A stretch of 64,000 nt of DNA, from contig DAQX01000008.1 of NCBI GenBank assembly GCA_002503055.1, forward strand, positions 459-64,458. Direction: 5' to 3'. Both the position numbers and the translations under genes were made by a program. This document shows, piece by piece, positions 1 to 64,000 of the stretch. This DNA is from Euryarchaeota archaeon UBA86. GTDB taxonomy: Archaea; Thermoplasmatota; Poseidoniia; Poseidoniales; Thalassarchaeaceae. Under the pieces are notes generated by a model that saw nothing but the letters and a program-made list of their open reading frames with translations, made no database searches and was not told where the DNA came from. Every line of letters starts with the position of its first letter. Position 1 is the first letter of the stretch.

Positions 1-1
1 G

Positions 2-1975
2 AAAATCGAGATCGAGAACGAAACAGTAGCGGACATTACAAGTCAAATTCAGAGGGGGGCTATGGCCTTCCTAGGCGCCGAATACAGGTATCTATCGGTA
101 TTCGTTGTGGTAGTTGCAGGGTTGCTGTACTACATCAACGACTTCGAGTACGAAACTCCAGCGGCCTTCCTCGCAGGTGCCCTGTGCAGCGTGGCAGCCG
201 GATATTCTGGAATGCGCGCTGCTACCAGTGCAAATGGTAGGACTGCCATGGCAGCTTCCTCGGGGGGCCAATCAGAGGCGCTAGAGGTCTCGTATAACGG
301 AGGAGCAGTCATGGGTCTGTCTGTAGGAGGCTTGGGCCTTCTAGGAATCTCTCTGATGGCTTACTGGCTAGGTACCGGACCTGAAGTCCAGAATGTTGCT
401 GGATTCGGAATGGGTGCCTCTTCCATCGCTCTGTTCGCCAGAGTCGGCGGTGGAATCTACACCAAGGCAGCCGATGTGGGTGCAGACTTGGTGGGTAAGG
501 TCGAGGCGGGAATCCCAGAGGATGATCCTCGCAACCCTGGTGTAATTGCAGACAATGTCGGTGACAATGTCGGTGATGTCGCTGGCATGGGCGCTGACAT
601 CTTCGAGTCATTCGTGGGCTCAATCATTGCAGCTATGGTAATCGCTCAGTCTGCAGATATGGGCGCTGACTACATCACACTTCCAATCATGCTGGGCCTG
701 GTCGGATACGCGGCTTCAATCATCGGTGTATTCAGCATGAAGCTACTCAAGGGTGGCGATCCTGCTGCTGCACTAAGGAATACAACTTTCATCGCAGCTG
801 CTCTATTTTGGGCCGCTGGCTGGTTCGGAATCGATTACTTCGGCCTAGAAACAGGCACTGAGCCCATGCTAGCCGTAATCGCTGGTTCAATAGTCGGCAT
901 ACTAATCGGACTAGTAACAGAGTACTACACAGGCATCGAGGATGTTTTCGGATTCAAGGTCAAGGCGATTCCTCACATCGGAAACATGTCGAAGACTGGC
1001 CCTGCCACCAATGCTATCGCTGGTCTTTCGGTAGGAATGATGTCGACTTTCCTGCCAATCCTGCTGATTGCTGCAGGAATATTTGTCGCTAACGATGTCA
1101 TGGTGTCACCGGACGGCGCTACAGAAACTCATGGGTTGTATGGAATCGCCATGGCTGCCATGGGAATGCTAGCAACTGTTGGAGTGACGATGACCGTCGA
1201 TGCATACGGCCCTGTAGCAGATAACGCCGGGGGAATAGCCGAGATGGGAGAGTTGGGCTCAGAGGTCAGAGAGATTACTGACAGCCTAGACTCAATCGGA
1301 AACACTACTGCGGCCATCGGCAAGGGATTCGCAATCGGTAGTGCCGCCCTTACTGCACTAGCTCTGTTCGCAGCATTCGGAACTGCAGCAGAACTCAATG
1401 CTGAGGATTTGGCATTGACCAACCCAAATGTCGTGATTGGTCTACTAATTGGTGGTGCTCTACCATTCGTTGTAGCAGCCATGACCATGACTTCAGTGGG
1501 TAAGGCGGCAAACGATATGGTAGTCGAGATTCGAAGGCAATTCGCAGAGATCGAGGGCCTCCTAGAGGGCAGAGAGGGTGTCAAGCCCGACAGTCAGAGG
1601 TGTGTTGAGATTTCAACAGAGGCTGCTCTGCGTGAGATGATAATGCCCGGTGTGGTTGCGGTTTCCGCACCAATCATCGTCGGAATGGCGATCGGACCAG
1701 AGGCTCTTGGCGGTCTGCTAGCAGGTTCTCTTGTAGCCGGAGTTCTGATGGCTCTATTCATGGCCAACGCCGGTGGCGCTTGGGATAATGCGAAGAAGGC
1801 AATCGAGCAAGGTCACATCGAGGGTGCCGTCAAGGGTGACGCATCTCACGATGCAGCAGTCATCGGAGATACCATTGGCGACCCATTCAAGGATACCAGC
1901 GGACCTTCGTTGAACATACTGATCAAACTGATGTCGATAGTGGCAGTAGTAGGTGCTTCGAGCGGCCTATTCTGA
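2..1975 (+). CDS. hppA: Membrane-bound pyrophosphate-energised cation pump (H+/Na+-PPase), 5' end cut by the window edge
   Basis: Motifs [49 protein letters not shown] and [21 protein letters not shown] are diagnostic of this family. The frame stays open upstream of the listed ATG back to nt 2 ([28 protein letters not shown]), which matches the conserved N-terminal EGAMAFL..EY region, so the gene starts outside the window. [10 protein letters not shown] (Ala rather than Lys) is the K+-dependent-type signature. Confidence 0.95.
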
Positions 1976-2023
1976 TTCACCCGACTGCGTCAGTCTCATG
2001 ACTGACGAGTCTCACGCGCAATC

Positions 2024-2977
2024 ATGCGTGGGGCCGTGGGCGCGTCATTGGCAGTGCTGTTATTCACTGCCTCGCTGTCTGGATGTACTGCAGTCACAGA
2101 CGCAATATCAGGCAATGACTCGGTTGATGTTCCCGTCTGGGAAGTCGGAGACTGGTGGCTTTACACCTTTTCTACACCTGAATACACTGATGATACTGCA
2201 CGGCTAGTAGTGGCTTCAGTGAGCGAAGAGGGAGGGACTGCCAATATGCTGGCGATATCCAGTCTAACCGAGGCGCGTAGACATGCTGTGCTCAATCACA
2301 ACCCATTCCTAGGCAGAATTACTCACGAAGATTTGGCAGCATTTGAGAACGGTGTTGCACAGCCTGTCATGGAATTCCCCTTGGAGAAGGGTAATTCATG
2401 GGGATTTATGTTGTTCTCTATTGAGTGGCAGGCATCAGTGATTGATCTATCAGGCGACTATGTAACGATGAGAGCGGACTCCGATGAAGGAGGGAGAATA
2501 GACTACGTCTTTGACAGAAGTGCCAACTTCTTTTCTTCCTTCATCTGGAAGGACTCTGCTGGAATAGAGCAGATGCGAATGATGCTAGCAGACAATGGCG
2601 AGGGACATACCGGTGATGTGTACTTCGTACGCGGAGGTGATCTATACTCAGATACATGGGAGGATACTGGCCCTGATATCGAGATTCGTGACACTTTCTT
2701 TGTCAGTGGACATCCTAGTGATGGAGAGTGGGATGAAATGATTTACTTCCTTGATGCTGAGTGCGGAACCGGTTCATCAAGCATCACATTGACTCTCAGA
2801 GACCATTTCTCCGTCTCGGCTTTAGAGAGAGTTTGGGGCCCAGGAGCCAGCGAATACGGGACTCTTGGAACAATACCTTACCCTTCCGAAGAATATACCT
2901 TAACTGCCACATTCACGGGAGACACCTATCTCAGAATCAGGATAGCGGGTGGGATTACCAGTTCCTGGACTCTCTAG
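2024..2977 (+). CDS. Hypothetical secreted lipoprotein
   Basis: 317-aa ORF with an N-terminal signal peptide and a lipobox-like LSGC. I recognise no family motif. Confidence 0.5.
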   Translation: MRGAVGASLAVLLFTASLSGCTAVTDAISGNDSVDVPVWEVGDWWLYTFSTPEYTDDTARLVVASVSEEGGTANMLAISSLTEARRHAVLNHNPFLGRITHEDLAAFENGVAQPVMEFPLEKGNSWGFMLFSIEWQASVIDLSGDYVTMRADSDEGGRIDYVFDRSANFFSSFIWKDSAGIEQMRMMLADNGEGHTGDVYFVRGGDLYSDTWEDTGPDIEIRDTFFVSGHPSDGEWDEMIYFLDAECGTGSSSITLTLRDHFSVSALERVWGPGASEYGTLGTIPYPSEEYTLTATFTGDTYLRIRIAGGITSSWTL

Positions 2978-3279
2978 AGGTACTCTAGCAAGTGATCGGA
3001 CCCGCCAACAAAGATTGGCTCATCACCTCTAAGGTCGAATAACACAGGCACGGTTCTGTGTCTTGTCTCTACTACCACTTGCTCCCTGAGTCCATCATAG
3101 AGATCGAGATTGACTTCTGTGTAAGTTAAACCGTGCGCTTCTAGGGTTCTTTCAGCCCTAGTACAATAGGGGCAGATTGTCTGAGAAAAGAATAGGAAGT
3201 CCGTATCTGCGGACTCGAGATGCTCACGCACCTGAGACAACTGGCTCCTCCTCCTCGTCGTCGCCGGACCACCATGCAC
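2974..3279 (-). CDS. Glutaredoxin-like thiol-disulfide oxidoreductase
   Basis: CPYC active site inside FFSQTICPYCTRAERTLE, followed by TVPVLF and the FVGGSDHLLEYL C-terminus typical of Grx. The listed GTG start (3279) overlaps the 3' end of the upstream gene by 56 nt. An in-frame GTG at 3231 would give only an 8-nt overlap. Confidence 0.8.
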   Translation of the reverse strand: MHGGPATTRRRSQLSQVREHLESADTDFLFFSQTICPYCTRAERTLEAHGLTYTEVNLDLYDGLREQVVVETRHRTVPVLFDLRGDEPIFVGGSDHLLEYL

Positions 3280-6200
3280 TCTCGCCTAGGTCGCCATCGA
3301 ACTCTTCCTCATCATCTCCAAAGCGCCCCTCGAGGACTCTGTCGACCTCGTCTGGGTCAATGAACCAGAGTAGTATCACTGTGAATAGAGTCAGGGCAGC
3401 ACCGATGTAGAGGCAGGTGATGTAATCGAACCTCTGAGTCATTGTACCTGTGAATAGATAGGCCATAATTGCGGAGAGGTTGAACATCGACATGTATGCT
3501 GTAAACTGAGAGCCTCCGGCCTTGGAGAAAGTTAGTCTCATGGCCACTGCGATGACGCATATCCACGCTACTCCATTGATGATGGCCCGAATACAAAGAT
3601 AAGTGACCATTAGATTGGTGTTAGTCCAGTAGTCGCTAATCAGAGCAAGAGTTGCGTTTGATAAGGCAAGCAAGGTGAAGCCAATCATCGAAATTTCTCT
3701 AACTCCGAATTTATCTCCTAGCATACCTCCTACAATCTGCCCAAACATCATGAAAGCGATTACTATGCCTCCCATGATGCCGTTATACTTGGTCTGAGAC
3801 CATCCTGCCTCGTTGATGAATATGTCAACAACAATCGGGTCTGTGAAGAGATACAGTTCAGATAGCAGACAGAGGAAGATCAGTATGAATGAAGAGCGTG
3901 TTGAGAATCCCTTCACGATGTTGTAAGCAGTTTGTGAGGCAAGCGCGGAAGCCGGAGCAGGATTGCGAATAGACGGGATGTTTGCTCCAAGCCATTCGGC
4001 AAACATTAGCAGTATCGAAAGCAGAAGTCCCCATCCTCCAATTGACTTCAATGGAGCGGCAATGTCTCCGAATGTTAGAGCCCAGTCACCGGTGTAAGTA
4101 TTGGTCAACTGGTGGATGATAGCGAATGCTCCCCAAAGCAGAAGTGAACCGATACTGAGCCACAAAATCAGCGCTACAGGGGAGATCCTATTCTCGTAGA
4201 GATTAGTAGCAACCCAGCGAGCCTGTGTGAATTCTTCGGGATGGTCGGCTTCCCAAGGCAGAACCTCTTCGGCTTCGATAATTTCCTCTTCAACTGGTTG
4301 AGAGTCGTCGGCACGGTCAGACTTCTTGCTCCATGGGAACAGACTGTTACTTGGCCTCTCACGTAGGAAGAGGGGGACCAGCATAATCAGTACCAGTAGT
4401 GGCAATTGGACCATGATTGCAGACTTGATTCCATACGGGACAACTAGCATCCCAAGTACTGCACCTCCGAAAATAACTCCTCCTCGCTTGGAAGCGAACA
4501 TCAGTCCATTGACCGTCGCAACCTCATCTGGCTCAAGAATATCCACGGCCAGAGCGTCTACGCTAACATCCTGTAATGATGAGAATAGGTTGTGGATAAA
4601 CAATAGAATTGTAGCAAGTTGAAGAGAAGCAACTAGGTCAGGTACCATCAATAAGGCTGCAAGAGAAATTATCATTCCAGTCTCTGCGAACAGTACCCAA
4701 GGTCTTCTAACTCCATACTTAGGGAAAGTGACCATGTCAATTACAGGTCCCCAAATGAACTTGAATGTCCAAGGCAGGTAGACAGTAGCGAACAGTAAGG
4801 CAATCTGCTCGACCTCTACACCATTGGTTACAAGGAAAGCTACGAATGCTACATTGGCGAAACCAGAAGGAAGGCCCTGTGCGACATAGAGGATACACAG
4901 AGCAATAGTTCTCGATGCCTTGTTCTCGGTTAGTGCCTCTCCGTTACGGAGACCGCGTATGAAAGAGCCAAATGTTCTGAAGAATCCTATTATTCCTGCA
5001 ATAACGACCGTTTGGAAAAGGACCACGATAGGGTTCCCATCAGTAGGTTTGATTTCTGTTGACTTGTCGATATCTTCTCTCACCGATTTTCTCACTGCGG
5101 TCAAGAACTTCCTGTCCCACCTCTCGGTTGTCATGATGAATCCTAGCAATGCTAATGCTAGAGCGAATGGAATGAAGAATATCCAAGACCCAATAGAAGT
5201 GAGTCCTTCAATTCCTCCTGAAGCCGATTGCCCATCAATCAAGATCACTCTTCGAGCATCAATCGGAGAGATGCTATCTTCTGAGATAACAAGTCTGGCA
5301 TAGACTGTTGAATTGCCAGACTCAGCGTGAGGGTCGAGTTTCACTCTCCAGTTTGCCCAGTCGCCATTCTTCGACAAATCCGCGGCGCCCTTCCATTCAC
5401 CTCCGCCGACCTTTACCTCGACAATACCCATTCCCGGGGCGCCGCCTGAAGCTGTTCCTGAGATGTAGCTCTCATTGCCGACTTCCTGTAGTGTCTCTAT
5501 GTCCATAGTGACATTGAGTGAGCGGTCTATACTACCTGCTGCCTCTACGAAAGCCACGGGGTCGGCTTGCCCATATCCAAACTCGTTATCGGGGCGGGTC
5601 TCGAGGAGACTGCAATCATTTAAGCCGGGATCATCTAGTAGTACGATTTCCCTTTCTATAGAGTGTGCAGCTATGATATCCTTGAACTCAGTTGGTGTGA
5701 TGTCTGGATTTGCCTGAACCATCAGTGCCGCTATGCCTGCCATAAGAGGAGTGGCCATACTGGTCCCTGACTTACTCGTGTAGCCGTCCTGAGTAGCAGC
5801 GTCGGGCGCCATAATGCTGGAACCTATGGTAGCAACATCCGGCTTGACTCGCATATCAGATGTGTAACCACGACTGCTGTAGATGGCCAGACCGAGATCC
5901 TTGTCTAGACTTGCAACGGTGACAGGTAACCTAGCATCGCCGGGGCTGTCGATTGTATTGCATCCGGCGAATGTTGCACCTCCAAACTCGTTGCCAGCAG
6001 ATAGCGTTGTGATGATTCCAGCCTCGACAACCATGTCCATCTGACGACTCCAAGCAGAGTTGCCATCGTTATCGAAGTGAATCTCAAACTGCTGCTCTCC
6101 GAGTGAAGAAGTCACGATGTCTATGTTGTGAACATCCTTGTTGTCAATAGCCCACTGGGCACCTTGCATGACATCCTCTATGTCGCCATCACAACAGGCT

Positions 6201-7081
6201 AGGATGTTGATTAACCAAGCCCCCGGGGCCGCTCCAACATACCTTAGTCCAGTGGTTGGGTCAGTCTGGCCGCCACCACTACCGGCTGCAATTCCCGCAA
6301 CATGGGTGCCGTGTGTTCCAGAATCGAATGATTCTGAGGGATCGTGTTCTTCATCGGTAAAGACTGCATCATAGAATGCGATAACCTTGGGGTCACAATC
6401 TGCAGGAATTGGTTGTGGATTAGGATCCAGAGGATCCGGAGGGTCATCAATGCAAGTGAATGGATCATCATCCATGTCATTGAGTCCTTCGTGGTCGCCT
6501 CGAACTCCTGTGTCAAGGATTGCAATTACAGAACCGGTACCGTCGAGACCGAGGTCTTGCCAAACTGCATCGACTCCCATGTTAGGGACTGCTTCGTGCA
6601 TATTTGGCTCAGCAAGACCTAGGTCTTCGACCATCACTACTCCAGGAAGTGAGCGGATAGCATTTGGATCCAGAATAGAGCTGAACGGGGCTGTGGCTGA
6701 GATTGTGTCAAGGTAAGTGAAACGGAAGGTTACCTCTACTCCCAATTCCTCCAGTGCTGCGATGTCAGCATCCGTCGGATGGTGATTGTAATCAACGAAG
6801 ATTCTTGCACTTCCGTGGGGAGCTCTCTTCCACCAGTCTTGCTGTATCTCGGCGGGTTGTTCAAGTAGCCACTCAAGCCTGTCGTCTAGCTCATTTCCAT
6901 CTTTATCACGACTCCAATAGAGCCACCAGTTAGGATGTACATCATGCTCAACAGAGGCTATCCAATTTCCATCGGCATCGAATCCTCCGGCCTCTCTCTC
7001 AGAGACGATTGTAGACGAAGCAAGAGGGATTAGGAATAACAGCGCGATTGCTGTTGCCAGTGCTGCTCGGCGTCCTACCAT
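3224..7081 (-). CDS. Fusion protein: secreted subtilisin-like S8 serine protease (N-terminal ~628 aa) + TM linker + MFS-type permease (AmpG/Acatn-like), with an acidic C-terminal tail
   Basis: Signal peptide and an I9-like propeptide region. S8 triad motifs AILDTGV (Asp190), HGTHVAGIAAG (His257) and SGTSMATPLMAGIAAL (Ser441). From about residue 630 there are many hydrophobic helices with MFS-like segments (LCILYVAQGLPSGFANVAFVAFL, GGMLGDKFGVRE). It is one uninterrupted 1285-codon ORF. Confidence 0.85.
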   Translation of the reverse strand: MVGRRAALATAIALLFLIPLASSTIVSEREAGGFDADGNWIASVEHDVHPNWWLYWSRDKDGNELDDRLEWLLEQPAEIQQDWWKRAPHGSARIFVDYNHHPTDADIAALEELGVEVTFRFTYLDTISATAPFSSILDPNAIRSLPGVVMVEDLGLAEPNMHEAVPNMGVDAVWQDLGLDGTGSVIAILDTGVRGDHEGLNDMDDDPFTCIDDPPDPLDPNPQPIPADCDPKVIAFYDAVFTDEEHDPSESFDSGTHGTHVAGIAAGSGGGQTDPTTGLRYVGAAPGAWLINILACCDGDIEDVMQGAQWAIDNKDVHNIDIVTSSLGEQQFEIHFDNDGNSAWSRQMDMVVEAGIITTLSAGNEFGGATFAGCNTIDSPGDARLPVTVASLDKDLGLAIYSSRGYTSDMRVKPDVATIGSSIMAPDAATQDGYTSKSGTSMATPLMAGIAALMVQANPDITPTEFKDIIAAHSIEREIVLLDDPGLNDCSLLETRPDNEFGYGQADPVAFVEAAGSIDRSLNVTMDIETLQEVGNESYISGTASGGAPGMGIVEVKVGGGEWKGAADLSKNGDWANWRVKLDPHAESGNSTVYARLVISEDSISPIDARRVILIDGQSASGGIEGLTSIGSWIFFIPFALALALLGFIMTTERWDRKFLTAVRKSVREDIDKSTEIKPTDGNPIVVLFQTVVIAGIIGFFRTFGSFIRGLRNGEALTENKASRTIALCILYVAQGLPSGFANVAFVAFLVTNGVEVEQIALLFATVYLPWTFKFIWGPVIDMVTFPKYGVRRPWVLFAETGMIISLAALLMVPDLVASLQLATILLFIHNLFSSLQDVSVDALAVDILEPDEVATVNGLMFASKRGGVIFGGAVLGMLVVPYGIKSAIMVQLPLLVLIMLVPLFLRERPSNSLFPWSKKSDRADDSQPVEEEIIEAEEVLPWEADHPEEFTQARWVATNLYENRISPVALILWLSIGSLLLWGAFAIIHQLTNTYTGDWALTFGDIAAPLKSIGGWGLLLSILLMFAEWLGANIPSIRNPAPASALASQTAYNIVKGFSTRSSFILIFLCLLSELYLFTDPIVVDIFINEAGWSQTKYNGIMGGIVIAFMMFGQIVGGMLGDKFGVREISMIGFTLLALSNATLALISDYWTNTNLMVTYLCIRAIINGVAWICVIAVAMRLTFSKAGGSQFTAYMSMFNLSAIMAYLFTGTMTQRFDYITCLYIGAALTLFTVILLWFIDPDEVDRVLEGRFGDDEEEFDGDLGESAWWSGDDEEEEPVVSGA

Positions 7082-7132
7082 GGGTAGGACGAAAGTGAGG
7101 GGGTGTTTGAGTCTTAGGTATGAGGGCGGTCT

Positions 7133-8002
7133 TCATTTTACTTGCATACCAATCTCGTCATAGTCCCATTCTATTACTTCCCAGCCCGCTTCTTCTACTG
7201 CGGAAATCGTATCGCTGCGACCCATTGGAGAGCAGAGAAGGCCAACAGAGCCGCCGCCTCCGGCCCCAAGTGCTTTCCATGCAACAACAGAGCCGGATTC
7301 CTTCAGGCCCTCGACAACTTCTCTGAATGGGTCATGAATGGTCCTGTCAATGAGATCGACTCCTTCACAAACATCGTTTAGAGCCTTGACGACTAGTTCT
7401 CTGCGATCTCTCTGCAGTCCGTCTGCCATGGTTCTGGCGGCACCTCGAATGATGTGCAAGCCAGAGCGGACTTTCTCATCGCCATTTTGGTATCTATCCC
7501 AGACTCTGGAATGGAGGTCTCCGGACTTGTGTCCAATACCGGTGTATGCTATCACAAAGTGCTTACGAAGCCAATTCCTAGAGGATTTCATCGGTTCGAA
7601 AGGTATCTCCTCAACTTCATCCCCTAGGAACAGAAGATGATTGAAGCCTCCTCTGGCCGCTGCCCACTGGTCTTGTCTACCTCCCTTATTCTCCAGTAGC
7701 GCCTCGAACTGGAAGGCTAGCTCAGCAATATCCTCTGGACTCTTTTTCTCGCCTGCTATGGTTGCAATTAGTCCGACATTCATGGCCCCGCTGGTACCTA
7801 GGCCTGAGCCTGTTGGCATGTCGCTACTGTACTCGACTCTGATTCTTCCATCTTCGTCCTTTTCCATGATGCTGCGGATGTATCTGTTAATGGCGAAATT
7901 GACGACCTCGCCTCCATGATCTCCCGAGTAAGGTTGGACATCGGTCCACCCTCCAGCGAGGTCAACTCTGACAGGCACGACGACCTCAATTCGCTCCGTC
8001 AT
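7133..8002 (-). CDS. GHMP-family sugar/small-molecule kinase (COG2605-like)
   Basis: VRVDLAGGWTD near the N-terminus, the GHMP ATP-binding motif PTGSGLGTSGAMNVGLI, and a C-terminal GAGGGGS motif. Confidence 0.7.
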   Translation of the reverse strand: MTERIEVVVPVRVDLAGGWTDVQPYSGDHGGEVVNFAINRYIRSIMEKDEDGRIRVEYSSDMPTGSGLGTSGAMNVGLIATIAGEKKSPEDIAELAFQFEALLENKGGRQDQWAAARGGFNHLLFLGDEVEEIPFEPMKSSRNWLRKHFVIAYTGIGHKSGDLHSRVWDRYQNGDEKVRSGLHIIRGAARTMADGLQRDRRELVVKALNDVCEGVDLIDRTIHDPFREVVEGLKESGSVVAWKALGAGGGGSVGLLCSPMGRSDTISAVEEAGWEVIEWDYDEIGMQVK

Positions 8003-8066
8003 CAGACATCGCGGTAGAGTGACGCATGAGAAGGATTCGGTCTACGACCGAAAAGAACGGGTATGA

Positions 8067-8798
8067 ATGGCCCCTCCGGTAAGCATGGGTTCGGCGGTCG
8101 AGCGAGCAATTGCTGCCTTCGCGGCAGGTGACCCGGTGATGGTTTTTGACTCTGATTTCAGAGAAAGAGAAACTGATCTTCTATGGCCGGCAGATGCAGC
8201 GACTCCCCTGGTCATGAGGACTTTACGCAACGATTGCGGTGGCTTGCTCTTCCTAGCGATTGGGAACGAAATCGGAGAGATGTTTGGTCTGCCTTGGCTA
8301 CAGGATATTCACACTCATCCGGCGTTAGTCGAAGAGAATCCTATTCTCGGGGAGTTGATTACTGATGACTTGCAATATGACAATCGATCGGCATTCACAC
8401 TCTCACTGAATCATCGGGAGACATACACAGGTATTACTGATAGAGATCGGGCCCTAACTACTAGGAGGTTTGGAAAGTTGGCTCAAGAGTTGCTTGCTAA
8501 GGGATCTGAAGGAGATTCTGCTCGTGCAGCCCTAGGGGCAGAGTTCCGGACACCCGGGCACATTCCCGTCTGCAGGGAGTCTCCTTTGGGACTGAAATCA
8601 CGTCAGGGACACACCGAACTCGCAGTAGCCATTGCTCGGCTTTCCGGACGACCTCCATGCACGATTGGGGCAGAAATGCTGGAGCCGGATGGAGATGGTG
8701 CGCTCTCAGTTGACGCAGCCAGAGAATATGCTGAGAAGCATGACATTCCCATGATTACAGGGGGAGAAATCCTCGAAGCGATGGGAATCGAAGAGTAG
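8067..8798 (+). CDS. ribB: 3,4-dihydroxy-2-butanone 4-phosphate synthase
   Basis: AIAAFAAGDPVMVFDSDFRERETDLLWPA, TPGHIPV and GHTELAVAIARLSG motifs. It sits at the head of a riboflavin cluster. Confidence 0.9.
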   Translation: MAPPVSMGSAVERAIAAFAAGDPVMVFDSDFRERETDLLWPADAATPLVMRTLRNDCGGLLFLAIGNEIGEMFGLPWLQDIHTHPALVEENPILGELITDDLQYDNRSAFTLSLNHRETYTGITDRDRALTTRRFGKLAQELLAKGSEGDSARAALGAEFRTPGHIPVCRESPLGLKSRQGHTELAVAIARLSGRPPCTIGAEMLEPDGDGALSVDAAREYAEKHDIPMITGGEILEAMGIEE

Positions 8799-8824
8799 AG
8801 AAGATAGGTCGGGACTGGTTGATT

Positions 8825-9283
8825 ATGGCACGAGTAATGGCAGTAGGTGTGTTCGATCTTCTACACGCCGGTCACTTGCACTATGTTGAGCAGGCAAAGA
8901 GCCTTGGAGACGAACTGGTGGTTGTCGTTGCTCACGACGATACCGTCAGGAAGCAGAAGCACGAACCAATCACCTCTCATGAACTCAGATGCAGGATGGT
9001 ATCCGGACTCAAGCCCGTTGATACAGCAATGGTGGGTAATCCTCCAACCTCACCGATATTCGATATTCTTGATGTGGTAAAGCCCGATATAATCGCCCTA
9101 GGCTATGATCAGAAGCACTCTGTAGATGCAATCAGAGAAGGATTGGATGGACATGGTCACTCTCACATCGAAGTTATCAGAGTTGAAGGGCTCTCAGATG
9201 ATCTCGACGGAACTCGCAAAATCATCGCTAGAATCCTAGACCTGTGGCCTAGTAACGAAGGTGGGCCTTACGAGGAGGATTAG
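8825..9283 (+). CDS. ribL: Archaeal FAD synthetase (FMN adenylyltransferase, cytidylyltransferase fold)
   Basis: N-terminal MARVMAVGVFDLLHAGHLHYVEQAK (the GxFDxxHxGH nucleotidyltransferase motif) and a size of about 150 aa. The ORF track starts at TTG 8819; ATG 8825 is preferred. Confidence 0.85.
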   Translation: MARVMAVGVFDLLHAGHLHYVEQAKSLGDELVVVVAHDDTVRKQKHEPITSHELRCRMVSGLKPVDTAMVGNPPTSPIFDILDVVKPDIIALGYDQKHSVDAIREGLDGHGHSHIEVIRVEGLSDDLDGTRKIIARILDLWPSNEGGPYEED

Positions 9284-9284
9284 G

Positions 9285-9890
9285 ATGTACACTGGTATTG
9301 TAGCCGGTAAGGTACCAATTGTCAGCATAGATGAGGGAGATGGAATTCGCTCTTTCACTATCGATTTGACCGGTTTTGAAGATGATTTAGAGATTGGTGC
9401 TAGTGTGGCATTGGATGGCGTATGCATGACTGTTGTCGAAATTGATTCGGGGCAGATTGGATTTGATGCCATCCAAGAGACTCTGGAGCGGACTACTCTG
9501 GTTGAAAGAACAACCGGAGATGTCCTCAATGTCGAGCGTTCTCTCAAGATGGGTGATGAGCTTGGAGGGCATCTGCTCTCAGGGCATGTGATGTGTACAG
9601 CCGATATTCTCGAAAGAACCGAAGTTGGAGAGGGAGTGGATTTGCGAATTTCCATGCCAGATGAAGCTCGCCCCTACATTCTTGAGAAGGGATATGTGGC
9701 GGTAGATGGAATGTCACTGACAGTGGGTCATGTGGATGAATATGGCTTCGGACTTCACATCATTCCCGAGACTCTCAGAGTCACTACGATAGGGCAGAAG
9801 AAAGTTGGACAGAGTGTGAACATAGAGGTTGACTCACAGACTCAGACCATCGTAGACACACTAGTTAGAAACATGGAGGTCAGGAGATGA
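9285..9890 (+). CDS. ribE: Riboflavin synthase (bacterial/eukaryotic-type alpha chain)
   Basis: Starts MYTGIV, and the lumazine-binding repeats GASVALDGVCMTVV and GYVAVDGMSLTV are present. ATG 9285 lies 2 nt after the ribL stop and follows a GGAGGA stretch. The ORF-track start at 9261 is an upstream extension overlapping ribL. Confidence 0.9.
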   Translation: MYTGIVAGKVPIVSIDEGDGIRSFTIDLTGFEDDLEIGASVALDGVCMTVVEIDSGQIGFDAIQETLERTTLVERTTGDVLNVERSLKMGDELGGHLLSGHVMCTADILERTEVGEGVDLRISMPDEARPYILEKGYVAVDGMSLTVGHVDEYGFGLHIIPETLRVTTIGQKKVGQSVNIEVDSQTQTIVDTLVRNMEVRR

Positions 9891-10282
9891 GGCTGGGTAT
9901 AGTATGCGGCTCATTCCACCGCGATGAGGTTGAGAGGATGCTCGAATATGCCCGAGATGAGGCGGCTTCAAAGAACTGGGAAGTCGCGGATGTGGCTTGG
10001 GTTCCCGGCTCGATGGAAGCGCCCTTAGCACTAGATCGGATGCTGCACCGAGATGAGATAGATGGCGCAGTTGTTCTGGGGATCATTGAGCGAGGTGAGA
10101 CTGATCATGGCTTAGTCATGGGCCAGTCGGTCACCAAGGCAGTGATCGAGCTTCAGATTACTCACAACAAACCTATTGGACTCGGTATAATCGGCCCCGG
10201 AGCAGAGCCGGAACATATCGAGCCGCGCCTAGAACCACATGCCCGCGCCGCTGTTGGTGCGGTTGCGGCGATGATTGGGTGA
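9887..10282 (+). CDS. ribH: 6,7-dimethyl-8-ribityllumazine synthase
   Basis: RLGIVCGSFHRDEVERML, WVPGSMEAPLAL and GVVLGIIERGETDH motifs. ATGA start/stop overlap with ribE. Confidence 0.85.
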   Translation: MRLGIVCGSFHRDEVERMLEYARDEAASKNWEVADVAWVPGSMEAPLALDRMLHRDEIDGAVVLGIIERGETDHGLVMGQSVTKAVIELQITHNKPIGLGIIGPGAEPEHIEPRLEPHARAAVGAVAAMIG

Positions 10283-10296
10283 AATTGAGATTAGAC

Positions 10297-10824
10297 TTAT
10301 TCCATGGACCATATTTTCTCATGTTCAGTGTTTCCAAAACCCTCTGGAACTCCCCATTTTTTGATATAATAATCAATAGGCACGGCGCCATTCCCTCTAT
10401 CTACGCCATAGTTTTCTCCGTATATATCCTCTACAATAGGTGCTGGCCCATTGTATGTAATGTACCAATCCTCAGGAACATCTGGACCGGATTCAGTTCC
10501 ATCTGGCCCTATCCAATTCTCTCCGGATAGTAATATTTGTTCGCCGCTATCGTTTTCAGATTCTTGCGATGAGTTTTCTATATTTTGGGACGCCCTATCC
10601 AAATTGTTGGCTATGATTTTGTATGTCACAACATCGGCAATCAAGGAGGCAATTGCAAACCCCGCAGAAATTGCAATTCTAATTGGCTGATCTTCGCTAA
10701 TGCTTGGCGAGACAAAGAAGTAAATTACCAGATTGATTACAACCCATCCAAAGCCGAGATAGTATGGTAGGATTTTCAATAATGGATTGTTGGCAGCGTT
10801 GGCGGAGGCTGCTCTATCTGACAT
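10297..10824 (-). CDS. Hypothetical membrane protein (2 predicted TM helices)
   Basis: 175-aa ORF with two hydrophobic helices near the N-terminus and an AT-rich composition. No recognisable motif. Confidence 0.4.
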   Translation of the reverse strand: MSDRAASANAANNPLLKILPYYLGFGWVVINLVIYFFVSPSISEDQPIRIAISAGFAIASLIADVVTYKIIANNLDRASQNIENSSQESENDSGEQILLSGENWIGPDGTESGPDVPEDWYITYNGPAPIVEDIYGENYGVDRGNGAVPIDYYIKKWGVPEGFGNTEHEKIWSME

Positions 10825-10845
10825 TAGTAGTACCTCAAATTGCTC

Positions 10846-12357
10846 TTACCAAGTTAGTCCTAATACTCTTCGAACCACACGCTTCGAACTCACTATCCCA
10901 TTATTGTGGTATTGTAATCCAGAACGACATGCTTGAGTCCAGAATACATCATCACACTGTGAGTCTATTTCCCGCCAAACTGTGTTCCTATCGATTGAAT
11001 TCTCCAAGGAGAAAATGGGTAACTTCGGCTCATACAATTTGACTATGGATGATTCATCCATTTGATTGGTACGAAAATCAAGATAGTTCTCAGTATTGTA
11101 AACGAATGTAATCAGATATTTGCCTTCCAAATCCCCCATCCTAGGTCTGATTGTATTTGTGATGTAATATTTCCCGGTTGTCTCGTTACTGTGTGTTTGG
11201 TGCAGCCAAGGCCTATTTCCAATATCAGAGAAATCGGTATGCAAAATGACGTAGCAATCCATTTGCTCCCATTTCTCAAGCTCATCAGTTAGTATCTTGG
11301 GTGCAACTTCTCTCATTATTGGAAGTGCCTGGATAGGTTGTGTAGCAACAATTACTGAATCGCAATTCCAAAATTTGCCACTCTCAGCAAATACTGACAT
11401 TTTTCCAGACTCGATTCGAGAGATTCCTGTTACATTTGTGTTCAGGCATTGTTCGAATCTATCATTGGAAAGCAATTGATCCCTCATTTTATGGATTAGT
11501 CGTCCATCGAGGACGCACCAGTGATCTTCCTTGTACTTCGCCGACTTGTCTCGGGTGTCAAAGGTTAATGCATACTCGAAAATGAATGAAGCGAAAACAT
11601 GTGCAGGCTGCCTATCCAAGTCATCAAATCTACACCATGTATTGATTCCAACCCAGGGCATATAGAAATGGGTGAATACAGAAGAATTGACTAAACGATC
11701 TCCAAGTACTTCTGCCACGCTCTTAGGAGACTCTGGTCGAATCTTGAATTGGCGATACAGCCTCCAAAATATGATGAAACCGTCTATTAGCTCCTTCAAA
11801 GTGGCTTCTCGATAGATAAATCTGAGGAATCCACCAACCCCTGCACCCATCTTTGTATTCAATTCCCTATTCTCCAATACGATAGCTCCTTTGAGATCTT
11901 CAAAGTCGTGAGGAGTTTGTTCGATTCCATATTCTCTACAGAGTTGCAAATAGTGAGGTTGCTGAGCAGGTAGAGTGACTATGACTGTTGTAGCATGATG
12001 TTCGCCATTTTCCAAGTATGGAGTGTTGTTGCCTCCGAGGATTGGATTGCGTTCCAAAAGGGTCACATCACAACCTGCCTGAATCAGGAATTTTGCAGCT
12101 GACAATCCACTAATTCCCCCTCCAACTACTACCACAGATTTTCCTTCTCCGCCCGAAATAGGCATGTCAATTAGAATTGCATCATCTGCCATAATTTTAG
12201 ATGTTGATTTTGGATGTTCGAATGTAATCAGAAGGTAGGTTATAATCACCAAAAGAAGCGCTAAAATTCCAAACTTCGTTATAGCAAAGAAAATTATTGC
12301 AGGTATTGTAATTAGATACATAAAACTAAACAAAAAGGAAGGCATAGAATTTCGCAT
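10846..12357 (-). CDS. FAD/NAD(P)-binding oxidoreductase (amine-oxidase-like, COG2907-like) with N-terminal membrane anchor
   Basis: Rossmann dinucleotide motif VVVVGGGISGLSAAKFLIQAGCDVTLLERNPILGGN, preceded by about 45 hydrophobic residues. Confidence 0.7.
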   Translation of the reverse strand: MRNSMPSFLFSFMYLITIPAIIFFAITKFGILALLLVIITYLLITFEHPKSTSKIMADDAILIDMPISGGEGKSVVVVGGGISGLSAAKFLIQAGCDVTLLERNPILGGNNTPYLENGEHHATTVIVTLPAQQPHYLQLCREYGIEQTPHDFEDLKGAIVLENRELNTKMGAGVGGFLRFIYREATLKELIDGFIIFWRLYRQFKIRPESPKSVAEVLGDRLVNSSVFTHFYMPWVGINTWCRFDDLDRQPAHVFASFIFEYALTFDTRDKSAKYKEDHWCVLDGRLIHKMRDQLLSNDRFEQCLNTNVTGISRIESGKMSVFAESGKFWNCDSVIVATQPIQALPIMREVAPKILTDELEKWEQMDCYVILHTDFSDIGNRPWLHQTHSNETTGKYYITNTIRPRMGDLEGKYLITFVYNTENYLDFRTNQMDESSIVKLYEPKLPIFSLENSIDRNTVWREIDSQCDDVFWTQACRSGLQYHNNGIVSSKRVVRRVLGLTW

Positions 12358-12380
12358 TAGAACACCTACCCAAGCAGCGA

Positions 12381-12752
12381 TTAAGCTGGTACAAGATCTC
12401 CAGAGATATACAATGCTGCTGCAATTAACAGTAGTTGCGCAAGTAAACGAAGAATATGTCCTTGTGTGCTGAATTTAGTTCCATTGAACGCGACATCGTG
12501 TGTCCACATGTACAGATTTGCTGGATAGACGCCAATCAAGAAAAGGGCTAGAAATCTCCCTGCAAGTACCTGCGTTTCAGGATAAATTATTGCTATTCCT
12601 CCCAATACTTCCATTGCTCCTGTAATGTAAACAAGAATAAGTGGGAAGGGGAGGAGGGGGGGAATGATCTCGACAAATTTACCGGGCTCTCTAAAGTGAG
12701 AGATGCCAATCTTGATGAAAACCAATCCGTATATGATTGCTAGTAGATTCAT
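12381..12752 (-). CDS. DoxX-like small integral membrane protein
   Basis: 123 aa with four hydrophobic helices. The general layout (ISHF...FPL...GAMEVLGGIAII) resembles the DoxX/DoxD-like family. Confidence 0.5.
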   Translation of the reverse strand: MNLLAIIYGLVFIKIGISHFREPGKFVEIIPPLLPFPLILVYITGAMEVLGGIAIIYPETQVLAGRFLALFLIGVYPANLYMWTHDVAFNGTKFSTQGHILRLLAQLLLIAAALYISGDLVPA

Positions 12753-12832
12753 CTAGTTAGAATCCACGCGATGGCGTTTCAATTACTTTGTCTTAGAGCA
12801 GGGTTGAAGGACGTCCCAGCGTTGGGTGGTCT

Positions 12833-13762
12833 GTGAGCGGCGAAGTTCGTAATGTCATCATTATTGGTTCAGGACCTGCGGGCTACACTGCTGGACTCTA
12901 CACTGCCCGCGCGATGCTTGAGCCACTGATGTTCGCGGGCTATATGTCTGGGGGGCAATTGATGCTCACATCTGATGTCGAGAATTTTCCTGGATATCCT
13001 AACGGGATAGGTGGTCCCGAGATGATGGTGCATATGCGTGAGCAAGCTGAACGTTTCGGCCTAGAGGTGCATGATAAGAATGTAGAGAAGGTTGACTTCT
13101 CCGAGCGCCCATTCAAAGTCTGGGTAGAAGGAGAGGAGCACAGGTCCGACGCAATAATCATCTGTACCGGAGCCGAGGCAATTTGGCTCGGCGCGGAGGG
13201 CGAGGATGCTCAGAAGGGCAGAGGAATCTCGACCTGTGCAACCTGTGACGGAGCGTTCTTCCGAGAGCAAGAGGTGATTGTGATTGGAGGTGGCGATTCG
13301 GCAATGGAAGAAGCGACCTTCCTTACCAGATTCGCGAACAAAGTGACCATCGTTCATCGCAGGGAAGTGTTCAAGGCATCCAAGGTGATGTATGAGAGAG
13401 CAGTGAATCACCCTAAGATACAGATTATGACTCATCGCAGAGTCAGAGGCTGGCTCTCCAATGAAGAAGGACTCAGTGGGGCTGTTTTGGAAGACCCTCG
13501 TGACGGCAGTGAGGAGGAGATTAGTTGTACAGGTGCTTTCATTGCGATTGGACATAAACCGATGACGGGTTTCCTTGAAGGCGAAGTGGAAATGGATGAG
13601 TCGGGCTACATCTTGCATTCAGAACACACGATGACTAGTGTACCGGGTGTTTTCGCAGCCGGTGATGTGGTCGATACACGATATCGGCAAGCCATTACAG
13701 CAGCAGGAATGGGTTGCCAAGCCGCTATCGATGCAGAGAAGTGGCTGGAGGATCAGCACTGA
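12833..13762 (+). CDS. trxB: Thioredoxin-disulfide reductase
   Basis: IIGSGPAGYTAGLY FAD motif, redox-active CATCDG, second dinucleotide fold VIGGGDSAMEEA, and a C-terminal GVFAAGDV motif. Confidence 0.92.
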   Translation: MSGEVRNVIIIGSGPAGYTAGLYTARAMLEPLMFAGYMSGGQLMLTSDVENFPGYPNGIGGPEMMVHMREQAERFGLEVHDKNVEKVDFSERPFKVWVEGEEHRSDAIIICTGAEAIWLGAEGEDAQKGRGISTCATCDGAFFREQEVIVIGGGDSAMEEATFLTRFANKVTIVHRREVFKASKVMYERAVNHPKIQIMTHRRVRGWLSNEEGLSGAVLEDPRDGSEEEISCTGAFIAIGHKPMTGFLEGEVEMDESGYILHSEHTMTSVPGVFAAGDVVDTRYRQAITAAGMGCQAAIDAEKWLEDQH

Positions 13763-13771
13763 GGTGCTTGC

Positions 13772-14149
13772 TTGGAATCCACAGAAGATACGGGCTGGCT
13801 GAACAACAGGATAGGGGACCTATTCTATCTGCTTCACATCTGGATAACTGTGTTCTGCGCATTCGCTTGGTTGGGTCCGATTGAGTGGATGTGGTGGGGC
13901 GTATTCATCCTCTATGGGGCTACAGAGGTGTTATGGCTACTCAGAGATGACTACTGTATCATCACTGATATCGAGCGTTACTTCAGAGGAATTCCAAGAC
14001 CAGAGACGCATTTAGAACAGAACTTCATCCGCAGGCTGATTGCAACGATTTTCAGGATTGATATGAGGCCCGAGAGTGCCAAAACCTTGACTCGAACTTG
14101 GGGCAGATTGGGGTGGTTGATTGCCACCCTCAGACTCTTCGTAATCTGA
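13772..14149 (+). CDS. Hypothetical small membrane protein (possibly DUF2784-like)
   Basis: 125 aa with two or three hydrophobic helices. The family assignment is only a guess. Confidence 0.35.
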   Translation: MESTEDTGWLNNRIGDLFYLLHIWITVFCAFAWLGPIEWMWWGVFILYGATEVLWLLRDDYCIITDIERYFRGIPRPETHLEQNFIRRLIATIFRIDMRPESAKTLTRTWGRLGWLIATLRLFVI

Positions 14150-14205
14150 GTTGATAGTTCAACTTCAGGGGAAGAGGCCATTTCTGTGAACATACTCGTA
14201 GAGGC

Positions 14206-15330
14206 ATGACGGTCGGCGGCGAGTCTCGTTATGCGAGACATCTGGTCCTGCCAGAAGTAGGTCCAGAAGGCCAATTAGCTTTGCAAGGAGCATCTGTCCT
14301 AGTAATCGGTGCGGGTGGCCTAGGCTCACCTGCGCTCCTCTATCTCGCCGCTGCTGGGATAGGTAGGATTGGCCTGATTGATGATGATACTGTGGATGTT
14401 ACAAATCTTCAGCGGCAGGTTCTCCACAGTACTTCAGAGGTCGGTGAATCGAAGGCGGCATCGGCTGAGAGGAGGATTTCGGACCTCAACCCGGAGATCA
14501 CAGTAGAAGCTATCCAAGGTCGTCTCGATGCAACTAATGCCGTCGACATAATCGGCCGATATGACATCGTAATCGACGGTACAGACAACTTTGAGACAAG
14601 ATATCTAATTGGAGATGCGTGTGAGATTCTGGACAAACCATGGATTTTCGGCAGCATCCACCGTTTCGAAGGGCAGGTTGCCACATTCAACCATCAAGGA
14701 GGACCAAATTACCGAGATTTATTTCCTGAGCCACCCGGAGATGGTTTGGCACCAAACTGTGCAGAAGCAGGGGTACTAGGTGTACTACCTGGAATTATAG
14801 GTTCAATTCAGGCGACTGAGGCGATTAAGACAATCCTAGGGATTGGCGACTTACTCGATGGGAAGTTGTTAGTCGTCGATGCACTGAGTATGAGATTTAG
14901 AACGCTGAGTTTCACTAAGGACGAGTCGCGAGAAGTGATTACAGAACTAAAGCAAGAGCCTGTAGAGTCTTGTTCAAGTGATTCCAGTTCGTCCAACGGC
15001 GTAATGCTCGTGATTAGTCCGACCGAATTCGTCGAGCGGCGAGATTCTGGCTGGGATGTATTCCTACTTGATGTTCGCAGAAGTGAGGAGGAAGCGATTG
15101 CTACCCTGCCCGGAACTGGCCTGAGGATAGAGCATAATCTGGTCCCTATGCGGATACCTGATATCCCCCTAGACAAAGACATCGTAGTTTACTGCAGAAG
15201 TGGTTCTCGATCAGCAGCTGTGGCTCGCTATCTGGTTTCTAGTGGACTCGCTAAGGGAGAAGTGTACAACCTACGAGGAGGCATTCATGAGTGGTCCGAC
15301 ACAGTCAATCAAAATATAATTAAATATTAA
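14206..15330 (+). CDS. MoeB/ThiF-family E1-like adenylyltransferase with C-terminal rhodanese domain
   Basis: RYARHLVLPEVG, VLVIGAGGLGSPALLYLAAAGIGRIGLIDDDTVDVTNLQRQ and GVLGVLPGIIGS. The C-terminal VVYCRSGSRSAAVARYL is a rhodanese active-site loop. Confidence 0.85.
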   Translation: MTVGGESRYARHLVLPEVGPEGQLALQGASVLVIGAGGLGSPALLYLAAAGIGRIGLIDDDTVDVTNLQRQVLHSTSEVGESKAASAERRISDLNPEITVEAIQGRLDATNAVDIIGRYDIVIDGTDNFETRYLIGDACEILDKPWIFGSIHRFEGQVATFNHQGGPNYRDLFPEPPGDGLAPNCAEAGVLGVLPGIIGSIQATEAIKTILGIGDLLDGKLLVVDALSMRFRTLSFTKDESREVITELKQEPVESCSSDSSSSNGVMLVISPTEFVERRDSGWDVFLLDVRRSEEEAIATLPGTGLRIEHNLVPMRIPDIPLDKDIVVYCRSGSRSAAVARYLVSSGLAKGEVYNLRGGIHEWSDTVNQNIIKY

Positions 15331-15468
15331 TGTGGTAGAATTATCTTTAGATTATCGTTTATTTGTGGTATTTAGTGGACATATGTGCACCCATATTGCC
15401 TATTTTGGATTAATTTACTATATTAGTGGTTAATCTAATCACAGTACATCGAAGATTTGTTGTACTAA

Positions 15469-18342
15469 GTGCTTGTGCGAGATATCATGCGTAGAGGAGT
15501 TTGGCAGTGCCCTCGGTGTAGCATCCACCAGATTTGGAAAGCAAAGGCAGGAACAGAGAGACTCGACAGGAGTTGCGAACATTGTGAGAAGAGGATTAGG
15601 GTAAAGCTTGACCGATCATCCTCTGGTCAAGGCAGAAGAAGGAGTGTTCGCATCTGGGAAAGAGGAGTGGGTGTGAGTGATTCTGAACTTCAGCAGGAAG
15701 TAGATAGGAGAAATTCTGCTGCATATACTTCTGAGCACACCCCCTCCGAGATATCTACAGATGTCACTTCACAATCCACTCTACCGAAAATATGGGGAAT
15801 AGGGTGGCAGCCAGATAGTGCCCTCGAATTCTCAAATCCTCTAAAGTCAGAGACTGCGCGGATTGAGTTTCTGAGATTCTTTGCTGAGAGGCATGATGGT
15901 CATTTGGAAGTGGCCTTGAGCATATGGGATGATTGTGAGCCACCTAATACATTTGATGGAGATTCATTTCATGCGTTCTCGTCAGATTTGATTACTGCGC
16001 TCAAGGAGACTCTGCATGATCGATTGATGACTCCCTCTCTAAGTACTGTGTATTCAGACGAAGTTATGCCAATGAGAACAGGGGAATTACATATAGAACG
16101 GCGTACTGCAAGACTGTTGATCGATATTACACTGTGTTTGAGAAGGATGGCTCATTACTCTTCAATTACACTTGATCAGCGACTAGAATGGCAGAGGATG
16201 ATGACGAGGACTAGAGTTGTTGATGAACATCTCAAAGAGTTGTTCTCTGAGGGACTCAAGACTCCCGATGGAGGTAGTTTCACCGGTAAGGGATTCCGAT
16301 CAACCTGGCAAGAAGGAATAGTTGCTTGTGCTTCAGCACTGCGACGAGCTGTCGATTTTTCCGATGATGTTGAGAGTGCAGATGTCGTAGCTCCTATGAT
16401 TCGAGATGTCGGGCTTGCAATAGCAATGGGTCAGACCCCTACCGAGGTATTTGCAGCCCAAATGGGCAAATCAGGATCATACATGGATGGGGGCCATGAT
16501 TCAGCCGGCGGAAGGGACTTACATATCGGCAATTGGGATAAAAGAGTACTTCCTCCTACTGCTCCTCTACCAATTGCAAGTGCGACTACTACAGGAGTTG
16601 CATTGGCTGCATCAAGACTTGGAGTCGATAGGTTCCATCTGGCTCCTGTCGGCGAGGGATGCAGTAGCAGCGGAGAATTTTGGGAAGCAATGAACCTCGC
16701 CGGGACTAGAGGGTTACCTATGGCGTTCATGATTCAAAATAACCAGATTGCTCTCGACACATATGTCATTGGCCAATCAGGAGCTGAGACCTTTGGAGAC
16801 AAAGGGCATGCTATGGGCATACCTTCGTGGACAATTGATGGTTCAGATCCCGGACTATTCTACGCCTCAACCGCGACTGCTAGAGAGTTCGCTTCAGGGG
16901 GCGGGGGTTCGACACTGATTCATGTCGAAACTATGCGAGGATGTGGTCACGCGCACCACCATGATGATCTCTATCTCGGCGCTTCATCTGGAAATCCTCC
17001 TGGATATGTAGATCGTGGACTACTGAGCTACTGGTCTGATAAGGATCCACTTCCAAACCATCGAGAACTACTGGTTCATCTTGGTTGTGATGAGTCTGTT
17101 CTGGAGCAGATGGAAGTCGAGGAGAACGCCCTAGCAGATGCGTCTAGGGAGGAGATGGAGAATATGCCGTGGCCTGAAGGTAATTCGGTTACCAAAGGGA
17201 TCACCAGTCTACATGATGCCAGTAGCCACTCGGAACAGTTCAGTAGATTCAGTGAGTCTCGAGAACCCATGGACGCCCCATTACCTCCTGGAGATGTTTC
17301 TCTGGAGTTCTCAGATGCTGCTAACTCGTCCAGTTATAGCCGGGCGATTCAGAATGCTATGGCATCAATCGCTGATGAGAGCGGTGACAGCGTCGTATTC
17401 ATGGGCGAGGACATGGAAGTGGCTGGAGCATTTGGAATGAATCTGCCACTCAAGGCCAAAGGTCATTCAGATAAGTTGCTAGACATGCCTCTTTCAGAGG
17501 CAGCCATCATCCATTCTGCGACCGGGGCCGCTCTTGGCGGCATGAGGCCGGTGGCAGAGATTCAATTCGGAGGATTTGCTGCTCTAGCCATGAATGCACT
17601 AATCAACAACGCCGCGCAACTGCGGTGGCGTTGGGGTGCTGATGTCCCCCTGACAGTACGAATTCCGCTTGGAGGGAAGACGCGTAGCGGCCCCTATCAT
17701 GCAAACATGATTGAATCGTGGTTCCTAAATGATCCTGGTTTGGTGATGGTGTTCCCGAGTACTCCTCAAGATGCCTACGATCTGCTGGTAGAGGCCCATG
17801 CTCTAGACGACCCGGTAATCTATCTGGAGCACATTGGACTGTATGGCCTGAGAGGAGGTTTGACTGGTTGGGGGGATTCAATCAGTCAGGTGGTCGATCG
17901 AGAATCTGTCCATGAACGAATTGCTAGAGGAGAGAGCTCAATTGGCAAGGCAGGGGTTGTTAGAGGAGGTAAAGACATTACAATCGTAACTTGGGGAGCT
18001 ATGGTGCATGTAGCCCTCAAAGCGGCTGCTGAGGTTTCAAAGAAGGGTGTTGAGGCCGAAGTTGTCGATCTCCGGACCATTGCTCCATTCGATGCTCAGA
18101 CATGTATAGACTCAGTGTTGCGGACTGGCAGACTGCTTGTACTGCAGGAGGCCCAGTGGACCGGAGGATTAGGCAATACAGTGAGTAGTAGAATTCTTGA
18201 GGAGGCTTTCTGGTGCCTTGAGGCACCTCCAACAGTAGTAGGAGCCCTAGACACTCCTGTACCCTTCTCCCCCACCCTTGAGGACCATACCATGCCCACG
18301 GCTGATTTGGTCATTCGACATATTGAGAGAATGTGCTTGTGA
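15469..18342 (+). CDS. Fused TPP-dependent 2-oxoacid dehydrogenase E1 alpha + beta components with ~230-aa N-terminal extension carrying a CxxC...CxxC zinc-ribbon
   Basis: The alpha part has a TPP motif GEG...NN (GEGCSSSGEFWEAMNLAGTRGLPMAFMIQNNQIAL). The beta part has FMGEDMEVAGAFG, PLSEAAIIHSATGAALGGMRP and FPSTPQDAYDLL. The N-terminus carries CPRCS...CEHCE. The listed start is GTG 15469; ATG 15487 is the likely start. Confidence 0.8.
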   Translation: MLVRDIMRRGVWQCPRCSIHQIWKAKAGTERLDRSCEHCEKRIRVKLDRSSSGQGRRRSVRIWERGVGVSDSELQQEVDRRNSAAYTSEHTPSEISTDVTSQSTLPKIWGIGWQPDSALEFSNPLKSETARIEFLRFFAERHDGHLEVALSIWDDCEPPNTFDGDSFHAFSSDLITALKETLHDRLMTPSLSTVYSDEVMPMRTGELHIERRTARLLIDITLCLRRMAHYSSITLDQRLEWQRMMTRTRVVDEHLKELFSEGLKTPDGGSFTGKGFRSTWQEGIVACASALRRAVDFSDDVESADVVAPMIRDVGLAIAMGQTPTEVFAAQMGKSGSYMDGGHDSAGGRDLHIGNWDKRVLPPTAPLPIASATTTGVALAASRLGVDRFHLAPVGEGCSSSGEFWEAMNLAGTRGLPMAFMIQNNQIALDTYVIGQSGAETFGDKGHAMGIPSWTIDGSDPGLFYASTATAREFASGGGGSTLIHVETMRGCGHAHHHDDLYLGASSGNPPGYVDRGLLSYWSDKDPLPNHRELLVHLGCDESVLEQMEVEENALADASREEMENMPWPEGNSVTKGITSLHDASSHSEQFSRFSESREPMDAPLPPGDVSLEFSDAANSSSYSRAIQNAMASIADESGDSVVFMGEDMEVAGAFGMNLPLKAKGHSDKLLDMPLSEAAIIHSATGAALGGMRPVAEIQFGGFAALAMNALINNAAQLRWRWGADVPLTVRIPLGGKTRSGPYHANMIESWFLNDPGLVMVFPSTPQDAYDLLVEAHALDDPVIYLEHIGLYGLRGGLTGWGDSISQVVDRESVHERIARGESSIGKAGVVRGGKDITIVTWGAMVHVALKAAAEVSKKGVEAEVVDLRTIAPFDAQTCIDSVLRTGRLLVLQEAQWTGGLGNTVSSRILEEAFWCLEAPPTVVGALDTPVPFSPTLEDHTMPTADLVIRHIERMCL

Positions 18343-18394
18343 GATTTACTGGTTAGCCAAACGGTCATGAGCGGGGCTTGTTCCGCTCGCAAAC

Positions 18395-19336
18395 ATGGAA
18401 GGCATCGGTGATGGCCCACTCATCATCATCGGATTTGCTCTATTGATGCTAGGAGGAGAGTTTGTTGTCCAAGGAGCCGTTACAATTGCAGGTAGGATGA
18501 GGGTACCCCCTCTACTGGTTGGATTTACTATAGTAGCAATTGGTACTTCTCTTCCCGAGTTGGCTGTTGCATTGGAAGCAGTGAGAACTGATGCCGATGA
18601 AATTGCTGTAGGAGGGGTATTAGGTTCTAATGTCGCTAATGTGATGCTAGTCTTAGGTACTGCGGCGATGATTGGGGCAGCGTCAGATACTGGAAAGGGA
18701 GTTAGACGAGATGCAGTGGCAGTTGCGGCGGCTACTGTCTTGCTCCTTATTGCAGTCATGACAGGGGAGTTAACTAGATCATTCGGAATCATCATGCTTC
18801 TCGCCCTAGTCGCATATTATGTCTACTCGTACCGACAATCGATATCCGAAGGGACTGATGTAGAGGATAGTGACACTTGGCTTCCGGATTATCTTTATCT
18901 TGCCATTCCAGCTACAATTCTAGGCGGTTGGATGATATGGAGTGGGGCAGAGATGCTGGTAGAAGGTGCTACTGGATTGGCTAGCGCATACGGAGTCTCA
19001 GAATCAGTTGTTGGCCTCTCTGTGGTGGCCCTAGGCACTTCACTTCCAGAGTTGGCAGTTACTCTTGTTGCGGGTCTGCGTGGACAAGGCGGAGTTGCTG
19101 TCGGCAATGTGCTAGGATCGAATGTAATGAATATCCTTGGTATCCTTGGTTTTGCAGCAACATACTCGGGTGGTTTGTTAGTTGCACCGGAGTTCGCTGA
19201 TCGCGACATCTGGGTAGTCATTCTGACATCAGGATTTGTTGTAGCAATGCTATATTACGAGCGTGAAATTGGAAAGAAACTCGGATTTGGAATGGTGTTA
19301 GGTTACTTATCTTACATGGCTTTGCTCTACATCTAG
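18395..19336 (+). CDS. Ca2+/cation antiporter (CaCA family, YrbG-like)
   Basis: Two alpha-repeats, GTSLPELAVAL and GTSLPELAVTL, within a roughly 10-TM protein. Confidence 0.85.
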   Translation: MEGIGDGPLIIIGFALLMLGGEFVVQGAVTIAGRMRVPPLLVGFTIVAIGTSLPELAVALEAVRTDADEIAVGGVLGSNVANVMLVLGTAAMIGAASDTGKGVRRDAVAVAAATVLLLIAVMTGELTRSFGIIMLLALVAYYVYSYRQSISEGTDVEDSDTWLPDYLYLAIPATILGGWMIWSGAEMLVEGATGLASAYGVSESVVGLSVVALGTSLPELAVTLVAGLRGQGGVAVGNVLGSNVMNILGILGFAATYSGGLLVAPEFADRDIWVVILTSGFVVAMLYYEREIGKKLGFGMVLGYLSYMALLYI

Positions 19337-19377
19337 CGTGTGCGAATCGCTAAGGGCAGAAGCCCGCTCCAGAGGTC

Positions 19378-20520
19378 ATGGTCGACTTCACGCTCTCAGA
19401 GGAGCAGCAGATGCTTCAGCAGATGGCCCGGGACTTCGCGGCATCTGAAATCAAACCCAACGCTGAGAGATGGGACCGTGAGAGTAGTTTCCCAAGAGAG
19501 GCCATCAGGAAGGCTCACGAACTGGGACTTCTGACTGTCAAGATACCCGAAGAGTTCGGTGGATTTGGGATGGGGTCATTCGAAGAGGTGCTCATTTGCG
19601 AGGAATTTGGATGGGGAGATCCAGGTTTCGCGACCGCTTGTGGCAGTACCATGCTGGCATCATATCCAGTAATCACTGGCGGCACTCATGACCAGAAACA
19701 GCGTTACCTGTCTAAGGTCGCAGATGGATGCATAGCCTCCTACTGCGTCACTGAGCCGGGTGCAGGAAGTGATGTTCAATCCATCACTACTCAGGCTGTG
19801 CGTGACGGTGATGAATACATCATCAACGGCAGCAAGATGTGGATTACAGGAGCCGGTCATGCTGACTGGTTCTTCGTTCTCGCCTATACTGACCCAAGTG
19901 CGGGCTACAAGGGAATGAGTGGTTTCATTGTCGATGCAGACAGTGCAGGAATTACTCTTGGAAAGAAAGAGGAAAACATGGGTCAGAGGTGTTCAGATAC
20001 TCGCTCAGTCGATTTCGTAGATGTGAGAGTTCCGGCTGAGAATCTAATCGGAGAGAAAGAGAACGATGGTTGGATGAACGCCATGCGAGCCTTTGACCTC
20101 TCGAGGCCAACAATATCAGCACATGCTGTTGGAAACGCTAGAGGGGCCATGGAGGAGTCTCTACAGTATGCCAACGAGAGGAGTACTTTCGGGCAACCAA
20201 TTTACAGACATCAAGGAGTTTCATTCATGATTGCAGATATGGCAACCAAAGTTGAAGCTGCCAGACTTCTAACTTGGCAGGCAGCGAAAAAAGCGGATGC
20301 TGGTGAGCGTAACACCCTCGAAGCAGCTCACGCTAAGCGCTTTGCTGCAGATATGGCGATGGAGGTTACTACGGATGCGGTCCAAGTCTTCGGAGGTTAT
20401 GGTTACTCTGAGGAATATCCGGTTGCTAGAAGGATGAGGGGTGCAAAGGTAGTGCAGATTTTCGAGGGTTCGAGTCAGATTCAGAGACTCATCATCAGCA
20501 GAGAGATGCTGAGGGACTAG
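19378..20520 (+). CDS. Acyl-CoA dehydrogenase (short/medium-chain type)
   Basis: [63 protein letters not shown]; 380 aa. Confidence 0.92.
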   Translation: [380 protein letters not shown]

Positions 20521-20583
20521 ATTCAGCCCATAGGGCTGAGTCATGTGACCGTTTGCTTGAAATTAGCCCATCCATGCCCGGAG

Positions 20584-22602
20584 ATGGTTATCATGCGAGC
20601 ATCACAGGATATGCGAAGCCGATTGACGGCAATTGCAATACTGGGGATGATGATTGTACCTGCATTAGCAGCAGCCGTTCCGACTGCCTCCAGCCCTACT
20701 CCAGTACTCACTTATTCGGAACAGATTGGCGATTGGTGGGAAGATACCAGCATGGATCGTGATGGCGATTACATTCATGATGCAATTTGGATTGCTGCAC
20801 AAAACAATCACTACGAATATCTCGATGATGATGGAAGGATTTCGGTAATCGTTGATTTCGATCATAAGCCAACTGAGGCCGACCAATCCATGCTTGAATT
20901 GGAGGTTGGCTTTCAAACACAATTCAGGTACTGGCTGATTGATTCGATTGCGGGGTCTGTCGAGTTAGCTCGTATACACGAACTACTCGAGTTACCAGGT
21001 GTAGTATTCGTCGAATTGGATGGTATTCTGGAGATTCGGATGGAAGATGTAGTTCCGGCTCACGGAGTGGATTTGGTCTGGCAAGATACTGGATATACCG
21101 GCGCTGGAGTAACAATGGCCATCATTGACACCGGCATAGATGCCAATCATTCGGGTTTGGACGATCTAGATGACGATAACAGCACAAATGACACTAAGGT
21201 CATCGCATTCTATGATGCAATCAACAATCCGGGAGCCAGAAACGGTAGTGAAATCTTCCCTTACGATGACAATGGACATGGAACTCATTGTGCTGGAATT
21301 ACTGCAGGAACTGGGGCACCTACATTCCAACACATTGGTGTTGCACCACATGCCAATTTAGTTGGTGTGAAAGTTCTGAGTGGAAGTGGAAGTGGCTCTT
21401 TTGCACAAGTTATGGCAGGCATGGAATGGACCGTGGAAAAGAGGCATGAGTTCAATATCAGGGCTGCCAGTATGAGTCTTGGAGGCCCTGGGGCAATTGA
21501 GTGGACTTCCGCAGAAGAAGAGTCTGTCAATAGAATGGCAAATGAAATGATGAGGGCAGGTGTGGCTCTTTTCATAGCAGCAGGAAATAGCGCCGGAACT
21601 GCAACTATCGGCACACCCGGTAGTGCTGAAGATGTGATTACAGTAGGTGCATTGGATAAGGATACGGCAATTGCAGTATACTCCAGTCAAGGGCCTACTG
21701 AAGAAGGCCGTATCAAGCCAAATCTGGCTTTTGTTGGAAGTAGTGTCAATGCTCCAGATGCAAATACCGGGGATGGATATGTAGCGCTGTCAGGAACGAG
21801 TATGGCTACTCCGGGTGCAGCTGGTGTTGGTGTATTGATGTTTCAAGCCAATCCGGATCTCAGTCCGTTTGATGTAAGGAACATAATGCAGGAGACTTCC
21901 ACCTACAGACAGTGCCACTACATGTTCGCCAACGAGCCTTGTGCCGAGGACCTGATACCTAAGAATCGTCAGAACAATGTGTACGGGCACGGGCATGTTA
22001 ACGCTCAGCCCGCAGTTGAAGAGGCGGCCAACTACTACTACGAACTCAGTCTTGCTCTCAATATCACTTTACAGAGTGAATATGGAGACGACAATCGTGT
22101 CTATATCAATCAAGATGATTCTGTTGTATTCAATCTAGAAGGTGGCATACAAAGAGTACAATGGAGAACTTGGGATATGCGAGATAACTGGATGGACTTA
22201 GCTGATTTCTCTGTTGGTGAAGAAACTTTCGAGGTCACACACGGATTACTAGTAGATCGTCTTCGCTTCTTACCAAACAATACGGTCGAAGGTGAACAAG
22301 TAATCCTAGTTCGCGGTATTGCTGGTGATGAAGCATCGACTAACCTTGCCGTTGGAATCTACATAATGGGAGATGAGAAAATCGCTCAATCGGATTCTGG
22401 AGGTTCGCTCATGGGGATTATCGTAGGCGTACTCACTTTACTTGTTCTAGTACTACTAGTTACATTGGTATTCGCTGGAATGCAATTACGCGACCGAGGA
22501 TTTTTCGATGGTGATGATGTGCTGGAAGATGAGGACGACTCAATGCCGCTCGATGACATGCTGGTGGGCGGAGGAGACGAGGTCGTTCCGGATGGGGACT
22601 AA
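20584..22602 (+). CDS. Secreted subtilisin-like S8 serine protease with C-terminal TM anchor and acidic tail
   Basis: AIIDTGIDANHSGL (Asp), HGTHCAGITAG (His), SGTSMATPGAAGVGVL (Ser). A C-terminal TM helix (IIVGVLTLLVLVLLVTLVFAG) is followed by a Asp/Glu-rich tail. The N-terminal half is paralogous to 3224..7081. Start is uncertain: ORF-track GTG 20545, ATG 20584 or ATG 20611. Confidence 0.88.
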   Translation: MVIMRASQDMRSRLTAIAILGMMIVPALAAAVPTASSPTPVLTYSEQIGDWWEDTSMDRDGDYIHDAIWIAAQNNHYEYLDDDGRISVIVDFDHKPTEADQSMLELEVGFQTQFRYWLIDSIAGSVELARIHELLELPGVVFVELDGILEIRMEDVVPAHGVDLVWQDTGYTGAGVTMAIIDTGIDANHSGLDDLDDDNSTNDTKVIAFYDAINNPGARNGSEIFPYDDNGHGTHCAGITAGTGAPTFQHIGVAPHANLVGVKVLSGSGSGSFAQVMAGMEWTVEKRHEFNIRAASMSLGGPGAIEWTSAEEESVNRMANEMMRAGVALFIAAGNSAGTATIGTPGSAEDVITVGALDKDTAIAVYSSQGPTEEGRIKPNLAFVGSSVNAPDANTGDGYVALSGTSMATPGAAGVGVLMFQANPDLSPFDVRNIMQETSTYRQCHYMFANEPCAEDLIPKNRQNNVYGHGHVNAQPAVEEAANYYYELSLALNITLQSEYGDDNRVYINQDDSVVFNLEGGIQRVQWRTWDMRDNWMDLADFSVGEETFEVTHGLLVDRLRFLPNNTVEGEQVILVRGIAGDEASTNLAVGIYIMGDEKIAQSDSGGSLMGIIVGVLTLLVLVLLVTLVFAGMQLRDRGFFDGDDVLEDEDDSMPLDDMLVGGGDEVVPDGD

Positions 22603-23149
22603 CAGAGCAATAATTCTCGCCGCTGGGGCCAGTAAGCGTCTTGGGGCGCATAAGGCATTGGTGGAAGTTGGAGGAATGACTCTAATTGAGTTGGTAGGAG
22701 AGAAGTTGCAACGGGCTAATCTCAAAGTAACTATAGTGACTAGGGGATCGCTTGAGGAATCGATTCGGACTCTACTGCCCGAGGCCGAAATAGTAGTCAA
22801 TCCGAATCCCGAAATGGGTAGAACTGGAACAGTTCAGTGCGGAATACATTCTATTGGAGTTGGCCCGGTACTAATCGTACCGGTAGATAGACCCGGATTC
22901 AGTATCTCCACAATAGATGCACTATGTAGAGCAGGCGTAACGGCCACTCCTGCATTTCAGGGAAGAGGGGGTCATCCGATTGCTCTGACATCAAATGATT
23001 GTGAAGTTATTCTGAAAGCCAAACCAGATATTCCTTTACGAGATTTGATTGATGCAACAAAGATTGAGGTTGGAGATTCTAATCTACACCTGAATATTGA
23101 CACTCCGGACGATGTTGAACAACTACTCAGGGTTGTAGATTCTCTGTGA
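22592..23149 (+). CDS. MobA-like NTP transferase (molybdenum cofactor cytidylyl/guanylyltransferase, MocA-like)
   Basis: MGTNRAIILAAGASKRLG...KALV N-terminus typical of the MobA-like NTP_transf_3 domain. The ORF-track start at 22508 is an extension overlapping the protease gene. Confidence 0.7.
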   Translation: MGTNRAIILAAGASKRLGAHKALVEVGGMTLIELVGEKLQRANLKVTIVTRGSLEESIRTLLPEAEIVVNPNPEMGRTGTVQCGIHSIGVGPVLIVPVDRPGFSISTIDALCRAGVTATPAFQGRGGHPIALTSNDCEVILKAKPDIPLRDLIDATKIEVGDSNLHLNIDTPDDVEQLLRVVDSL

Positions 23150-24371
23150 GAGACGGGTATTCTCCCATGATCCAGAGGAAAACCAATCCTACGATAATTG
23201 CTGGAAGGGTTGTGTGTATTGTAGCCCAGATTGAGGCTACTTTGTGCCTAACCAAAAGAGGGAATAGTGCATCGCCGTCTTGCGAGATTGCATTGGCGAC
23301 CAAGGCAGGGAAGGAAATTACTCCCTCAACATATGCAGATATTGCAATAATTTGAGGTCCGCAGCCAGGAATTAATCCGACGGTTGCGGCAAGAATAACC
23401 GCACCTACTCCGGCACCATGCTCGGCTAGGTCTGCCTCACTAATTCCAGAGACGATCATTCCGAGTTCGAAAGCAAGGTAAGCAATCAATACCCAAAATG
23501 TCACGAACGCTGTCTCCGAGGCCGCATGTACCAGAGTCTCATCTAGAGAATTCAACTTGTCCCCAATAGTAGCCTCTGTATCGTCTCTGAGAAAGTTTTT
23601 CGATGAAACATACAAGATGATAGATAGAGATGATCCAATGAATCCAACCCATGTCACTAGTCCATCTCTAGTAGTCGGATTCCAGACTAGCTCAGGAGCA
23701 TAATCTGGATCCTGAGCATACCAAATCAGCAGTAAGATTGCTAGACACAATCCAACTGCTGTGACCATCCACCAGACTCTGTAGCCCTGATGAATGATTC
23801 TGTAACCCAGCCCTTCCGGTACCTCTCTGGGCATATCCTCGATTACTGAATCATTGCCTTCCATCTCTCTGGCTGCTTCTTCACCGAGTGGCTCATCTGA
23901 TCCGAACTTCGGACCGAACTTACCCAATGGAGATGAGGGTGTCACTTCCAAAGAATCTACTCCATATCCCCACACCACTCCGACGATGAAAGAAGTGACA
24001 TGCACGGCAATCACAGGCGTGATGAAAGCAGAATTCTGGAATACTGCCCCAATAAGAACGAATGCTGCATCCCCGAGTGTTGCAATAAGAGTAGCAATGA
24101 CTGTCCCATATGTGACATAACCGCGTGCATACATCGGCATTACGATGATTGCTCCGCCGCAACCCGGAGTCAGGCCCATCATGGCTCCAATCACTGGTTG
24201 CAAACGCTTGTTCTCACGAATCCACGACACAAATTGACCTGCTGTGATGTATTGAAGCCAACTGAATAATAGTATCATGGCGGCAACGAAAACAGTCACT
24301 GCGAGGAATGCATCTCTCATCGAGACCACTACAATCTCGAGGATTTCTCCCCCGGTTACTCCCGAAGACAC
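23127..24371 (-). CDS. Polytopic membrane permease with duplicated PGCG motif (ArsP_2 / putative 10-TM metal-exporter-like)
   Basis: Two repeats, GLTPGCGGAIIVMPMY and GLIPGCGPQIIAISAY, in a roughly 10-TM protein. The family assignment is from memory of that motif and is tentative. Confidence 0.5.
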   Translation of the reverse strand: MSSGVTGGEILEIVVVSMRDAFLAVTVFVAAMILLFSWLQYITAGQFVSWIRENKRLQPVIGAMMGLTPGCGGAIIVMPMYARGYVTYGTVIATLIATLGDAAFVLIGAVFQNSAFITPVIAVHVTSFIVGVVWGYGVDSLEVTPSSPLGKFGPKFGSDEPLGEEAAREMEGNDSVIEDMPREVPEGLGYRIIHQGYRVWWMVTAVGLCLAILLLIWYAQDPDYAPELVWNPTTRDGLVTWVGFIGSSLSIILYVSSKNFLRDDTEATIGDKLNSLDETLVHAASETAFVTFWVLIAYLAFELGMIVSGISEADLAEHGAGVGAVILAATVGLIPGCGPQIIAISAYVEGVISFPALVANAISQDGDALFPLLVRHKVASIWATIHTTLPAIIVGLVFLWIMGEYPSLTENLQP

Positions 24372-24441
24372 GAGTATGGGCCGAACAGTTCGTCATATCA
24401 AAGTTAGTCGGATTATCATTGAGCGTAATCCCAAAGGCTCG

Positions 24442-25287
24442 ATGGCCACTCGCGATACTGTGACGAAGGCCGTGCTGACTTGGGTTCTCGACATGCTCGA
24501 GAGTGGTCAGAGCGTAGCAATGGCCTCTGTAATAGAGTCCAGTGGGAGTGTTCCTGGCAAGCCTGGTGCCCGAATGGCAGTGACCGAGAACGGTGCAAGG
24601 TTCGGAACTGTCGGAGGTGCAGGCCTAGAGATGAAAGTCGAAAATGCATTGAGAGGTATGCTCAACGGTGGACGAGTAGAAGTCCGTCAAAAGGGCGGCA
24701 AGGTCGAGACTTTCGTACTCTACAAGGATGCGAAGGAACAAGAGGCGACGCCTCTCGACAGCCTATGTGGAGGTAGAGTCACAGTGTCGATGGAAGTGAT
24801 AGATCCAGTCCCTCATATTCTGATTGCTGGCGGCGGCCATGTGGGCCGATCAGTTGCTTTGGTCTGCGATACTCTGGGTTGGTCTCACAGCGTCTTCGAT
24901 GTCAGAGAAGATTACGCCAACGAGGATACTTACCCCTATTCTTCCGAGTTGCATCCAATCTCTGTGAATGAGTTCCTTCAACAGGAAGATTCCGATTCTC
25001 TGAGCAGATTCTCCGATATTCTTCTTTTGGGCCATGACTGGTCTGTCGACCAAGATATGCTGCTTGGGTTGCTAGAGAAGTCGGGCGAGTCGGGTCGTCC
25101 GAGAATAGGTGCAATTGGCTCAAAGGTCAAGTGGAAGGCATTCAGAGAGGCTGCCATCTCTCAAGGGATTTCAGAAGCTGTAGTGGATTCAGTAAGGTGT
25201 CCGATTGGACTTGAGATTGGTGCTGAATCTCCTGAAGAGATTGCTGTCGCAGTTTGTGCAGAGATAATGGCTCTCGAGAAGGCCTGA
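24442..25287 (+). CDS. xdhC: XdhC/CoxI-family molybdenum-hydroxylase maturation factor
   Basis: N-terminal XdhC_CoxI-like segment (ESGQSVAMASVIESSGSVPGKPGARMAV) and a C-terminal Rossmann-like segment (ILIAGGGHVGRSVA). The ORF-track start at 24277 overlaps the divergent gene, so ATG 24442 (or 24376) is preferred. Confidence 0.8.
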   Translation: MATRDTVTKAVLTWVLDMLESGQSVAMASVIESSGSVPGKPGARMAVTENGARFGTVGGAGLEMKVENALRGMLNGGRVEVRQKGGKVETFVLYKDAKEQEATPLDSLCGGRVTVSMEVIDPVPHILIAGGGHVGRSVALVCDTLGWSHSVFDVREDYANEDTYPYSSELHPISVNEFLQQEDSDSLSRFSDILLLGHDWSVDQDMLLGLLEKSGESGRPRIGAIGSKVKWKAFREAAISQGISEAVVDSVRCPIGLEIGAESPEEIAVAVCAEIMALEKA

Positions 25288-25752
25288 TTACTCGACCAAT
25301 TCTGTCTCGTCTTCTTCGACAACCACTGAGTTTGACTCTACTTCGATAACTTTGGCCATTGATTCCTCTTTTGCGTGTACGACTGCCGGCTGTCTTTCTA
25401 GGCTGGGGATGAAAGTAGCGATGGAGACCCAAATTAGTACAAGTACAAGTATTGGAGTGAGAGAGTCCCTGAGAGCCATAGTTAGTTCCTGTTGCTCAAA
25501 GGACGATATGAATGCCCACAGAAAACCTATCAAGAAAGTGATCAGTAACAGAATGGAGCCAACAATTGCAAGACCCACTCTGACAGGCATCTTGCCAAAT
25601 GAGGCAAAGACGAAATTGATTATTGCAGACATGTTACGACTGCAAAATCGGAAGAATCTGGTAAAGATGGTCCGACCAAAGAAGCTCATTGCTATCGGTT
25701 GGGCGTCTCGAGTCGTATTGATGAACATGCCGAGAGAAGTAATCTCAGACAA
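25288..25752 (-). CDS. Hypothetical membrane protein with acidic C-terminal tail
   Basis: Two clear hydrophobic helices and a tail of VVVEEDETELVE. Chosen over the antisense ORF 25352..25756, which has no membrane or motif features. Confidence 0.35.
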   Translation of the reverse strand: MSEITSLGMFINTTRDAQPIAMSFFGRTIFTRFFRFCSRNMSAIINFVFASFGKMPVRVGLAIVGSILLLITFLIGFLWAFISSFEQQELTMALRDSLTPILVLVLIWVSIATFIPSLERQPAVVHAKEESMAKVIEVESNSVVVEEDETELVE

Positions 25753-25787
25753 CTAAGACTGAAATCTACCTGTCATCACGGACTGCC

Positions 25788-27008
25788 GTGCGGAGCGTTG
25801 CCCTGGTCATCTCATTACTCGTCATCGCGACTCCACTCAGTGGATGTTTGCTATGGGGTGAAGATGAGATTTCAGCAGAAATACCGGAAGAGGAAGAGGG
25901 ATTCGGGGCTTTCAGTGTGGTCGCCCCAATCGATACTGGAATCAATGTCTATCACAATCACTTCAGGATGAATGAATCTTATCCCCAGTGGCTTCTCGAT
26001 GGACTTGGTGTCAACAAAATCTGCGATGTAACCCTGAATGGAACTTGGCAGGAGCGATACGAGGCCGACAAGGAGTCTTGCTGGGACAACATCACCTCAG
26101 AGCATATTGTCTGGTTCCGAGGTACAAGAATCATCGGCACGACACCAGATGACAACACCGACATCCCAATTCTAGACGATCCTCAGGACGGGCATGGGAC
26201 AGCTGTAACTGGTTCAGTTCTTAATGCGAATCCGAATGCGGTGATATTCTTTGTAGAGGGTTTCAGTGATGCGGCTGTTCTAGCTGCTGCAAACCAACCT
26301 CTAGTCGACATTATCACAACCAGTTTCGGTCCGATAGGTTCCATCCCAGTACCTGGCATAGAAGACGCTACCAAGGTAGCGGTGGTTCAGAACAAGAAAA
26401 TCCACACAGGTGCCGCTGACAATACTCCTTCTCCGGCTGTGCAGGACCCTACAGCAGGACCTCCTTGGAGCATCGGTGTATCTGGCTATGCCGAAGAAGG
26501 CGATGACCAGAAAGAGACGATGAGTGGTTCCTATCCTGATGTGGCCGCAGATTGGACACAAGTACTGCCCAATCACGATGATATCGATGGTTACCACGAG
26601 ACCTCGGGAACTTCTTTTGCGACGCCTAGAACTGCTGGTCTTCTCTCAAAGGTCCTGATGTGGCTCAGACATGAATTCGAAGATATGTCATCGGGGGCTG
26701 ATCCTGAAGTCCGAGGTGGCCTGATGGTTAATGGAACTAATTTCTCCCTCACAAATGACGATATCAGAGATGCACTGAACCTATCTGGTTGGTATCCATC
26801 ATTCAGTACTTGGGATCCTCTTTCGGGAACTACTCCAATATCGCCCGTAGCTCCGTGTACTCAGGTTGGTTGGGGCGTTGTAAATGAGAGCAATGTTATT
26901 CCCATCATCGAGCATCTGAACAGTACTACTACTATGCCTTCGCGACCTAGTGATGTAGTGATGTGTATGGAAGCCAATCAGGCCATCAGAGAAGCATATT
27001 GGGGATAG
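25788..27008 (+). CDS. Secreted S8-family (subtilase-like) peptidase lipoprotein
   Basis: Signal peptide with lipobox LSGC. Asp/His/Ser in canonical order: APIDTGINVYH, DGHGTAVTGSV, SGTSFATPRTAGLL. Confidence 0.7.
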   Translation: MRSVALVISLLVIATPLSGCLLWGEDEISAEIPEEEEGFGAFSVVAPIDTGINVYHNHFRMNESYPQWLLDGLGVNKICDVTLNGTWQERYEADKESCWDNITSEHIVWFRGTRIIGTTPDDNTDIPILDDPQDGHGTAVTGSVLNANPNAVIFFVEGFSDAAVLAAANQPLVDIITTSFGPIGSIPVPGIEDATKVAVVQNKKIHTGAADNTPSPAVQDPTAGPPWSIGVSGYAEEGDDQKETMSGSYPDVAADWTQVLPNHDDIDGYHETSGTSFATPRTAGLLSKVLMWLRHEFEDMSSGADPEVRGGLMVNGTNFSLTNDDIRDALNLSGWYPSFSTWDPLSGTTPISPVAPCTQVGWGVVNESNVIPIIEHLNSTTTMPSRPSDVVMCMEANQAIREAYWG

Positions 27009-27048
27009 TCGCCCGAGGATTCAATACGAGTGATGTATTGGAATAAGT

Positions 27049-27696
27049 ATGAGGAAGGTCATTCTGAGATGGAAGATATCTTCCCTTACTGGTGCTAAGG
27101 AATTGTCAAAAATCCTCAATGTAGCTGAGCGGGTGGAAATCCTAGGACATCTCGCTGTTGGGCCCGGTAGCGTTACTCAGCTGGCTGAAATCAAGATGCG
27201 TGATGGGCACGCCATTGAGGAAATATCCGAGTTTGATAGTTTCGAGGTAATCGAGCAGCATGAGGAAGACGAGAATGGTGCCCTAGTAAGCCTACTTTGC
27301 ACTCACCCTCTGGCTGTATCGGCGATTGAGATGTCGAATATTCATGTTCAGCCCCCATACGGTATCGATGCCGCGCGAGGGATGGAGCTCAGGCTATCTG
27401 GCCATTCCAAGTCGATTAGTCGCTTCCTTGCTTTACTGAGGATGATTCTCCCCCCTGACAAAGTAAGTGTGCAATCCTTGAGAGGGAGGGAGAAGAATGA
27501 TTGGGCTAGCAACCTGACAAAGAGACAGCGCGAAGTAGTCTCACATGCTGTCAAGCGAGGATATTACAAGACTGATTCGGAAGTTACTCTTAGACAGTTG
27601 GCAGACGAGTTGGGGATGGCTAGAAGCACCCTTGGAGAGCATCTCCAGAGAGCTGAGGAAGAAATCATGAAAATGGCCGTAGAAGACATCAGTTGA
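27049..27696 (+). CDS. HTH_10 (bacterio-opsin-activator-type) DNA-binding transcriptional regulator
   Basis: C-terminal LTKRQREVVSHAVKRGYYKTDSEVTLRQLADELGMARSTLGEHLQRAEEEIM is the archaeal HTH_10 signature. It lies immediately upstream of the molybdenum-hydroxylase subunit genes. Confidence 0.75.
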   Translation: MRKVILRWKISSLTGAKELSKILNVAERVEILGHLAVGPGSVTQLAEIKMRDGHAIEEISEFDSFEVIEQHEEDENGALVSLLCTHPLAVSAIEMSNIHVQPPYGIDAARGMELRLSGHSKSISRFLALLRMILPPDKVSVQSLRGREKNDWASNLTKRQREVVSHAVKRGYYKTDSEVTLRQLADELGMARSTLGEHLQRAEEEIMKMAVEDIS

Positions 27697-27749
27697 CCCC
27701 AAGGGGGTCAAAGGAATGCTCAAAGGGCGTTGCTTACGCTGGCCTACTG

Positions 27750-28325
27750 ATGGTCCAGTTCAGACTGCCCATGCTGCCTCGCTCCGGGCAACTTCCTTGG
27801 GATGCCGAGGTTAACGGAGAAGAGGTATCCCTACACATCGATGGAAACTCGATTCTTCTCGATGTGTTACGTGATCAGGCTGGTAGTCTCGGGACCAAGC
27901 GCGGTTGCGATATGGGGACTTGTGGATGTTGTAGTGTCCTGATTGATGGAGAGCCTAGACTGTCCTGTCTAACTCTAGCCCAAGAGGCGTCTGGTTGTTC
28001 AATTACAACAGTCGAGGGTTTGTCTGATGGGCATCACCTACATCCAATCCAACAGACATTCGCAGAGTGTGGAGGGAGCCAATGTGGATTCTGCACACCC
28101 GGATTCCTCGTCGTCATATCGGCCTTATTGGAAGAAAACGACCAACCTAATGAGGACGAGATTAAGTGTGCCATAGAGGGTAATCTTTGCCGTTGTACTG
28201 GATATCAGCAGATTGTGGATTCTGTGAAGGCTGCATCTGACATTCTTGTATCTGGCGAGACTACTGAAGATTCCACTAGTGCCAAGAGCGATCCGAACCC
28301 GAGACTCTCCGAGGGAGGTGATTAG
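27750..28325 (+). CDS. Molybdenum hydroxylase small subunit, [2Fe-2S]-binding (CoxS/XdhC-small type)
   Basis: GCDMGTCGCCSV (plant-type 2Fe-2S cluster), CGFCTPGF and CRCTGYQQIV (second cluster). Start is ambiguous: TTG 27693 in the ORF track, ATG 27750 or ATG 27771. Confidence 0.92.
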   Translation: MVQFRLPMLPRSGQLPWDAEVNGEEVSLHIDGNSILLDVLRDQAGSLGTKRGCDMGTCGCCSVLIDGEPRLSCLTLAQEASGCSITTVEGLSDGHHLHPIQQTFAECGGSQCGFCTPGFLVVISALLEENDQPNEDEIKCAIEGNLCRCTGYQQIVDSVKAASDILVSGETTEDSTSAKSDPNPRLSEGGD

Positions 28326-31079
28326 TTGTCCGGCAAGAAGAAGGTCGAGGGTTATCGTCAGCAGAGCGGTAAACTTCCCTTCCCACGCCCCGGTTCGGGA
28401 GGAAGTCGCAGAACCAGTGAGCCTCGAGACGAAGAGGCAATTGCCGCTTCAAAGGCGGCTGATGGGCATCGTCACGATGATCTGATTACTGGCTCTACCA
28501 TTGGCAAGCCAACTGGCTTGATCGATAGTCGTTGGAAGGTCACCGGCCAAGCTCAGTATGGTGACGATATCCGACTACCGGGTGAATTGATTGGTAGAAT
28601 TGTTAGGTCGACGCGTCACTATGCCAGAGTCCTGTCAATCGATGCCTCGGCAGCCTTGGAACTCCCAGGGGTGGTTGCTATAGCAACCGGAGAAGATGCT
28701 CCAGCTAGATTTGGTGTCCTGCCAGTAACCAAGGACGAGCATGCTATGGCCGTAGAGAAGGCTCGTCATGTCGGTGACCCAATCGCTTGTGTGGCAGCTG
28801 TGGATGAAGATACTGCCAGGGAGGCCGTTCGTCTAATCGAGATAGAGTACGAGGATCTTGATGCGATTCACGATATGCGAAAAGGGCTCGAGGATTCTCC
28901 GGAACCAATTCATGACCGTGGAGACTACCATATAGGGTCCTCGAATGTTCAGAAACGAGTTTTCCAAGAGTTTGGAGACATCGGAGGGATGACTGAGAAT
29001 GCGATTGCTAGCCATACCTCTGATTGGCTCTTCGCTGGTGCAAATCACGGCTTCACTGAACCACATGCCGTCGTCGCCAATTGGGATCCATCTGGCAGGT
29101 TGACCCTATACACTCCTCAGCAAGTTCCACATTATGTTCACAGAGCCCTAGCTGATGTACTGGAAACACCGATGCATCAAATCAATGTCTTCAGGACATT
29201 CGTTGGCGGGGGATTCGGCGGTAAGTCCGATCCGTTTCCGCATGAGATGTGTGCCGCTATCTTATCTCGCAAGGCAGGTAGACCGGTCAGAATCAACTTC
29301 GATCGTGAAGAGGTGTTCTGGGTAAATCGGGGCCGGCATCCTTCTCGTATAGAGATGAATCTACACGCTGACTCTCAGGGCAGAATCTGTGGCATAGAGA
29401 CTGATGCTCTAATCGACGGTGGGGCATTTGCCTCCTTTGGTCATGTTACTACTTACTACAACGGAGTCCTACATACAGCTCCTTACGAAATCGGAGCGTT
29501 CCATTACACGGGTGCCAGAGTGTGGACGAACAAACCGGCCAGTGGGGCGATGAGGGGCCACGGAGCTGTGAACTCAAGGTGTGCGGTTGAAGTTGGAATG
29601 GATGATTTGGCTGAAAAATTAGGCGTGGATCCCATTACACTCAGACTGGCTAATCTTCTCCCCCCTCATTCTGCTACAATCACTGGATTCAGGGTCACAA
29701 GTATAGGGATGAGAGAATGTCTGGAGAGGGTCAAGGAGGCTTCGGGCTGGGATGAGAAGTTCCGCAAGTTGCCCGATGGCCATGGAATAGGGATAGGTTG
29801 TGGATTCTTCATCTCCGGCAGCGGGCTGCCTATTCACTGGGAGCCAAACAAGTTCCCTCACGCTACAGTCCATCTCAAGATAGACATGGATGGAGGAGTA
29901 ACCGTTCACACCGGGGCAGCAGATATCGGCCAGGGCTCAGATACCGTAGTTGCTCAATCGGTCGCCGAAGTTCTTGGGTTACCATTGGATATGATTCGAG
30001 TTCGTAGTCGAGAGACTGATACCTCTCCCGTCGACTTAGGCTCATATTCATCTCGTGTTACTTTCATGAATGCAAATGCTGCAATTTCGGCGGCTATGAA
30101 CATCCGAGAGAAGTTGCTTGAAGCCGCTTCCATAGTGACTGGTGTGTCATCTGACACGCTGGTCATTGGTGACAGGCGAATATATGACAAGAGAGACCCG
30201 GGAATCGGGATTTCTTATCTCGAAGCTTTACACAAGGCTCAGGAAGAGAAGGGTGCACTGGTCTCATCCGGGGCCTATCGCACCCCTCCAATGGGAAGAG
30301 TCCACAAGGGTGCTGGAGCAGGAATTGCCCCGGCATACTCGTTCTCAGCATATGTTGCCGAGGTCAAGGTAGATGCGGAAACAGGTCAAACAAAGGTGCT
30401 TAAGATCTGGGCAGCCCATGACTGTGGCAAGGCCCTGAATCCTCTATCCGTCAAAGGACAGATGATTGGCTCATGCCACATGGGCCTAGGGCAAGTCCTT
30501 AGTGAGGAAATGAAGTATGGGCGCAATGGACACCTGATGAATCCAGACCTGCTCGACTACAAGATTCCTAGCGTTCACGAGATGCCTGAGGTTGTGCCCA
30601 TAATCGTCGAGTCCAACGACTCAGAGGGTCCTTTCGGTGCTAAAGAGGCCGGAGAAGGTCCTCTTCTGCCAATACTCCCAGCCGTCTGTAACGCTGTATA
30701 TGATGCGATTGGGGTCAGAACTAGCGAGTTGCCAATCACCCCGGACAGAATGTATCGTCTAATCGAGAGAAGATGCAAGAAGGAGAGTGTTGAGCCTAGT
30801 GATCTCCATTCTCCTAGGCTCGAGCACTCTGAATTGCAAGGCGTCCTTGAGTCGCGGGCTGCCGAGCATGCTGCTAGAGATTCTGCCCGTGCATCAATGG
30901 AGGATGATTCTCCATATCATAACGGTGCTTTGTTTGGATTTGATCCGCTTGTTCCCGCAGATGAACAGGATGACAGATGGATTGTCAGCGTTACTCCAAG
31001 CGAGGAATATGTGGGCTCTCCGCGCTTGGCAGGAAGCGCTTGGAAGCATGCGGAGAGAAGGCACGGAGGTGGTATCTGA
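28326..31079 (+). CDS. Molybdenum hydroxylase large subunit (xanthine dehydrogenase/aldehyde oxidase family, molybdopterin-binding)
   Basis: RVTGQAQYGDDI N-terminal a/b-hammerhead start, GGGFGGK, GAMRGHGAV, TGAADIGQGSDT and GAKEAGEGPLLP motifs. There are extra N- and C-terminal extensions. TTG start directly after the small-subunit stop. Confidence 0.92.
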   Translation: MSGKKKVEGYRQQSGKLPFPRPGSGGSRRTSEPRDEEAIAASKAADGHRHDDLITGSTIGKPTGLIDSRWKVTGQAQYGDDIRLPGELIGRIVRSTRHYARVLSIDASAALELPGVVAIATGEDAPARFGVLPVTKDEHAMAVEKARHVGDPIACVAAVDEDTAREAVRLIEIEYEDLDAIHDMRKGLEDSPEPIHDRGDYHIGSSNVQKRVFQEFGDIGGMTENAIASHTSDWLFAGANHGFTEPHAVVANWDPSGRLTLYTPQQVPHYVHRALADVLETPMHQINVFRTFVGGGFGGKSDPFPHEMCAAILSRKAGRPVRINFDREEVFWVNRGRHPSRIEMNLHADSQGRICGIETDALIDGGAFASFGHVTTYYNGVLHTAPYEIGAFHYTGARVWTNKPASGAMRGHGAVNSRCAVEVGMDDLAEKLGVDPITLRLANLLPPHSATITGFRVTSIGMRECLERVKEASGWDEKFRKLPDGHGIGIGCGFFISGSGLPIHWEPNKFPHATVHLKIDMDGGVTVHTGAADIGQGSDTVVAQSVAEVLGLPLDMIRVRSRETDTSPVDLGSYSSRVTFMNANAAISAAMNIREKLLEAASIVTGVSSDTLVIGDRRIYDKRDPGIGISYLEALHKAQEEKGALVSSGAYRTPPMGRVHKGAGAGIAPAYSFSAYVAEVKVDAETGQTKVLKIWAAHDCGKALNPLSVKGQMIGSCHMGLGQVLSEEMKYGRNGHLMNPDLLDYKIPSVHEMPEVVPIIVESNDSEGPFGAKEAGEGPLLPILPAVCNAVYDAIGVRTSELPITPDRMYRLIERRCKKESVEPSDLHSPRLEHSELQGVLESRAAEHAARDSARASMEDDSPYHNGALFGFDPLVPADEQDDRWIVSVTPSEEYVGSPRLAGSAWKHAERRHGGGI

Positions 31080-32062
31080 TGCGTATGCCTCCGTTCAATC
31101 TACACACTCCGGAGACATTGGAGCAAGCAATATCGCTATCAAGTGAGTTGGGAGATTCGGGAGAAGAGTTTGACTGGGTCGCAGGTGGCACCGACTTGCT
31201 TCCAAACTACAAATGGCATCTCAATGTAAAGCCTCATGTGATTTCCTTAGCGAAAGTCTCTGAGTTGTCTAAGTTATCAGAAACTCACATCGGGGCAATG
31301 GTCAGGCTACATGAATTAGAGGATTCTGACGGAGTTCATCCTCTGCTATCCAAGGTGGCTGCGATGGTCGCTAGTGTGATGATTAGACGCTCGGGGACAG
31401 TAGGTGGAAACATCTGTCTCGATACTCGCTGCTTCTGGTTCAATCAAACAGAAGAATGGCGCGAGTCGATTGATTGGTGCTACAAGTGCGACTGTGGAAC
31501 TGGTGCGGACTGTCGGGTAATACCGAATCAGAATACCCTATGCGTTGCCACATACCAAGCAGATCTTGCTCCAGTACTAATGTGCCTAGGGGCGACTATT
31601 CATCTCGCAGGGCCTTCTGGTGCTAGATCGATGCCACTACACGAGTTCTTTGAGTTAGACGGGAAAACAAGGAATGTTCTGAAGACAGGAGAGTTGGTCA
31701 CTCACCTAACTTTGCCAGATGACTCCGGCGAATGGATGGGTGACTATCAGAAACTGCGCCAGAGAGACTCGTGGGACTTCCCAGAAGCGGGAGTTGCAGT
31801 GGCTTGGAAACTTGGCGAAGGAGGAGCTCCTGCCGAGCTCAGAGTCGCTACCACGGGATTAGAGTCGATTCCAGGATATCACGATGAAGAGGCTGCAACA
31901 ATACTTGGAGACTGGAAAGGTCGGGCTAGCCTCGAGGATTTGGCGGAGTCTGTTCGTACAGCAGTTAAGCCTGTGTTGAATACCTGGTATCCTCCATCCT
32001 ACAGACGCAAGATGGTCAAGGTCTTAACAAAACGCGCCGGAAGCGGACTAACGGAAGTCTAG
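31079..32062 (+). CDS. Molybdenum hydroxylase medium subunit, FAD-binding (CoxM-like)
   Basis: FNLHTPETLEQAISL...WVAGGTDLLPNYK and GTVGGNI motifs. The ATG overlaps the large-subunit TGA. The ORF-track start at 30977 is an in-gene extension. Confidence 0.88.
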   Translation: MRMPPFNLHTPETLEQAISLSSELGDSGEEFDWVAGGTDLLPNYKWHLNVKPHVISLAKVSELSKLSETHIGAMVRLHELEDSDGVHPLLSKVAAMVASVMIRRSGTVGGNICLDTRCFWFNQTEEWRESIDWCYKCDCGTGADCRVIPNQNTLCVATYQADLAPVLMCLGATIHLAGPSGARSMPLHEFFELDGKTRNVLKTGELVTHLTLPDDSGEWMGDYQKLRQRDSWDFPEAGVAVAWKLGEGGAPAELRVATTGLESIPGYHDEEAATILGDWKGRASLEDLAESVRTAVKPVLNTWYPPSYRRKMVKVLTKRAGSGLTEV

Positions 32063-32063
32063 C

Positions 32064-33005
32064 ATGAATGGAAAACTCATCCTCTGTGTTTCGCTAATGA
32101 TTGTCTGCTCTTTGACTACAGTAAATGCGCAAATTGGATCATGGGAGATGGGCATAGAATACCCACAGGATAACGAGGATGTTCCATTCAATGTCAAACA
32201 GGATGGTACAGCATCCGTAGAATTCTTCGTCAGCAACGATGAATTAGTGGATATAGTAGTCGAATTTGAGTACGAAATTCCATTCGAAGGAGAGGCCAAT
32301 GGCCCAGAGTCGGAGACCATCGGATCAGGAGAGAATAAGACATTCACTATGTCAATCTCCGGGATTGATGTCTGGAGTTTTGCTGCTGACTCGAAAGAGG
32401 AGTTTACAATCAGAGCCAATATGGTCTCGAGAGCTGGTTTGCCTGTTGGACTCCCGGGCGAGAATAGAGAAGCATCTGGAGAGTTGCGTATACCAACTAT
32501 CTACTCCCTGGAGATTGATATCTCAGACCCAGTAGGCCCTATGAACGCAGGGTCCGATGCCATACTCAGAGTTAGTGTGGTGAACCGCGGTAATGTTCAG
32601 GACAAGGTGGGAGATATCGAAGTCACTGACAATTGTCCACTACTAACAACAGACAACGGCTTAGATTCATTGATGACGAAGAATATCCCCTCTGGCCAGA
32701 CAGTTGAGGCGGACCTAGTTGCAACCGCATCGGAGAGTCATCCTCGCAGAAACTGTAAGGTCGAGGTTTCAATCTCTTCCAACGGTGCGATGAACTCTGG
32801 AGAGGCATCGGTTGTGAGTGATGATACAACTCTCACGGTTGAGCCTCCTTTACAGAATGAGGAGGGTAATTCCGGAAGTAATGAAGATGGAGATTCGGAG
32901 AGCGTAACTGAGGTAGTCAGCACTAGTCTTCCTTCGTTAGGTTTTGTCCATATTGTTGCAACTCTGGCAGTTGCTGCAGGGTACTCTAGACAGCGTTCTA
33001 ACTGA
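32064..33005 (+). CDS. Secreted cell-surface protein with CARDB-like domain and PGF-CTERM-like C-terminal anchor
   Basis: Signal peptide, a CARDB-like stretch (NAGSDAILRVSVVNRGNVQDKVGDIEV), a Ser/Glu/Asp-rich linker, and a terminal LPSLGFVHIVATLAVAAGYSRQRSN. Confidence 0.5.
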   Translation: MNGKLILCVSLMIVCSLTTVNAQIGSWEMGIEYPQDNEDVPFNVKQDGTASVEFFVSNDELVDIVVEFEYEIPFEGEANGPESETIGSGENKTFTMSISGIDVWSFAADSKEEFTIRANMVSRAGLPVGLPGENREASGELRIPTIYSLEIDISDPVGPMNAGSDAILRVSVVNRGNVQDKVGDIEVTDNCPLLTTDNGLDSLMTKNIPSGQTVEADLVATASESHPRRNCKVEVSISSNGAMNSGEASVVSDDTTLTVEPPLQNEEGNSGSNEDGDSESVTEVVSTSLPSLGFVHIVATLAVAAGYSRQRSN

Positions 33006-33171
33006 CTGTTATTTTCATTCCTGATTGGAGTGCCTGAGCGGGTGCAAAATTAGCACCGGGGGTACTCGATAACATGCTGGAGCGTAAACTTCTCTCAGCA
33101 ATCTATAACTGTGGAATTATACTCCCGCAAGCACCGTAGGTGCTGCCTTGCAGCAATAAAATCAGAAACAG

Positions 33172-34770
33172 GTGTTCACAATGGCTGAAGAAGGCGAAGG
33201 CGGTTTCGAATTCAGTACCTACATCATTGGAGCAATTGCCATAACAATCGTGATGCTCCTTCTCCTTCCAATGCTGTTCGTAATTGGCAAGTCCACAGCC
33301 TATTCGGCATATGAGCAAGAAGAATTGTATCAGATCTCAGACATGAGGGAATCTCTGGGCTCAGATGGAGAGGGTTACTTCATCGCAAACACCATGTCGA
33401 CCCCCATGTTGGTCAACGATTGGAAGGATCCTCACAGGACCATGTTACTCGTCATTGCCCCAGAGAAGCCAATTGATGAAACAGAGGCAGATGCAATCTA
33501 CGACTTTGTCACACAGAAGGGCGGTAAAGTGATTGTAGCCGCTGATGGAACTAATGCCAACCGATTAGCTGCCAAATTCGGAGTTACCTACTTTGGATTC
33601 CCTCTACAAGATGAGAATCAGCATTACCTCGAGTATGATCAGGATAATGTTCCATACTATCCGTCATGGCTCAATGTTTGGAGTGTGGCTGCAGTTTCAG
33701 AAGATGTGAATGATATGCAGGCCGGAGCCGCAAACCGGGGCTGCAGCGAATTCCAGATTATCAACAAGAATCCTAGTTCTTGCAGGATGCCAATAATGTT
33801 CCGTTCTCCGACTGGTATGAAATTTGAGCCTTCGGAAAGAGACACAACTCACCCCAATGAAAGGGATGTTAGTATTCTTGCCACGGCATCTTCTTCCGCC
33901 TTCATCGATTTAGAAGGAGATGGTGACGCGAGCAATCCAAAGAACCCTGCTCCGGGAGATCTGTCGCTAATCATTCGCTTGGACTACCACAACATCAGCG
34001 CATACGACCAAGTCAGAGAAGGTCAGTCTAGTATCGGTGGAGATGTCGGTGAGTTGGGAGTCACTGGTAGTATTGTGTTCGTGGCAGATGAGGAGGCTTT
34101 CTCAAACAGACTGTGGACTCTTGGAGAGGCAACTGGTGGCGAGCGGCGCCTTAGTGAGAGTTGTGAGGGTGTAGTTGGAAGTTGCTGGATGCAAGATGTT
34201 CACGACAACAACATGTGGCTTGGCAACGAAGTATACTACAACCTGCTTATTCATTCAATGATGGAACATGACAACATCCAACTCTCTGGTGAAATCAGAC
34301 TTGACAATTCTAACTTCCAAGTGGTCTTCGATGAAAGTCGGCATATTACAGGTGTCGTTTCGGCCCCATTTGTAGAGAGTATGGGTACTGTAGTTCTGCT
34401 CACCTCAAACAACTTCCTGAAGTGGTTAGTCGTACTCAATGTAGGTCTACTTCTGCTGGTCGCTATGATGGTAGTACCACAGAAAGAGAATTGGAGGCAT
34501 GTTTTTGATTTGACAAAATTCAATCAACGGCCAAACAAACTCGACCCCGGTACCTATCGTTTACGTGTCAAGCAGGCGCTGATTACCAAAATCAGAGTGC
34601 ACCATGATTTGACCAGAGATGAGATGGCATCTAAACAACCATCAGAGGTCCAAGCCATGATTGGAGACCCAAGGCTCGTAGAGCTAGTTTACAGCGAGAG
34701 CAAGACATATTCCCCCCAAGAGCTGCGCAAGATGATGCAAGCGATCAGACGATGGGGGAAGAGAAATTAA
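33172..34770 (+). CDS. Hypothetical bitopic membrane protein, first gene of the MoxR/DUF58 operon (DUF4350-like by context)
   Basis: N- and C-proximal TM helices flank a large extracytoplasmic domain. It sits directly upstream of MoxR. The family guess rests on context only. Confidence 0.45.
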   Translation: MFTMAEEGEGGFEFSTYIIGAIAITIVMLLLLPMLFVIGKSTAYSAYEQEELYQISDMRESLGSDGEGYFIANTMSTPMLVNDWKDPHRTMLLVIAPEKPIDETEADAIYDFVTQKGGKVIVAADGTNANRLAAKFGVTYFGFPLQDENQHYLEYDQDNVPYYPSWLNVWSVAAVSEDVNDMQAGAANRGCSEFQIINKNPSSCRMPIMFRSPTGMKFEPSERDTTHPNERDVSILATASSSAFIDLEGDGDASNPKNPAPGDLSLIIRLDYHNISAYDQVREGQSSIGGDVGELGVTGSIVFVADEEAFSNRLWTLGEATGGERRLSESCEGVVGSCWMQDVHDNNMWLGNEVYYNLLIHSMMEHDNIQLSGEIRLDNSNFQVVFDESRHITGVVSAPFVESMGTVVLLTSNNFLKWLVVLNVGLLLLVAMMVVPQKENWRHVFDLTKFNQRPNKLDPGTYRLRVKQALITKIRVHHDLTRDEMASKQPSEVQAMIGDPRLVELVYSESKTYSPQELRKMMQAIRRWGKRN

Positions 34771-34789
34771 AAATTGGAGAGAAGATAGA

Positions 34790-35842
34790 ATGAATGCAAC
34801 ACCACCAGCCAAGAAAGATGAGAGTCCGCCCGACGATGTCGAGGCGGGTTACGCGAAGAAGGCGGAAGCCGCTCGCGGAAAGAAAAAGATGAGTGAGAAG
34901 CTGACAGCGGTAGGGGCCATCTCCAGTGCGATTAGCACTGAGGTACAGAAGGTCATTATCGGTAAGTCACATGTAATTGACAATGTTCTAGTAAACATCA
35001 TGTCGAACGGCAACCTGCTGTTCGAGGATTATCCAGGACTTGCGAAGACATTGATGACTAACACCTTCGCTGATGCACTAGGATGCGACTTCAAGCGTGT
35101 CCAGTTCACTCCCGATCTGCTACCTGCAGATATTACGGGAACTAACATCTACGATGCCAAAAAGGGAGAGTTCAGCTTCAAGCCTGGGCCGATCTTCTGC
35201 AATCTACTACTTTCTGACGAGATTAACAGAGCACCCCCGAAGACACAGGCCGCACTACTGGAGGCCATGCAGGAGAAGCAAGTGACTGTAGGTGTGGTTA
35301 CCCACGTACTACCAGCACCGTTCCTGACCATGGCTACTCAGAACCCTGTGGAGCAAGAGGGTACCTACCCGCTACCTGAGGCTCAACTTGACCGTTTCAT
35401 GTTCAAGATGAGTGTCGGATACCCAGACCGCGCAGACGAGGTCGAGATTCTGAACCGAAGAATCGAGCGTAAGAAGGACGAGGTCGAAGTCGAAGTCATT
35501 ACTGACCCAGCTAGAGTGGTTGCAATGCAGCAGGCTATCGAGGATGTCTATGTAGACCCTGCAGTTAGACTTTACATGGTCGAAATCGTTGCGAAGACCC
35601 GCGAAGATCCAAGAGTCCTAGTCGGTTCCTCCCCAAGAGGTTCTCAGGCTCTGCTAAAGACCGGAAGGTCGGCAGCAGCTATGCGAGGTCGTGACTTCGT
35701 TACTCCGGACGACATTAAATCCGTGGCAGAACTAGCGATTGCACACAGACTCATCCTGAAACCTGAGCACCAAATCAAGGGCCTGGAGACCGGTGAGGTC
35801 GTCCAAGACATCCTGAGACAGGTTCAGGTTCCTACGGTCTGA
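34790..35842 (+). CDS. MoxR-family AAA+ ATPase
   Basis: LFEDYPGLAKTLMTNTFADALG (Walker A variant typical of MoxR), FTPDLLPADITG, LLSDEINRAPPKTQAALLEAMQE, ATQNPVEQEGTYPLPEAQLDRF. Confidence 0.92.
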   Translation: MNATPPAKKDESPPDDVEAGYAKKAEAARGKKKMSEKLTAVGAISSAISTEVQKVIIGKSHVIDNVLVNIMSNGNLLFEDYPGLAKTLMTNTFADALGCDFKRVQFTPDLLPADITGTNIYDAKKGEFSFKPGPIFCNLLLSDEINRAPPKTQAALLEAMQEKQVTVGVVTHVLPAPFLTMATQNPVEQEGTYPLPEAQLDRFMFKMSVGYPDRADEVEILNRRIERKKDEVEVEVITDPARVVAMQQAIEDVYVDPAVRLYMVEIVAKTREDPRVLVGSSPRGSQALLKTGRSAAAMRGRDFVTPDDIKSVAELAIAHRLILKPEHQIKGLETGEVVQDILRQVQVPTV

Positions 35843-35874
35843 GATATTCGGGACTGCCGCTAGGAGGTGAGATA

Positions 35875-37194
35875 TTGGCATGGAGTAGAAAGTCTGCAAT
35901 GTTCGCAGCCTTGGCCATAGCCTTGTACCTCCTAGGGCTGGTGCTCCGAAACTCACAACTCGTAACCGTAGCCGTGGTACTGCTCTCGTTCCTAACTTGG
36001 GCAGCCTTCCGGACGACTCATGCCGATGTAGCATCAACCGGCAGGAGGATGGAAGAGCCCGATTCGGACGAGGGTATTCAACTGCACAGCATAACTGCGA
36101 TGAGGAAGATTTCGTCTGCTCGAATTTTCGAGGACGGTGAAATCGATGTCACACTGAGAATTCAGAACCGCTCAAATCTCTCCAAGGTTCTGGAGGTCAG
36201 AGACAGAGTTCCCGATGTTATGCGCATTAAGAAGGGTGCCAACTATGTCCTGATGGAATTAGGCCCCAAGCGAGAAACCGAAATTTCGTATACTATCGAG
36301 ACCCCTCTGAGAGGTTTCTACACAATAGGTCCGGTATGCATCCGCGTTCAGGATCCATTCGGACTATTTCACAACGAGCGTGAGTTGAACCTGTACGATG
36401 ATTTCCTCGTCTTCCCGAAGATGGAGGACATAAAGGATGCAATGATCAAGAGTAGGGTGCCAAAAATCTTCACTGGTGCCGTGAACATACGCAATCCCGG
36501 TGAAGGTTCTAATTTCTACAATCTAAGAGAGTATGTTCCAGGAGACCCAATGAAGAAGGTCAACTGGAATGCTACGGCTAGAGCTGCTGGAAAGATGATG
36601 GTTAACGAGTATGAGAGGGATGCGGTAAGTGACATCATCTTGATTGTAGACAGTAGGGGGATTTCAGAAACTGGCCCGGTAAGTCGTAATTCTCTGGTCT
36701 ACAGTACTAGAGCTGCGGCAAGCCTGTCCCAGTACTTCCTATCGCGTAGAGATTCTGTGGGTTTGGTTACCTACGGTGATGAGATTGTGTCAGTCGACAG
36801 AGACACTGGAAAGAAGCAACTATTCGTGCTTCTGACCAAACTTGCAGGTGCAATGGCCAAGGGGAATACTCCTCTGAAGATTGTAACAGACCGAATCATG
36901 CCTCATATCAATAGAGGAAGTCCTGTCATCATACTAAGTCCACTGGAGGACGATCCTACTATTGTCAACGCAGTCAGAGATTTGCGCTCGAGGAATTTCG
37001 ATGTGACGATTCTCTCACCTAGTAGTCTTGAGTTCGAATTCGATGCCAGGAGACTGGACAGAACAGGATACGAGGTCCTCAAGACTGAGCGTGATATACT
37101 ACTCAGTGAGTTGCGAGGTCTTGGTGCATTCGTAATGGATTGGGAGCCCGATATGTTACTCAATACTGCACTTGCAGGAGCAAGAGGATTCTAG
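35875..37194 (+). CDS. DUF58-domain protein (vWA-like, MoxR partner)
   Basis: LREYVPGDPMKKVNWNATARAGKMMVNEYERD is the DUF58 signature. N-terminal TM pair. Confidence 0.88.
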   Translation: MAWSRKSAMFAALAIALYLLGLVLRNSQLVTVAVVLLSFLTWAAFRTTHADVASTGRRMEEPDSDEGIQLHSITAMRKISSARIFEDGEIDVTLRIQNRSNLSKVLEVRDRVPDVMRIKKGANYVLMELGPKRETEISYTIETPLRGFYTIGPVCIRVQDPFGLFHNERELNLYDDFLVFPKMEDIKDAMIKSRVPKIFTGAVNIRNPGEGSNFYNLREYVPGDPMKKVNWNATARAAGKMMVNEYERDAVSDIILIVDSRGISETGPVSRNSLVYSTRAAASLSQYFLSRRDSVGLVTYGDEIVSVDRDTGKKQLFVLLTKLAGAMAKGNTPLKIVTDRIMPHINRGSPVIILSPLEDDPTIVNAVRDLRSRNFDVTILSPSSLEFEFDARRLDRTGYEVLKTERDILLSELRGLGAFVMDWEPDMLLNTALAGARGF

Positions 37195-37205
37195 GAGTTG
37201 TTTGA

Positions 37206-38138
37206 ATGGCTGATGATGTTCAAAATGAAGAAGGCGGCGACACATCCCATCTGTACGAAGGAAAGACTGTTCGCTCGTCTGCACCTAGCAGGAAGAAGGC
37301 AGCAGGACGTCTTAAGTCAAGTACTGAGATCCCCAAGGACGCTATTCCTGAAGTTCATGTTCCAACTGTTATCGAGTCATTCTTTGGAGGTCCGATTGTC
37401 AGCAATACCAAATTCCTACCTCCAGACAGGATGGTCTCCAGTTTGCAACAGTTAGCCGCCGTCGCTCTGATAATGCTTGGATTCCTTACCTTCATGGTCA
37501 CTCCAGTAAGTGGAACAGCTTGGTTCTCTTTGGCAAATACCCTGGGCATGCCCGCATTGGGAGGAATTATCCATCTGATTCTGATGATTGGTGGCCTGAT
37601 TGCTGGTCTCTATGGAATTACGCAAAGAGATCAGAGGGCCATTATCGCTTCATATGGTATGCTGATTATAGTGACTCTGAGGTTTGCAGGAAGCAAGGTC
37701 GACTTCGGTCTTGACCTACTTCCCGAGGAGGAAATTTACCAGAAACTGCTGCTGCTTCTCTATGCTGTCTTCTTAGTAATGTACATTGAATTGACAAGCG
37801 GAATTATCAGATTCTCGATGCTCGATACATCAATCAGGACTGGAGAGGTCTATGTGATGCAGGTCAATAAAATCACCAACAAGTACTACAGGTCGCTCAT
37901 GATTACTCCAGCAATTGCTGGTTTGGTTGCTTTGCTGACTCTATTGATCAACCTGATTATTCCAGCTATTGTGGGCCTGTTTGATGAGGTATCTGCTCAT
38001 CGACTACGAGAAAGTGTAGAGTTGACTAGCGTTTACGGAGTCGCCCTGGGTACCGTGATGGTATTCACAATAATTGCTGCTATGTTCGCAATCAACCTGC
38101 CTCTGAGAATACAACAGATGCAGGAGAAGAACGCCTGA
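37206..38138 (+). CDS. Hypothetical polytopic membrane protein (last gene of the MoxR operon)
   Basis: 310 aa with at least 5 hydrophobic helices. No recognisable motif. Confidence 0.45.
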   Translation: MADDVQNEEGGDTSHLYEGKTVRSSAPSRKKAAGRLKSSTEIPKDAIPEVHVPTVIESFFGGPIVSNTKFLPPDRMVSSLQQLAAVALIMLGFLTFMVTPVSGTAWFSLANTLGMPALGGIIHLILMIGGLIAGLYGITQRDQRAIIASYGMLIIVTLRFAGSKVDFGLDLLPEEEIYQKLLLLLYAVFLVMYIELTSGIIRFSMLDTSIRTGEVYVMQVNKITNKYYRSLMITPAIAGLVALLTLLINLIIPAIVGLFDEVSAHRLRESVELTSVYGVALGTVMVFTIIAAMFAINLPLRIQQMQEKNA

Positions 38139-39242
38139 TTATGGCGGGCTGAGTAATTCTGCTGATATCCCCAAGTCTGCAAGCACTAGCATCGCTACTG
38201 CCTCAGCCACTGGCACAGCCCTTGGCCCGATGACAGGATCATGTCTGCCCCCTACCTTGAGAGGCATCACCTCGTTGCTTGGCAGATGAAGGGTCATCTG
38301 CTCACGGGGTATACTGCTAGGAGGCTTGAAGTGGACGATGATACTGATTGGGGCTCCTGTGGATATTCCTCCGATTGCTCCATCGGCGCTGGCCGATTCA
38401 GATCCTTCCAGTTTGGGCCCATCGGCACCTGGAATCCAGTTGTCATTGTGCTCTGATCCTCTCATCCTAGAAGCTTTAGCTCCGTGAGAGAATTCAACCG
38501 CACGTGCTCCCGGAATTGCCATCAGTCCACGTGCAAGTGCTGGCTCAATTCCGTCGAACCACGGCTCTCCTAGGCCGATTGGAAGTCCTGTAATCAATAT
38601 CTCAACACAAGAGCCGATTGAGTCGGTGTCCATACGAACTGATTCGATAATCTCTGACATATCTCTAGCAGCTTCTGGGTCTCTGCAATTTAGTCGGCCC
38701 ATGTCTGAAGAAGGATCTATCTCAATTTCCCTATTCAACTCAAATAGAGGTCTAGCGACGATTTCTCCAACACTATGCAAGTGGGCATGACAGGACCATC
38801 CAGCATCTTCTATCAGGGATTTGACTTGGCTTCCAGCAGTGACCAATCCATAGGTGAGGCGGGCCGAATGAGATCCTCCGCCGCGGGGGTCGTTTGAGCC
38901 GTTCGAGCGTATTCCCTCGACCATATCGGCATGACCGGGGCGTGGTTGGTTGGGAAGAAATGAGTAATCAGAGGGTTTTGCATCTGAGTTCCGAGTAAGC
39001 ATCAGAATGGGCCATCCAGTGGCTTTTCCCTCATACACCCCAGAGAGCAATTCGCATTGATCGTTTTCCGACCTAGCAGACATGCCCTTTCTGCCGGGGC
39101 GTCTTTTAGCAATAGCATGATTCAGTTCATCCTCATCGATAGGGGTTCCAGCCGGAATTCCCTCTACCAGAGCACCGACACAAGCACCGTGGCTTTCTCC
39201 AAATAATGTGACCTTGAGATTGTCACCTAGTGTCATTCCCAT
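38139..39242 (-). CDS. aroC: Chorismate synthase
   Basis: LKVTLFGESHGACVGALVEGIPAG, RPGHADM, GGRHDPV motifs. Confidence 0.93.
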   Translation of the reverse strand: MGMTLGDNLKVTLFGESHGACVGALVEGIPAGTPIDEDELNHAIAKRRPGRKGMSARSENDQCELLSGVYEGKATGWPILMLTRNSDAKPSDYSFLPNQPRPGHADMVEGIRSNGSNDPRGGGSHSARLTYGLVTAGSQVKSLIEDAGWSCHAHLHSVGEIVARPLFELNREIEIDPSSDMGRLNCRDPEAARDMSEIIESVRMDTDSIGSCVEILITGLPIGLGEPWFDGIEPALARGLMAIPGARAVEFSHGAKASRMRGSEHNDNWIPGADGPKLEGSESASADGAIGGISTGAPISIIVHFKPPSSIPREQMTLHLPSNEVMPLKVGGRHDPVIGPRAVPVAEAVAMLVLADLGISAELLSPP

Positions 39243-40093
39243 CTATCTACCTCTTCCTCCATACCTATAGATCTAGTAAATCGAGTTCTGATTACTTGCT
39301 CGCAAGAGTCTTCTAGAGTTTCAGCAACTCCAACAGTATCAGTATGACAGATTGCAGCAACAGCAGGGCCCGAGCCGCTAATTCCAGCTGCTAGAGCCCC
39401 CCTTACGATTAGAGAATTACAAAGTCTGAGTGACTCATCGTCCTTCATGGAGGCTGAGACTGCCATTCCATTTGTCGAAATAGCAGATAGTATAGAACCG
39501 CCTGAAAGAGAGGCTAATGCTCTCTCAAACAATTTGCTGTGAGAAACAAAGTCGAACGATTCAGTAGACAATACTCTGGGGCCCCTCAGTCCAATTAGTA
39601 CCTCTAGATTCTCTTCAATATCTCCTTCCATCAGGATAGATTCTCTGGATGGAACTGATGGATCTACTAGTTTCCAACCACTAGAGATGGCAGCCCATGC
39701 ATCATCCATACTGCCGGTAATCGTGCATCCTGCTCTTCTCTGTGCCTCAACGGCCATGTCGACTATCTCGAAATCTCCCAACCCTGTCCAAGACGCGTTA
39801 TCTAGTGCCCTGAAGGCTGCACATGCCACTGCTGCACTTGATTTGATTCCCTGTCCTATCGGAATATCGCTGTGTATTTCCCATCCGATATCATCGAATT
39901 GTGGATAGCCCGACTCTGTCCAGACTTGCATGACTGTTTCTAGCAATCCGTGTTCATCACTAGGAAATATTTCTCCTTTGACCAGTTTAACTTCACACTG
40001 TAGTTCAATACCTACTGAGCATCCTTTGCCTAAGCCTGCTGCATGGAGTACGGAAATTCCTCCATTCGCAGTACCAGTCCCCAATACACTCAT
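39233..40093 (-). CDS. aroK: Archaeal-type shikimate kinase (GHMP family)
   Basis: GHMP-like motif PIGQGIKSSAAVACAAFRAL, about 285 aa, located between DHQ synthase II and aroC. Confidence 0.8.
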   Translation of the reverse strand: MSVLGTGTANGGISVLHAAGLGKGCSVGIELQCEVKLVKGEIFPSDEHGLLETVMQVWTESGYPQFDDIGWEIHSDIPIGQGIKSSAAVACAAFRALDNASWTGLGDFEIVDMAVEAQRRAGCTITGSMDDAWAAISSGWKLVDPSVPSRESILMEGDIEENLEVLIGLRGPRVLSTESFDFVSHSKLFERALASLSGGSILSAISTNGMAVSASMKDDESLRLCNSLIVRGALAAGISGSGPAVAAICHTDTVGVAETLEDSCEQVIRTRFTRSIGMEEEVDRWE

Positions 40094-41037
40094 CTCTCAG
40101 CGACCTCCCCCGATACTGCCTGGCCGATATGTCGCATACTTGCCTCATTGAGGACTAAAATCTCAGATCCTTCTTCGATATGAGTGACCGGAACAGTCTC
40201 ACCAGTGGATGAAATTAGGCGAACGGTTTCTGCCTGTTGAAGCATGATTTGGCCTTCATTCATCGATGTCGAAAATCTGAGTACGATAAATGGTCTGCGC
40301 TCTACCTTGAGTCTGCCTATTACTGCCCCTCTGTTTGAGCCATCATTAGACAGGACTGTGACCTCATCGCCGGCTTGGAGTTCACTGAGATATCTTGTGG
40401 AGCCGTCGGCCATCAGGACATAGCCGTGAATGGCCCCTGCGTTGACCCTAAACGGTCGTGATGGCACATACTCAGAGGGGATTGTTTCTCCATGCACTAG
40501 ACATAGTGAACTGGCGGATGATCCTATTGCCAATCCTTCTCCGGGCGAAAGTCGCTCAATCAGGTCAACACATACTCTCTCGCCGATTCCTGCAGGCTCA
40601 ACTGAAAGAATTGAAGCGGTTACAAGACTGGGGCCTATGACTGGTTCAGTGGGTTCATCAATCTCAGTAGTCAAATTCCTTGCTGTTTCCCAAAGCGACT
40701 CGTTACCCTGCTCAGGAGGAAGTAGAACTGCATCTACTCCGTGCTGCAAAGAGAAAACGGCTCCATTGAGATCAATTTCACTTGAAATAGCCGAGGCTAC
40801 TCTTGTTCCACTACCAGAGGCAGTTGCGACAATGTTCTCGAGAGGTATCATCTTCCAATCTGAGCATCTGACCAATATCCAAGATACGGATCCAATCAGT
40901 GATATTGCCTCGTCTTGGCCGCGAAAGTCATCCAAAGCAACCTCGGCGACATCCGGGGCACTTCCAGACCAGAGTCTGCTTACGCCTTCGGGTAGGTCCA
41001 GCGAATCGGCCCCAGATGCATCGAGCCAGATTTCCAT
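40090..41037 (-). CDS. aroB': 3-dehydroquinate synthase II (archaeal, ADH-dependent)
   Basis: Strong similarity from memory to the Methanocaldococcus enzyme: DWKMIPLENIVA, GERVCVD, RPFRVNAGAIHGYV, TRYLSELQAGDEV, IGRLKVERRPF. Confidence 0.9.
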   Translation of the reverse strand: MEIWLDASGADSLDLPEGVSRLWSGSAPDVAEVALDDFRGQDEAISLIGSVSWILVRCSDWKMIPLENIVATASGSGTRVASAISSEIDLNGAVFSLQHGVDAVLLPPEQGNESLWETARNLTTEIDEPTEPVIGPSLVTASILSVEPAGIGERVCVDLIERLSPGEGLAIGSSASSLCLVHGETIPSEYVPSRPFRVNAGAIHGYVLMADGSTRYLSELQAGDEVTVLSNDGSNRGAVIGRLKVERRPFIVLRFSTSMNEGQIMLQQAETVRLISSTGETVPVTHIEEGSEILVLNEASMRHIGQAVSGEVAER

Positions 41038-41837
41038 TACTTGCCCCCAAGTCGCTCTGATGCCTCTGCCGCAGTGACTCCATCATGGATTACCGCTCGA
41101 AGGGCCGAAACACGAGATTTTGGGTCATCACTAGAGAAAACCTGTCTACCCATACAAACTCCTGCTCCTCCGGCAGCGATTGAGTCCTCTACAGTCTGTA
41201 GAATCTCAAGGAATGTACCGCCTGATGGTCCACCTGCAATCAAAACGGGAATTGGGACTGCCTGAGTAACTTCTCTGAATGACTCTATCGAGCCTGTCCA
41301 AGGCACTTTGACAACATCACACCCAAGTTCCCAAGCTATGCGTGCTGCATGGGCTACTCCATTTGTTGGATCTTCATCAGAAATCTTGAGATTTGGACCA
41401 CGCGGATACACCATCCCTAGAACTGGCATTGCGAGAGGAAACGCCTCGGAAGTCAGCCGACCTAGTGATTCAATCATCTCTGTCTCTGCATCATCGCCGA
41501 GATTGACTTGTCCAGAGACTCCCATGGCACCACGCTGCCAACACTCTTCTGCAGTTGCGACATTGATCTTGTGTTGACCTCTGTCTCCACCATGGATAGT
41601 AGATGCTGAAACATGACAAACAAAACCGTGCCACCCAGTAGCATCTGCGTGATAGGTAAGAGGTCCTTTTTGCATCACAATAGCATCGGCGCCGCCTGCA
41701 ATTATGCTCTCAATTAGGGAGTTCATGTTCTGAAGACCTTGCTCAGGATAGTTGGAAGTCCCATGATCCATGGGTATCCAGACCCCCCTCCCTCCGGGCA
41801 GGATTCTAGCCAGTCTGTCTTCCAGAGTATCGGACAT
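41037..41837 (-). CDS. aroA': 2-amino-3,7-dideoxy-D-threo-hept-6-ulosonate synthase (class I aldolase fold)
   Basis: DeoC/LacD-type aldolase features (IPMDHG, GADAIVMQKG, VKVPWTG, AGGAGVCMGRQVF) and a position directly upstream of DHQ synthase II. Confidence 0.8.
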   Translation of the reverse strand: MSDTLEDRLARILPGGRGVWIPMDHGTSNYPEQGLQNMNSLIESIIAGGADAIVMQKGPLTYHADATGWHGFVCHVSASTIHGGDRGQHKINVATAEECWQRGAMGVSGQVNLGDDAETEMIESLGRLTSEAFPLAMPVLGMVYPRGPNLKISDEDPTNGVAHAARIAWELGCDVVKVPWTGSIESFREVTQAVPIPVLIAGGPSGGTFLEILQTVEDSIAAGGAGVCMGRQVFSSDDPKSRVSALRAVIHDGVTAAEASERLGGK

Positions 41838-41916
41838 GCGGTCTCGCGACTACTTCATCACTTGAAAGGTGGTGTATTCAGGCATTTCAGACAAAATCGC
41901 TCCCGTAGGGAGCGGA

Positions 41917-42699
41917 TTACAATTCAAGATCAACAATTAGGGGCGCGTGATCTGACACAACCAAGCCTCCTTCTCTGAGAACTTCGGCTGACTTGAATAG
42001 GGATCTTGCAGCATCATTTGCGAGAACATAATCTATTCTCCAGCCGCGGTCCAACTCTCTGGCCCTACCACGATTAGACCACCATGTGTAGGGTCCTTTC
42101 TGCTGCCCCACGTGAATCCTCAGCAGGTCATGCCAACCGAAGTCGAGAAGCCGGGTGAACCACTCTCTCTCATGGTCGAGGAACCCGGATGTCTTGCGAT
42201 TACCAGATGGATTCCAGATGTCGTCTTCCTGATGGGCAATGTTGAGGTCTCCGCAAAGTAAAGCCGGCTCGTCTGAATCTATGAATTGCTTCGACCAGAC
42301 TAGCATGTCTTCGATCCACCTGTCCTTGTATGTCTGACGCTCAGAGTTGGATGAGCCATTCGGCAGGTACATGTTGACGCAGTGAAGATTGCCGTGCTTG
42401 GTGTGCAATACTCTCCCATCAGGATCACGGATGTCGTCAAGTTCGGTATCTATGCCTCGGCCAATCTCGCTGAGACCTACTCTAGAGCAAGTCATCACAC
42501 CCGAGTAACCCTTCTTCTGAGCTGGGTGCCAGATTACATCGTGCCCTTCTGGGGGTTGCCACTCTTCGGGCATTTGCTCGGGCAGTGCTCTGACTTCTTG
42601 GAACAGCCATACATCTGCGTCGATGCGTTTGGTGAAGTCGCTCAGACCCTTGCGGTGCGCGGCTCTGATGCCGTTGAGGTTCCAAGTTACGACTCTCAC
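41917..42699 (-). CDS. xth: Exodeoxyribonuclease III (AP endonuclease)
   Basis: MRVVTWNLNGIRAA, LFQEV, CGDLNIAH, and a SDHAPL C-terminal motif. Confidence 0.92.
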   Translation of the reverse strand: MRVVTWNLNGIRAAHRKGLSDFTKRIDADVWLFQEVRALPEQMPEEWQPPEGHDVIWHPAQKKGYSGVMTCSRVGLSEIGRGIDTELDDIRDPDGRVLHTKHGNLHCVNMYLPNGSSNSERQTYKDRWIEDMLVWSKQFIDSDEPALLCGDLNIAHQEDDIWNPSGNRKTSGFLDHEREWFTRLLDFGWHDLLRIHVGQQKGPYTWWSNRGRARELDRGWRIDYVLANDAARSLFKSAEVLREGGLVVSDHAPLIVDLEL

Positions 42700-42708
42700 A
42701 GACTAGCG

Positions 42709-45144
42709 CTACTGTGAGAGGTCTTTGACCTTCTCCACTAGGTCCATCTTACTGATTCGCGATGTTCCGATTGGTGTCGAGAGCACGGATATGACCACTA
42801 CGATCAGAATTAGTTGGAGTGTGCTAGCAAAATTCGGCTGTAGGGAGAAGTAGAACGCCCATTGGACGAGTTGCGAAATCAGATACTGTGCCATCACTAT
42901 GGTGAATGCGGCTGAGAGAATTCCTCCAATTAGTCCGATTGCGAAGTGCTCACCTAGGATCATCATCCTGATTCTGGATATCGGAGCGCCTAGTACTCTG
43001 AGGGTCGCCAACTCAGAATCACGCTCGCTGAGATTCATCAGCAGGGTGATTGAGAGTACTGCAACGGCAATGAGAATGCCAAGTCCTAGAATGGCGTTGT
43101 AGATGCCTTGCTGCTGCTCTAGCAAGGATTCGAACGAGTCGATTAAGTCCTGTCTCTGAGTGATTCCGACAGACATCTCCCCTATCTCATCATCCAACTC
43201 AATTCCCTCTGGCAGAGTGAGAAGGACGGAAGTAGCTTCCAATCCGATGGCATCTGACAAATCAGAGCGGTGGAAGTAAATCGTCCGAGAGATCTCTCCA
43301 CTGGTCACTCCGCTTATCTCGACCTCGAGAGAAAATGGGCCGAACATGACGGTCTGTTTCTGACCTACCTCCCATTCGAGGAACAGCATGGTTCCCTCAT
43401 CCACCAGTACATTGGGAGTATCGGCGTCTAGTGTGGGAAGTTGGCCCTCGGACAGATCTATCGGAATCATCGCATCATCCTCAGTGGAGATTACATCTAG
43501 TCCGTAAGCTAGGAACTGTCTAGTGTCGCCCTCTGCATTTCCCGGGAAAACCAGCATAGACTCAAAATCTGCTCCGTTTTCTTCAGCCCACTCTATGACT
43601 TCCCCCTCGCCTCCGAAGGGCACATTCACCTGTGCATCCCAGTTTTGGTTGGCTCCGGTGACTAGATTGTCCATAGAGTCCATCATCATCGACATGGTTC
43701 CGAAGATGAGCATAGACAGACCCACAGCGAAGAAGGTGAATACCAGTCTCATCGGCTTCCTGACGCTTGATCTAACAGTCAGACCGACCGTTGTAGGTAG
43801 GCGCGATGTCAGCCTCTGAATTCCACGCGAAGATAGTCTGACCTCATTTTGTCCCCTCAGTATATCGAGTGGTTGAATCGTTGATGCCTCGTAAGCGGGC
43901 TTAATTCCGGCAATCAGAACTACAACCATAGCGATACCCAGATTCTGCAGAATTAGCGATGGCTCGGTGCTGAAGCCGATTGCTGGAATGCCGATGATTT
44001 CCTCATACATCGCCACCATCGCAGGCCCACCGAAGGCAGCACCTAGGATGATGCCAATCGTAGAGCCGATTAGGCCGATGGCTACAGGTGCGAGGATGAA
44101 TCCAGGCATAATTGCAGATCTAGGAATTCCAAGAGTTCGAAGTATTGCAATTTCTCTGGCTTGAGATTGAATCAGTCTCTGTAGGCTAAGGAAGATTGTG
44201 ATTCCAGCGACCATAGCAATCATTCCCGTAATTACTGGATAACTCAGGCTGGCCCCCTCGGCATCAGCGCGCAGGAATTCGACTGATTGGACTCCGGACC
44301 TATCGTAAGCAGTAAATGAAGAGTCGTCGGCATCCATCACCGTCTGTCTGACATAAGAGATGGCTTGGCTCAGACTCTCGCCTTCAACCTCCTCTGTAGA
44401 CTGAAGGTCAAACTCAGGTGTACCTTCGACATCTAGGAGCAATAGATTGGCAGAACCCGCACTCAGGTTGGCTAGACGCTCAATTCCCGAATCGGACAAG
44501 TAACCGGTAGCAAAGGTACCTGGCTCGGCAGGAAGGATGGAGCCTTCCAAAGCATAGTAGAGGTGATATGGGTGGTAACCGATTCCTACTACCGTGAAGT
44601 CCATGCTGCCATGGCCTGCGCCAATGGAGACTATGTCTCCAACTTCGATACCCATCCCAGACGCCGCATGCTCGTCGAGAACTAACTCATCATCTGCCGC
44701 TGCTAATCTGCCAGAACAGCATTCGTGTTCAGGCATCCAGACCTTGTCTATCCTGCCCTCATCGATACCATGCCAAACAGCAGGAACAAGTTTCTCATCA
44801 CCTTCTTCGGAATGAAACATCAGGCCATCCACTACCACTCTTGGCTCACATGAAACCAGAGGTAAATCAGGGTCGGGCCAGTTCTGCGCTATCTCGGAGC
44901 AAAGTGAGTTGGCGATTTCCCCGTCCCAAGTTGAAGCTGTGTTCTCGACCCAGACATCTGCAAGGTTGGTGCCCTCCTCATCATCAGAGTAGATGTTGTC
45001 GTACAGATTGTGGACTGAGTTAGCGTACGTTCCAAACGAGATTCCTGCAAACAAACCGACGGCAACCATGCTGACCACCGCGAATAGCATCAGCCTCCTC
45101 TTCATCAGGCTCCTTGCGAGGCGTTTGGTCAGTAGACTGGACAC
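42709..45144 (-). CDS. ABC transporter permease, MacB/FtsX-type with two FtsX domains and large extracytoplasmic loops
   Basis: 811 aa with two 4-TM FtsX-like modules (REIAILRTLG and ELATLRVLG signatures). It lies directly downstream of an ABC ATPase gene. Confidence 0.8.
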   Translation of the reverse strand: MSSLLTKRLARSLMKRRLMLFAVVSMVAVGLFAGISFGTYANSVHNLYDNIYSDDEEGTNLADVWVENTASTWDGEIANSLCSEIAQNWPDPDLPLVSCEPRVVVDGLMFHSEEGDEKLVPAVWHGIDEGRIDKVWMPEHECCSGRLAAADDELVLDEHAASGMGIEVGDIVSIGAGHGSMDFTVVGIGYHPYHLYYALEGSILPAEPGTFATGYLSDSGIERLANLSAGSANLLLLDVEGTPEFDLQSTEEVEGESLSQAISYVRQTVMDADDSSFTAYDRSGVQSVEFLRADAEGASLSYPVITGMIAMVAGITIFLSLQRLIQSQAREIAILRTLGIPRSAIMPGFILAPVAIGLIGSTIGIILGAAFGGPAMVAMYEEIIGIPAIGFSTEPSLILQNLGIAMVVVLIAGIKPAYEASTIQPLDILRGQNEVRLSSRGIQRLTSRLPTTVGLTVRSSVRKPMRLVFTFFAVGLSMLIFGTMSMMMDSMDNLVTGANQNWDAQVNVPFGGEGEVIEWAEENGADFESMLVFPGNAEGDTRQFLAYGLDVISTEDDAMIPIDLSEGQLPTLDADTPNVLVDEGTMLFLEWEVGQKQTVMFGPFSLEVEISGVTSGEISRTIYFHRSDLSDAIGLEATSVLLTLPEGIELDDEIGEMSVGITQRQDLIDSFESLLEQQQGIYNAILGLGILIAVAVLSITLLMNLSERDSELATLRVLGAPISRIRMMILGEHFAIGLIGGILSAAFTIVMAQYLISQLVQWAFYFSLQPNFASTLQLILIVVVISVLSTPIGTSRISKMDLVEKVKDLSQ

Positions 45145-45153
45145 TCAATCACC

Positions 45154-45972
45154 TCATCCAATGCGGTCATCTGAGAGAATTTTGCCGCTATCGAGTCTGA
45201 CTGCTCTTGTTGAGTACTCGACAAGAGACTCGTCGTGAGTCACGAAGACGCAGGTAATACCCTCGGCCTGGCAAGCCTTCACCAAGACTTCCATGACCAT
45301 GCCCGAGGTCTTGGAATCTAAATTTCCAGTCAGTTCGTCTCCGAGGAGTAGGCGTGGCTTCTTAGCCAGGCTCCTCGCAATCGCGACTCTCTGCTGTTGC
45401 CCGCCGCTAATCTCAGCGGGAAATCTGTCAACTTCCTCGCTCAGCCCAACTAGGTCGAGCAGGTGACGTGCACGGGCCTCATCACGGCCTCCTGCCAACT
45501 CCTGAATCAGAGTGATGTTCTCAAGCACTGTGAGATCCTGTAGGAGATTGAAAAATTGGAAGACATATCCAATATTTTCTCTCCTGAATGAAGTGGCTTC
45601 CTCACTAGCCTTTGCCATAGGTCGAGAGTAAGAGAAGTAATGCAAGGGATAGAGTAGGAGACGTAAGAGGGGTCGCAAGGGATCGAACCAAGCAGTGCGA
45701 CTCTCGGTAGTGATTCGATTCCACCACCTAAGTGGGATTTCAGGGGCCCTAGGTACTTCCCCACCTGCAAACCTGTACGTACCAGCAGTTGGACTGTCCA
45801 GTGCTGAAATGCAGTTCAGCAGGGTCGTCTTCCCGGAGCCTGATGGCCCTAGTAAGATAATCCTCTCACCTTCGCTTATCTCCAAATCGATTCCATCTAG
45901 GGCTCTGACTGTACCTGAGGCCATGTGATAGTGCCTCTCCAGTCCTTTCATACTCACCAGTGGCATAGACAT
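45154..45972 (-). CDS. ABC transporter ATP-binding protein (MacB/LolD-like) with ~50-aa insertion after Walker A
   Basis: Walker A GPSGSGKTT, Q-loop IGYVFQFFNLL, signature ISGGQQQRVAIAR, Walker B LLLGDE. An unusual W/L/P/R-rich insert lies between Walker A and the Q-loop. Confidence 0.9.
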   Translation of the reverse strand: MSMPLVSMKGLERHYHMASGTVRALDGIDLEISEGERIILLGPSGSGKTTLLNCISALDSPTAGTYRFAGGEVPRAPEIPLRWWNRITTESRTAWFDPLRPLLRLLLYPLHYFSYSRPMAKASEEATSFRRENIGYVFQFFNLLQDLTVLENITLIQELAGGRDEARARHLLDLVGLSEEVDRFPAEISGGQQQRVAIARSLAKKPRLLLGDELTGNLDSKTSGMVMEVLVKACQAEGITCVFVTHDESLVEYSTRAVRLDSGKILSDDRIG

Positions 45973-46015
45973 TCGAACTACTCCGTAGTTTGTGCAAGCA
46001 GAACCAACTAATCAA

Positions 46016-48094
46016 CTACTCGGATGTGCCCGAAAAGAATGCCATCGAGTCTCTAAACAACTCTTCTCGGCGCCTGATTCTGTTATCTCTAATCTTCAAC
46101 CAGGTGAAGGCGATTGCGATAAGAAGAATGACTGGAATAATTGCTTCAGCATGATATCTCTCCATGAATTCGATAATTCCTCTCGCAGTATATGCCCAAG
46201 TTAGAGAAGCTGCAGACCCTCCAATTAAGCAGGCTGCGAGTACCCTCTCGAATGGCATTCTAGCTACTAGTCCAAGCATTGCTCCAACAAGGACTCCACT
46301 AGCCATGAAAGGAATCCAGACGAATACAATCAAGCCCCAATAACCATATTTGTCAATGCGATCTTGATTTTTGTGAGCAACATACTCCACGGAGGACAGG
46401 ATATCTCCCATGAATGGATTCTGAAGTAGAGCACCGGCAATTCCTCCACGCTTGGCTACCATGGCCTCTCCGGTGAAATCTTTGATGCCCTGCTCAACCC
46501 TACCGGCCTCTGCCCTGTCTGCTAAAGTTAACTTCTCGTTTCGTGCACTCACTACTAGAGAACGGTCGCTGAGGTGTTGGGCTAGTTCGGTCCTGAGATG
46601 CCCCTCCAAGTCATCTTGCAGATCTTTGTATGTGGGCTTGAATAGGAAATAAGCAAAACGCTGTACGGGGCGATAGATTACTCTGATGAAGACTGCTTCC
46701 TCATCGGCCATTACTGCGGAGCCGAAGTCTACTAAATCGTGCTTACGGAACCAGCGAGCGAGGCTCTCGTGCGCGGCGGTATCAAGACGTCCAAAGGCAC
46801 CGATACCAGAGAAGAAGGGGCCATAATCCTCGGCGAGAGGGGCGGAAGAAGAGTCACTGTAGAAGAGCTCGGGACCAAGTGAAGTTAGGTCCGGCGAGGT
46901 GGTTGAGTCTGTGCAGACGACTTTGAGTTGCAGTGGTCGCATCTCGCCGAAGACGGCAAACTCTTCGAGAAGTTCCTTGGTTATCTCGGCGCGTACATCA
47001 ATCGGTGAGGCTATGGTCTTTCCAGTAGTCGTGTATGGGACAATAACATCGATTGAAATTGGTCTATCCTGCAACCTCATTTGTTCAAAGTCAACTTTGC
47101 ATCGCAATTCTTTCTGGACTGAAGCAATGGTACGCTCAATCAGCCTCTTAGTCTGAGCCTTGCTCAGAAGATCTTCTACATCCCTGTGATACAATCTGTG
47201 CATAAGTGGATATTGCACGCAAAGGAAGAAAATCGACATACCTAGCGATACAAGGGCCAACCACCAAGCAGGAGCTCCTTCATCCGAGCCGAAGAGCATT
47301 GCAGTCTCACGGCCTCCGACCCATTCGGCGCCCATTAGGAGCCATCCCATGGTGCCAAAATCCTGTATTGACAGGCAAGTTCTAGGCTCATCATCCGTGA
47401 CTACTACTTCAACGGATTCTTCACTGCTGAACAGGCCTCCTTTCTTGACTGTCTTGACCTCAACAGGGAGTTGTTTCGAATTTAGGCTGGTCAAAGACTC
47501 TGAAACCAATAGAAATGAGCTCTCATTGTCAATGTGTTCAAACGAATCCTCAGATTCTGAGAAAAACAGTGTTGCAGACATTAGGTAGTTCCCTTCAGAA
47601 ATGGAATCACCGATTTCTATCTCTGAGCGTATATCTTCTATTCCACCTTGATATGAAGAAATCAATGGATCGGAGTCCTCATCAAGAGTCAGAAGAACAA
47701 CTAAAATTGTTGCAGATGAAGGAGCATTGTTCGATTTGACAACGAGATTATCGTGGTCGCCATATGCTCTAATCCAAACCTCTCCCTTCTGATCTTGGCA
47801 CTCTCCTCCAGGATCGATGGGAGTTTTGGAGAGTGTTTGGTCCAGTACTATTGAATCGGCAGCAATTATTCCCGAAGACAATACCATCATGCCTCCGAAG
47901 AATACTATTCCCGAGATTACTCCGACAACTAAAGTCCAGTCATCGAAAGTTCCTCTGAAGAATCTCCTCTGACCAGTTCTACGCTGGCGTATTCGATCCA
48001 ACTCCCTATCGAGGGGGTCTTCTTCGACTTCTACCTCAGCGGCTTCTGCAACTTGCTCTGGCGTCACGGTATAGCCACGCAGAAGGAGACTCAT
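46016..48094 (-). CDS. Hypothetical large membrane protein; C-terminal region resembles the small multidrug-export (COG2426/PF06695-like) membrane domain
   Basis: 692 aa. TM helix near residue 55, a large middle region, and C-terminal helices (WGLIVFVWIPFMASGVLVGAMLGLVA...). The family resemblance is tentative. Confidence 0.5.
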   Translation of the reverse strand: MSLLLRGYTVTPEQVAEAAEVEVEEDPLDRELDRIRQRRTGQRRFFRGTFDDWTLVVGVISGIVFFGGMMVLSSGIIAADSIVLDQTLSKTPIDPGGECQDQKGEVWIRAYGDHDNLVVKSNNAPSSATILVVLLTLDEDSDPLISSYQGGIEDIRSEIEIGDSISEGNYLMSATLFFSESEDSFEHIDNESSFLLVSESLTSLNSKQLPVEVKTVKKGGLFSSEESVEVVVTDDEPRTCLSIQDFGTMGWLLMGAEWVGGRETAMLFGSDEGAPAWWLALVSLGMSIFFLCVQYPLMHRLYHRDVEDLLSKAQTKRLIERTIASVQKELRCKVDFEQMRLQDRPISIDVIVPYTTTGKTIASPIDVRAEITKELLEEFAVFGEMRPLQLKVVCTDSTTSPDLTSLGPELFYSDSSSAPLAEDYGPFFSGIGAFGRLDTAAHESLARWFRKHDLVDFGSAVMADEEAVFIRVIYRPVQRFAYFLFKPTYKDLQDDLEGHLRTELAQHLSDRSLVVSARNEKLTLADRAEAGRVEQGIKDFTGEAMVAKRGGIAGALLQNPFMGDILSSVEYVAHKNQDRIDKYGYWGLIVFVWIPFMASGVLVGAMLGLVARMPFERVLAACLIGGSAASLTWAYTARGIIEFMERYHAEAIIPVILLIAIAFTWLKIRDNRIRRREELFRDSMAFFSGTSE

Positions 48095-48096
48095 AG

Positions 48097-48120
48097 CCCT
48101 GTCCCCTACAGGGGACAGGG
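48097..48120 (-). other. GC-rich hairpin (10-bp perfect stem CCCTGTCCCC/GGGGACAGGG, 4-nt loop) between two co-directional genes
   Basis: Read directly from the sequence. It lies between the stop of 48141..50660 and the ATG (48094) of 46016..48094. Confidence 0.5.
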
Positions 48121-48140
48121 GCTACCGAGTTTTCGTATAT

Positions 48141-50660
48141 TCAGTCACGACGAGTCGCGAATGCTGCACCAAGTAGTACAGTCAATGCCATCAGTGCGCC
48201 GAAGCCGGGTAGAGCTGGTGGGTTTGCTAGTGAGTCAGATGAATACTCGGATGCCCAAGTGTCATACATTTCCATTCTAGTTTGGCCATCCCATCCTTCG
48301 AGAGTTAGCATATCGCCCGGCGAAACTAATCCATCGCCGTCAAGATCGGTGTAAGTGTGAGTTACTCCATTAGCTTCTCCTCCAGCTAGTGGGATGCTGA
48401 ATTCAACTGTACATTCATTCAGATCTGGTTCAACCATCTCGCCCGTTTCTTCGTCGTATTCCTCATGACAGTCGCTAAGGAAGCGAGTCTCGAAGTCGGA
48501 AATTGGTGCGTTAAGAGTCTGGTTCTTGGCAATATATCCAATGAGTATCGCAGGCATTTCTTGCTGATTATCATCGTCCCCATCGTCAAACTCGTCAGAG
48601 CCGTCCTCGCAGTCCTCCTCTCCATCATTGACCCAGTCCATCGGGATCTCGTCGCCGTTGTCGCATGTGAACCACTCTTCGCCATCATCATCGTCAGCAC
48701 AGCAATCATTCCAGGCGTCTTGGAACTCGTCCCAATCCAATCCCCCGCTATCATCGTAATCGTACATACCAATGAAGACAGAGAGGCCTTCGAAGTCTTC
48801 TTCTGACATCTCTTCGCCAGTTGAATTGACAAAAGCGGCCCACTCAGAGGGTGTGACATGTTCGTCCATGTCTTCAAGCCAGCCGTCGATGAGATGGAAT
48901 GCACACTCTGCATCACATTCGCCACCGCCATCAGGCAACATGTCCACAATGCCATCGATGAAGCACTGCATCTCGTCGATGTCGATTAGGTCGCTTCCAT
49001 CGTAGTCGCAATCATCGAACAGGATTGAGACCTCGTCGTAATCCAGTTCGGGGTTTGTTGGATCGGAATCCCAGGAATCCTGGAACTCTTGGAAACTCAT
49101 GTATCCATCGTCATTCGCATCTACAGATTCCATAGCCTCTTCTGGAGTTGGGGCGCCATCGCCATCATCGTCTGAACCTGACCACTCGTCCCAGTCCGCA
49201 GAGTGCTCGAATTCCTCGCTCTGTCCGAAGTCGTCAGTGCAGTGCCAGTCTGAGTCATGGTGCTCGCAGTAATACCACCATGTGCCCCAGTACTCATCGT
49301 CCTGAGATTCCTTACACCACCAAACAGTATCATCACCATCTGGGTTGCCTTCCCATTCGCAGTAGCCGTCATAATAGTCCGCCCAACCAATATCATCGCC
49401 GCCATCGTCGTCATCATCGAACATCTCAGAATCTACCCACATGAATGTGGTGCATTCCTCCTCGGACATTCCCTCTATCTGAGCATGGGTGTGAGTATTG
49501 TAGCAACCTGTGAATGGCTCCCCATTAGGGTCATGCTGAGATGTGTAGTTCTCTAGATACATCCACGAGTAGCAAGTGTCCTGGTCCGCATCTGTGATGT
49601 AATCTCCGTAGGAATTCCAGCAGACCATCTCTGGTTCTGGTTCATCGGAGCCGTCGCCGCAGTCGTCCCATCCATCGTCAACATAGTCCATCGGGATCTC
49701 ATTGCCGTTGTCGCAGTAGAATGTATCATCTTCGTCGGCGTCATCATCACCCCATGATTCGATATCGACCCAGACAGGTATAGATGTCTTTGGCAGAGTC
49801 TCATCGACCTCTATGACTACAGCATCTCCCCACATCATCTGGTACTCGATGTTCGTAGTTGCAGAGCCATTGTCGCTGGCCATATTGAAGGACATCAAGT
49901 CCTCATTCTGATTAATGTGAATGGTCATAGTGATTTCAGCGCCATCTTCGGTATACTCCATTGTCATAGTCTGAGATTCCATATCGTCGCTCATAGTGAT
50001 TGTAATTACTGCGTCTTCTGGGATTTCATCCACATCTGAATCTGGCGTTTCGACTAGCATCCCTTCGTCCCCTTCTTCGCCAGAGAAAAGACCGACCTGA
50101 TCTGCGAGTACTTCCAAAACATTGGGGGTTGCGTCTCGGGTCTGGTAAGATTCGGATTCGCCTCCTTCTGCTATCATTCCGCCTGCTGTGTAATGGATAT
50201 TGACCACCTCTCCAATCTGAGCATGGGTGTATGACATGGTCATCAAAGGCGCTATCGAGATGAAGTTATGCACATGCACAGCATCATTATCGAGATCGGC
50301 CATTACTGTCTCGATAATCATGACATCCATCTGCATACCCAATTCATCATTCCATTCGTTCACATTCATCGACTGAGAATATCCAGCCTTGGGAGTGTCC
50401 TCTAGCATCTCTTCGATAGTTCTGACATCGGACATGGCATCCATGAAAGTATCCATGGTGGCCATATAGATGCAGTCGCCGACCAACTCAGAGGTAGCAT
50501 TCTCTTCGTAGTTGGCAGCATTCTCATCCATACATCCGATGATGTCGTCGACTAGTTCCTCCAGATCGTCACCAGAAAGGCAACCAGCAAGAGGTGCGGC
50601 AATCAAAATTAAGCATGCAAACAAAGCATGTGCTCGTGTCATTGCACCGGGCGTCTTCAC
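48141..50660 (-). CDS. Extremely acidic secreted lipoprotein with LDL-receptor-class-A-like repeats, EF-hand-like loops and PGF-CTERM archaeal sorting signal
   Basis: Signal peptide plus lipobox LAGC. Two repeats: F(Y/T)CDNG(N/D)EIPMD(Y/W)V(D/N)DG..DC.DGSDE. Calcium-loop-like DANDDGYMSFQE, DYDDSGGLDWDE and DLDGDGLVSPGD. C-terminal PALPGFGALMALTVLLGAAFATRRD. Confidence 0.8.
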   Translation of the reverse strand: MKTPGAMTRAHALFACLILIAAPLAGCLSGDDLEELVDDIIGCMDENAANYEENATSELVGDCIYMATMDTFMDAMSDVRTIEEMLEDTPKAGYSQSMNVNEWNDELGMQMDVMIIETVMADLDNDAVHVHNFISIAPLMTMSYTHAQIGEVVNIHYTAGGMIAEGGESESYQTRDATPNVLEVLADQVGLFSGEEGDEGMLVETPDSDVDEIPEDAVITITMSDDMESQTMTMEYTEDGAEITMTIHINQNEDLMSFNMASDNGSATTNIEYQMMWGDAVVIEVDETLPKTSIPVWVDIESWGDDDADEDDTFYCDNGNEIPMDYVDDGWDDCGDGSDEPEPEMVCWNSYGDYITDADQDTCYSWMYLENYTSQHDPNGEPFTGCYNTHTHAQIEGMSEEECTTFMWVDSEMFDDDDDGGDDIGWADYYDGYCEWEGNPDGDDTVWWCKESQDDEYWGTWWYYCEHHDSDWHCTDDFGQSEEFEHSADWDEWSGSDDDGDGAPTPEEAMESVDANDDGYMSFQEFQDSWDSDPTNPELDYDEVSILFDDCDYDGSDLIDIDEMQCFIDGIVDMLPDGGGECDAECAFHLIDGWLEDMDEHVTPSEWAAFVNSTGEEMSEEDFEGLSVFIGMYDYDDSGGLDWDEFQDAWNDCCADDDDGEEWFTCDNGDEIPMDWVNDGEEDCEDGSDEFDDGDDDNQQEMPAILIGYIAKNQTLNAPISDFETRFLSDCHEEYDEETGEMVEPDLNECTVEFSIPLAGGEANGVTHTYTDLDGDGLVSPGDMLTLEGWDGQTRMEMYDTWASEYSSDSLANPPALPGFGALMALTVLLGAAFATRRD

Positions 50661-50756
50661 ATCCGTTATGAACTATAGGGCTGCAATAGTCTGGAAAAAT
50701 GATGCAGCGAGCAAGAGGTGGGCTCTTTAGTGAGGCCACAGGCTATGGATGAATAG

Positions 50757-50841
50757 TGGTGCAGGGAGTAGGATTCGAACCTACGAAGCACTACGCACTG
50801 GGACCTAAACCCAGCCCCTTTGACCACTCGGGTACCCCTGC
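50757..50841 (-). tRNA. tRNA-Leu (anticodon UAG), class II with long variable arm, CCA encoded
   Basis: Hand folding of the reverse complement GCAGGGGTACCCGAGTGGTCAAAGGGGCTGGGTTTAGGTCCCAGTGCGTAGTGCTTCGTAGGTTCGAATCCTACTCCCTGCACCA. Acceptor stem is 7 bp (one G-U). Anticodon stem CTGGG/CCCAG with loop TTTAGGT. T arm GTAGG-TTCGAAT-CCTAC. Variable region is 13 nt. Confidence 0.93.
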
Positions 50842-50934
50842 TCTTTACCGCGCGGGGGATTTTACATCAATAAGGCAACGCCTCAGTTGGTCAACCCCCA
50901 TAGGGTCATAACGGGCAGGTTGGGCCCCTTGTAT

Positions 50935-51942
50935 ATGGCACGGATTGGAGTGGTTGGACTTGGCAACTGGGGCACAGCGCTCGGATACGCCTGGTGCGAA
51001 GATGGACACAATGTGCTTGGCTGGACAGTTGAGCAGGAAGTCTACGAGACGATGATGACCAATGGTGAGAACAGCAAGTATCTACCGGGCTATCCTATTC
51101 CAAAGATGCAGGCCACTATGGAGCTTTCCGATATTACATCAGGGTGCGAAATAATCGTACTCGCATTACCAAGTGGAGTTATTCTTTCAGTAGTAGACGA
51201 TTTGATTCCTCACCTCAGACCTTCTCATGTCCTAGTCGATCTAGCCAAAGGACTAGCTCCTTCTGAGGAAGGCGGTTCGGGGATGATTTCAGATGCTATC
51301 GAGAGGCGTCTGCAGGATGCTGGAAAGTCCAATCCTGTTGTTGTGATGACTGGGCCAACAATTGCACCTGAGGTCGCCAGGGGCGTGATGACCACTGCTC
51401 TGGTAGCATGTCATGACCGCAGTGTGGCAGACAGGATTGCAGAGCGTCTGTCGACTGGAAATTTGATTCTCAAGGCTGCTGATGACCCAATTGGCGCAGA
51501 ACTTTGGGGCGCGTTCAAGAACACGGTAGCGCTTGCATGTGGACTTGTCGATGGCCTGCACCCTGAAGGCGGCGATAACCTCAAGGCCGCTCTTGTTCTA
51601 TCTGGATTTAGCGAGGGAATCATGCTGCTGGAAGCGATGGGTGCAGAGTCCGGTACTGCATTCGGCCCTGCTGGAATCGGTGACTTGTATGTGACTTCGA
51701 CCAGTCCGCGTAGTAGGAACCGGACTCTAGGCGAGAAGTTGGGTTCCGGGCTCTCTCTGGAACAGTCTCAAGGAGAGATGCACATGGTAGCCGAGGGAGT
51801 TCGGGCATGTAGGATGTTCAACAATAGGGCGCGTAGGATGGGGCTTCAAGTTCCATTTATCTCAGCCTTAGAAGGACTACTGGATGGCGAATTAGCTGTG
51901 GAAGAGGCTGTCCGCGCTATGGTCGACTCATATCAAGGCTGA
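50935..51942 (+). CDS. gpsA: NAD(P)H-dependent sn-glycerol-3-phosphate dehydrogenase
   Basis: MARIGVVGLGNWGTALG Rossmann start, GPTIAPEVARG, WGAFKNTVALACG, GDLYVTSTSPRSRNRTLG and GEMHMVAEG motifs. The ORF-track start at 50887 is an upstream extension. Confidence 0.85.
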   Translation: MARIGVVGLGNWGTALGYAWCEDGHNVLGWTVEQEVYETMMTNGENSKYLPGYPIPKMQATMELSDITSGCEIIVLALPSGVILSVVDDLIPHLRPSHVLVDLAKGLAPSEEGGSGMISDAIERRLQDAGKSNPVVVMTGPTIAPEVARGVMTTALVACHDRSVADRIAERLSTGNLILKAADDPIGAELWGAFKNTVALACGLVDGLHPEGGDNLKAALVLSGFSEGIMLLEAMGAESGTAFGPAGIGDLYVTSTSPRSRNRTLGEKLGSGLSLEQSQGEMHMVAEGVRACRMFNNRARRMGLQVPFISALEGLLDGELAVEEAVRAMVDSYQG

Positions 51943-51944
51943 TT

Positions 51945-52223
51945 TTGGCAAGGATTGATTGCCTCTTTACAATCTCAGGAGTTGAGCAAATGGCGTTTGA
52001 GGACCTCACCGAGTTCGAATTACGACTGCTGAAGTGGATTTCAGCATCCGACTTTGTCGGGGTTGCTTGGTCCACAAAGCGTGCAGCTGATGCGTTCAAG
52101 GTTGATGAAAAGGAGGTCTACGAGGCACTAGCATCCTTGACTGCCAAAGTTCGAGATAACATTCACATCTACTATGACGAAGGTGCAATCAGGATTGTCG
52201 CTGACGACTCACTGCCATCTTAG
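51945..52223 (+). CDS. Small hypothetical protein
   Basis: 92-aa ORF immediately after gpsA with no motif. The internal ATG (MAFEDLTEFEL...) may be the true start. It overlaps the convergent phnE-like gene end by 15 nt. Confidence 0.3.
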   Translation: MARIDCLFTISGVEQMAFEDLTEFELRLLKWISASDFVGVAWSTKRAADAFKVDEKEVYEALASLTAKVRDNIHIYYDEGAIRIVADDSLPS

Positions 52224-53090
52224 TATATCGGGAAGAATTACTCCCCACCAAGAAGGTCTATTCACATTGTCTTCTTCATTGAAGAATGATCGTGCATATA
52301 TTGAGAGGAAATCAATCAGTAGAACGGTGATGAAGATAATTATCAAGTAAGCCATGACTTTGTCATATTGCAGGAACTTGAGATATAGATTGATGTAATA
52401 TCCAATTCCACCGGCCCCTACTATTCCGATTACTGTACCGTGCCTTACATTGTACTCAAACATGAAAATAGCCTGTGAAATCAAATGATTTGCAGACTCC
52501 GGTATCACCACTCCAAGAGATTTCTCAAATTTCGATAACCCCATTGAATTCGCCGCATCTAGAGGGGCTTTGTCCATACCCTCGATAGCCTCGTACTGCA
52601 GTTTTCCTAAGTAACCGACCGTGTAAATTGTCATGGCAAAAATTCCCGATAGAGGTCCGAGTCCAATCAGAATTACGAAGAAAATTGCCCAGATTAGGCT
52701 TGGTAGACTTCTGCCAGCGGCTAAGATGAATCTGGCCAGGTATGAGATTCTTGGAGAGTTCAGATTTCTAGCCGCTAGAAGTGCTATTGGTAGAGATATA
52801 ATCATTCCAAGAATTGTTGAGACAAATGCTATCTTTATTGTCTCAATCATTCCAATCCAAGCAGTAGAGCAAGTAAAACTGAATGGTTCTGGAGTTGTAC
52901 ACACCGGATATGCCTGTGCCTCCAGAACCGTCCAATCTGGTGGCCACAAAGATTGATGGAAGAAGTCTATGAGGTTTTGAAAACTACCTGATAATCGGCC
53001 CCAATCGTCAATCATCCCGTTTAGAACAACAAAACCCGAAATGAATAGTGCGAGTAGGGCGAAAGAGTTCTTTCCGAAACCTGTAATCAT
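52209..53090 (-). CDS. phnE: ABC transporter permease, PhnE-like (phosphonate-type importer family)
   Basis: EAIEGMDKAPLDAANSMG, FEYNVRHGTVIGIVGAGGIGYYI and a terminal D..S...R pattern typical of PhnE. ATGA overlap with the ATPase gene. Confidence 0.8.
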   Translation of the reverse strand: MITGFGKNSFALLALFISGFVVLNGMIDDWGRLSGSFQNLIDFFHQSLWPPDWTVLEAQAYPVCTTPEPFSFTCSTAWIGMIETIKIAFVSTILGMIISLPIALLAARNLNSPRISYLARFILAAGRSLPSLIWAIFFVILIGLGPLSGIFAMTIYTVGYLGKLQYEAIEGMDKAPLDAANSMGLSKFEKSLGVVIPESANHLISQAIFMFEYNVRHGTVIGIVGAGGIGYYINLYLKFLQYDKVMAYLIIIFITVLLIDFLSIYARSFFNEEDNVNRPSWWGVILPDILRWQ

Positions 53091-53815
53091 AGGTTAACCT
53101 CCAGTGCTGTAGTTTCGGAAAGGAATGGATTTACCCTTCCGTCATCAATGACTAGCATCCTATCTGCCATCGATTTAGCACGAGATACATCATGCTCCAC
53201 TACGATTAGAGCTGCTTGAGTTGAACGAACATATTCAGTAACCTCGAATAATACACTATTCAATGTCTCTTCATCTAACTCACTGAGGAATTCATCTGCC
53301 ATAATCAGCCTAGGTGATTGTGCCAGAGAACGTGCAGTTGCAACTCTTCTCTGTTGCCCACCCGAGAGTCTGCGAATTGGTTCGTCAATCTTGTCTGTAA
53401 GGCCCATTCTTTCAATCGCATCTTCGGTCCTGGACAGTGACTCTGCCGACGGAGTAATTGTATGAGGATTGGTGTGGCCGGCTCTAGCCCCCATCATCAC
53501 ATTGTGCTTCACACTAGCATGACGAACCAGTCCCAATCTCTGAGGGATGTATCCTACGGATCCACGAGGCGGAAGTTTCGGAAGTATTGAATTGCAAACT
53601 TCCAATGTTCCTGTAATTGGACTTACTAATCCGGCAATTGTACGGAGAAGTGTTGTCTTGCCGACCCCTGAAGCTCCGGTGATAGCAACGATTTCTCCAG
53701 GGTATATTTTCAAATCTGGAACCTGTACTAGAGGATTTTTTGAATCAAATCCGATGGTCAAACCGCTCAATGAGACGATTGGTTTCGAATTCTGATTTTC
53801 ATTATTTCCTGTCAT
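53087..53815 (-). CDS. phnC: ABC transporter ATP-binding protein, PhnC-like
   Basis: Walker A GASGVGKTT, Q-loop GYIPQRLGL, signature LSGGQQRRVATARSL, Walker B LIMADEF. The PhnC assignment comes from translational coupling to the PhnE-like permease. ATG 53815 is preferred over TTG 53818. Confidence 0.8.
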   Translation of the reverse strand: MTGNNENQNSKPIVSLSGLTIGFDSKNPLVQVPDLKIYPGEIVAITGASGVGKTTLLRTIAGLVSPITGTLEVCNSILPKLPPRGSVGYIPQRLGLVRHASVKHNVMMGARAGHTNPHTITPSAESLSRTEDAIERMGLTDKIDEPIRRLSGGQQRRVATARSLAQSPRLIMADEFLSELDEETLNSVLFEVTEYVRSTQAALIVVEHDVSRAKSMADRMLVIDDGRVNPFLSETTALEVNL

Positions 53816-53966
53816 CAAATCGCCTTCCTTTATTCGTTGGATGCTTGATAATGTTAGACATAAATGAAATTCTGCTCATCTGCGATGCAAGATGGAATGG
53901 GTTTGCCCTTGCCGCGGATTGCACAGCAATCCGTGGACGACCAACATTTGAATGATTGTGTTAGAG

Positions 53967-53989
53967 AATTTTTCCCTTAGGGAAAAATT
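53967..53989. other. 23-nt perfect palindrome AATTTTTCCCT-T-AGGGAAAAATT in the 256-nt spacer between the lipoprotein gene and phnC
   Basis: Read directly from the sequence. The arms of 11 nt are exact reverse complements. It could be a terminator/attenuator hairpin or a protein-binding site. Confidence 0.45.
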
Positions 53990-54074
53990 GGGTTGACGGG
54001 GAGAAATCCAATTCTGAATTTCATAATTGTATGGGGTGTAACCTAAGATCTCCCCGCCAACTTTTCTATGATGC

Positions 54075-55334
54075 TTATTGGAGTGTGCCAATGTCATCAG
54101 CAGTGATGCCGAAAGCATCCCATGCAGGTTGTAAGTACATGCGAACATGTGCCTCGTAATCTGCTGTTGTGTCGCCATCATTGCTTAGATCGAATATGTC
54201 CACAATCTGAGCTGCTCCGTAGTCTGCGTAGTAGCCTGGCATTCCGCTTCCGGGGAACACAGAGGCGAATCCATTGCAGATTTCCTCGGTTGTTGCTGCT
54301 GCATATACGATGTGTCCTGCTCCCATGTTATAGCAGACCATCTCACCAGAACTTGGAGATTCGACCCAAGAGAATCCATCACAGTGTGCTGCTTCGCCTG
54401 CACCAATGTATGCCATTCCGTGAGTCTGGTTGTTGTAGCATGCATCTGTGTAGTCGGCCACATAAGCCTCGATTACTCTGAAGAATGCATGACCCTCGGC
54501 TTGGTGCTTATCGTAGTCGCCGTTTGCCTCGTCGAGATCAACAGTCATCTTTGATGCATACCTTACGGAAGCCTGTGAATAGACGATGACAATTTGCTTG
54601 AGAACCGCATCTCGAGCGTCAATCACGCCCTGCATGTCTTCATTCTCTAGTGCGGTTAGTCCGGCGTTCATTGCCGCGAGTGTGGCTACATTGGTTGCGT
54701 CGCCTGTTCCGAAGTTACCTCCTCTCTTAGCTGCAGTTGCGAAAGGTCCGCATCCGTCGTAGTCGTGGTCAGAATCATCAGGACCGTGATAGAATGCCCA
54801 TCCTTCGTCCCAAGCGTGCTGTGCATCGTCAGGGCCCCAGTTTCCTGCCTCGGCCTTGATTATGGCAGCATTGAGCTCGTGGATTGCATATGCGGTCATT
54901 ACACCGTTCTGAATTCCCTTCTCAACAGCTTGGTCTCTTACTGTGTCAGACTCGCCTGCGAATGCACCGGTGCCATCGATTGCCGCAGATACGAAGGAGT
55001 CCCATGATCCATCAACGCCATAATATGCGTCGTAGGCATGGTTCTTGCCAGAAGCGGATGCAAAGCCTTCCAAAGTCCTGAAGGATCCGTCGGACTTCTC
55101 AGCGTACTTTCCGTCCCCATAGATATCCGAAACTTCGTCCCAATCGTATGCTCCAGATAGATCCTTGATGTCACAAACATCACCCATCAGCATGCGATGG
55201 TTATCGACATTGGATGCGTACTCGTAGCCACCATCTTCGCCATCTAGTTCAATTTCATCATCACTTGTGCAACCTGCCAAAACAGATGCACAGAGAAGCA
55301 GTGTAATCAACATTGTAATTGTCTTTTTAGTCAT
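54075..55334 (-). CDS. Secreted acidic lipoprotein of unknown family, upstream of phnC/phnE-like genes; candidate metal-responsive binding protein
   Basis: Signal peptide MTKKTITMLITLLLCASVLAGC (lipobox). Conserved-looking segments FRTLEGFASASGKNHAYDAYYG, AWDEGWAFYHG and AEGHAFFRVIEAY. Two copies of the TTTAGG-N4-CCTAAA palindrome lie upstream. Confidence 0.6.
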   Translation of the reverse strand: MTKKTITMLITLLLCASVLAGCTSDDEIELDGEDGGYEYASNVDNHRMLMGDVCDIKDLSGAYDWDEVSDIYGDGKYAEKSDGSFRTLEGFASASGKNHAYDAYYGVDGSWDSFVSAAIDGTGAFAGESDTVRDQAVEKGIQNGVMTAYAIHELNAAIIKAEAGNWGPDDAQHAWDEGWAFYHGPDDSDHDYDGCGPFATAAKRGGNFGTGDATNVATLAAMNAGLTALENEDMQGVIDARDAVLKQIVIVYSQASVRYASKMTVDLDEANGDYDKHQAEGHAFFRVIEAYVADYTDACYNNQTHGMAYIGAGEAAHCDGFSWVESPSSGEMVCYNMGAGHIVYAAATTEEICNGFASVFPGSGMPGYYADYGAAQIVDIFDLSNDGDTTADYEAHVRMYLQPAWDAFGITADDIGTLQ

Positions 55335-55335
55335 T

Positions 55336-55351
55336 TTTAGGTCTCCCTAAA
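55336..55351. promoter_or_regulatory. Palindromic operator-like site TTTAGGTCTCCCTAAA (copy 1 of 4)
   Basis: TTTAGG-N4-CCTAAA inverted repeat, 2 nt upstream of the ATG of the 54075..55334 lipoprotein gene. Confidence 0.45.
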
Positions 55352-55379
55352 CCTTCGGACAGATATTCTATTTATCAAG

Positions 55380-55395
55380 TTTAGGTGGCCCTAAA
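55380..55395. promoter_or_regulatory. Palindromic operator-like site TTTAGGTGGCCCTAAA (copy 2 of 4)
   Basis: Same inverted repeat in the divergent intergenic region, 46 nt from the lipoprotein ATG and 75 nt from the DUF454 ATG. It is followed by ACTGTAAAAAAAAA, similar to the flank of copy 4. Confidence 0.5.
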
Positions 55396-55469
55396 CTGTA
55401 AAAAAAAATCTCTTTTTTACGAATAGGTCAGTTACATTAGATTATATTTGAAAGTACATCTCCATTGGC

Positions 55470-55877
55470 ATGAACGGTGTTCATGAAGCTAAACTCAGCG
55501 AGAATAAACTGAGTAGAGTATTTTGGTTTTCTTTAGGAGTAATATTCACGGGTATTGGACTGATAGGGATTGTAGTTCCGGGTTTACCAACGACTCCCTT
55601 GATGATTCTAGCTGCTGCGTGTTTTGCAAAGTCCAGTCAGAGATTCTATGATTGGATTATCAATAACAGAATGTTTGGAGAACATGTGAAGAATTACCGA
55701 GAAGGTAATGGAATTCCTAAGAGAAGTAAGCCGGTAATTTTGGGAACAATGTGGACATTTGTGTTGTTTGCTGTTTTCATTGCAATCCCAGACAGTGCTC
55801 CCGAAATTTCGCGAAACGCAACAGTGATTTTGGCCGTGATTGGGACCATTTTTATCCTTAGAATTCCTAATTTCTAG
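55470..55877 (+). CDS. DUF454 (YbaN-like) inner-membrane protein
   Basis: IGIVVPGLPTTPLMILAAACFAKSSQRFYDWIINNRMFGEHVKNYREG matches the YbaN/DUF454 N-terminal signature. 135 aa. Confidence 0.75.
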   Translation: MNGVHEAKLSENKLSRVFWFSLGVIFTGIGLIGIVVPGLPTTPLMILAAACFAKSSQRFYDWIINNRMFGEHVKNYREGNGIPKRSKPVILGTMWTFVLFAVFIAIPDSAPEISRNATVILAVIGTIFILRIPNF

Positions 55878-56901
55878 GTAAAGGATGCAAAAATGCATTC
55901 TTTACAAGTTGTCCCAATCCTTGAATCCAACTCGGATCATCATTCAGACAACTGACGACGGTCAATTCTTTTCCGCCATGTTCCAAGAAATGTTCGCGGA
56001 TTTCGATATCTAGCTCTTCCAATGTTTCCAGGCCATCGGCGAGAAATGCGGGGGAGACAATGACGATCTTAGATTTCCCATTTTTAGCCAAATGCTCAAC
56101 CATTTTTGTGGTTGATGGTTGTAGCCATTTTGCGGGACCAAGACGACTTTGGTAACTCATCGACCAGTCTGATTCAGCAATCCCCAGAGCTCCGACTACA
56201 GACAATGTTGTGAGCATGCAGTGGTGAGCATAGCACATGGAATTACCCTCTACTTTGAGTTCGCAGCAATGTTCAACCTTCTGGCAGTGTTTACCACTTG
56301 AGTCGGCGCGTTTCACATGAGAAACTGGGAGGCCGTGATAGGAGAACAATAAGTGCGCTCCATCCGTCAAATGTGGATGAATTGATTTTGCCAATGGATC
56401 GATGAATTCTGGGTTGGTTGGAAAATGTGGCAATTGAGTAATAGAAGGATTCCAATTCATCTCTTTGAGTTGAAAATATGCATGTTTCAGCGAAGATTCG
56501 GTTGTCGCCTGTGCATGATGAGGAAACATTGGAGCGAGTAATAGTTCGTCGATTCCTGATTGTTTCAATTTCTCTAATCCTGAACGAATACTAGGATTCC
56601 CATAGCGCATTCCGACTTCACAACGAATATCTCCCAAACTAGATTCTAATGCGTCAGTCATTCTTTGAGTGTAGACACGGAGAGGCGAACCTTCTTGCAT
56701 CCATATACTCTCATATCTAGGTGCAATTTTCTTTGGGCGTGTTCTGAGGATTATTCCATGTACCAAAAGGTGTCGAAGAGGAGTAGGGATATCGATAACA
56801 TCGGGGTCGAGTAGAAATTCTCGAAGATATGTGCGAACAGAGGGTACCGTAGGTTCATCGGGCGTACCGATGTTCATTATCAGAACGCCTCTCTTAACCA
56901 C
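55867..56901 (-). CDS. hemH: Ferrochelatase
   Basis: GVLIMNIGTPDEP, VRTYLREFLLDPDVIDIP, RPKKIAPRYESIW..GSPL, FSYHGLPV and YQSRLGP..WLQPST motifs. GTG start. Confidence 0.9.
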   Translation of the reverse strand: MVKRGVLIMNIGTPDEPTVPSVRTYLREFLLDPDVIDIPTPLRHLLVHGIILRTRPKKIAPRYESIWMQEGSPLRVYTQRMTDALESSLGDIRCEVGMRYGNPSIRSGLEKLKQSGIDELLLAPMFPHHAQATTESSLKHAYFQLKEMNWNPSITQLPHFPTNPEFIDPLAKSIHPHLTDGAHLLFSYHGLPVSHVKRADSSGKHCQKVEHCCELKVEGNSMCYAHHCMLTTLSVVGALGIAESDWSMSYQSRLGPAKWLQPSTTKMVEHLAKNGKSKIVIVSPAFLADGLETLEELDIEIREHFLEHGGKELTVVSCLNDDPSWIQGLGQLVKNAFLHPLPRN

Positions 56902-56946
56902 GCCTCTCGGAATAGTTCAGAGTATTAATTGGTTAGTTTTCAGTCG

Positions 56947-58158
56947 CTACAATTCTGAATTGACTTCAGCTAGTTGGATTATCGATCCATCCCATCCAAA
57001 AACAATCAATTGATTGGCATGACCCTTACCAAAACCAACTATCATTTTCCCTGCCGTACCTATGAGATTATTCTCCCAAGTTCCACTAGAATTACTAATT
57101 GCCCAAATCGATCCGGAGCAAAAGTCACCATAGATATACGAGTCTCGCAGAGAAGATGGCCCCCAGTCCATCCAGAAACCTCCTGTGATTGAGCAGTTTC
57201 CATTGGTGTGTGGATATGTATGAATTATCTCTGGAGTTGAAATTGAACTATTGAAATTACATTCCCCTCCAGCTACGAAATTTTGTGGACCTTCCATTTC
57301 AGACCAACCGAAGTTGGTTGATTGCAGCATAGGAACTAAATTCACTTCTTCCCAACAATTCTGACCTACATCTGAGATCCAGAGACGGTTATCGGTGTCC
57401 ATGTCGAATCTCCAAGGATTCCTCAATCCATAGTGTAGAATGTATGGATCTTCGCCTGGTGATGAGATTGATGTAGAAGGAGAAATTTGGTAACCATCAA
57501 AGGAAAAGAGCAGGATTGAACCTAGTTTTGTTGATTCGTTCTGGCCGTGCCCTTCCGGATCATTAGCACTTCCTCCGTCCCCTATACCCCAGAGAAATTC
57601 TCCATTTCCAATTGAAACTAGATGGCCTCCGTTGTGATTGCGGTAGGGTTGCTCGATTTCCATTAAAACGGTAATTGATTCTAAATTCAGATTGTTCTGA
57701 GCATCAATTTCAGCATATGCCAAAATTAGATTGGATTGGTTTGGGCCGTCACATGGCCCAGACTCTATGTATGAGAGAAGGACTTTGTTTGAGTTCTCAA
57801 AATCGTCATCGAAGGCAAATCCCAGCAGTCCTTGCTCCATGTGGCATCTTCCAATCAAGGAGCTCAAATCTGCTACATTTGTTCCTGGGTTATTTGCATC
57901 AAAATTGGATTCAGTTGGCCAAGAAATGATAAAACCGTTCAGATCAATAATCCATAACTCATCAGAATATGGATGTTCTAAAGATAGAATTGGATTCATT
58001 AGTCCGTTGAGATATTCTAAACATTCCAATTCATATTCTTCGACAATGTTGCAATCAGATGCAATGACATCTGGCCATTCGTATTCATCTGAATCATCAG
58101 AAAGGCATCCGCATAAGACGGGAACCACCAACAATAGGGAAATGGCCAGAACTCGCAT
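56947..58158 (-). CDS. Secreted lipoprotein, PQQ-dependent glucose/sorbosone dehydrogenase-like beta-propeller (GSDH/YliI family)
   Basis: Signal peptide MRVLAISLLLVVPVLCGC. NHNGGHL, GDGGSANDPEGHGQN, LGSILL, GLRNPWRF, DVGQNCWEEVN and NFGW motifs. ATG 58158 lies 2 nt after the stop of the upstream transferrin-like gene. Confidence 0.8.
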   Translation of the reverse strand: MRVLAISLLLVVPVLCGCLSDDSDEYEWPDVIASDCNIVEEYELECLEYLNGLMNPILSLEHPYSDELWIIDLNGFIISWPTESNFDANNPGTNVADLSSLIGRCHMEQGLLGFAFDDDFENSNKVLLSYIESGPCDGPNQSNLILAYAEIDAQNNLNLESITVLMEIEQPYRNHNGGHLVSIGNGEFLWGIGDGGSANDPEGHGQNESTKLGSILLFSFDGYQISPSTSISSPGEDPYILHYGLRNPWRFDMDTDNRLWISDVGQNCWEEVNLVPMLQSTNFGWSEMEGPQNFVAGGECNFNSSISTPEIIHTYPHTNGNCSITGGFWMDWGPSSLRDSYIYGDFCSGSIWAISNSSGTWENNLIGTAGKMIVGFGKGHANQLIVFGWDGSIIQLAEVNSEL

Positions 58159-58160
58159 AC

Positions 58161-59210
58161 TCAAGAGAAGTAAGCCTGTATTCCTGGTACATTGGACACC
58201 GCGGCTGCGTATGTCCCCAAGTGGTCTTCAGCGTTTGCAGGTGACATTCCTTCGGTGTTTAGCAAATCTTTCAGGATTTGTCTCCCCTCTTCATCATCAT
58301 CAAGTGCAATCACTGCATTTTGAACTGCTAGAACTGTATCTTCATCCATATATTCTGGATTGTAGAGAACTGGGTGACTTGGCGCTTGACCAAATGCAGG
58401 TAGCATCACCACATCGTCCCTATCCAAGCACCAATCATTAGCGTCTGAACCAGTACAATAGCTATCGTAAACAGTATCCTTGGCAAGGGTAATGTCTCCT
58501 GTTCCGTCCATCATGCACCTTAGGGCTCCCTTGTAGCCAGAGTAAGGTGTGCCGCCCTCAGGGATACTCGAGTCTTCTGAGAAGAAGTTGGTCACGGTGG
58601 CCCTGAGTGAATCAATATCATTGGGGTCTCCGATTACTTCCGCGTATTCATTACCGATTAGATAGCCCATTGGGATTAGCATACCAGCACTCTTGAGCCA
58701 ACCGGTGTGGCACGAAGTCTTGCCCTCCATAAGAGCAAAGGGGTCTGTTTCAGGATCATCATCGAGATAAGCTGCTGCCATGTCCGAATCTGCCCTTACC
58801 CAAGCTGCGGCATTGTAGTAAGTCCTCCCATCTGACTTATGCTCGGCTGCTAGCACATCTAGCCCATACACTTCCCAAGCTAACCAAGCTGCGGCTCCAT
58901 CCACGAACCCGATATCGGCGTTACCCTTGTCGATTGCCTCGATGGTTGCAGCCTCATCGGCTACTGCATAAATCTCCACATCCATGTCTAATAGTTCACT
59001 TAGTCTATCTGCAAGATGTTGTGGATTATTATCCCAGATGAGGTAAGTATCCTTAACCTCGTAAGCTACTACTAGGCAGTTTTCATCGTCATCACACTGA
59101 TCATAGTTCACATCAAAAATGAAGTACAGAGTAGATGCTATGATTACCATCCCTGCTGCAATATAAGTCCAATTTTCCTTTGCTGATAGGAACTCTCTTA
59201 CTCGGTTCAT
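58161..59210 (-). CDS. Membrane-anchored single-lobe transferrin-family / PhnD-fold iron-binding protein homologue
   Basis: N-terminal signal-anchor helix. Block-wise match by eye to the human serotransferrin N-lobe. NADIGFVDGAAAW matches EADAVTLDAGLVY. RTYYNAAAWVRADS matches TFYYAVAVVKKDS. GKTSCHTGWLKSAGMLIPMGYL matches [28 protein letters not shown] matches VANFFS. YSGYKGALRCMMDGTGDI matches YFGYSGAFKCLKDGAGDV. QAPSHPV matches QVPSHTV. ATG 59210 is preferred over ORF-track TTG 59222. Confidence 0.85.
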   Translation of the reverse strand: MNRVREFLSAKENWTYIAAGMVIIASTLYFIFDVNYDQCDDDENCLVVAYEVKDTYLIWDNNPQHLADRLSELLDMDVEIYAVADEAATIEAIDKGNADIGFVDGAAAWLAWEVYGLDVLAAEHKSDGRTYYNAAAWVRADSDMAAAYLDDDPETDPFALMEGKTSCHTGWLKSAGMLIPMGYLIGNEYAEVIGDPNDIDSLRATVTNFFSEDSSIPEGGTPYSGYKGALRCMMDGTGDITLAKDTVYDSYCTGSDANDWCLDRDDVVMLPAFGQAPSHPVLYNPEYMDEDTVLAVQNAVIALDDDEEGRQILKDLLNTEGMSPANAEDHLGTYAAAVSNVPGIQAYFS

Positions 59211-59240
59211 GGGGGTGCGCAAACGATATCAAATAAAATG

Positions 59241-59256
59241 TTTAGGGGGCCCTAAA
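59241..59256. promoter_or_regulatory. Palindromic operator-like site TTTAGGGGGCCCTAAA (copy 3 of 4)
   Basis: Same inverted repeat, 31 nt upstream of ATG 59210 of the transferrin-like gene. Confidence 0.5.
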
Positions 59257-59294
59257 TTAGAAAGAGATGTCTAATTTTATTCTAAATTAGGTAG

Positions 59295-61616
59295 CTAATC
59301 CAGTAATAGAAGACTTAGTTGCATTAGTGCAGCTCCGAAAGTCATTCCCACAATCATGAATCTGGGTCTTTCTTGGATCAACGCCTGGGGTATTAATTCC
59401 TTGAAACTGACTACTGCCATAATTCCTCCAACAAATGCCAATGACAACCCTACAATAAAGGGAGACAAAATTGATCCGAGAATAAGTAACGCGAACAATG
59501 CTCCAATTGGCTCGGTCAGGCCGGTTGCCAATGCAATCATTACAGCCTTAAATTTCCCTCCGCCACCGGCCTGAATGGGAGCTGCTACAGCTATTCCTTC
59601 TGGGATATTGTGCAGTCCGATAGCGACCATCAGAACGATCCCATATTGGGCTGATTCAAGTACGGCAACACCTATCGCAAGACCTTCGGGGAAGTTATGA
59701 ATTCCCAGAGCAATCGCCGTGAAAATTCCAGACATGTACATTTTCTTCTTCTCTGTCATTTCCTCGTCAATGTTGTTTTTTCTAAGTAGAATATTTGCTA
59801 GAAAAACTATAGATGCCCCGATTGCAAAAGAAATTGAAATCCCGATAAAGCCGAATTCCATTGCTTGCCCTAGCCATAAATCAAATATGGAAATGAGGAG
59901 CATTACGCCGGCAGCCATCCCAAGCATGAATGACATCATTTCTCTGCTTATTTCTTTAATTAAAATTACAATTAGGCCCCCTATGCCTGTCGCTAACCCA
60001 GCCATTAGAGCTATCATAAATGGGAAAACCCATGATTCGGAATTCCCTTCTAGACTTTTAATCTCAATTATTGGGCTATCTTCGGCTATTAGGTTCAAGG
60101 ATTGAACCATCTCAAGAACAAAATTAGTGACCAATTCAGCACCCTCTTTGTCGATTAATTCACCTTGTGAATCAATATCGAGATTATTGCTAAAGTCTGT
60201 ACAAAATGGCCAAATCTCTGAGGAGGTTGCATCCAATCTCTGGAAGCCTATGCCAACTGTGTCGATGCCTGCGTGATTGAAACTCCTATGGCTGCTACAG
60301 CCTTGAATAGAGTCAATGGAAGGATTGTTAGCGATAACATTAGCAGAATATTGACCGGCCCCTCCAAAAGTAGTCTTGGCAGAAGATTTGGCTTTAGAAA
60401 CAAGAACATTGTTGGATGCCTCTACTGTAATTGAGTCAATGCCCATGGCTTCATTGAGAATTGCTGAATCGATGTTGATGTATAACTCCGGCTTTTGACT
60501 TTCTTCGATCTGATCAAGGAAAGCTTGACTACTGAGCCATCCAAGTTCCTCACCGCCCCATGAAACAAATTTCACAGTTCTATCTAGTTCTCTACCATTC
60601 AATTGTCTAGCGATTTCGACAAGTTGTGCCACGCCTATCGAATTGTCTACTTGACCTTCGCTCAAGTAAGAAGTGTCGTGATTGGCGCCAATCATTACTG
60701 ATTTGGAGGATTTTCCGGGCAATTCTCCAGTTACAATCTGTACATTAGTGACGCCGGTCTGGGCCGCTTCCCAATTGCCGTCAAGAATCGCATACTTTGA
60801 TCCATCCGATTCTGCCTCATCGATGAACTCTATGAAAGTCTGAGCAGTTTCATGTGTGATGAATATGAATGGTATCAAATCGTAATCTGGGAAAGCTTCG
60901 GGGAATGAGATTAGCCTATCATCATCAGTCAGAACTACTATCGGTTCAAAGTATGTCGATTCCAGTTCCTCCTCGTAAATCATCAGAACTGATGCTCCCG
61001 CTTCTATTGCTTCTCTGTAATAATCAGAAAGGCTTCTGCCAGTATTCTCTATTTCATGGTGAATCAGAATTGCCTTATCCGTAAGATCTCCCGAGTTGGT
61101 AAAATCTTCCGAGGTCCCACTTCCTAGATTTACCATCTCGCTATCATGTTTGTGAGAACCTCCAGAATAACCAAGAAAAGTGAATGCATCCCTGTGCTCC
61201 AAGTCGCCTGTAGAAGAAATCTGAACTCTGCCTGTCCCTGCCGAACCATCTGGAAGTCCGGGGATATTGCCGATACCCTGCTCTATTTGCGCATGCATAT
61301 GGATTGGTTCATCACCTTCATCGGGCTCTACAAGCCATGAGCCCCAAATCTCAAATTCTGTAATTTGTACATCAGATAGTCCTGCATCTTCAAACATCTC
61401 TGAGATAATAATTGATGCTTCCATCTCCGAGTTAGAACCAGGAACTCTGGGCCCAAGGGAACTTAGATTACTTGACTCCTCTAGAATTTTATCTCCATCT
61501 GAATGAAACTCAATAGATGGCTCGTGAAGAATGAAACCAGCTGCAAATGAAGAAATGAGTACGACGGCGGAAATTATTCCAAGAGTGTTTATTCTCCTAT
61601 AGGGGTCGTATTCCAT
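59295..61616 (-). CDS. Fusion protein: N-terminal TM anchor + extracytoplasmic PA-domain-containing M28-family metallopeptidase-like domain + C-terminal ZIP (ZupT-like) metal transporter
   Basis: M28 features: LGPRVPGS, VTGELPGK..VMIGANHDT, GQVDNSIGVAQLVEIAR, FVSWGGEELGW, YINIDS, SSHRSF. A PA-like insert (GDLTDKAILIHH...AIEAGASVLMIY). The ZIP part (about the last 245 aa) has GIHNFPEGLAIGVA and GLHNIPEGIAVAAP. Confidence 0.85.
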   Translation of the reverse strand: MEYDPYRRINTLGIISAVVLISSFAAGFILHEPSIEFHSDGDKILEESSNLSSLGPRVPGSNSEMEASIIISEMFEDAGLSDVQITEFEIWGSWLVEPDEGDEPIHMHAQIEQGIGNIPGLPDGSAGTGRVQISSTGDLEHRDAFTFLGYSGGSHKHDSEMVNLGSGTSEDFTNSGDLTDKAILIHHEIENTGRSLSDYYREAIEAGASVLMIYEEELESTYFEPIVVLTDDDRLISFPEAFPDYDLIPFIFITHETAQTFIEFIDEAESDGSKYAILDGNWEAAQTGVTNVQIVTGELPGKSSKSVMIGANHDTSYLSEGQVDNSIGVAQLVEIARQLNGRELDRTVKFVSWGGEELGWLSSQAFLDQIEESQKPELYINIDSAILNEAMGIDSITVEASNNVLVSKAKSSAKTTFGGAGQYSANVIANNPSIDSIQGCSSHRSFNHAGIDTVGIGFQRLDATSSEIWPFCTDFSNNLDIDSQGELIDKEGAELVTNFVLEMVQSLNLIAEDSPIIEIKSLEGNSESWVFPFMIALMAGLATGIGGLIVILIKEISREMMSFMLGMAAGVMLLISIFDLWLGQAMEFGFIGISISFAIGASIVFLANILLRKNNIDEEMTEKKKMYMSGIFTAIALGIHNFPEGLAIGVAVLESAQYGIVLMVAIGLHNIPEGIAVAAPIQAGGGGKFKAVMIALATGLTEPIGALFALLILGSILSPFIVGLSLAFVGGIMAVVSFKELIPQALIQERPRFMIVGMTFGAALMQLSLLLLD

Positions 61617-61645
61617 GGCTTCCGCAAGAGAAGTGGTTCTAATAA

Positions 61646-61661
61646 TTTAGGTAGCCCTAAA
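61646..61661. promoter_or_regulatory. Palindromic operator-like site TTTAGGTAGCCCTAAA (copy 4 of 4)
   Basis: Same inverted repeat, 30 nt upstream of ATG 61616 of the M28-ZIP fusion gene, followed by ACTACAAAAAAAA. Confidence 0.5.
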
Positions 61662-62276
61662 CTACAAAAAAAATAGCCATTTTGGCTTGGAAAGTAACCA
61701 AAGCAATTTTGATTTTGAAGCATTAAACAAGTCTACCCGGTGTCTTCTGACCCTAACCAACTTAGTATTCGATTTTCGGAGTCTCTCATGCCAATATTCT
61801 CTGGAGTTCTTTGGGAAGGATTTCTCAAATCTAGCCGGAGACGCCATTAGAGTAAAGTTTTGATTTCTTCTGACATTTTCCACTACCTTTTCTCTACCTT
61901 CTTCAGTAAGCAGGCTTTTCACCTCGATCATTACTTTCTCTGGTCTTTCATTGAGTATTTCTAGAACTTCACTTAGAGTTGGAATAGAAATTCCTAGTGT
62001 CCTTCCGAGTTCTTGGATTTGGACTAAAGTGAGATGATTTAGAATGTGTGATTTACCATCTATGTGAATCTCATCATCATGGAATACGAATATCTCAGAA
62101 TCTGAAGATTCGTGAATATCAAACTCCCAATATCTGAAATTTCGAAGATTGAAGATGGTATTTTCAATTGAATCTTTTAGAGATTGGATTGTATTCTCGA
62201 GTGGAGTTCCAGAACCTCCTAATCTGTGACCAAGATTCTTCAATAATTCACCTATATATCGCGAAGATATCGACAT
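61662..62276 (-). CDS. Glycerophosphodiester phosphodiesterase-family (GDPD) protein, short form
   Basis: GHRLGGSG..LENT and WEFDIHESSDSEIFVFHDDE match the GDPD HR...EN / E.D...D...v.HD pattern. AT-rich gene. Confidence 0.6.
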   Translation of the reverse strand: MSISSRYIGELLKNLGHRLGGSGTPLENTIQSLKDSIENTIFNLRNFRYWEFDIHESSDSEIFVFHDDEIHIDGKSHILNHLTLVQIQELGRTLGISIPTLSEVLEILNERPEKVMIEVKSLLTEEGREKVVENVRRNQNFTLMASPARFEKSFPKNSREYWHERLRKSNTKLVRVRRHRVDLFNASKSKLLWLLSKPKWLFFL

Positions 62277-62318
62277 TAATGAGTTTGTTTTCGATTGCTA
62301 GCCTGAGACGATAGTATC

Positions 62319-64000
62319 ATGATGCTAACCTGCGCTAGAACACTCATGAAGATGGCACAGGTTGTCGTTGCCCTCTCGCTCGTCTTTGTCCTGGTGATGA
62401 GTTTAGTTTGTCCCTACAGTCATTCGGACAGCAACCTCACAGAGGAGTCTCTGCGAATGGAGCAATTCGGTGGCGGAGGTTCTCTAGAGGATCAGTGCGG
62501 CTCGATAACATTCGAAGATATGTTCGAGTATACCAATGCGGAGTTTGTTTTCAATGTCAATCCGAATTGGCAAACCGCTGAAGTACAGGCAGTTGCTTGG
62601 ATTAACGAATCTTTGGCAGATGACATCAGGACTACTATGGACGAGTTCATGGCCGAGATTGATCCGAATGACGGAGGCGATGGTTGGTTGTCGACCGATG
62701 AGCGCGAAATCTTCAGAGCGTTGGCCAGCGAGTGTATAGAGCACACTCTTACTCGGATAGGAATTAGAGATGGCGACTATCACAGAGGTGGCGAGGGAGT
62801 CAGTTGGAAGAATACAAGTTGGGAAGAAGACGGAGTCGAAATTCAAGAATTCAACATTGTACCACCTAGGCACTCAGAGATTAGAGAATGCACATCCGCT
62901 TTCGGGAACGAATGTGAGGAAATCCCGGTTATACCCGACGATAATCGAGACTGTGATACCGACATTTCTTCCTCTGATGGAATTGATGAATGCCGTGTCC
63001 AGCTTTGGTTGAATGCCACAATGACCATCCCGGGTGTGACTGATGGAAATCAATTTACTCTGGCCCTCAATGCTTCGAATATGACTCGATCAAGTCTAGA
63101 GTTCAACTTCCCGGTTACACCTGATTTACGCCTAGATATGTGGGAGGAGTGTGAGGGTAGAGATGTAAGCTTCGATGAGGAGTCGTCAATTCCCGCTCCA
63201 ATTCGTGGAACCTGTTTAGGCGATGGTTCCTCATCGTATACTCTCGAAGAACTAGAAACACTCACGGGTGAAGAAAGACTTCGATTCACTATTATGCCAG
63301 ATGCAGAAATCGATGACTGGCCACTAGGTGAGGACTTATTCGCTGATTTCACTACCGCCCCTATTCCCGTAGATGAGCATCCAGAATGGACCGTGGATGC
63401 TCCAGTCGACGGTGCATGGTTCCCGTCCCCGAGCGGTGGTCAGCACATATGGGCAGACTGGGATGACATATCTTCTTGGTTCTCAGATGAGGGTAGTGTG
63501 ACTCAATTGGATATTCGTTGCACTGGTGCAGATTCTCTACAATTGAGCGAGGGTGCTGACCGTTCATTATGGGCCGAGATTCCTAGAGGAAGTCCCGGAG
63601 AAGTCACATGCGAAGCAGTGGATTCTGCGGGCCAGAGTTCTGGTCAGAGAACCTGGAATCTTGGAGTTCCATTCTCTATTGGCACATCTCAAGCGACTTT
63701 GGCTGAACCGCATCCGATTTCTATCACGCCTACTTCACAATGGCCTGCATTGCAACTTGAATTGGCTTTGATTCAGGACGGTCAGGCATCCACACCGACA
63801 TCCATCACCTTCGAAGAAGAAGTTGTGGTAGATTTGACGGCATCGAACATGGTGCCGGGAGAAGTTGATGTCTGGATAAGAATACAAGGAAGTTCGAATG
63901 TGTACTCAATGGAACATATCTATGATATTGATCTGACTAAAGAGAGTTCTCCGCCAATGCTGACTATCACCAATTCAGATTGGGATGGAGCAGAATGGTC
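62319..64000 (+). CDS. Large acidic, Cys-containing secreted protein, 3' end beyond window (absent from the ORF track because no stop codon lies in the window)
   Basis: I translated the + frame starting at ATG 62319 (an in-frame TGA lies at 62304). It is open to nt 64000. It begins MMLTCARTLMKMAQVVVALSLVFVLVMSLV (signal-like) and is followed by acidic, N-glycosylation-sequon-rich sequence. ATG 62346 is an alternative start. Confidence 0.6.
   Translation, partial: MMLTCARTLMKMAQVVVALSLVFVLVMSLVCPYSHSDSNLTEESLRMEQFGGGGSLEDQCGSITFEDMFEYTNAEFVFNVNPNWQTAEVQAVAWINESLADDIRTTMDEFMAEIDPNDGGDGWLSTDEREIFRALASECIEHTLTRIGIRDGDYHRGGEGVSWKNTSWEEDGVEIQEFNIVPPRHSEIRECTSAFGNECEEIPVIPDDNRDCDTDISSSDGIDECRVQLWLNATMTIPGVTDGNQFTLALNASNMTRSSLEFNFPVTPDLRLDMWEECEGRDVSFDEESSIPAPIRGTCLGDGSSSYTLEELETLTGEERLRFTIMPDAEIDDWPLGEDLFADFTTAPIPVDEHPEWTVDAPVDGAWFPSPSGGQHIWADWDDISSWFSDEGSVTQLDIRCTGADSLQLSEGADRSLWAEIPRGSPGEVTCEAVDSAGQSSGQRTWNLGVPFSIGTSQATLAEPHPISITPTSQWPALQLELALIQDGQASTPTSITFEEEVVVDLTASNMVPGEVDVWIRIQGSSNVYSMEHIYDIDLTKESSPPMLTITNSDWDGAEW

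What the first reader, a model, noticed from the sequence alone, without database searches (positions are those of the whole stretch)
59295..61616. PA-domain M28 peptidase-like ectodomain fused to a ZupT-like ZIP metal transporter, adjacent to the transferrin homologue
A single 773-codon ORF encodes three parts: an N-terminal TM anchor, an extracytoplasmic M28 domain of about 490 aa with a protease-associated (PA) insert, and a complete ZIP permease with two HN(F/I)PEG motifs. The topology is self-consistent: N-in anchor, ectodomain outside, and a ZIP N-terminus outside. The metazoan transferrin receptor ectodomain belongs to the same PA-containing M28 lineage as glutamate carboxypeptidase II. 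This gene is transcribed immediately upstream of the transferrin-like gene and carries the same operator palindrome. That suggests the ectodomain could be a docking or processing module that hands metal from the transferrin-like protein to the ZIP channel. Most M28 metal ligands look retained (DN, EE, D and H motifs). The first His motif is shifted (GANHDT versus GAHxDS), so the domain could still be an active aminopeptidase instead.
Basis: partly seen in the sequence, partly recalled or inferred. Interest (0 to 1): 0.85.

Follow-up and report, generated by a model that had tools for sequence, protein, structure and literature searches.

The report
Peptidase-like ectodomain fused to ZIP metal importer
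Abundant ocean archaea (Marine Group II) carry a real, conserved gene that joins an outward-facing aminopeptidase-like domain to a ZIP metal-uptake channel and switches it with the same DNA operator as their iron-scavenging genes, but the idea that the outer domain is a transferrin receptor is not supported.

Summary
The 773-codon ORF (59295..61616, minus strand) is real. It encodes an N-in TM anchor, a PA + M28 aminopeptidase-like ectodomain and a complete 8-TM ZupT-like ZIP. The fusion is full length in 20 protein clusters (49-97% identity) and many independent assemblies, all from Candidatus Poseidoniales. An exhaustive search found no fusion outside this family. Its closest relatives are about 480-aa standalone archaeal PA-M28 proteins.

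A palindrome, TTAGG-N4-CCTAA, lies 30-45 nt upstream of the gene in 15 of 16 loci. In the window it occurs only four times: before this gene, the transferrin-like gene and the FEA1-like gene. The gene therefore belongs to a metal-starvation regulon, most likely for iron.

The transferrin-receptor reading is weak. The best fold matches are bacterial PA-aminopeptidases (BSAP, 2ek8), not TfR, and there is no helical domain. The transferrin-like gene usually occurs without the fusion and sits next to a PhnC/PhnE-type ABC importer, its natural partner.

In the window's species the first zinc-ligand His is Asn, and this is fixed. Two sister lineages lack the bridging Asp. The PA insert carries invariant fusion-specific His motifs and is more conserved than the catalytic core.

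I infer a built-in metal-capture module. It is a new variant of known kinds.

The parts
59295..61616 (-). Whole M28-ZIP fusion gene (773 codons plus stop)
   Evidence: ORF list. Pfam M28 and Zip on one polypeptide. Full-length homologues in 20 clusters.
61521..61595 (-). N-terminal signal-anchor TM helix (residues 8-32), preceded by RR (N-in)
   Evidence: Hydropathy window 8-32. AlphaFold helix 5-29.
61332..61520 (-). N-terminal segment of the M28 fold (residues 33-95)
   Evidence: Alignment to BSAP and 2ek8 N-terminal segments. Alignment A2 with standalone relatives.
60747..61331 (-). PA-like (apical) insert, residues 96-290. It is the most conserved part of the ectodomain.
   Evidence: Foldseek best hits are PA-aminopeptidases. 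Local alignment to the 2ek8 PA core. Mean pairwise identity is 62% against 50-52% for the M28 core. No Pfam PA hit.
61140..61301 (-). Fusion-specific invariant motifs: HMHAQIEQG, the loop GIGNIPGLPDGSAGTGR, and HKHD (residues 106-159)
   Evidence: Translation. MHAQxEQG (MHGQ in the P0017 cluster) and HKHD are present in every full-length member. His106 is Leu in clade E. The motifs are absent from standalone relatives.
60087..60746 (-). M28 catalytic-type core (residues 291-510), with Asp325, Glu356/357, Asp383 and His443
   Evidence: Pfam PF04389. Ligand mapping on SGAP and BSAP. Alignment A1.
60681..60683 (-). Asn312 codon at the position of the first zinc-ligand His (GANHDT; family consensus GAHHDS)
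   Evidence: Translation. SGAP His85 aligns to this Asn. The change is fixed in 15 of 15 listed members of the species-level cluster.
60039..60086 (-). Conserved linker P-I-I-x-I-x-x-L-E-G-x-S (residues 511-526) joining the ectodomain to ZIP TM1
   Evidence: 59% mean pairwise identity; P515 and E523 are invariant. Low pLDDT.
59298..60038 (-). ZupT-like ZIP permease, 8 TM helices (residues 527-773). The HNFPEG and HNIPEG metal-site motifs lie at 59595..59699.
   Evidence: Pfam Zip and NCBIfam ZupT. BbZIP alignment. Helices in the model. Translation. Standalone ZupT homologues at about 40% identity.
61647..61660 (.). Operator palindrome TTAGGTAGCCCTAA, 31-44 nt upstream of the fusion gene's ATG, abutting an A/T-rich TATA-like stretch
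   Evidence: The same motif lies at the same distance upstream of the fusion gene in 15 of 16 other loci.
59242..59255 (.). Same operator upstream of the transferrin-like gene
   Evidence: It also lies upstream of Tf genes in L011-L014.
55337..55394 (.). Two copies of the operator (55337..55350 and 55381..55394) in the FEA1-like / DUF454 divergent intergenic region
   Evidence: The operator lies upstream of Fea1 genes in L012-L014.
58161..59210 (-). Co-regulated neighbour: TM-anchored monolobal transferrin-like / PhnD-fold binding protein
   Evidence: Pfam Transferrin and Phosphonate-bd. The best PDB sequence hits are lactoferrins and transferrins.
52209..55334 (-). Co-regulated neighbours: FEA1-related lipoprotein (54075..55334), PhnC-like ATPase (53087..53818), PhnE-equivalog permease (52209..53090)
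   Evidence: NCBIfam NF038033 at 345.7 bits. Pfam ABC_tran and BPD_transp_1. TIGR01097 PhnE at 227 bits, above the 216.7 cut-off.

Best explanation
This is a lineage-specific transporter of Candidatus Poseidoniales (Marine Group II archaea). It is a ZupT-type ZIP divalent-metal importer whose N-terminus carries a large extracytoplasmic PA + M28 aminopeptidase-like domain, held in the membrane by an extra N-in TM helix.

Shown:
- The architecture is real and conserved.
- The ectodomain descends from standalone membrane-anchored archaeal PA-M28 proteins.
- The gene has its own promoter-proximal palindromic operator, TTAGG-N4-CCTAA. This operator is also found before the transferrin-like, FEA1-like and PhnCE-type ABC genes, and before a Fea1-flavodoxin gene pair in L012.

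Inferred:
- A metal-dependent repressor, probably of the DtxR/MntR family, binds the operator where it abuts the TATA/BRE region. It shuts the gene off when metal is replete. The protein is therefore made under metal starvation, most likely iron starvation.
- The ZIP domain then imports a divalent cation (Fe2+, possibly also Zn2+ or Mn2+).
- The ectodomain sits over the outer mouth of the ZIP and acts as a built-in metal-handling module. It captures or concentrates scarce metal and passes it down the conserved linker into the channel. Capture would use its M28 metal site and the fusion-specific invariant His/Asp/Glu motifs of the PA insert. In members with an intact active site, it may also free metal from peptide ligands.
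- In the window's own lineage the canonical di-zinc site is degraded (His to Asn). Binding, not proteolysis, is therefore the likely selected function there.
For: Architecture and reality of the fusion.

Narrow distribution and origin: exhaustive phmmer against 1.84 billion representatives found one fusion representative. The next hits were 460-490 aa standalone TM-anchored PA-M28 proteins at 30-37% identity.

Regulon:
- Four exact operator sites in the window, all before FEA1-like, Tf-like and fusion genes.
- An exact site 30-45 nt upstream of the fusion gene in 15 of 16 other loci, with a one-mismatch version in L003.
- Sites before Tf, Fea1 and ABC genes in L011-L014.
- Only 1 hit in 678 kb of unrelated ZupT loci.

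Iron context:
- FEA1-related lipoprotein, transferrin homologue and ferrochelatase in the window.
- In L010, a haem-biosynthesis operon, a HugZ-like gene, flavodoxin and a FecCD-type ABC system flank the fusion.
- In L012 a flavodoxin gene lies directly downstream of Fea1 on the same strand.
- A DtxR/MntR-family gene lies 2 kb from the fusion in L016. Another lies divergently adjacent to the closest standalone ectodomain relative in L102.

A non-proteolytic role in this lineage:
- N312 replaces the His85-equivalent ligand and is fixed.
- P0002 and P0003 lack the canonical bridging Asp.
- The PA insert (62%) and the linker (59%) are more conserved than the M28 core (50-52%).
- The MHAQxEQG and HKHD motifs and a conserved extended loop are specific to the fusion family.
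Against: - No experiment or expression data exist. The metal specificity of ZupT-type ZIPs is broad, and the nearby regulator scores best as MntR-like, so Mn or Zn cannot be excluded.
- The regulator-operator link is inferred from resemblance to DtxR/IdeR half-sites (own knowledge) and from gene proximity in one locus.
- 13 of the 17 aligned family members keep every catalytic residue, including the general-base Glu. This is equally consistent with an active aminopeptidase.
- In P0002 and P0003 an acidic residue sits one position later and might substitute for the missing Asp.
- The spatial clustering of the His motifs and their position relative to the ZIP mouth could not be checked, because model coordinates are not exposed.
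- Interdomain confidence is modest (pTM 0.60) and the linker has low pLDDT.
Confidence: 0.5

Rival explanations
1. Transferrin-receptor-like docking. The PA-M28 ectodomain binds the holo form of the neighbouring transferrin-like (or FEA1-like) protein. After release or reduction, iron passes to the fused ZIP. This would be a one-polypeptide analogue of TfR plus ZIP14.
For: - The transferrin homologue is genuine and immediately downstream.
- The two genes share an operator.
- The order GDPD / fusion / Tf / GSDH recurs in a second clade, L004-L006.
- TfR1 and GCPII are significant fold matches (E about 1e-16).
- The type II orientation and a degraded metal site parallel TfR.
- The PA insert is unusually conserved, as expected for a binding surface.
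- In mammals ZIP14 can export transferrin-derived Fe2+ (PMC7972479).
Against: - The Tf-like gene is absent from the flanks of most fusion loci.
- It is found without the fusion in 4 of 4 Tf-centred loci.
- There are 636 Tf clusters against 20 fusion clusters.
- A cognate-type PhnC/PhnE ABC importer is co-regulated and adjacent to Tf genes.
- The closest folds are BSAP and 2ek8, not TfR, and there is no helical or TFR_dimer domain.
- The clade that has Tf adjacent (P0004-6) keeps an intact catalytic site, so ligand loss does not track Tf adjacency.
- The fusion gene sits in either orientation between GDPD and Tf. That looks like insertion into an iron gene island rather than an operon partnership.
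Confidence: 0.12
2. Working ecto-aminopeptidase tethered to a ZIP. The ectodomain trims extracellular peptides as other MGII M28 enzymes are assumed to do. The fusion either couples destruction of peptide-type metal ligands to uptake of the released metal, or merely anchors the enzyme.
For: - The full ligand set and the EE motif are present in 13 of 17 aligned members.
- The closest structures are active aminopeptidases.
- The nearest relatives are standalone canonical M28 proteins.
- MGII genome papers count M28 proteins among extracellular peptidases (PMC6864105 and PMC6336850).
Against: - Three neighbouring lineages each carry a different non-canonical residue at a metal ligand.
- The catalytic core is the least conserved part of the ectodomain.
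- The gene is controlled by the operator of metal-uptake genes, not linked to peptide transport.
- Fusion-specific invariant motifs lie outside the active-site motifs.
Confidence: 0.25
3. Reverse coupling. The ZIP domain lets cytoplasmic metal out to metallate its own ecto-enzyme in metal-poor seawater.
For: ZIPs are passive carriers. Some family members move iron out of the cytosol (Drosophila ZIP13, title and abstract seen). An extracellular metalloenzyme in picomolar-metal seawater does face a loading problem.
Against: Co-regulation with uptake proteins (Tf-like, FEA1-like, ABC importer) under one operator argues for import under starvation. The enzyme site is degraded in the window's lineage while the ZIP motifs stay invariant.
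Confidence: 0.05

Closest known systems
ZupT / GufA-type ZIP transporters (E. coli ZupT; BbZIP structures 5TSA, 8GHT)
   Same: The complete 8-TM ZIP core has the two HNxPEG metal-site motifs. The ZupT profile is matched end to end. About 40% identity to standalone bacterial ZupT proteins.
   Different: Known ZupT proteins are about 250-270 aa with no ectodomain. This one has a 495-residue N-terminal extracytoplasmic domain and a ninth TM helix. The score is below the NCBIfam equivalog cut-off.
PA-domain M28 aminopeptidases: Bacillus subtilis BSAP/YwaD (6HC6), Aneurinibacillus aminopeptidase (2EK8), Pseudomonas PaAP (8ACK)
   Same: These are the best fold matches (E 4e-21 to 1e-18; TM-score 0.72-0.74 normalised by the target for 2ek8 and BSAP, 0.49-0.57 for PaAP). 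They share the two-domain M28 core with a PA insert at the same position.
   Different: Those enzymes are soluble, secreted and catalytically complete. Here the domain is membrane-tethered at both ends. It carries extra invariant His-rich motifs and a longer hairpin loop. In the window's species it has Asn at the first zinc-ligand His.
Transferrin receptor 1 / glutamate carboxypeptidase II (M28B)
   Same: Type II orientation, an M28-like core with a PA/apical insert, and partial loss of metal ligands as in TfR. The fold match is significant (E about 1e-16).
   Different: There is no C-terminal helical dimerisation domain. The fold match is weaker than to bacterial aminopeptidases (TM-score 0.44-0.48 normalised by the target). 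Most family members keep the catalytic residues. No evidence of transferrin binding exists.
LIV-1 subfamily ZIPs with large extracellular domains (e.g. ZIP4, ZIP14) (own knowledge)
   Same: A ZIP core preceded by a sizeable N-terminal extracytoplasmic domain thought to assist or regulate metal acquisition.
   Different: The ectodomain fold is unrelated (helix-rich/PAL-motif domains against PA-M28). Those proteins are eukaryotic, and their ZIP core belongs to a different subfamily.
ERMP1/FXNA and yeast Pff1: M28 domains fused to polytopic membrane domains (own knowledge)
   Same: An M28 domain covalently joined to a multi-pass membrane domain.
   Different: Their membrane domain is not a ZIP. 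They are eukaryotic endomembrane proteins with no known transport role.

Membership tests
ZIP (Zrt/Irt-like) metal transporters, Pfam PF02535 | Profile match above the curated threshold | tested here: met
   Zip scores 92.5 bits against a cut-off of 35.1. BbZIP matches at E 1.6e-15 over residues 530-766.
ZIP (Zrt/Irt-like) metal transporters, Pfam PF02535 | Eight TM helices with conserved metal-site motifs in TM4 and TM5 (HNxPEG type in the ZupT/GufA group) | tested here: met
   Eight helices between residues 530 and 772 in the model. HNFPEG and HNIPEG are present and invariant in the family.
ZIP (Zrt/Irt-like) metal transporters, Pfam PF02535 | Divalent-metal transport activity | not testable with these tools
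   Needs uptake assays.
ZupT equivalog (NCBIfam NF003243) | Whole-protein score above the equivalog cut-off (252 bits) | tested here: not met
   189.7 bits, although the profile is covered at positions 3-265 of 266. The protein is ZupT-like, not a ZupT equivalog.
Peptidase family M28 | Profile match above the curated threshold, and the M28 fold | tested here: met
   PF04389 scores 72.5 bits against 21.3. Foldseek matches 2ek8, BSAP and PaAP at E<=1e-17.
Peptidase family M28 | Complete co-catalytic zinc ligand set (His, Asp, Glu, Asp, His) plus the general-base Glu | tested here: not met
   In the window's protein Asn312 aligns with SGAP His85. Asp325, Glu356/357, Asp383 and His443 are present. 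The set is complete in 13 of 17 aligned family members.
Peptidase family M28 | Aminopeptidase activity | not testable with these tools
   Needs an enzyme assay.
PA (protease-associated) domain, Pfam PF02225 | Profile match | tested here: not met
   No PA hit even at E<=10.
PA (protease-associated) domain, Pfam PF02225 | A PA-fold insert between the first strand and the rest of the M28 core | tested here: met
   The model superposes on PA-containing 2ek8 and BSAP over about 490-500 columns (TM-score 0.72-0.74 normalised by the target). A local alignment matches the 2ek8 PA core, YS...GDL..KA.LI...A...GA...IY.
Transferrin receptor / GCPII lineage (M28B) | C-terminal helical dimerisation domain (TFR_dimer) | tested here: not met
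   No Pfam hit at E<=10. After the last M28 helix only a 16-residue linker (511-526) precedes ZIP TM1.
Transferrin receptor / GCPII lineage (M28B) | Closest structural relatives are TfR or GCPII | tested here: not met
   TfR1 and GCPII rank below the bacterial PA-aminopeptidases, with TM-score 0.44-0.48 against 0.72-0.74 (normalised by the target).
Transferrin receptor / GCPII lineage (M28B) | Binds transferrin | not testable with these tools
   Gene co-occurrence is loose. No complex prediction was available.
DtxR/IdeR/MntR-type metal-responsive regulon | A palindromic operator recurring at promoters of metal-uptake genes | tested here: met
DtxR/IdeR/MntR-type metal-responsive regulon | The operator is bound by a DtxR-family protein in a metal-dependent way | not testable with these tools
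   Only circumstantial. DtxR-family genes lie near the fusion in L016 and next to a standalone relative in L102. None is found in the window.

The most novel reading that the evidence does not exclude
The ectodomain is a prokaryotic counterpart of the transferrin receptor. It docks the co-regulated archaeal transferrin-like (or FEA1-like) iron carrier at the cell surface and feeds the released, reduced iron straight into its own ZIP channel. That would be TfR and ZIP14 in one polypeptide. The conserved Tf-GSDH pair could supply the reductive release step.
Probability: 0.1. Interest if true: 0.9.

Novelty: new variant of a known kind. Interest (0 to 1): 0.6.

Why it matters
Marine Group II archaea are among the most abundant planktonic archaea, are uncultured, and live where iron and zinc are scarce. 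This gene shows they have a dedicated, operator-controlled metal importer of a design not described in the literature searched. It is a ZIP channel with a built-in peptidase-derived outer domain.

It sits in a regulon that also contains transferrin-like and FEA1-like proteins otherwise associated with eukaryotes. If the ectodomain is a metal-capture or ligand-processing module, it offers a compact model for how ZIP transporters obtain substrate at picomolar metal. It would also be a natural example of a peptidase drifting towards a binding role, as happened in the transferrin receptor.

It also warns that MGII 'extracellular M28 peptidases' and 'lactoferrin-like peptidases' counted in genome surveys may include metal-acquisition proteins.

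Tried and rejected
- Pfam scan of the ectodomain at E<=10 for PA or TFR_dimer found nothing.
- The metagenome-contig scan with alignment A1 was wasted for its purpose. The tool chose the ZIP HNxPEG motifs as patterns and returned 80 generic ZupT loci with no fusion loci. I reused them only as a negative control for the operator.
- The ZIP-domain-only protein search did not list the known fusions. It gave fragments plus standalone ZupT proteins, so it revealed no other ectodomain-ZIP architectures.
- Contexts of two standalone ectodomain relatives (P0023, P0024) were uninformative.
- Seven literature searches found no description of an M28-ZIP fusion or of MGII iron uptake.
- Rfam and tRNA scans found nothing relevant near the gene.
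- An apparent interruption of the Tf gene in L005 is only a run of N.
- Assembly artefact was rejected.
- I could not inspect model coordinates or predicted aligned error. The geometry of the His motifs and the ectodomain-ZIP interface therefore remains untested.
- I did not attempt a chimeric complex prediction. Only 3-4 paired sequences exist and no interface score is returned.


Full report
**1. The observation**

The ORF 59295..61616 (minus strand) is intact: 773 codons with an ATG start.

- Pfam places Peptidase_M28 on residues 295-457 (E 4.9e-20) and Zip on 617-767 (E 3.7e-26). Both are far above their curated cut-offs.
- The NCBIfam ZupT profile is covered at positions 3-265 of 266 by residues 527-772 (E 5.7e-56). 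The score of 189.7 bits is below the equivalog cut-off of 252.
- The sequence aligns with the crystallised BbZIP at E 1.6e-15.
- It contains HNFPEG and HNIPEG at 59595..59699.
- Hydropathy and the AlphaFold model give one N-terminal helix (residues 8-32, after an RR motif) and eight helices in the ZIP part.

ZIP N-termini are extracytoplasmic (established knowledge of the family). The N-in anchor / ectodomain out / ZIP topology is therefore self-consistent.

**2. The PA insert and the fold**

Pfam finds no PA or TFR_dimer domain, even at E<=10. The AlphaFold2 model was built on 17 family sequences (mean pLDDT 78.3, pTM 0.60).

| PDB match | E-value | TM-score (normalised by the target) |
|---|---|---|
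| 2ek8 | 4e-21 | 0.72 |
| BSAP/YwaD (6hc6, 6hc7) | about 1e-18 | 0.73-0.74 |
| PaAP | 4e-18 to 5e-17 | 0.49-0.57 |
| TfR1, GCPII | about 1e-16 | 0.44-0.48 |

A local sequence alignment also matches the PA core of 2ek8. The insert (residues 96-290) is therefore a diverged PA/apical domain. The ectodomain is a two-domain BSAP-type fold. After the last M28 helix only a 16-residue linker (511-526) precedes ZIP TM1, so no TfR-like helical domain exists.

**3. The metal ligands**

Aligned to Streptomyces griseus aminopeptidase (1cp7) and BSAP:
- Asn312 falls on His85.
- Asp325 falls on Asp97.
- Glu356/Glu357 fall on Glu131/132.
- Asp383 falls on Asp160.
- His443 falls on the SDH histidine.

The family consensus is GAHHDS / VDNA / GGEELG / NLDS / SDH. 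That is a complete catalytic set, seen in 13 of 17 aligned members. The window's GANHDT is thus a His-to-Asn substitution at a ligand. The retained His313 is the variable middle position.

The substitution is fixed in all 15 listed members of the >=90% identity cluster. It is not a sequencing error. The two next-closest lineages lack the canonical bridging Asp: P0002 has PTES and P0003 has KKDA. Three neighbouring lineages therefore carry three different departures from the canonical site.

**4. Is the fusion real, and how widespread is it?**

- Twenty protein clusters at 49-97% identity cover the full length and carry PF04389 plus PF02535.
- In the species-level cluster, the 15 members listed (of 24) are all 773 aa. 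Together they lie on more than 40 contigs from NCBI, JGI, ENA, Tara and Logan.
- Seven species-representative genomes carry it. All are Candidatus Poseidoniales or 'Euryarchaeota/Methanobacteriota archaeon' MAGs.
- An exhaustive phmmer of the ectodomain against 1.84 billion representatives found one fusion representative (P0005, E 4e-120). The next full-length hits were 460-490 aa proteins at 30-37% identity.
- Those proteins are TM-anchored, canonical PA-M28 proteins without a ZIP. One is on an archaeal contig.
- The ZIP domain's nearest standalone relatives are bacterial ZupT proteins at about 40% identity.

The fusion is real, ancient within Poseidoniales and, as far as HMMER can see, confined to them. 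I found no paper that describes it. MGII genome papers count M28 proteins, and a 'lactoferrin-like' class, among extracellular peptidases (PMC6864105 and PMC6336850).

**5. What distinguishes the fused ectodomain**

Compared with the standalone relatives, the fusion family has three features:
- a longer hairpin loop, GIGNIPGLPDGSAGTGR;
- the motif HMHAQ(I/L)EQG;
- the motif HKHD at the start of the first PA strand.

MHAQxEQG (MHGQ in the P0017 cluster) and HKHD are present in every full-length family member. His106 is Leu in clade E.

| Region | Mean pairwise identity |
|---|---|
| ZIP | 73% |
| PA-like insert | 62% |
| Linker (PIIxIxxLEGxS) | 59% |
| M28 core | 50-52% |

For a plain peptidase the catalytic core should be the best conserved part of the ectodomain. 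Here it is the least conserved. I could not examine coordinates. Whether H108, H141, H155, H157 and D158 form one site, and where it lies relative to the ZIP mouth, remains an inference.

**6. Regulation**

It occurs exactly four times in the 64 kb window (1.2 expected even with one mismatch allowed):
- 61647, which is 31-44 nt before the fusion's ATG;
- 59242, which is 32-45 nt before the transferrin-like ATG at 59210;
- 55337 and 55381, in the FEA1-like / DUF454 intergenic region.

An exact copy lies at the same distance upstream of the fusion gene in 15 of 16 other loci. L003 has a one-mismatch version. In Tf-centred loci it precedes Tf, Fea1 and ABC genes.

In 678,517 nt of 80 unrelated ZupT loci it occurs once. 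That single hit lies 22-35 nt before a Firmicute ZupT start.

In every case the right half-site abuts an A/T-rich stretch about 25-30 nt before the ATG. If transcripts are leaderless or nearly so, as is common in archaea (own knowledge), the site overlaps BRE/TATA. An occupant would then repress.

The half-sites resemble the TTAGG...CCTAA ends of DtxR/IdeR boxes (own knowledge). A DtxR/MntR-family gene lies 2 kb from the fusion in L016. Another is divergently adjacent to P0022, the closest standalone relative of the ectodomain. None is in the window.

**7. Which metal?**

The co-regulated or neighbouring genes point to iron:
- an FEA1-related lipoprotein (NF038033, 345.7 bits);
- a true transferrin homologue, whose best PDB sequence hits are lactoferrins and transferrins (E 6e-22), with the Asp, Tyr, Thr and Tyr ligand motifs aligned, and by eye a PSH motif like that holding transferrin His249;
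- ferrochelatase;
- in L012, a flavodoxin gene directly downstream of Fea1 on the same strand;
- in L010, a haem-biosynthesis operon, a HugZ-like gene, flavodoxin and a FecCD-type ABC system around the fusion.

Two points argue for caution. ZupT-type ZIPs are broad-range carriers (own knowledge). The L016 regulator scores best as MntR-like. Iron is therefore the most likely substrate but is not shown.

**8. The transferrin-docking idea**

Adjacency holds in the window and in clade L004-L006. There the order GDPD / fusion / Tf / GSDH is kept, but the fusion gene is inverted and shares one operator with the divergent Tf gene.

It does not hold in several other fusion loci:
- L001, where an acyl-CoA dehydrogenase is upstream;
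- L008/9, L010, L015, L016 and L098/99.

Starting from the Tf side, four of four loci show GDPD-Tf-GSDH or ABC/Fea1-Tf-GSDH with no fusion. The Tf family is about thirty times richer in clusters (636 against 20).

The Tf-like protein has a PhnD-type fold. The window's permease (52209..53090) passes the PhnE equivalog cut-off, and the ATPase is PhnC-like. The same ABC pair sits directly beside Tf genes in L012-L014, and the L014 locus includes a bilobal 672-aa transferrin-like protein.

The simplest reading is that the Tf-like protein is the binding protein of that ABC importer. On this reading the fusion gene is a separate, self-contained member of the same regulon that has been inserted into the iron gene island in some lineages. 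Physical docking is not excluded, but nothing here calls for it.

**9. Conclusion**

The best-supported account is a metal-starvation-induced ZupT-type importer. Its PA-M28-derived ectodomain has been recruited as a built-in metal-handling module, and its proteolytic chemistry has become dispensable in the window's lineage.

The main rival is that the ectodomain is still a working aminopeptidase, possibly freeing metal from peptide ligands.

The components are known families. The combination, its regulation and its restriction to Marine Group II archaea are new.

Noticed in passing
window 58161..59210 (-): TM-anchored monolobal transferrin homologue. Its best PDB sequence matches are vertebrate lactoferrins and transferrins (E 6e-22). 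The Asp (vDGa), Tyr (tYYnA), Thr/Lys (SCHTGwlKSAG) and Tyr (GYkGA) motifs are aligned, and by eye there is a PSH motif like that holding transferrin His249. The family is very common in MGII (636 clusters). It is probably what a MGII genome paper counted as a 'lactoferrin-like' extracellular peptidase (PMC6336850).
   Followed up: partly
window 52209..53818 (-); L012 5381..6922; L014 829..2402: A PhnE-equivalog permease plus a PhnC-like ATPase lie downstream of the FEA1-like gene and, in other loci, directly beside transferrin-like genes under the same operator. This suggests a Fe(III) ABC importer built from a phosphonate-type transporter, with a transferrin-like binding protein.
   Followed up: partly
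window 56947..58164 (-); L004-L006, L011-L014: A GSDH-type (PQQ sugar dehydrogenase-like beta-propeller) lipoprotein gene immediately follows the transferrin-like gene in every locus examined. This is a conserved Tf-GSDH pair of unknown role, possibly reductive iron release.
   Followed up: no
window 54075..55334 (-) and 55337..55394: FEA1-related lipoprotein (NF038033, 345.7 bits) with two copies of the operator in its upstream region. The region is shared with the divergent DUF454 gene (55470..55877). In L012 a flavodoxin gene follows the Fea1 gene on the same strand.
   Followed up: partly
L014 2507..4525 (-); proteins P0171-P0178, P0240: Bilobal or extended transferrin-like proteins (450-672 aa, two Transferrin/Phosphonate-bd hits) exist in related archaea alongside the monolobal form.
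   Followed up: no
L004 3412..7411, L005, L006 versus window 58161..62276: The fusion gene lies between the same neighbours (GDPD-like and Tf-like) but in the opposite orientation in clade L004-L006. In L011 and L014 those neighbours are directly adjacent with no fusion gene. This looks like insertion or inversion of a self-contained gene cassette with its own operator.
   Followed up: partly
L016 8393..9049 (-); L102 179..829 (-): DtxR/MntR-family regulator genes. One lies 2 kb from the fusion gene. The other is divergently adjacent (64-nt spacer containing the palindrome ATAAGCGgattGCGCTTAT) to the closest standalone relative of the ectodomain (P0022). This hints that the M28 subfamily was metal-regulated before the fusion.
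   Followed up: partly
L054 2188..2201 and 2223..3014: The only exact operator match in 678 kb of unrelated ZupT loci lies 22-35 nt before the start of a standalone ZupT in a Firmicute-like contig (sporulation stage III-like neighbours by eye, AGGAGG ribosome site). It may be a related DtxR-type box, or chance.
   Followed up: no
L016 1726..3793; L098 3421..5545; L099 2405..4529: Two conserved genes (450-469 aa and 236-245 aa) with no Pfam or NCBIfam family lie directly upstream of the fusion gene on the same strand in one clade.
   Followed up: no
L010 38..8225 and 12352..16631: In one clade the fusion gene sits between a complete haem-biosynthesis operon with ferrochelatase and a HugZ-like / flavodoxin / FecCD-type ABC cluster. 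In the window, ferrochelatase (55867..56901) also lies inside the iron gene cluster.
   Followed up: no
window 48141..50660 (-): An 839-aa protein with EF-hand pairs and an LDL-receptor class A module. These domains are unusual for an archaeon.
   Followed up: no
window about 62307..64000 (+): A long open frame (at least 564 codons, hydrophobic N-terminus) runs off the end of the window, divergent from the GDPD-like gene. It is not in the ORF list because it is cut by the window end.
   Followed up: no
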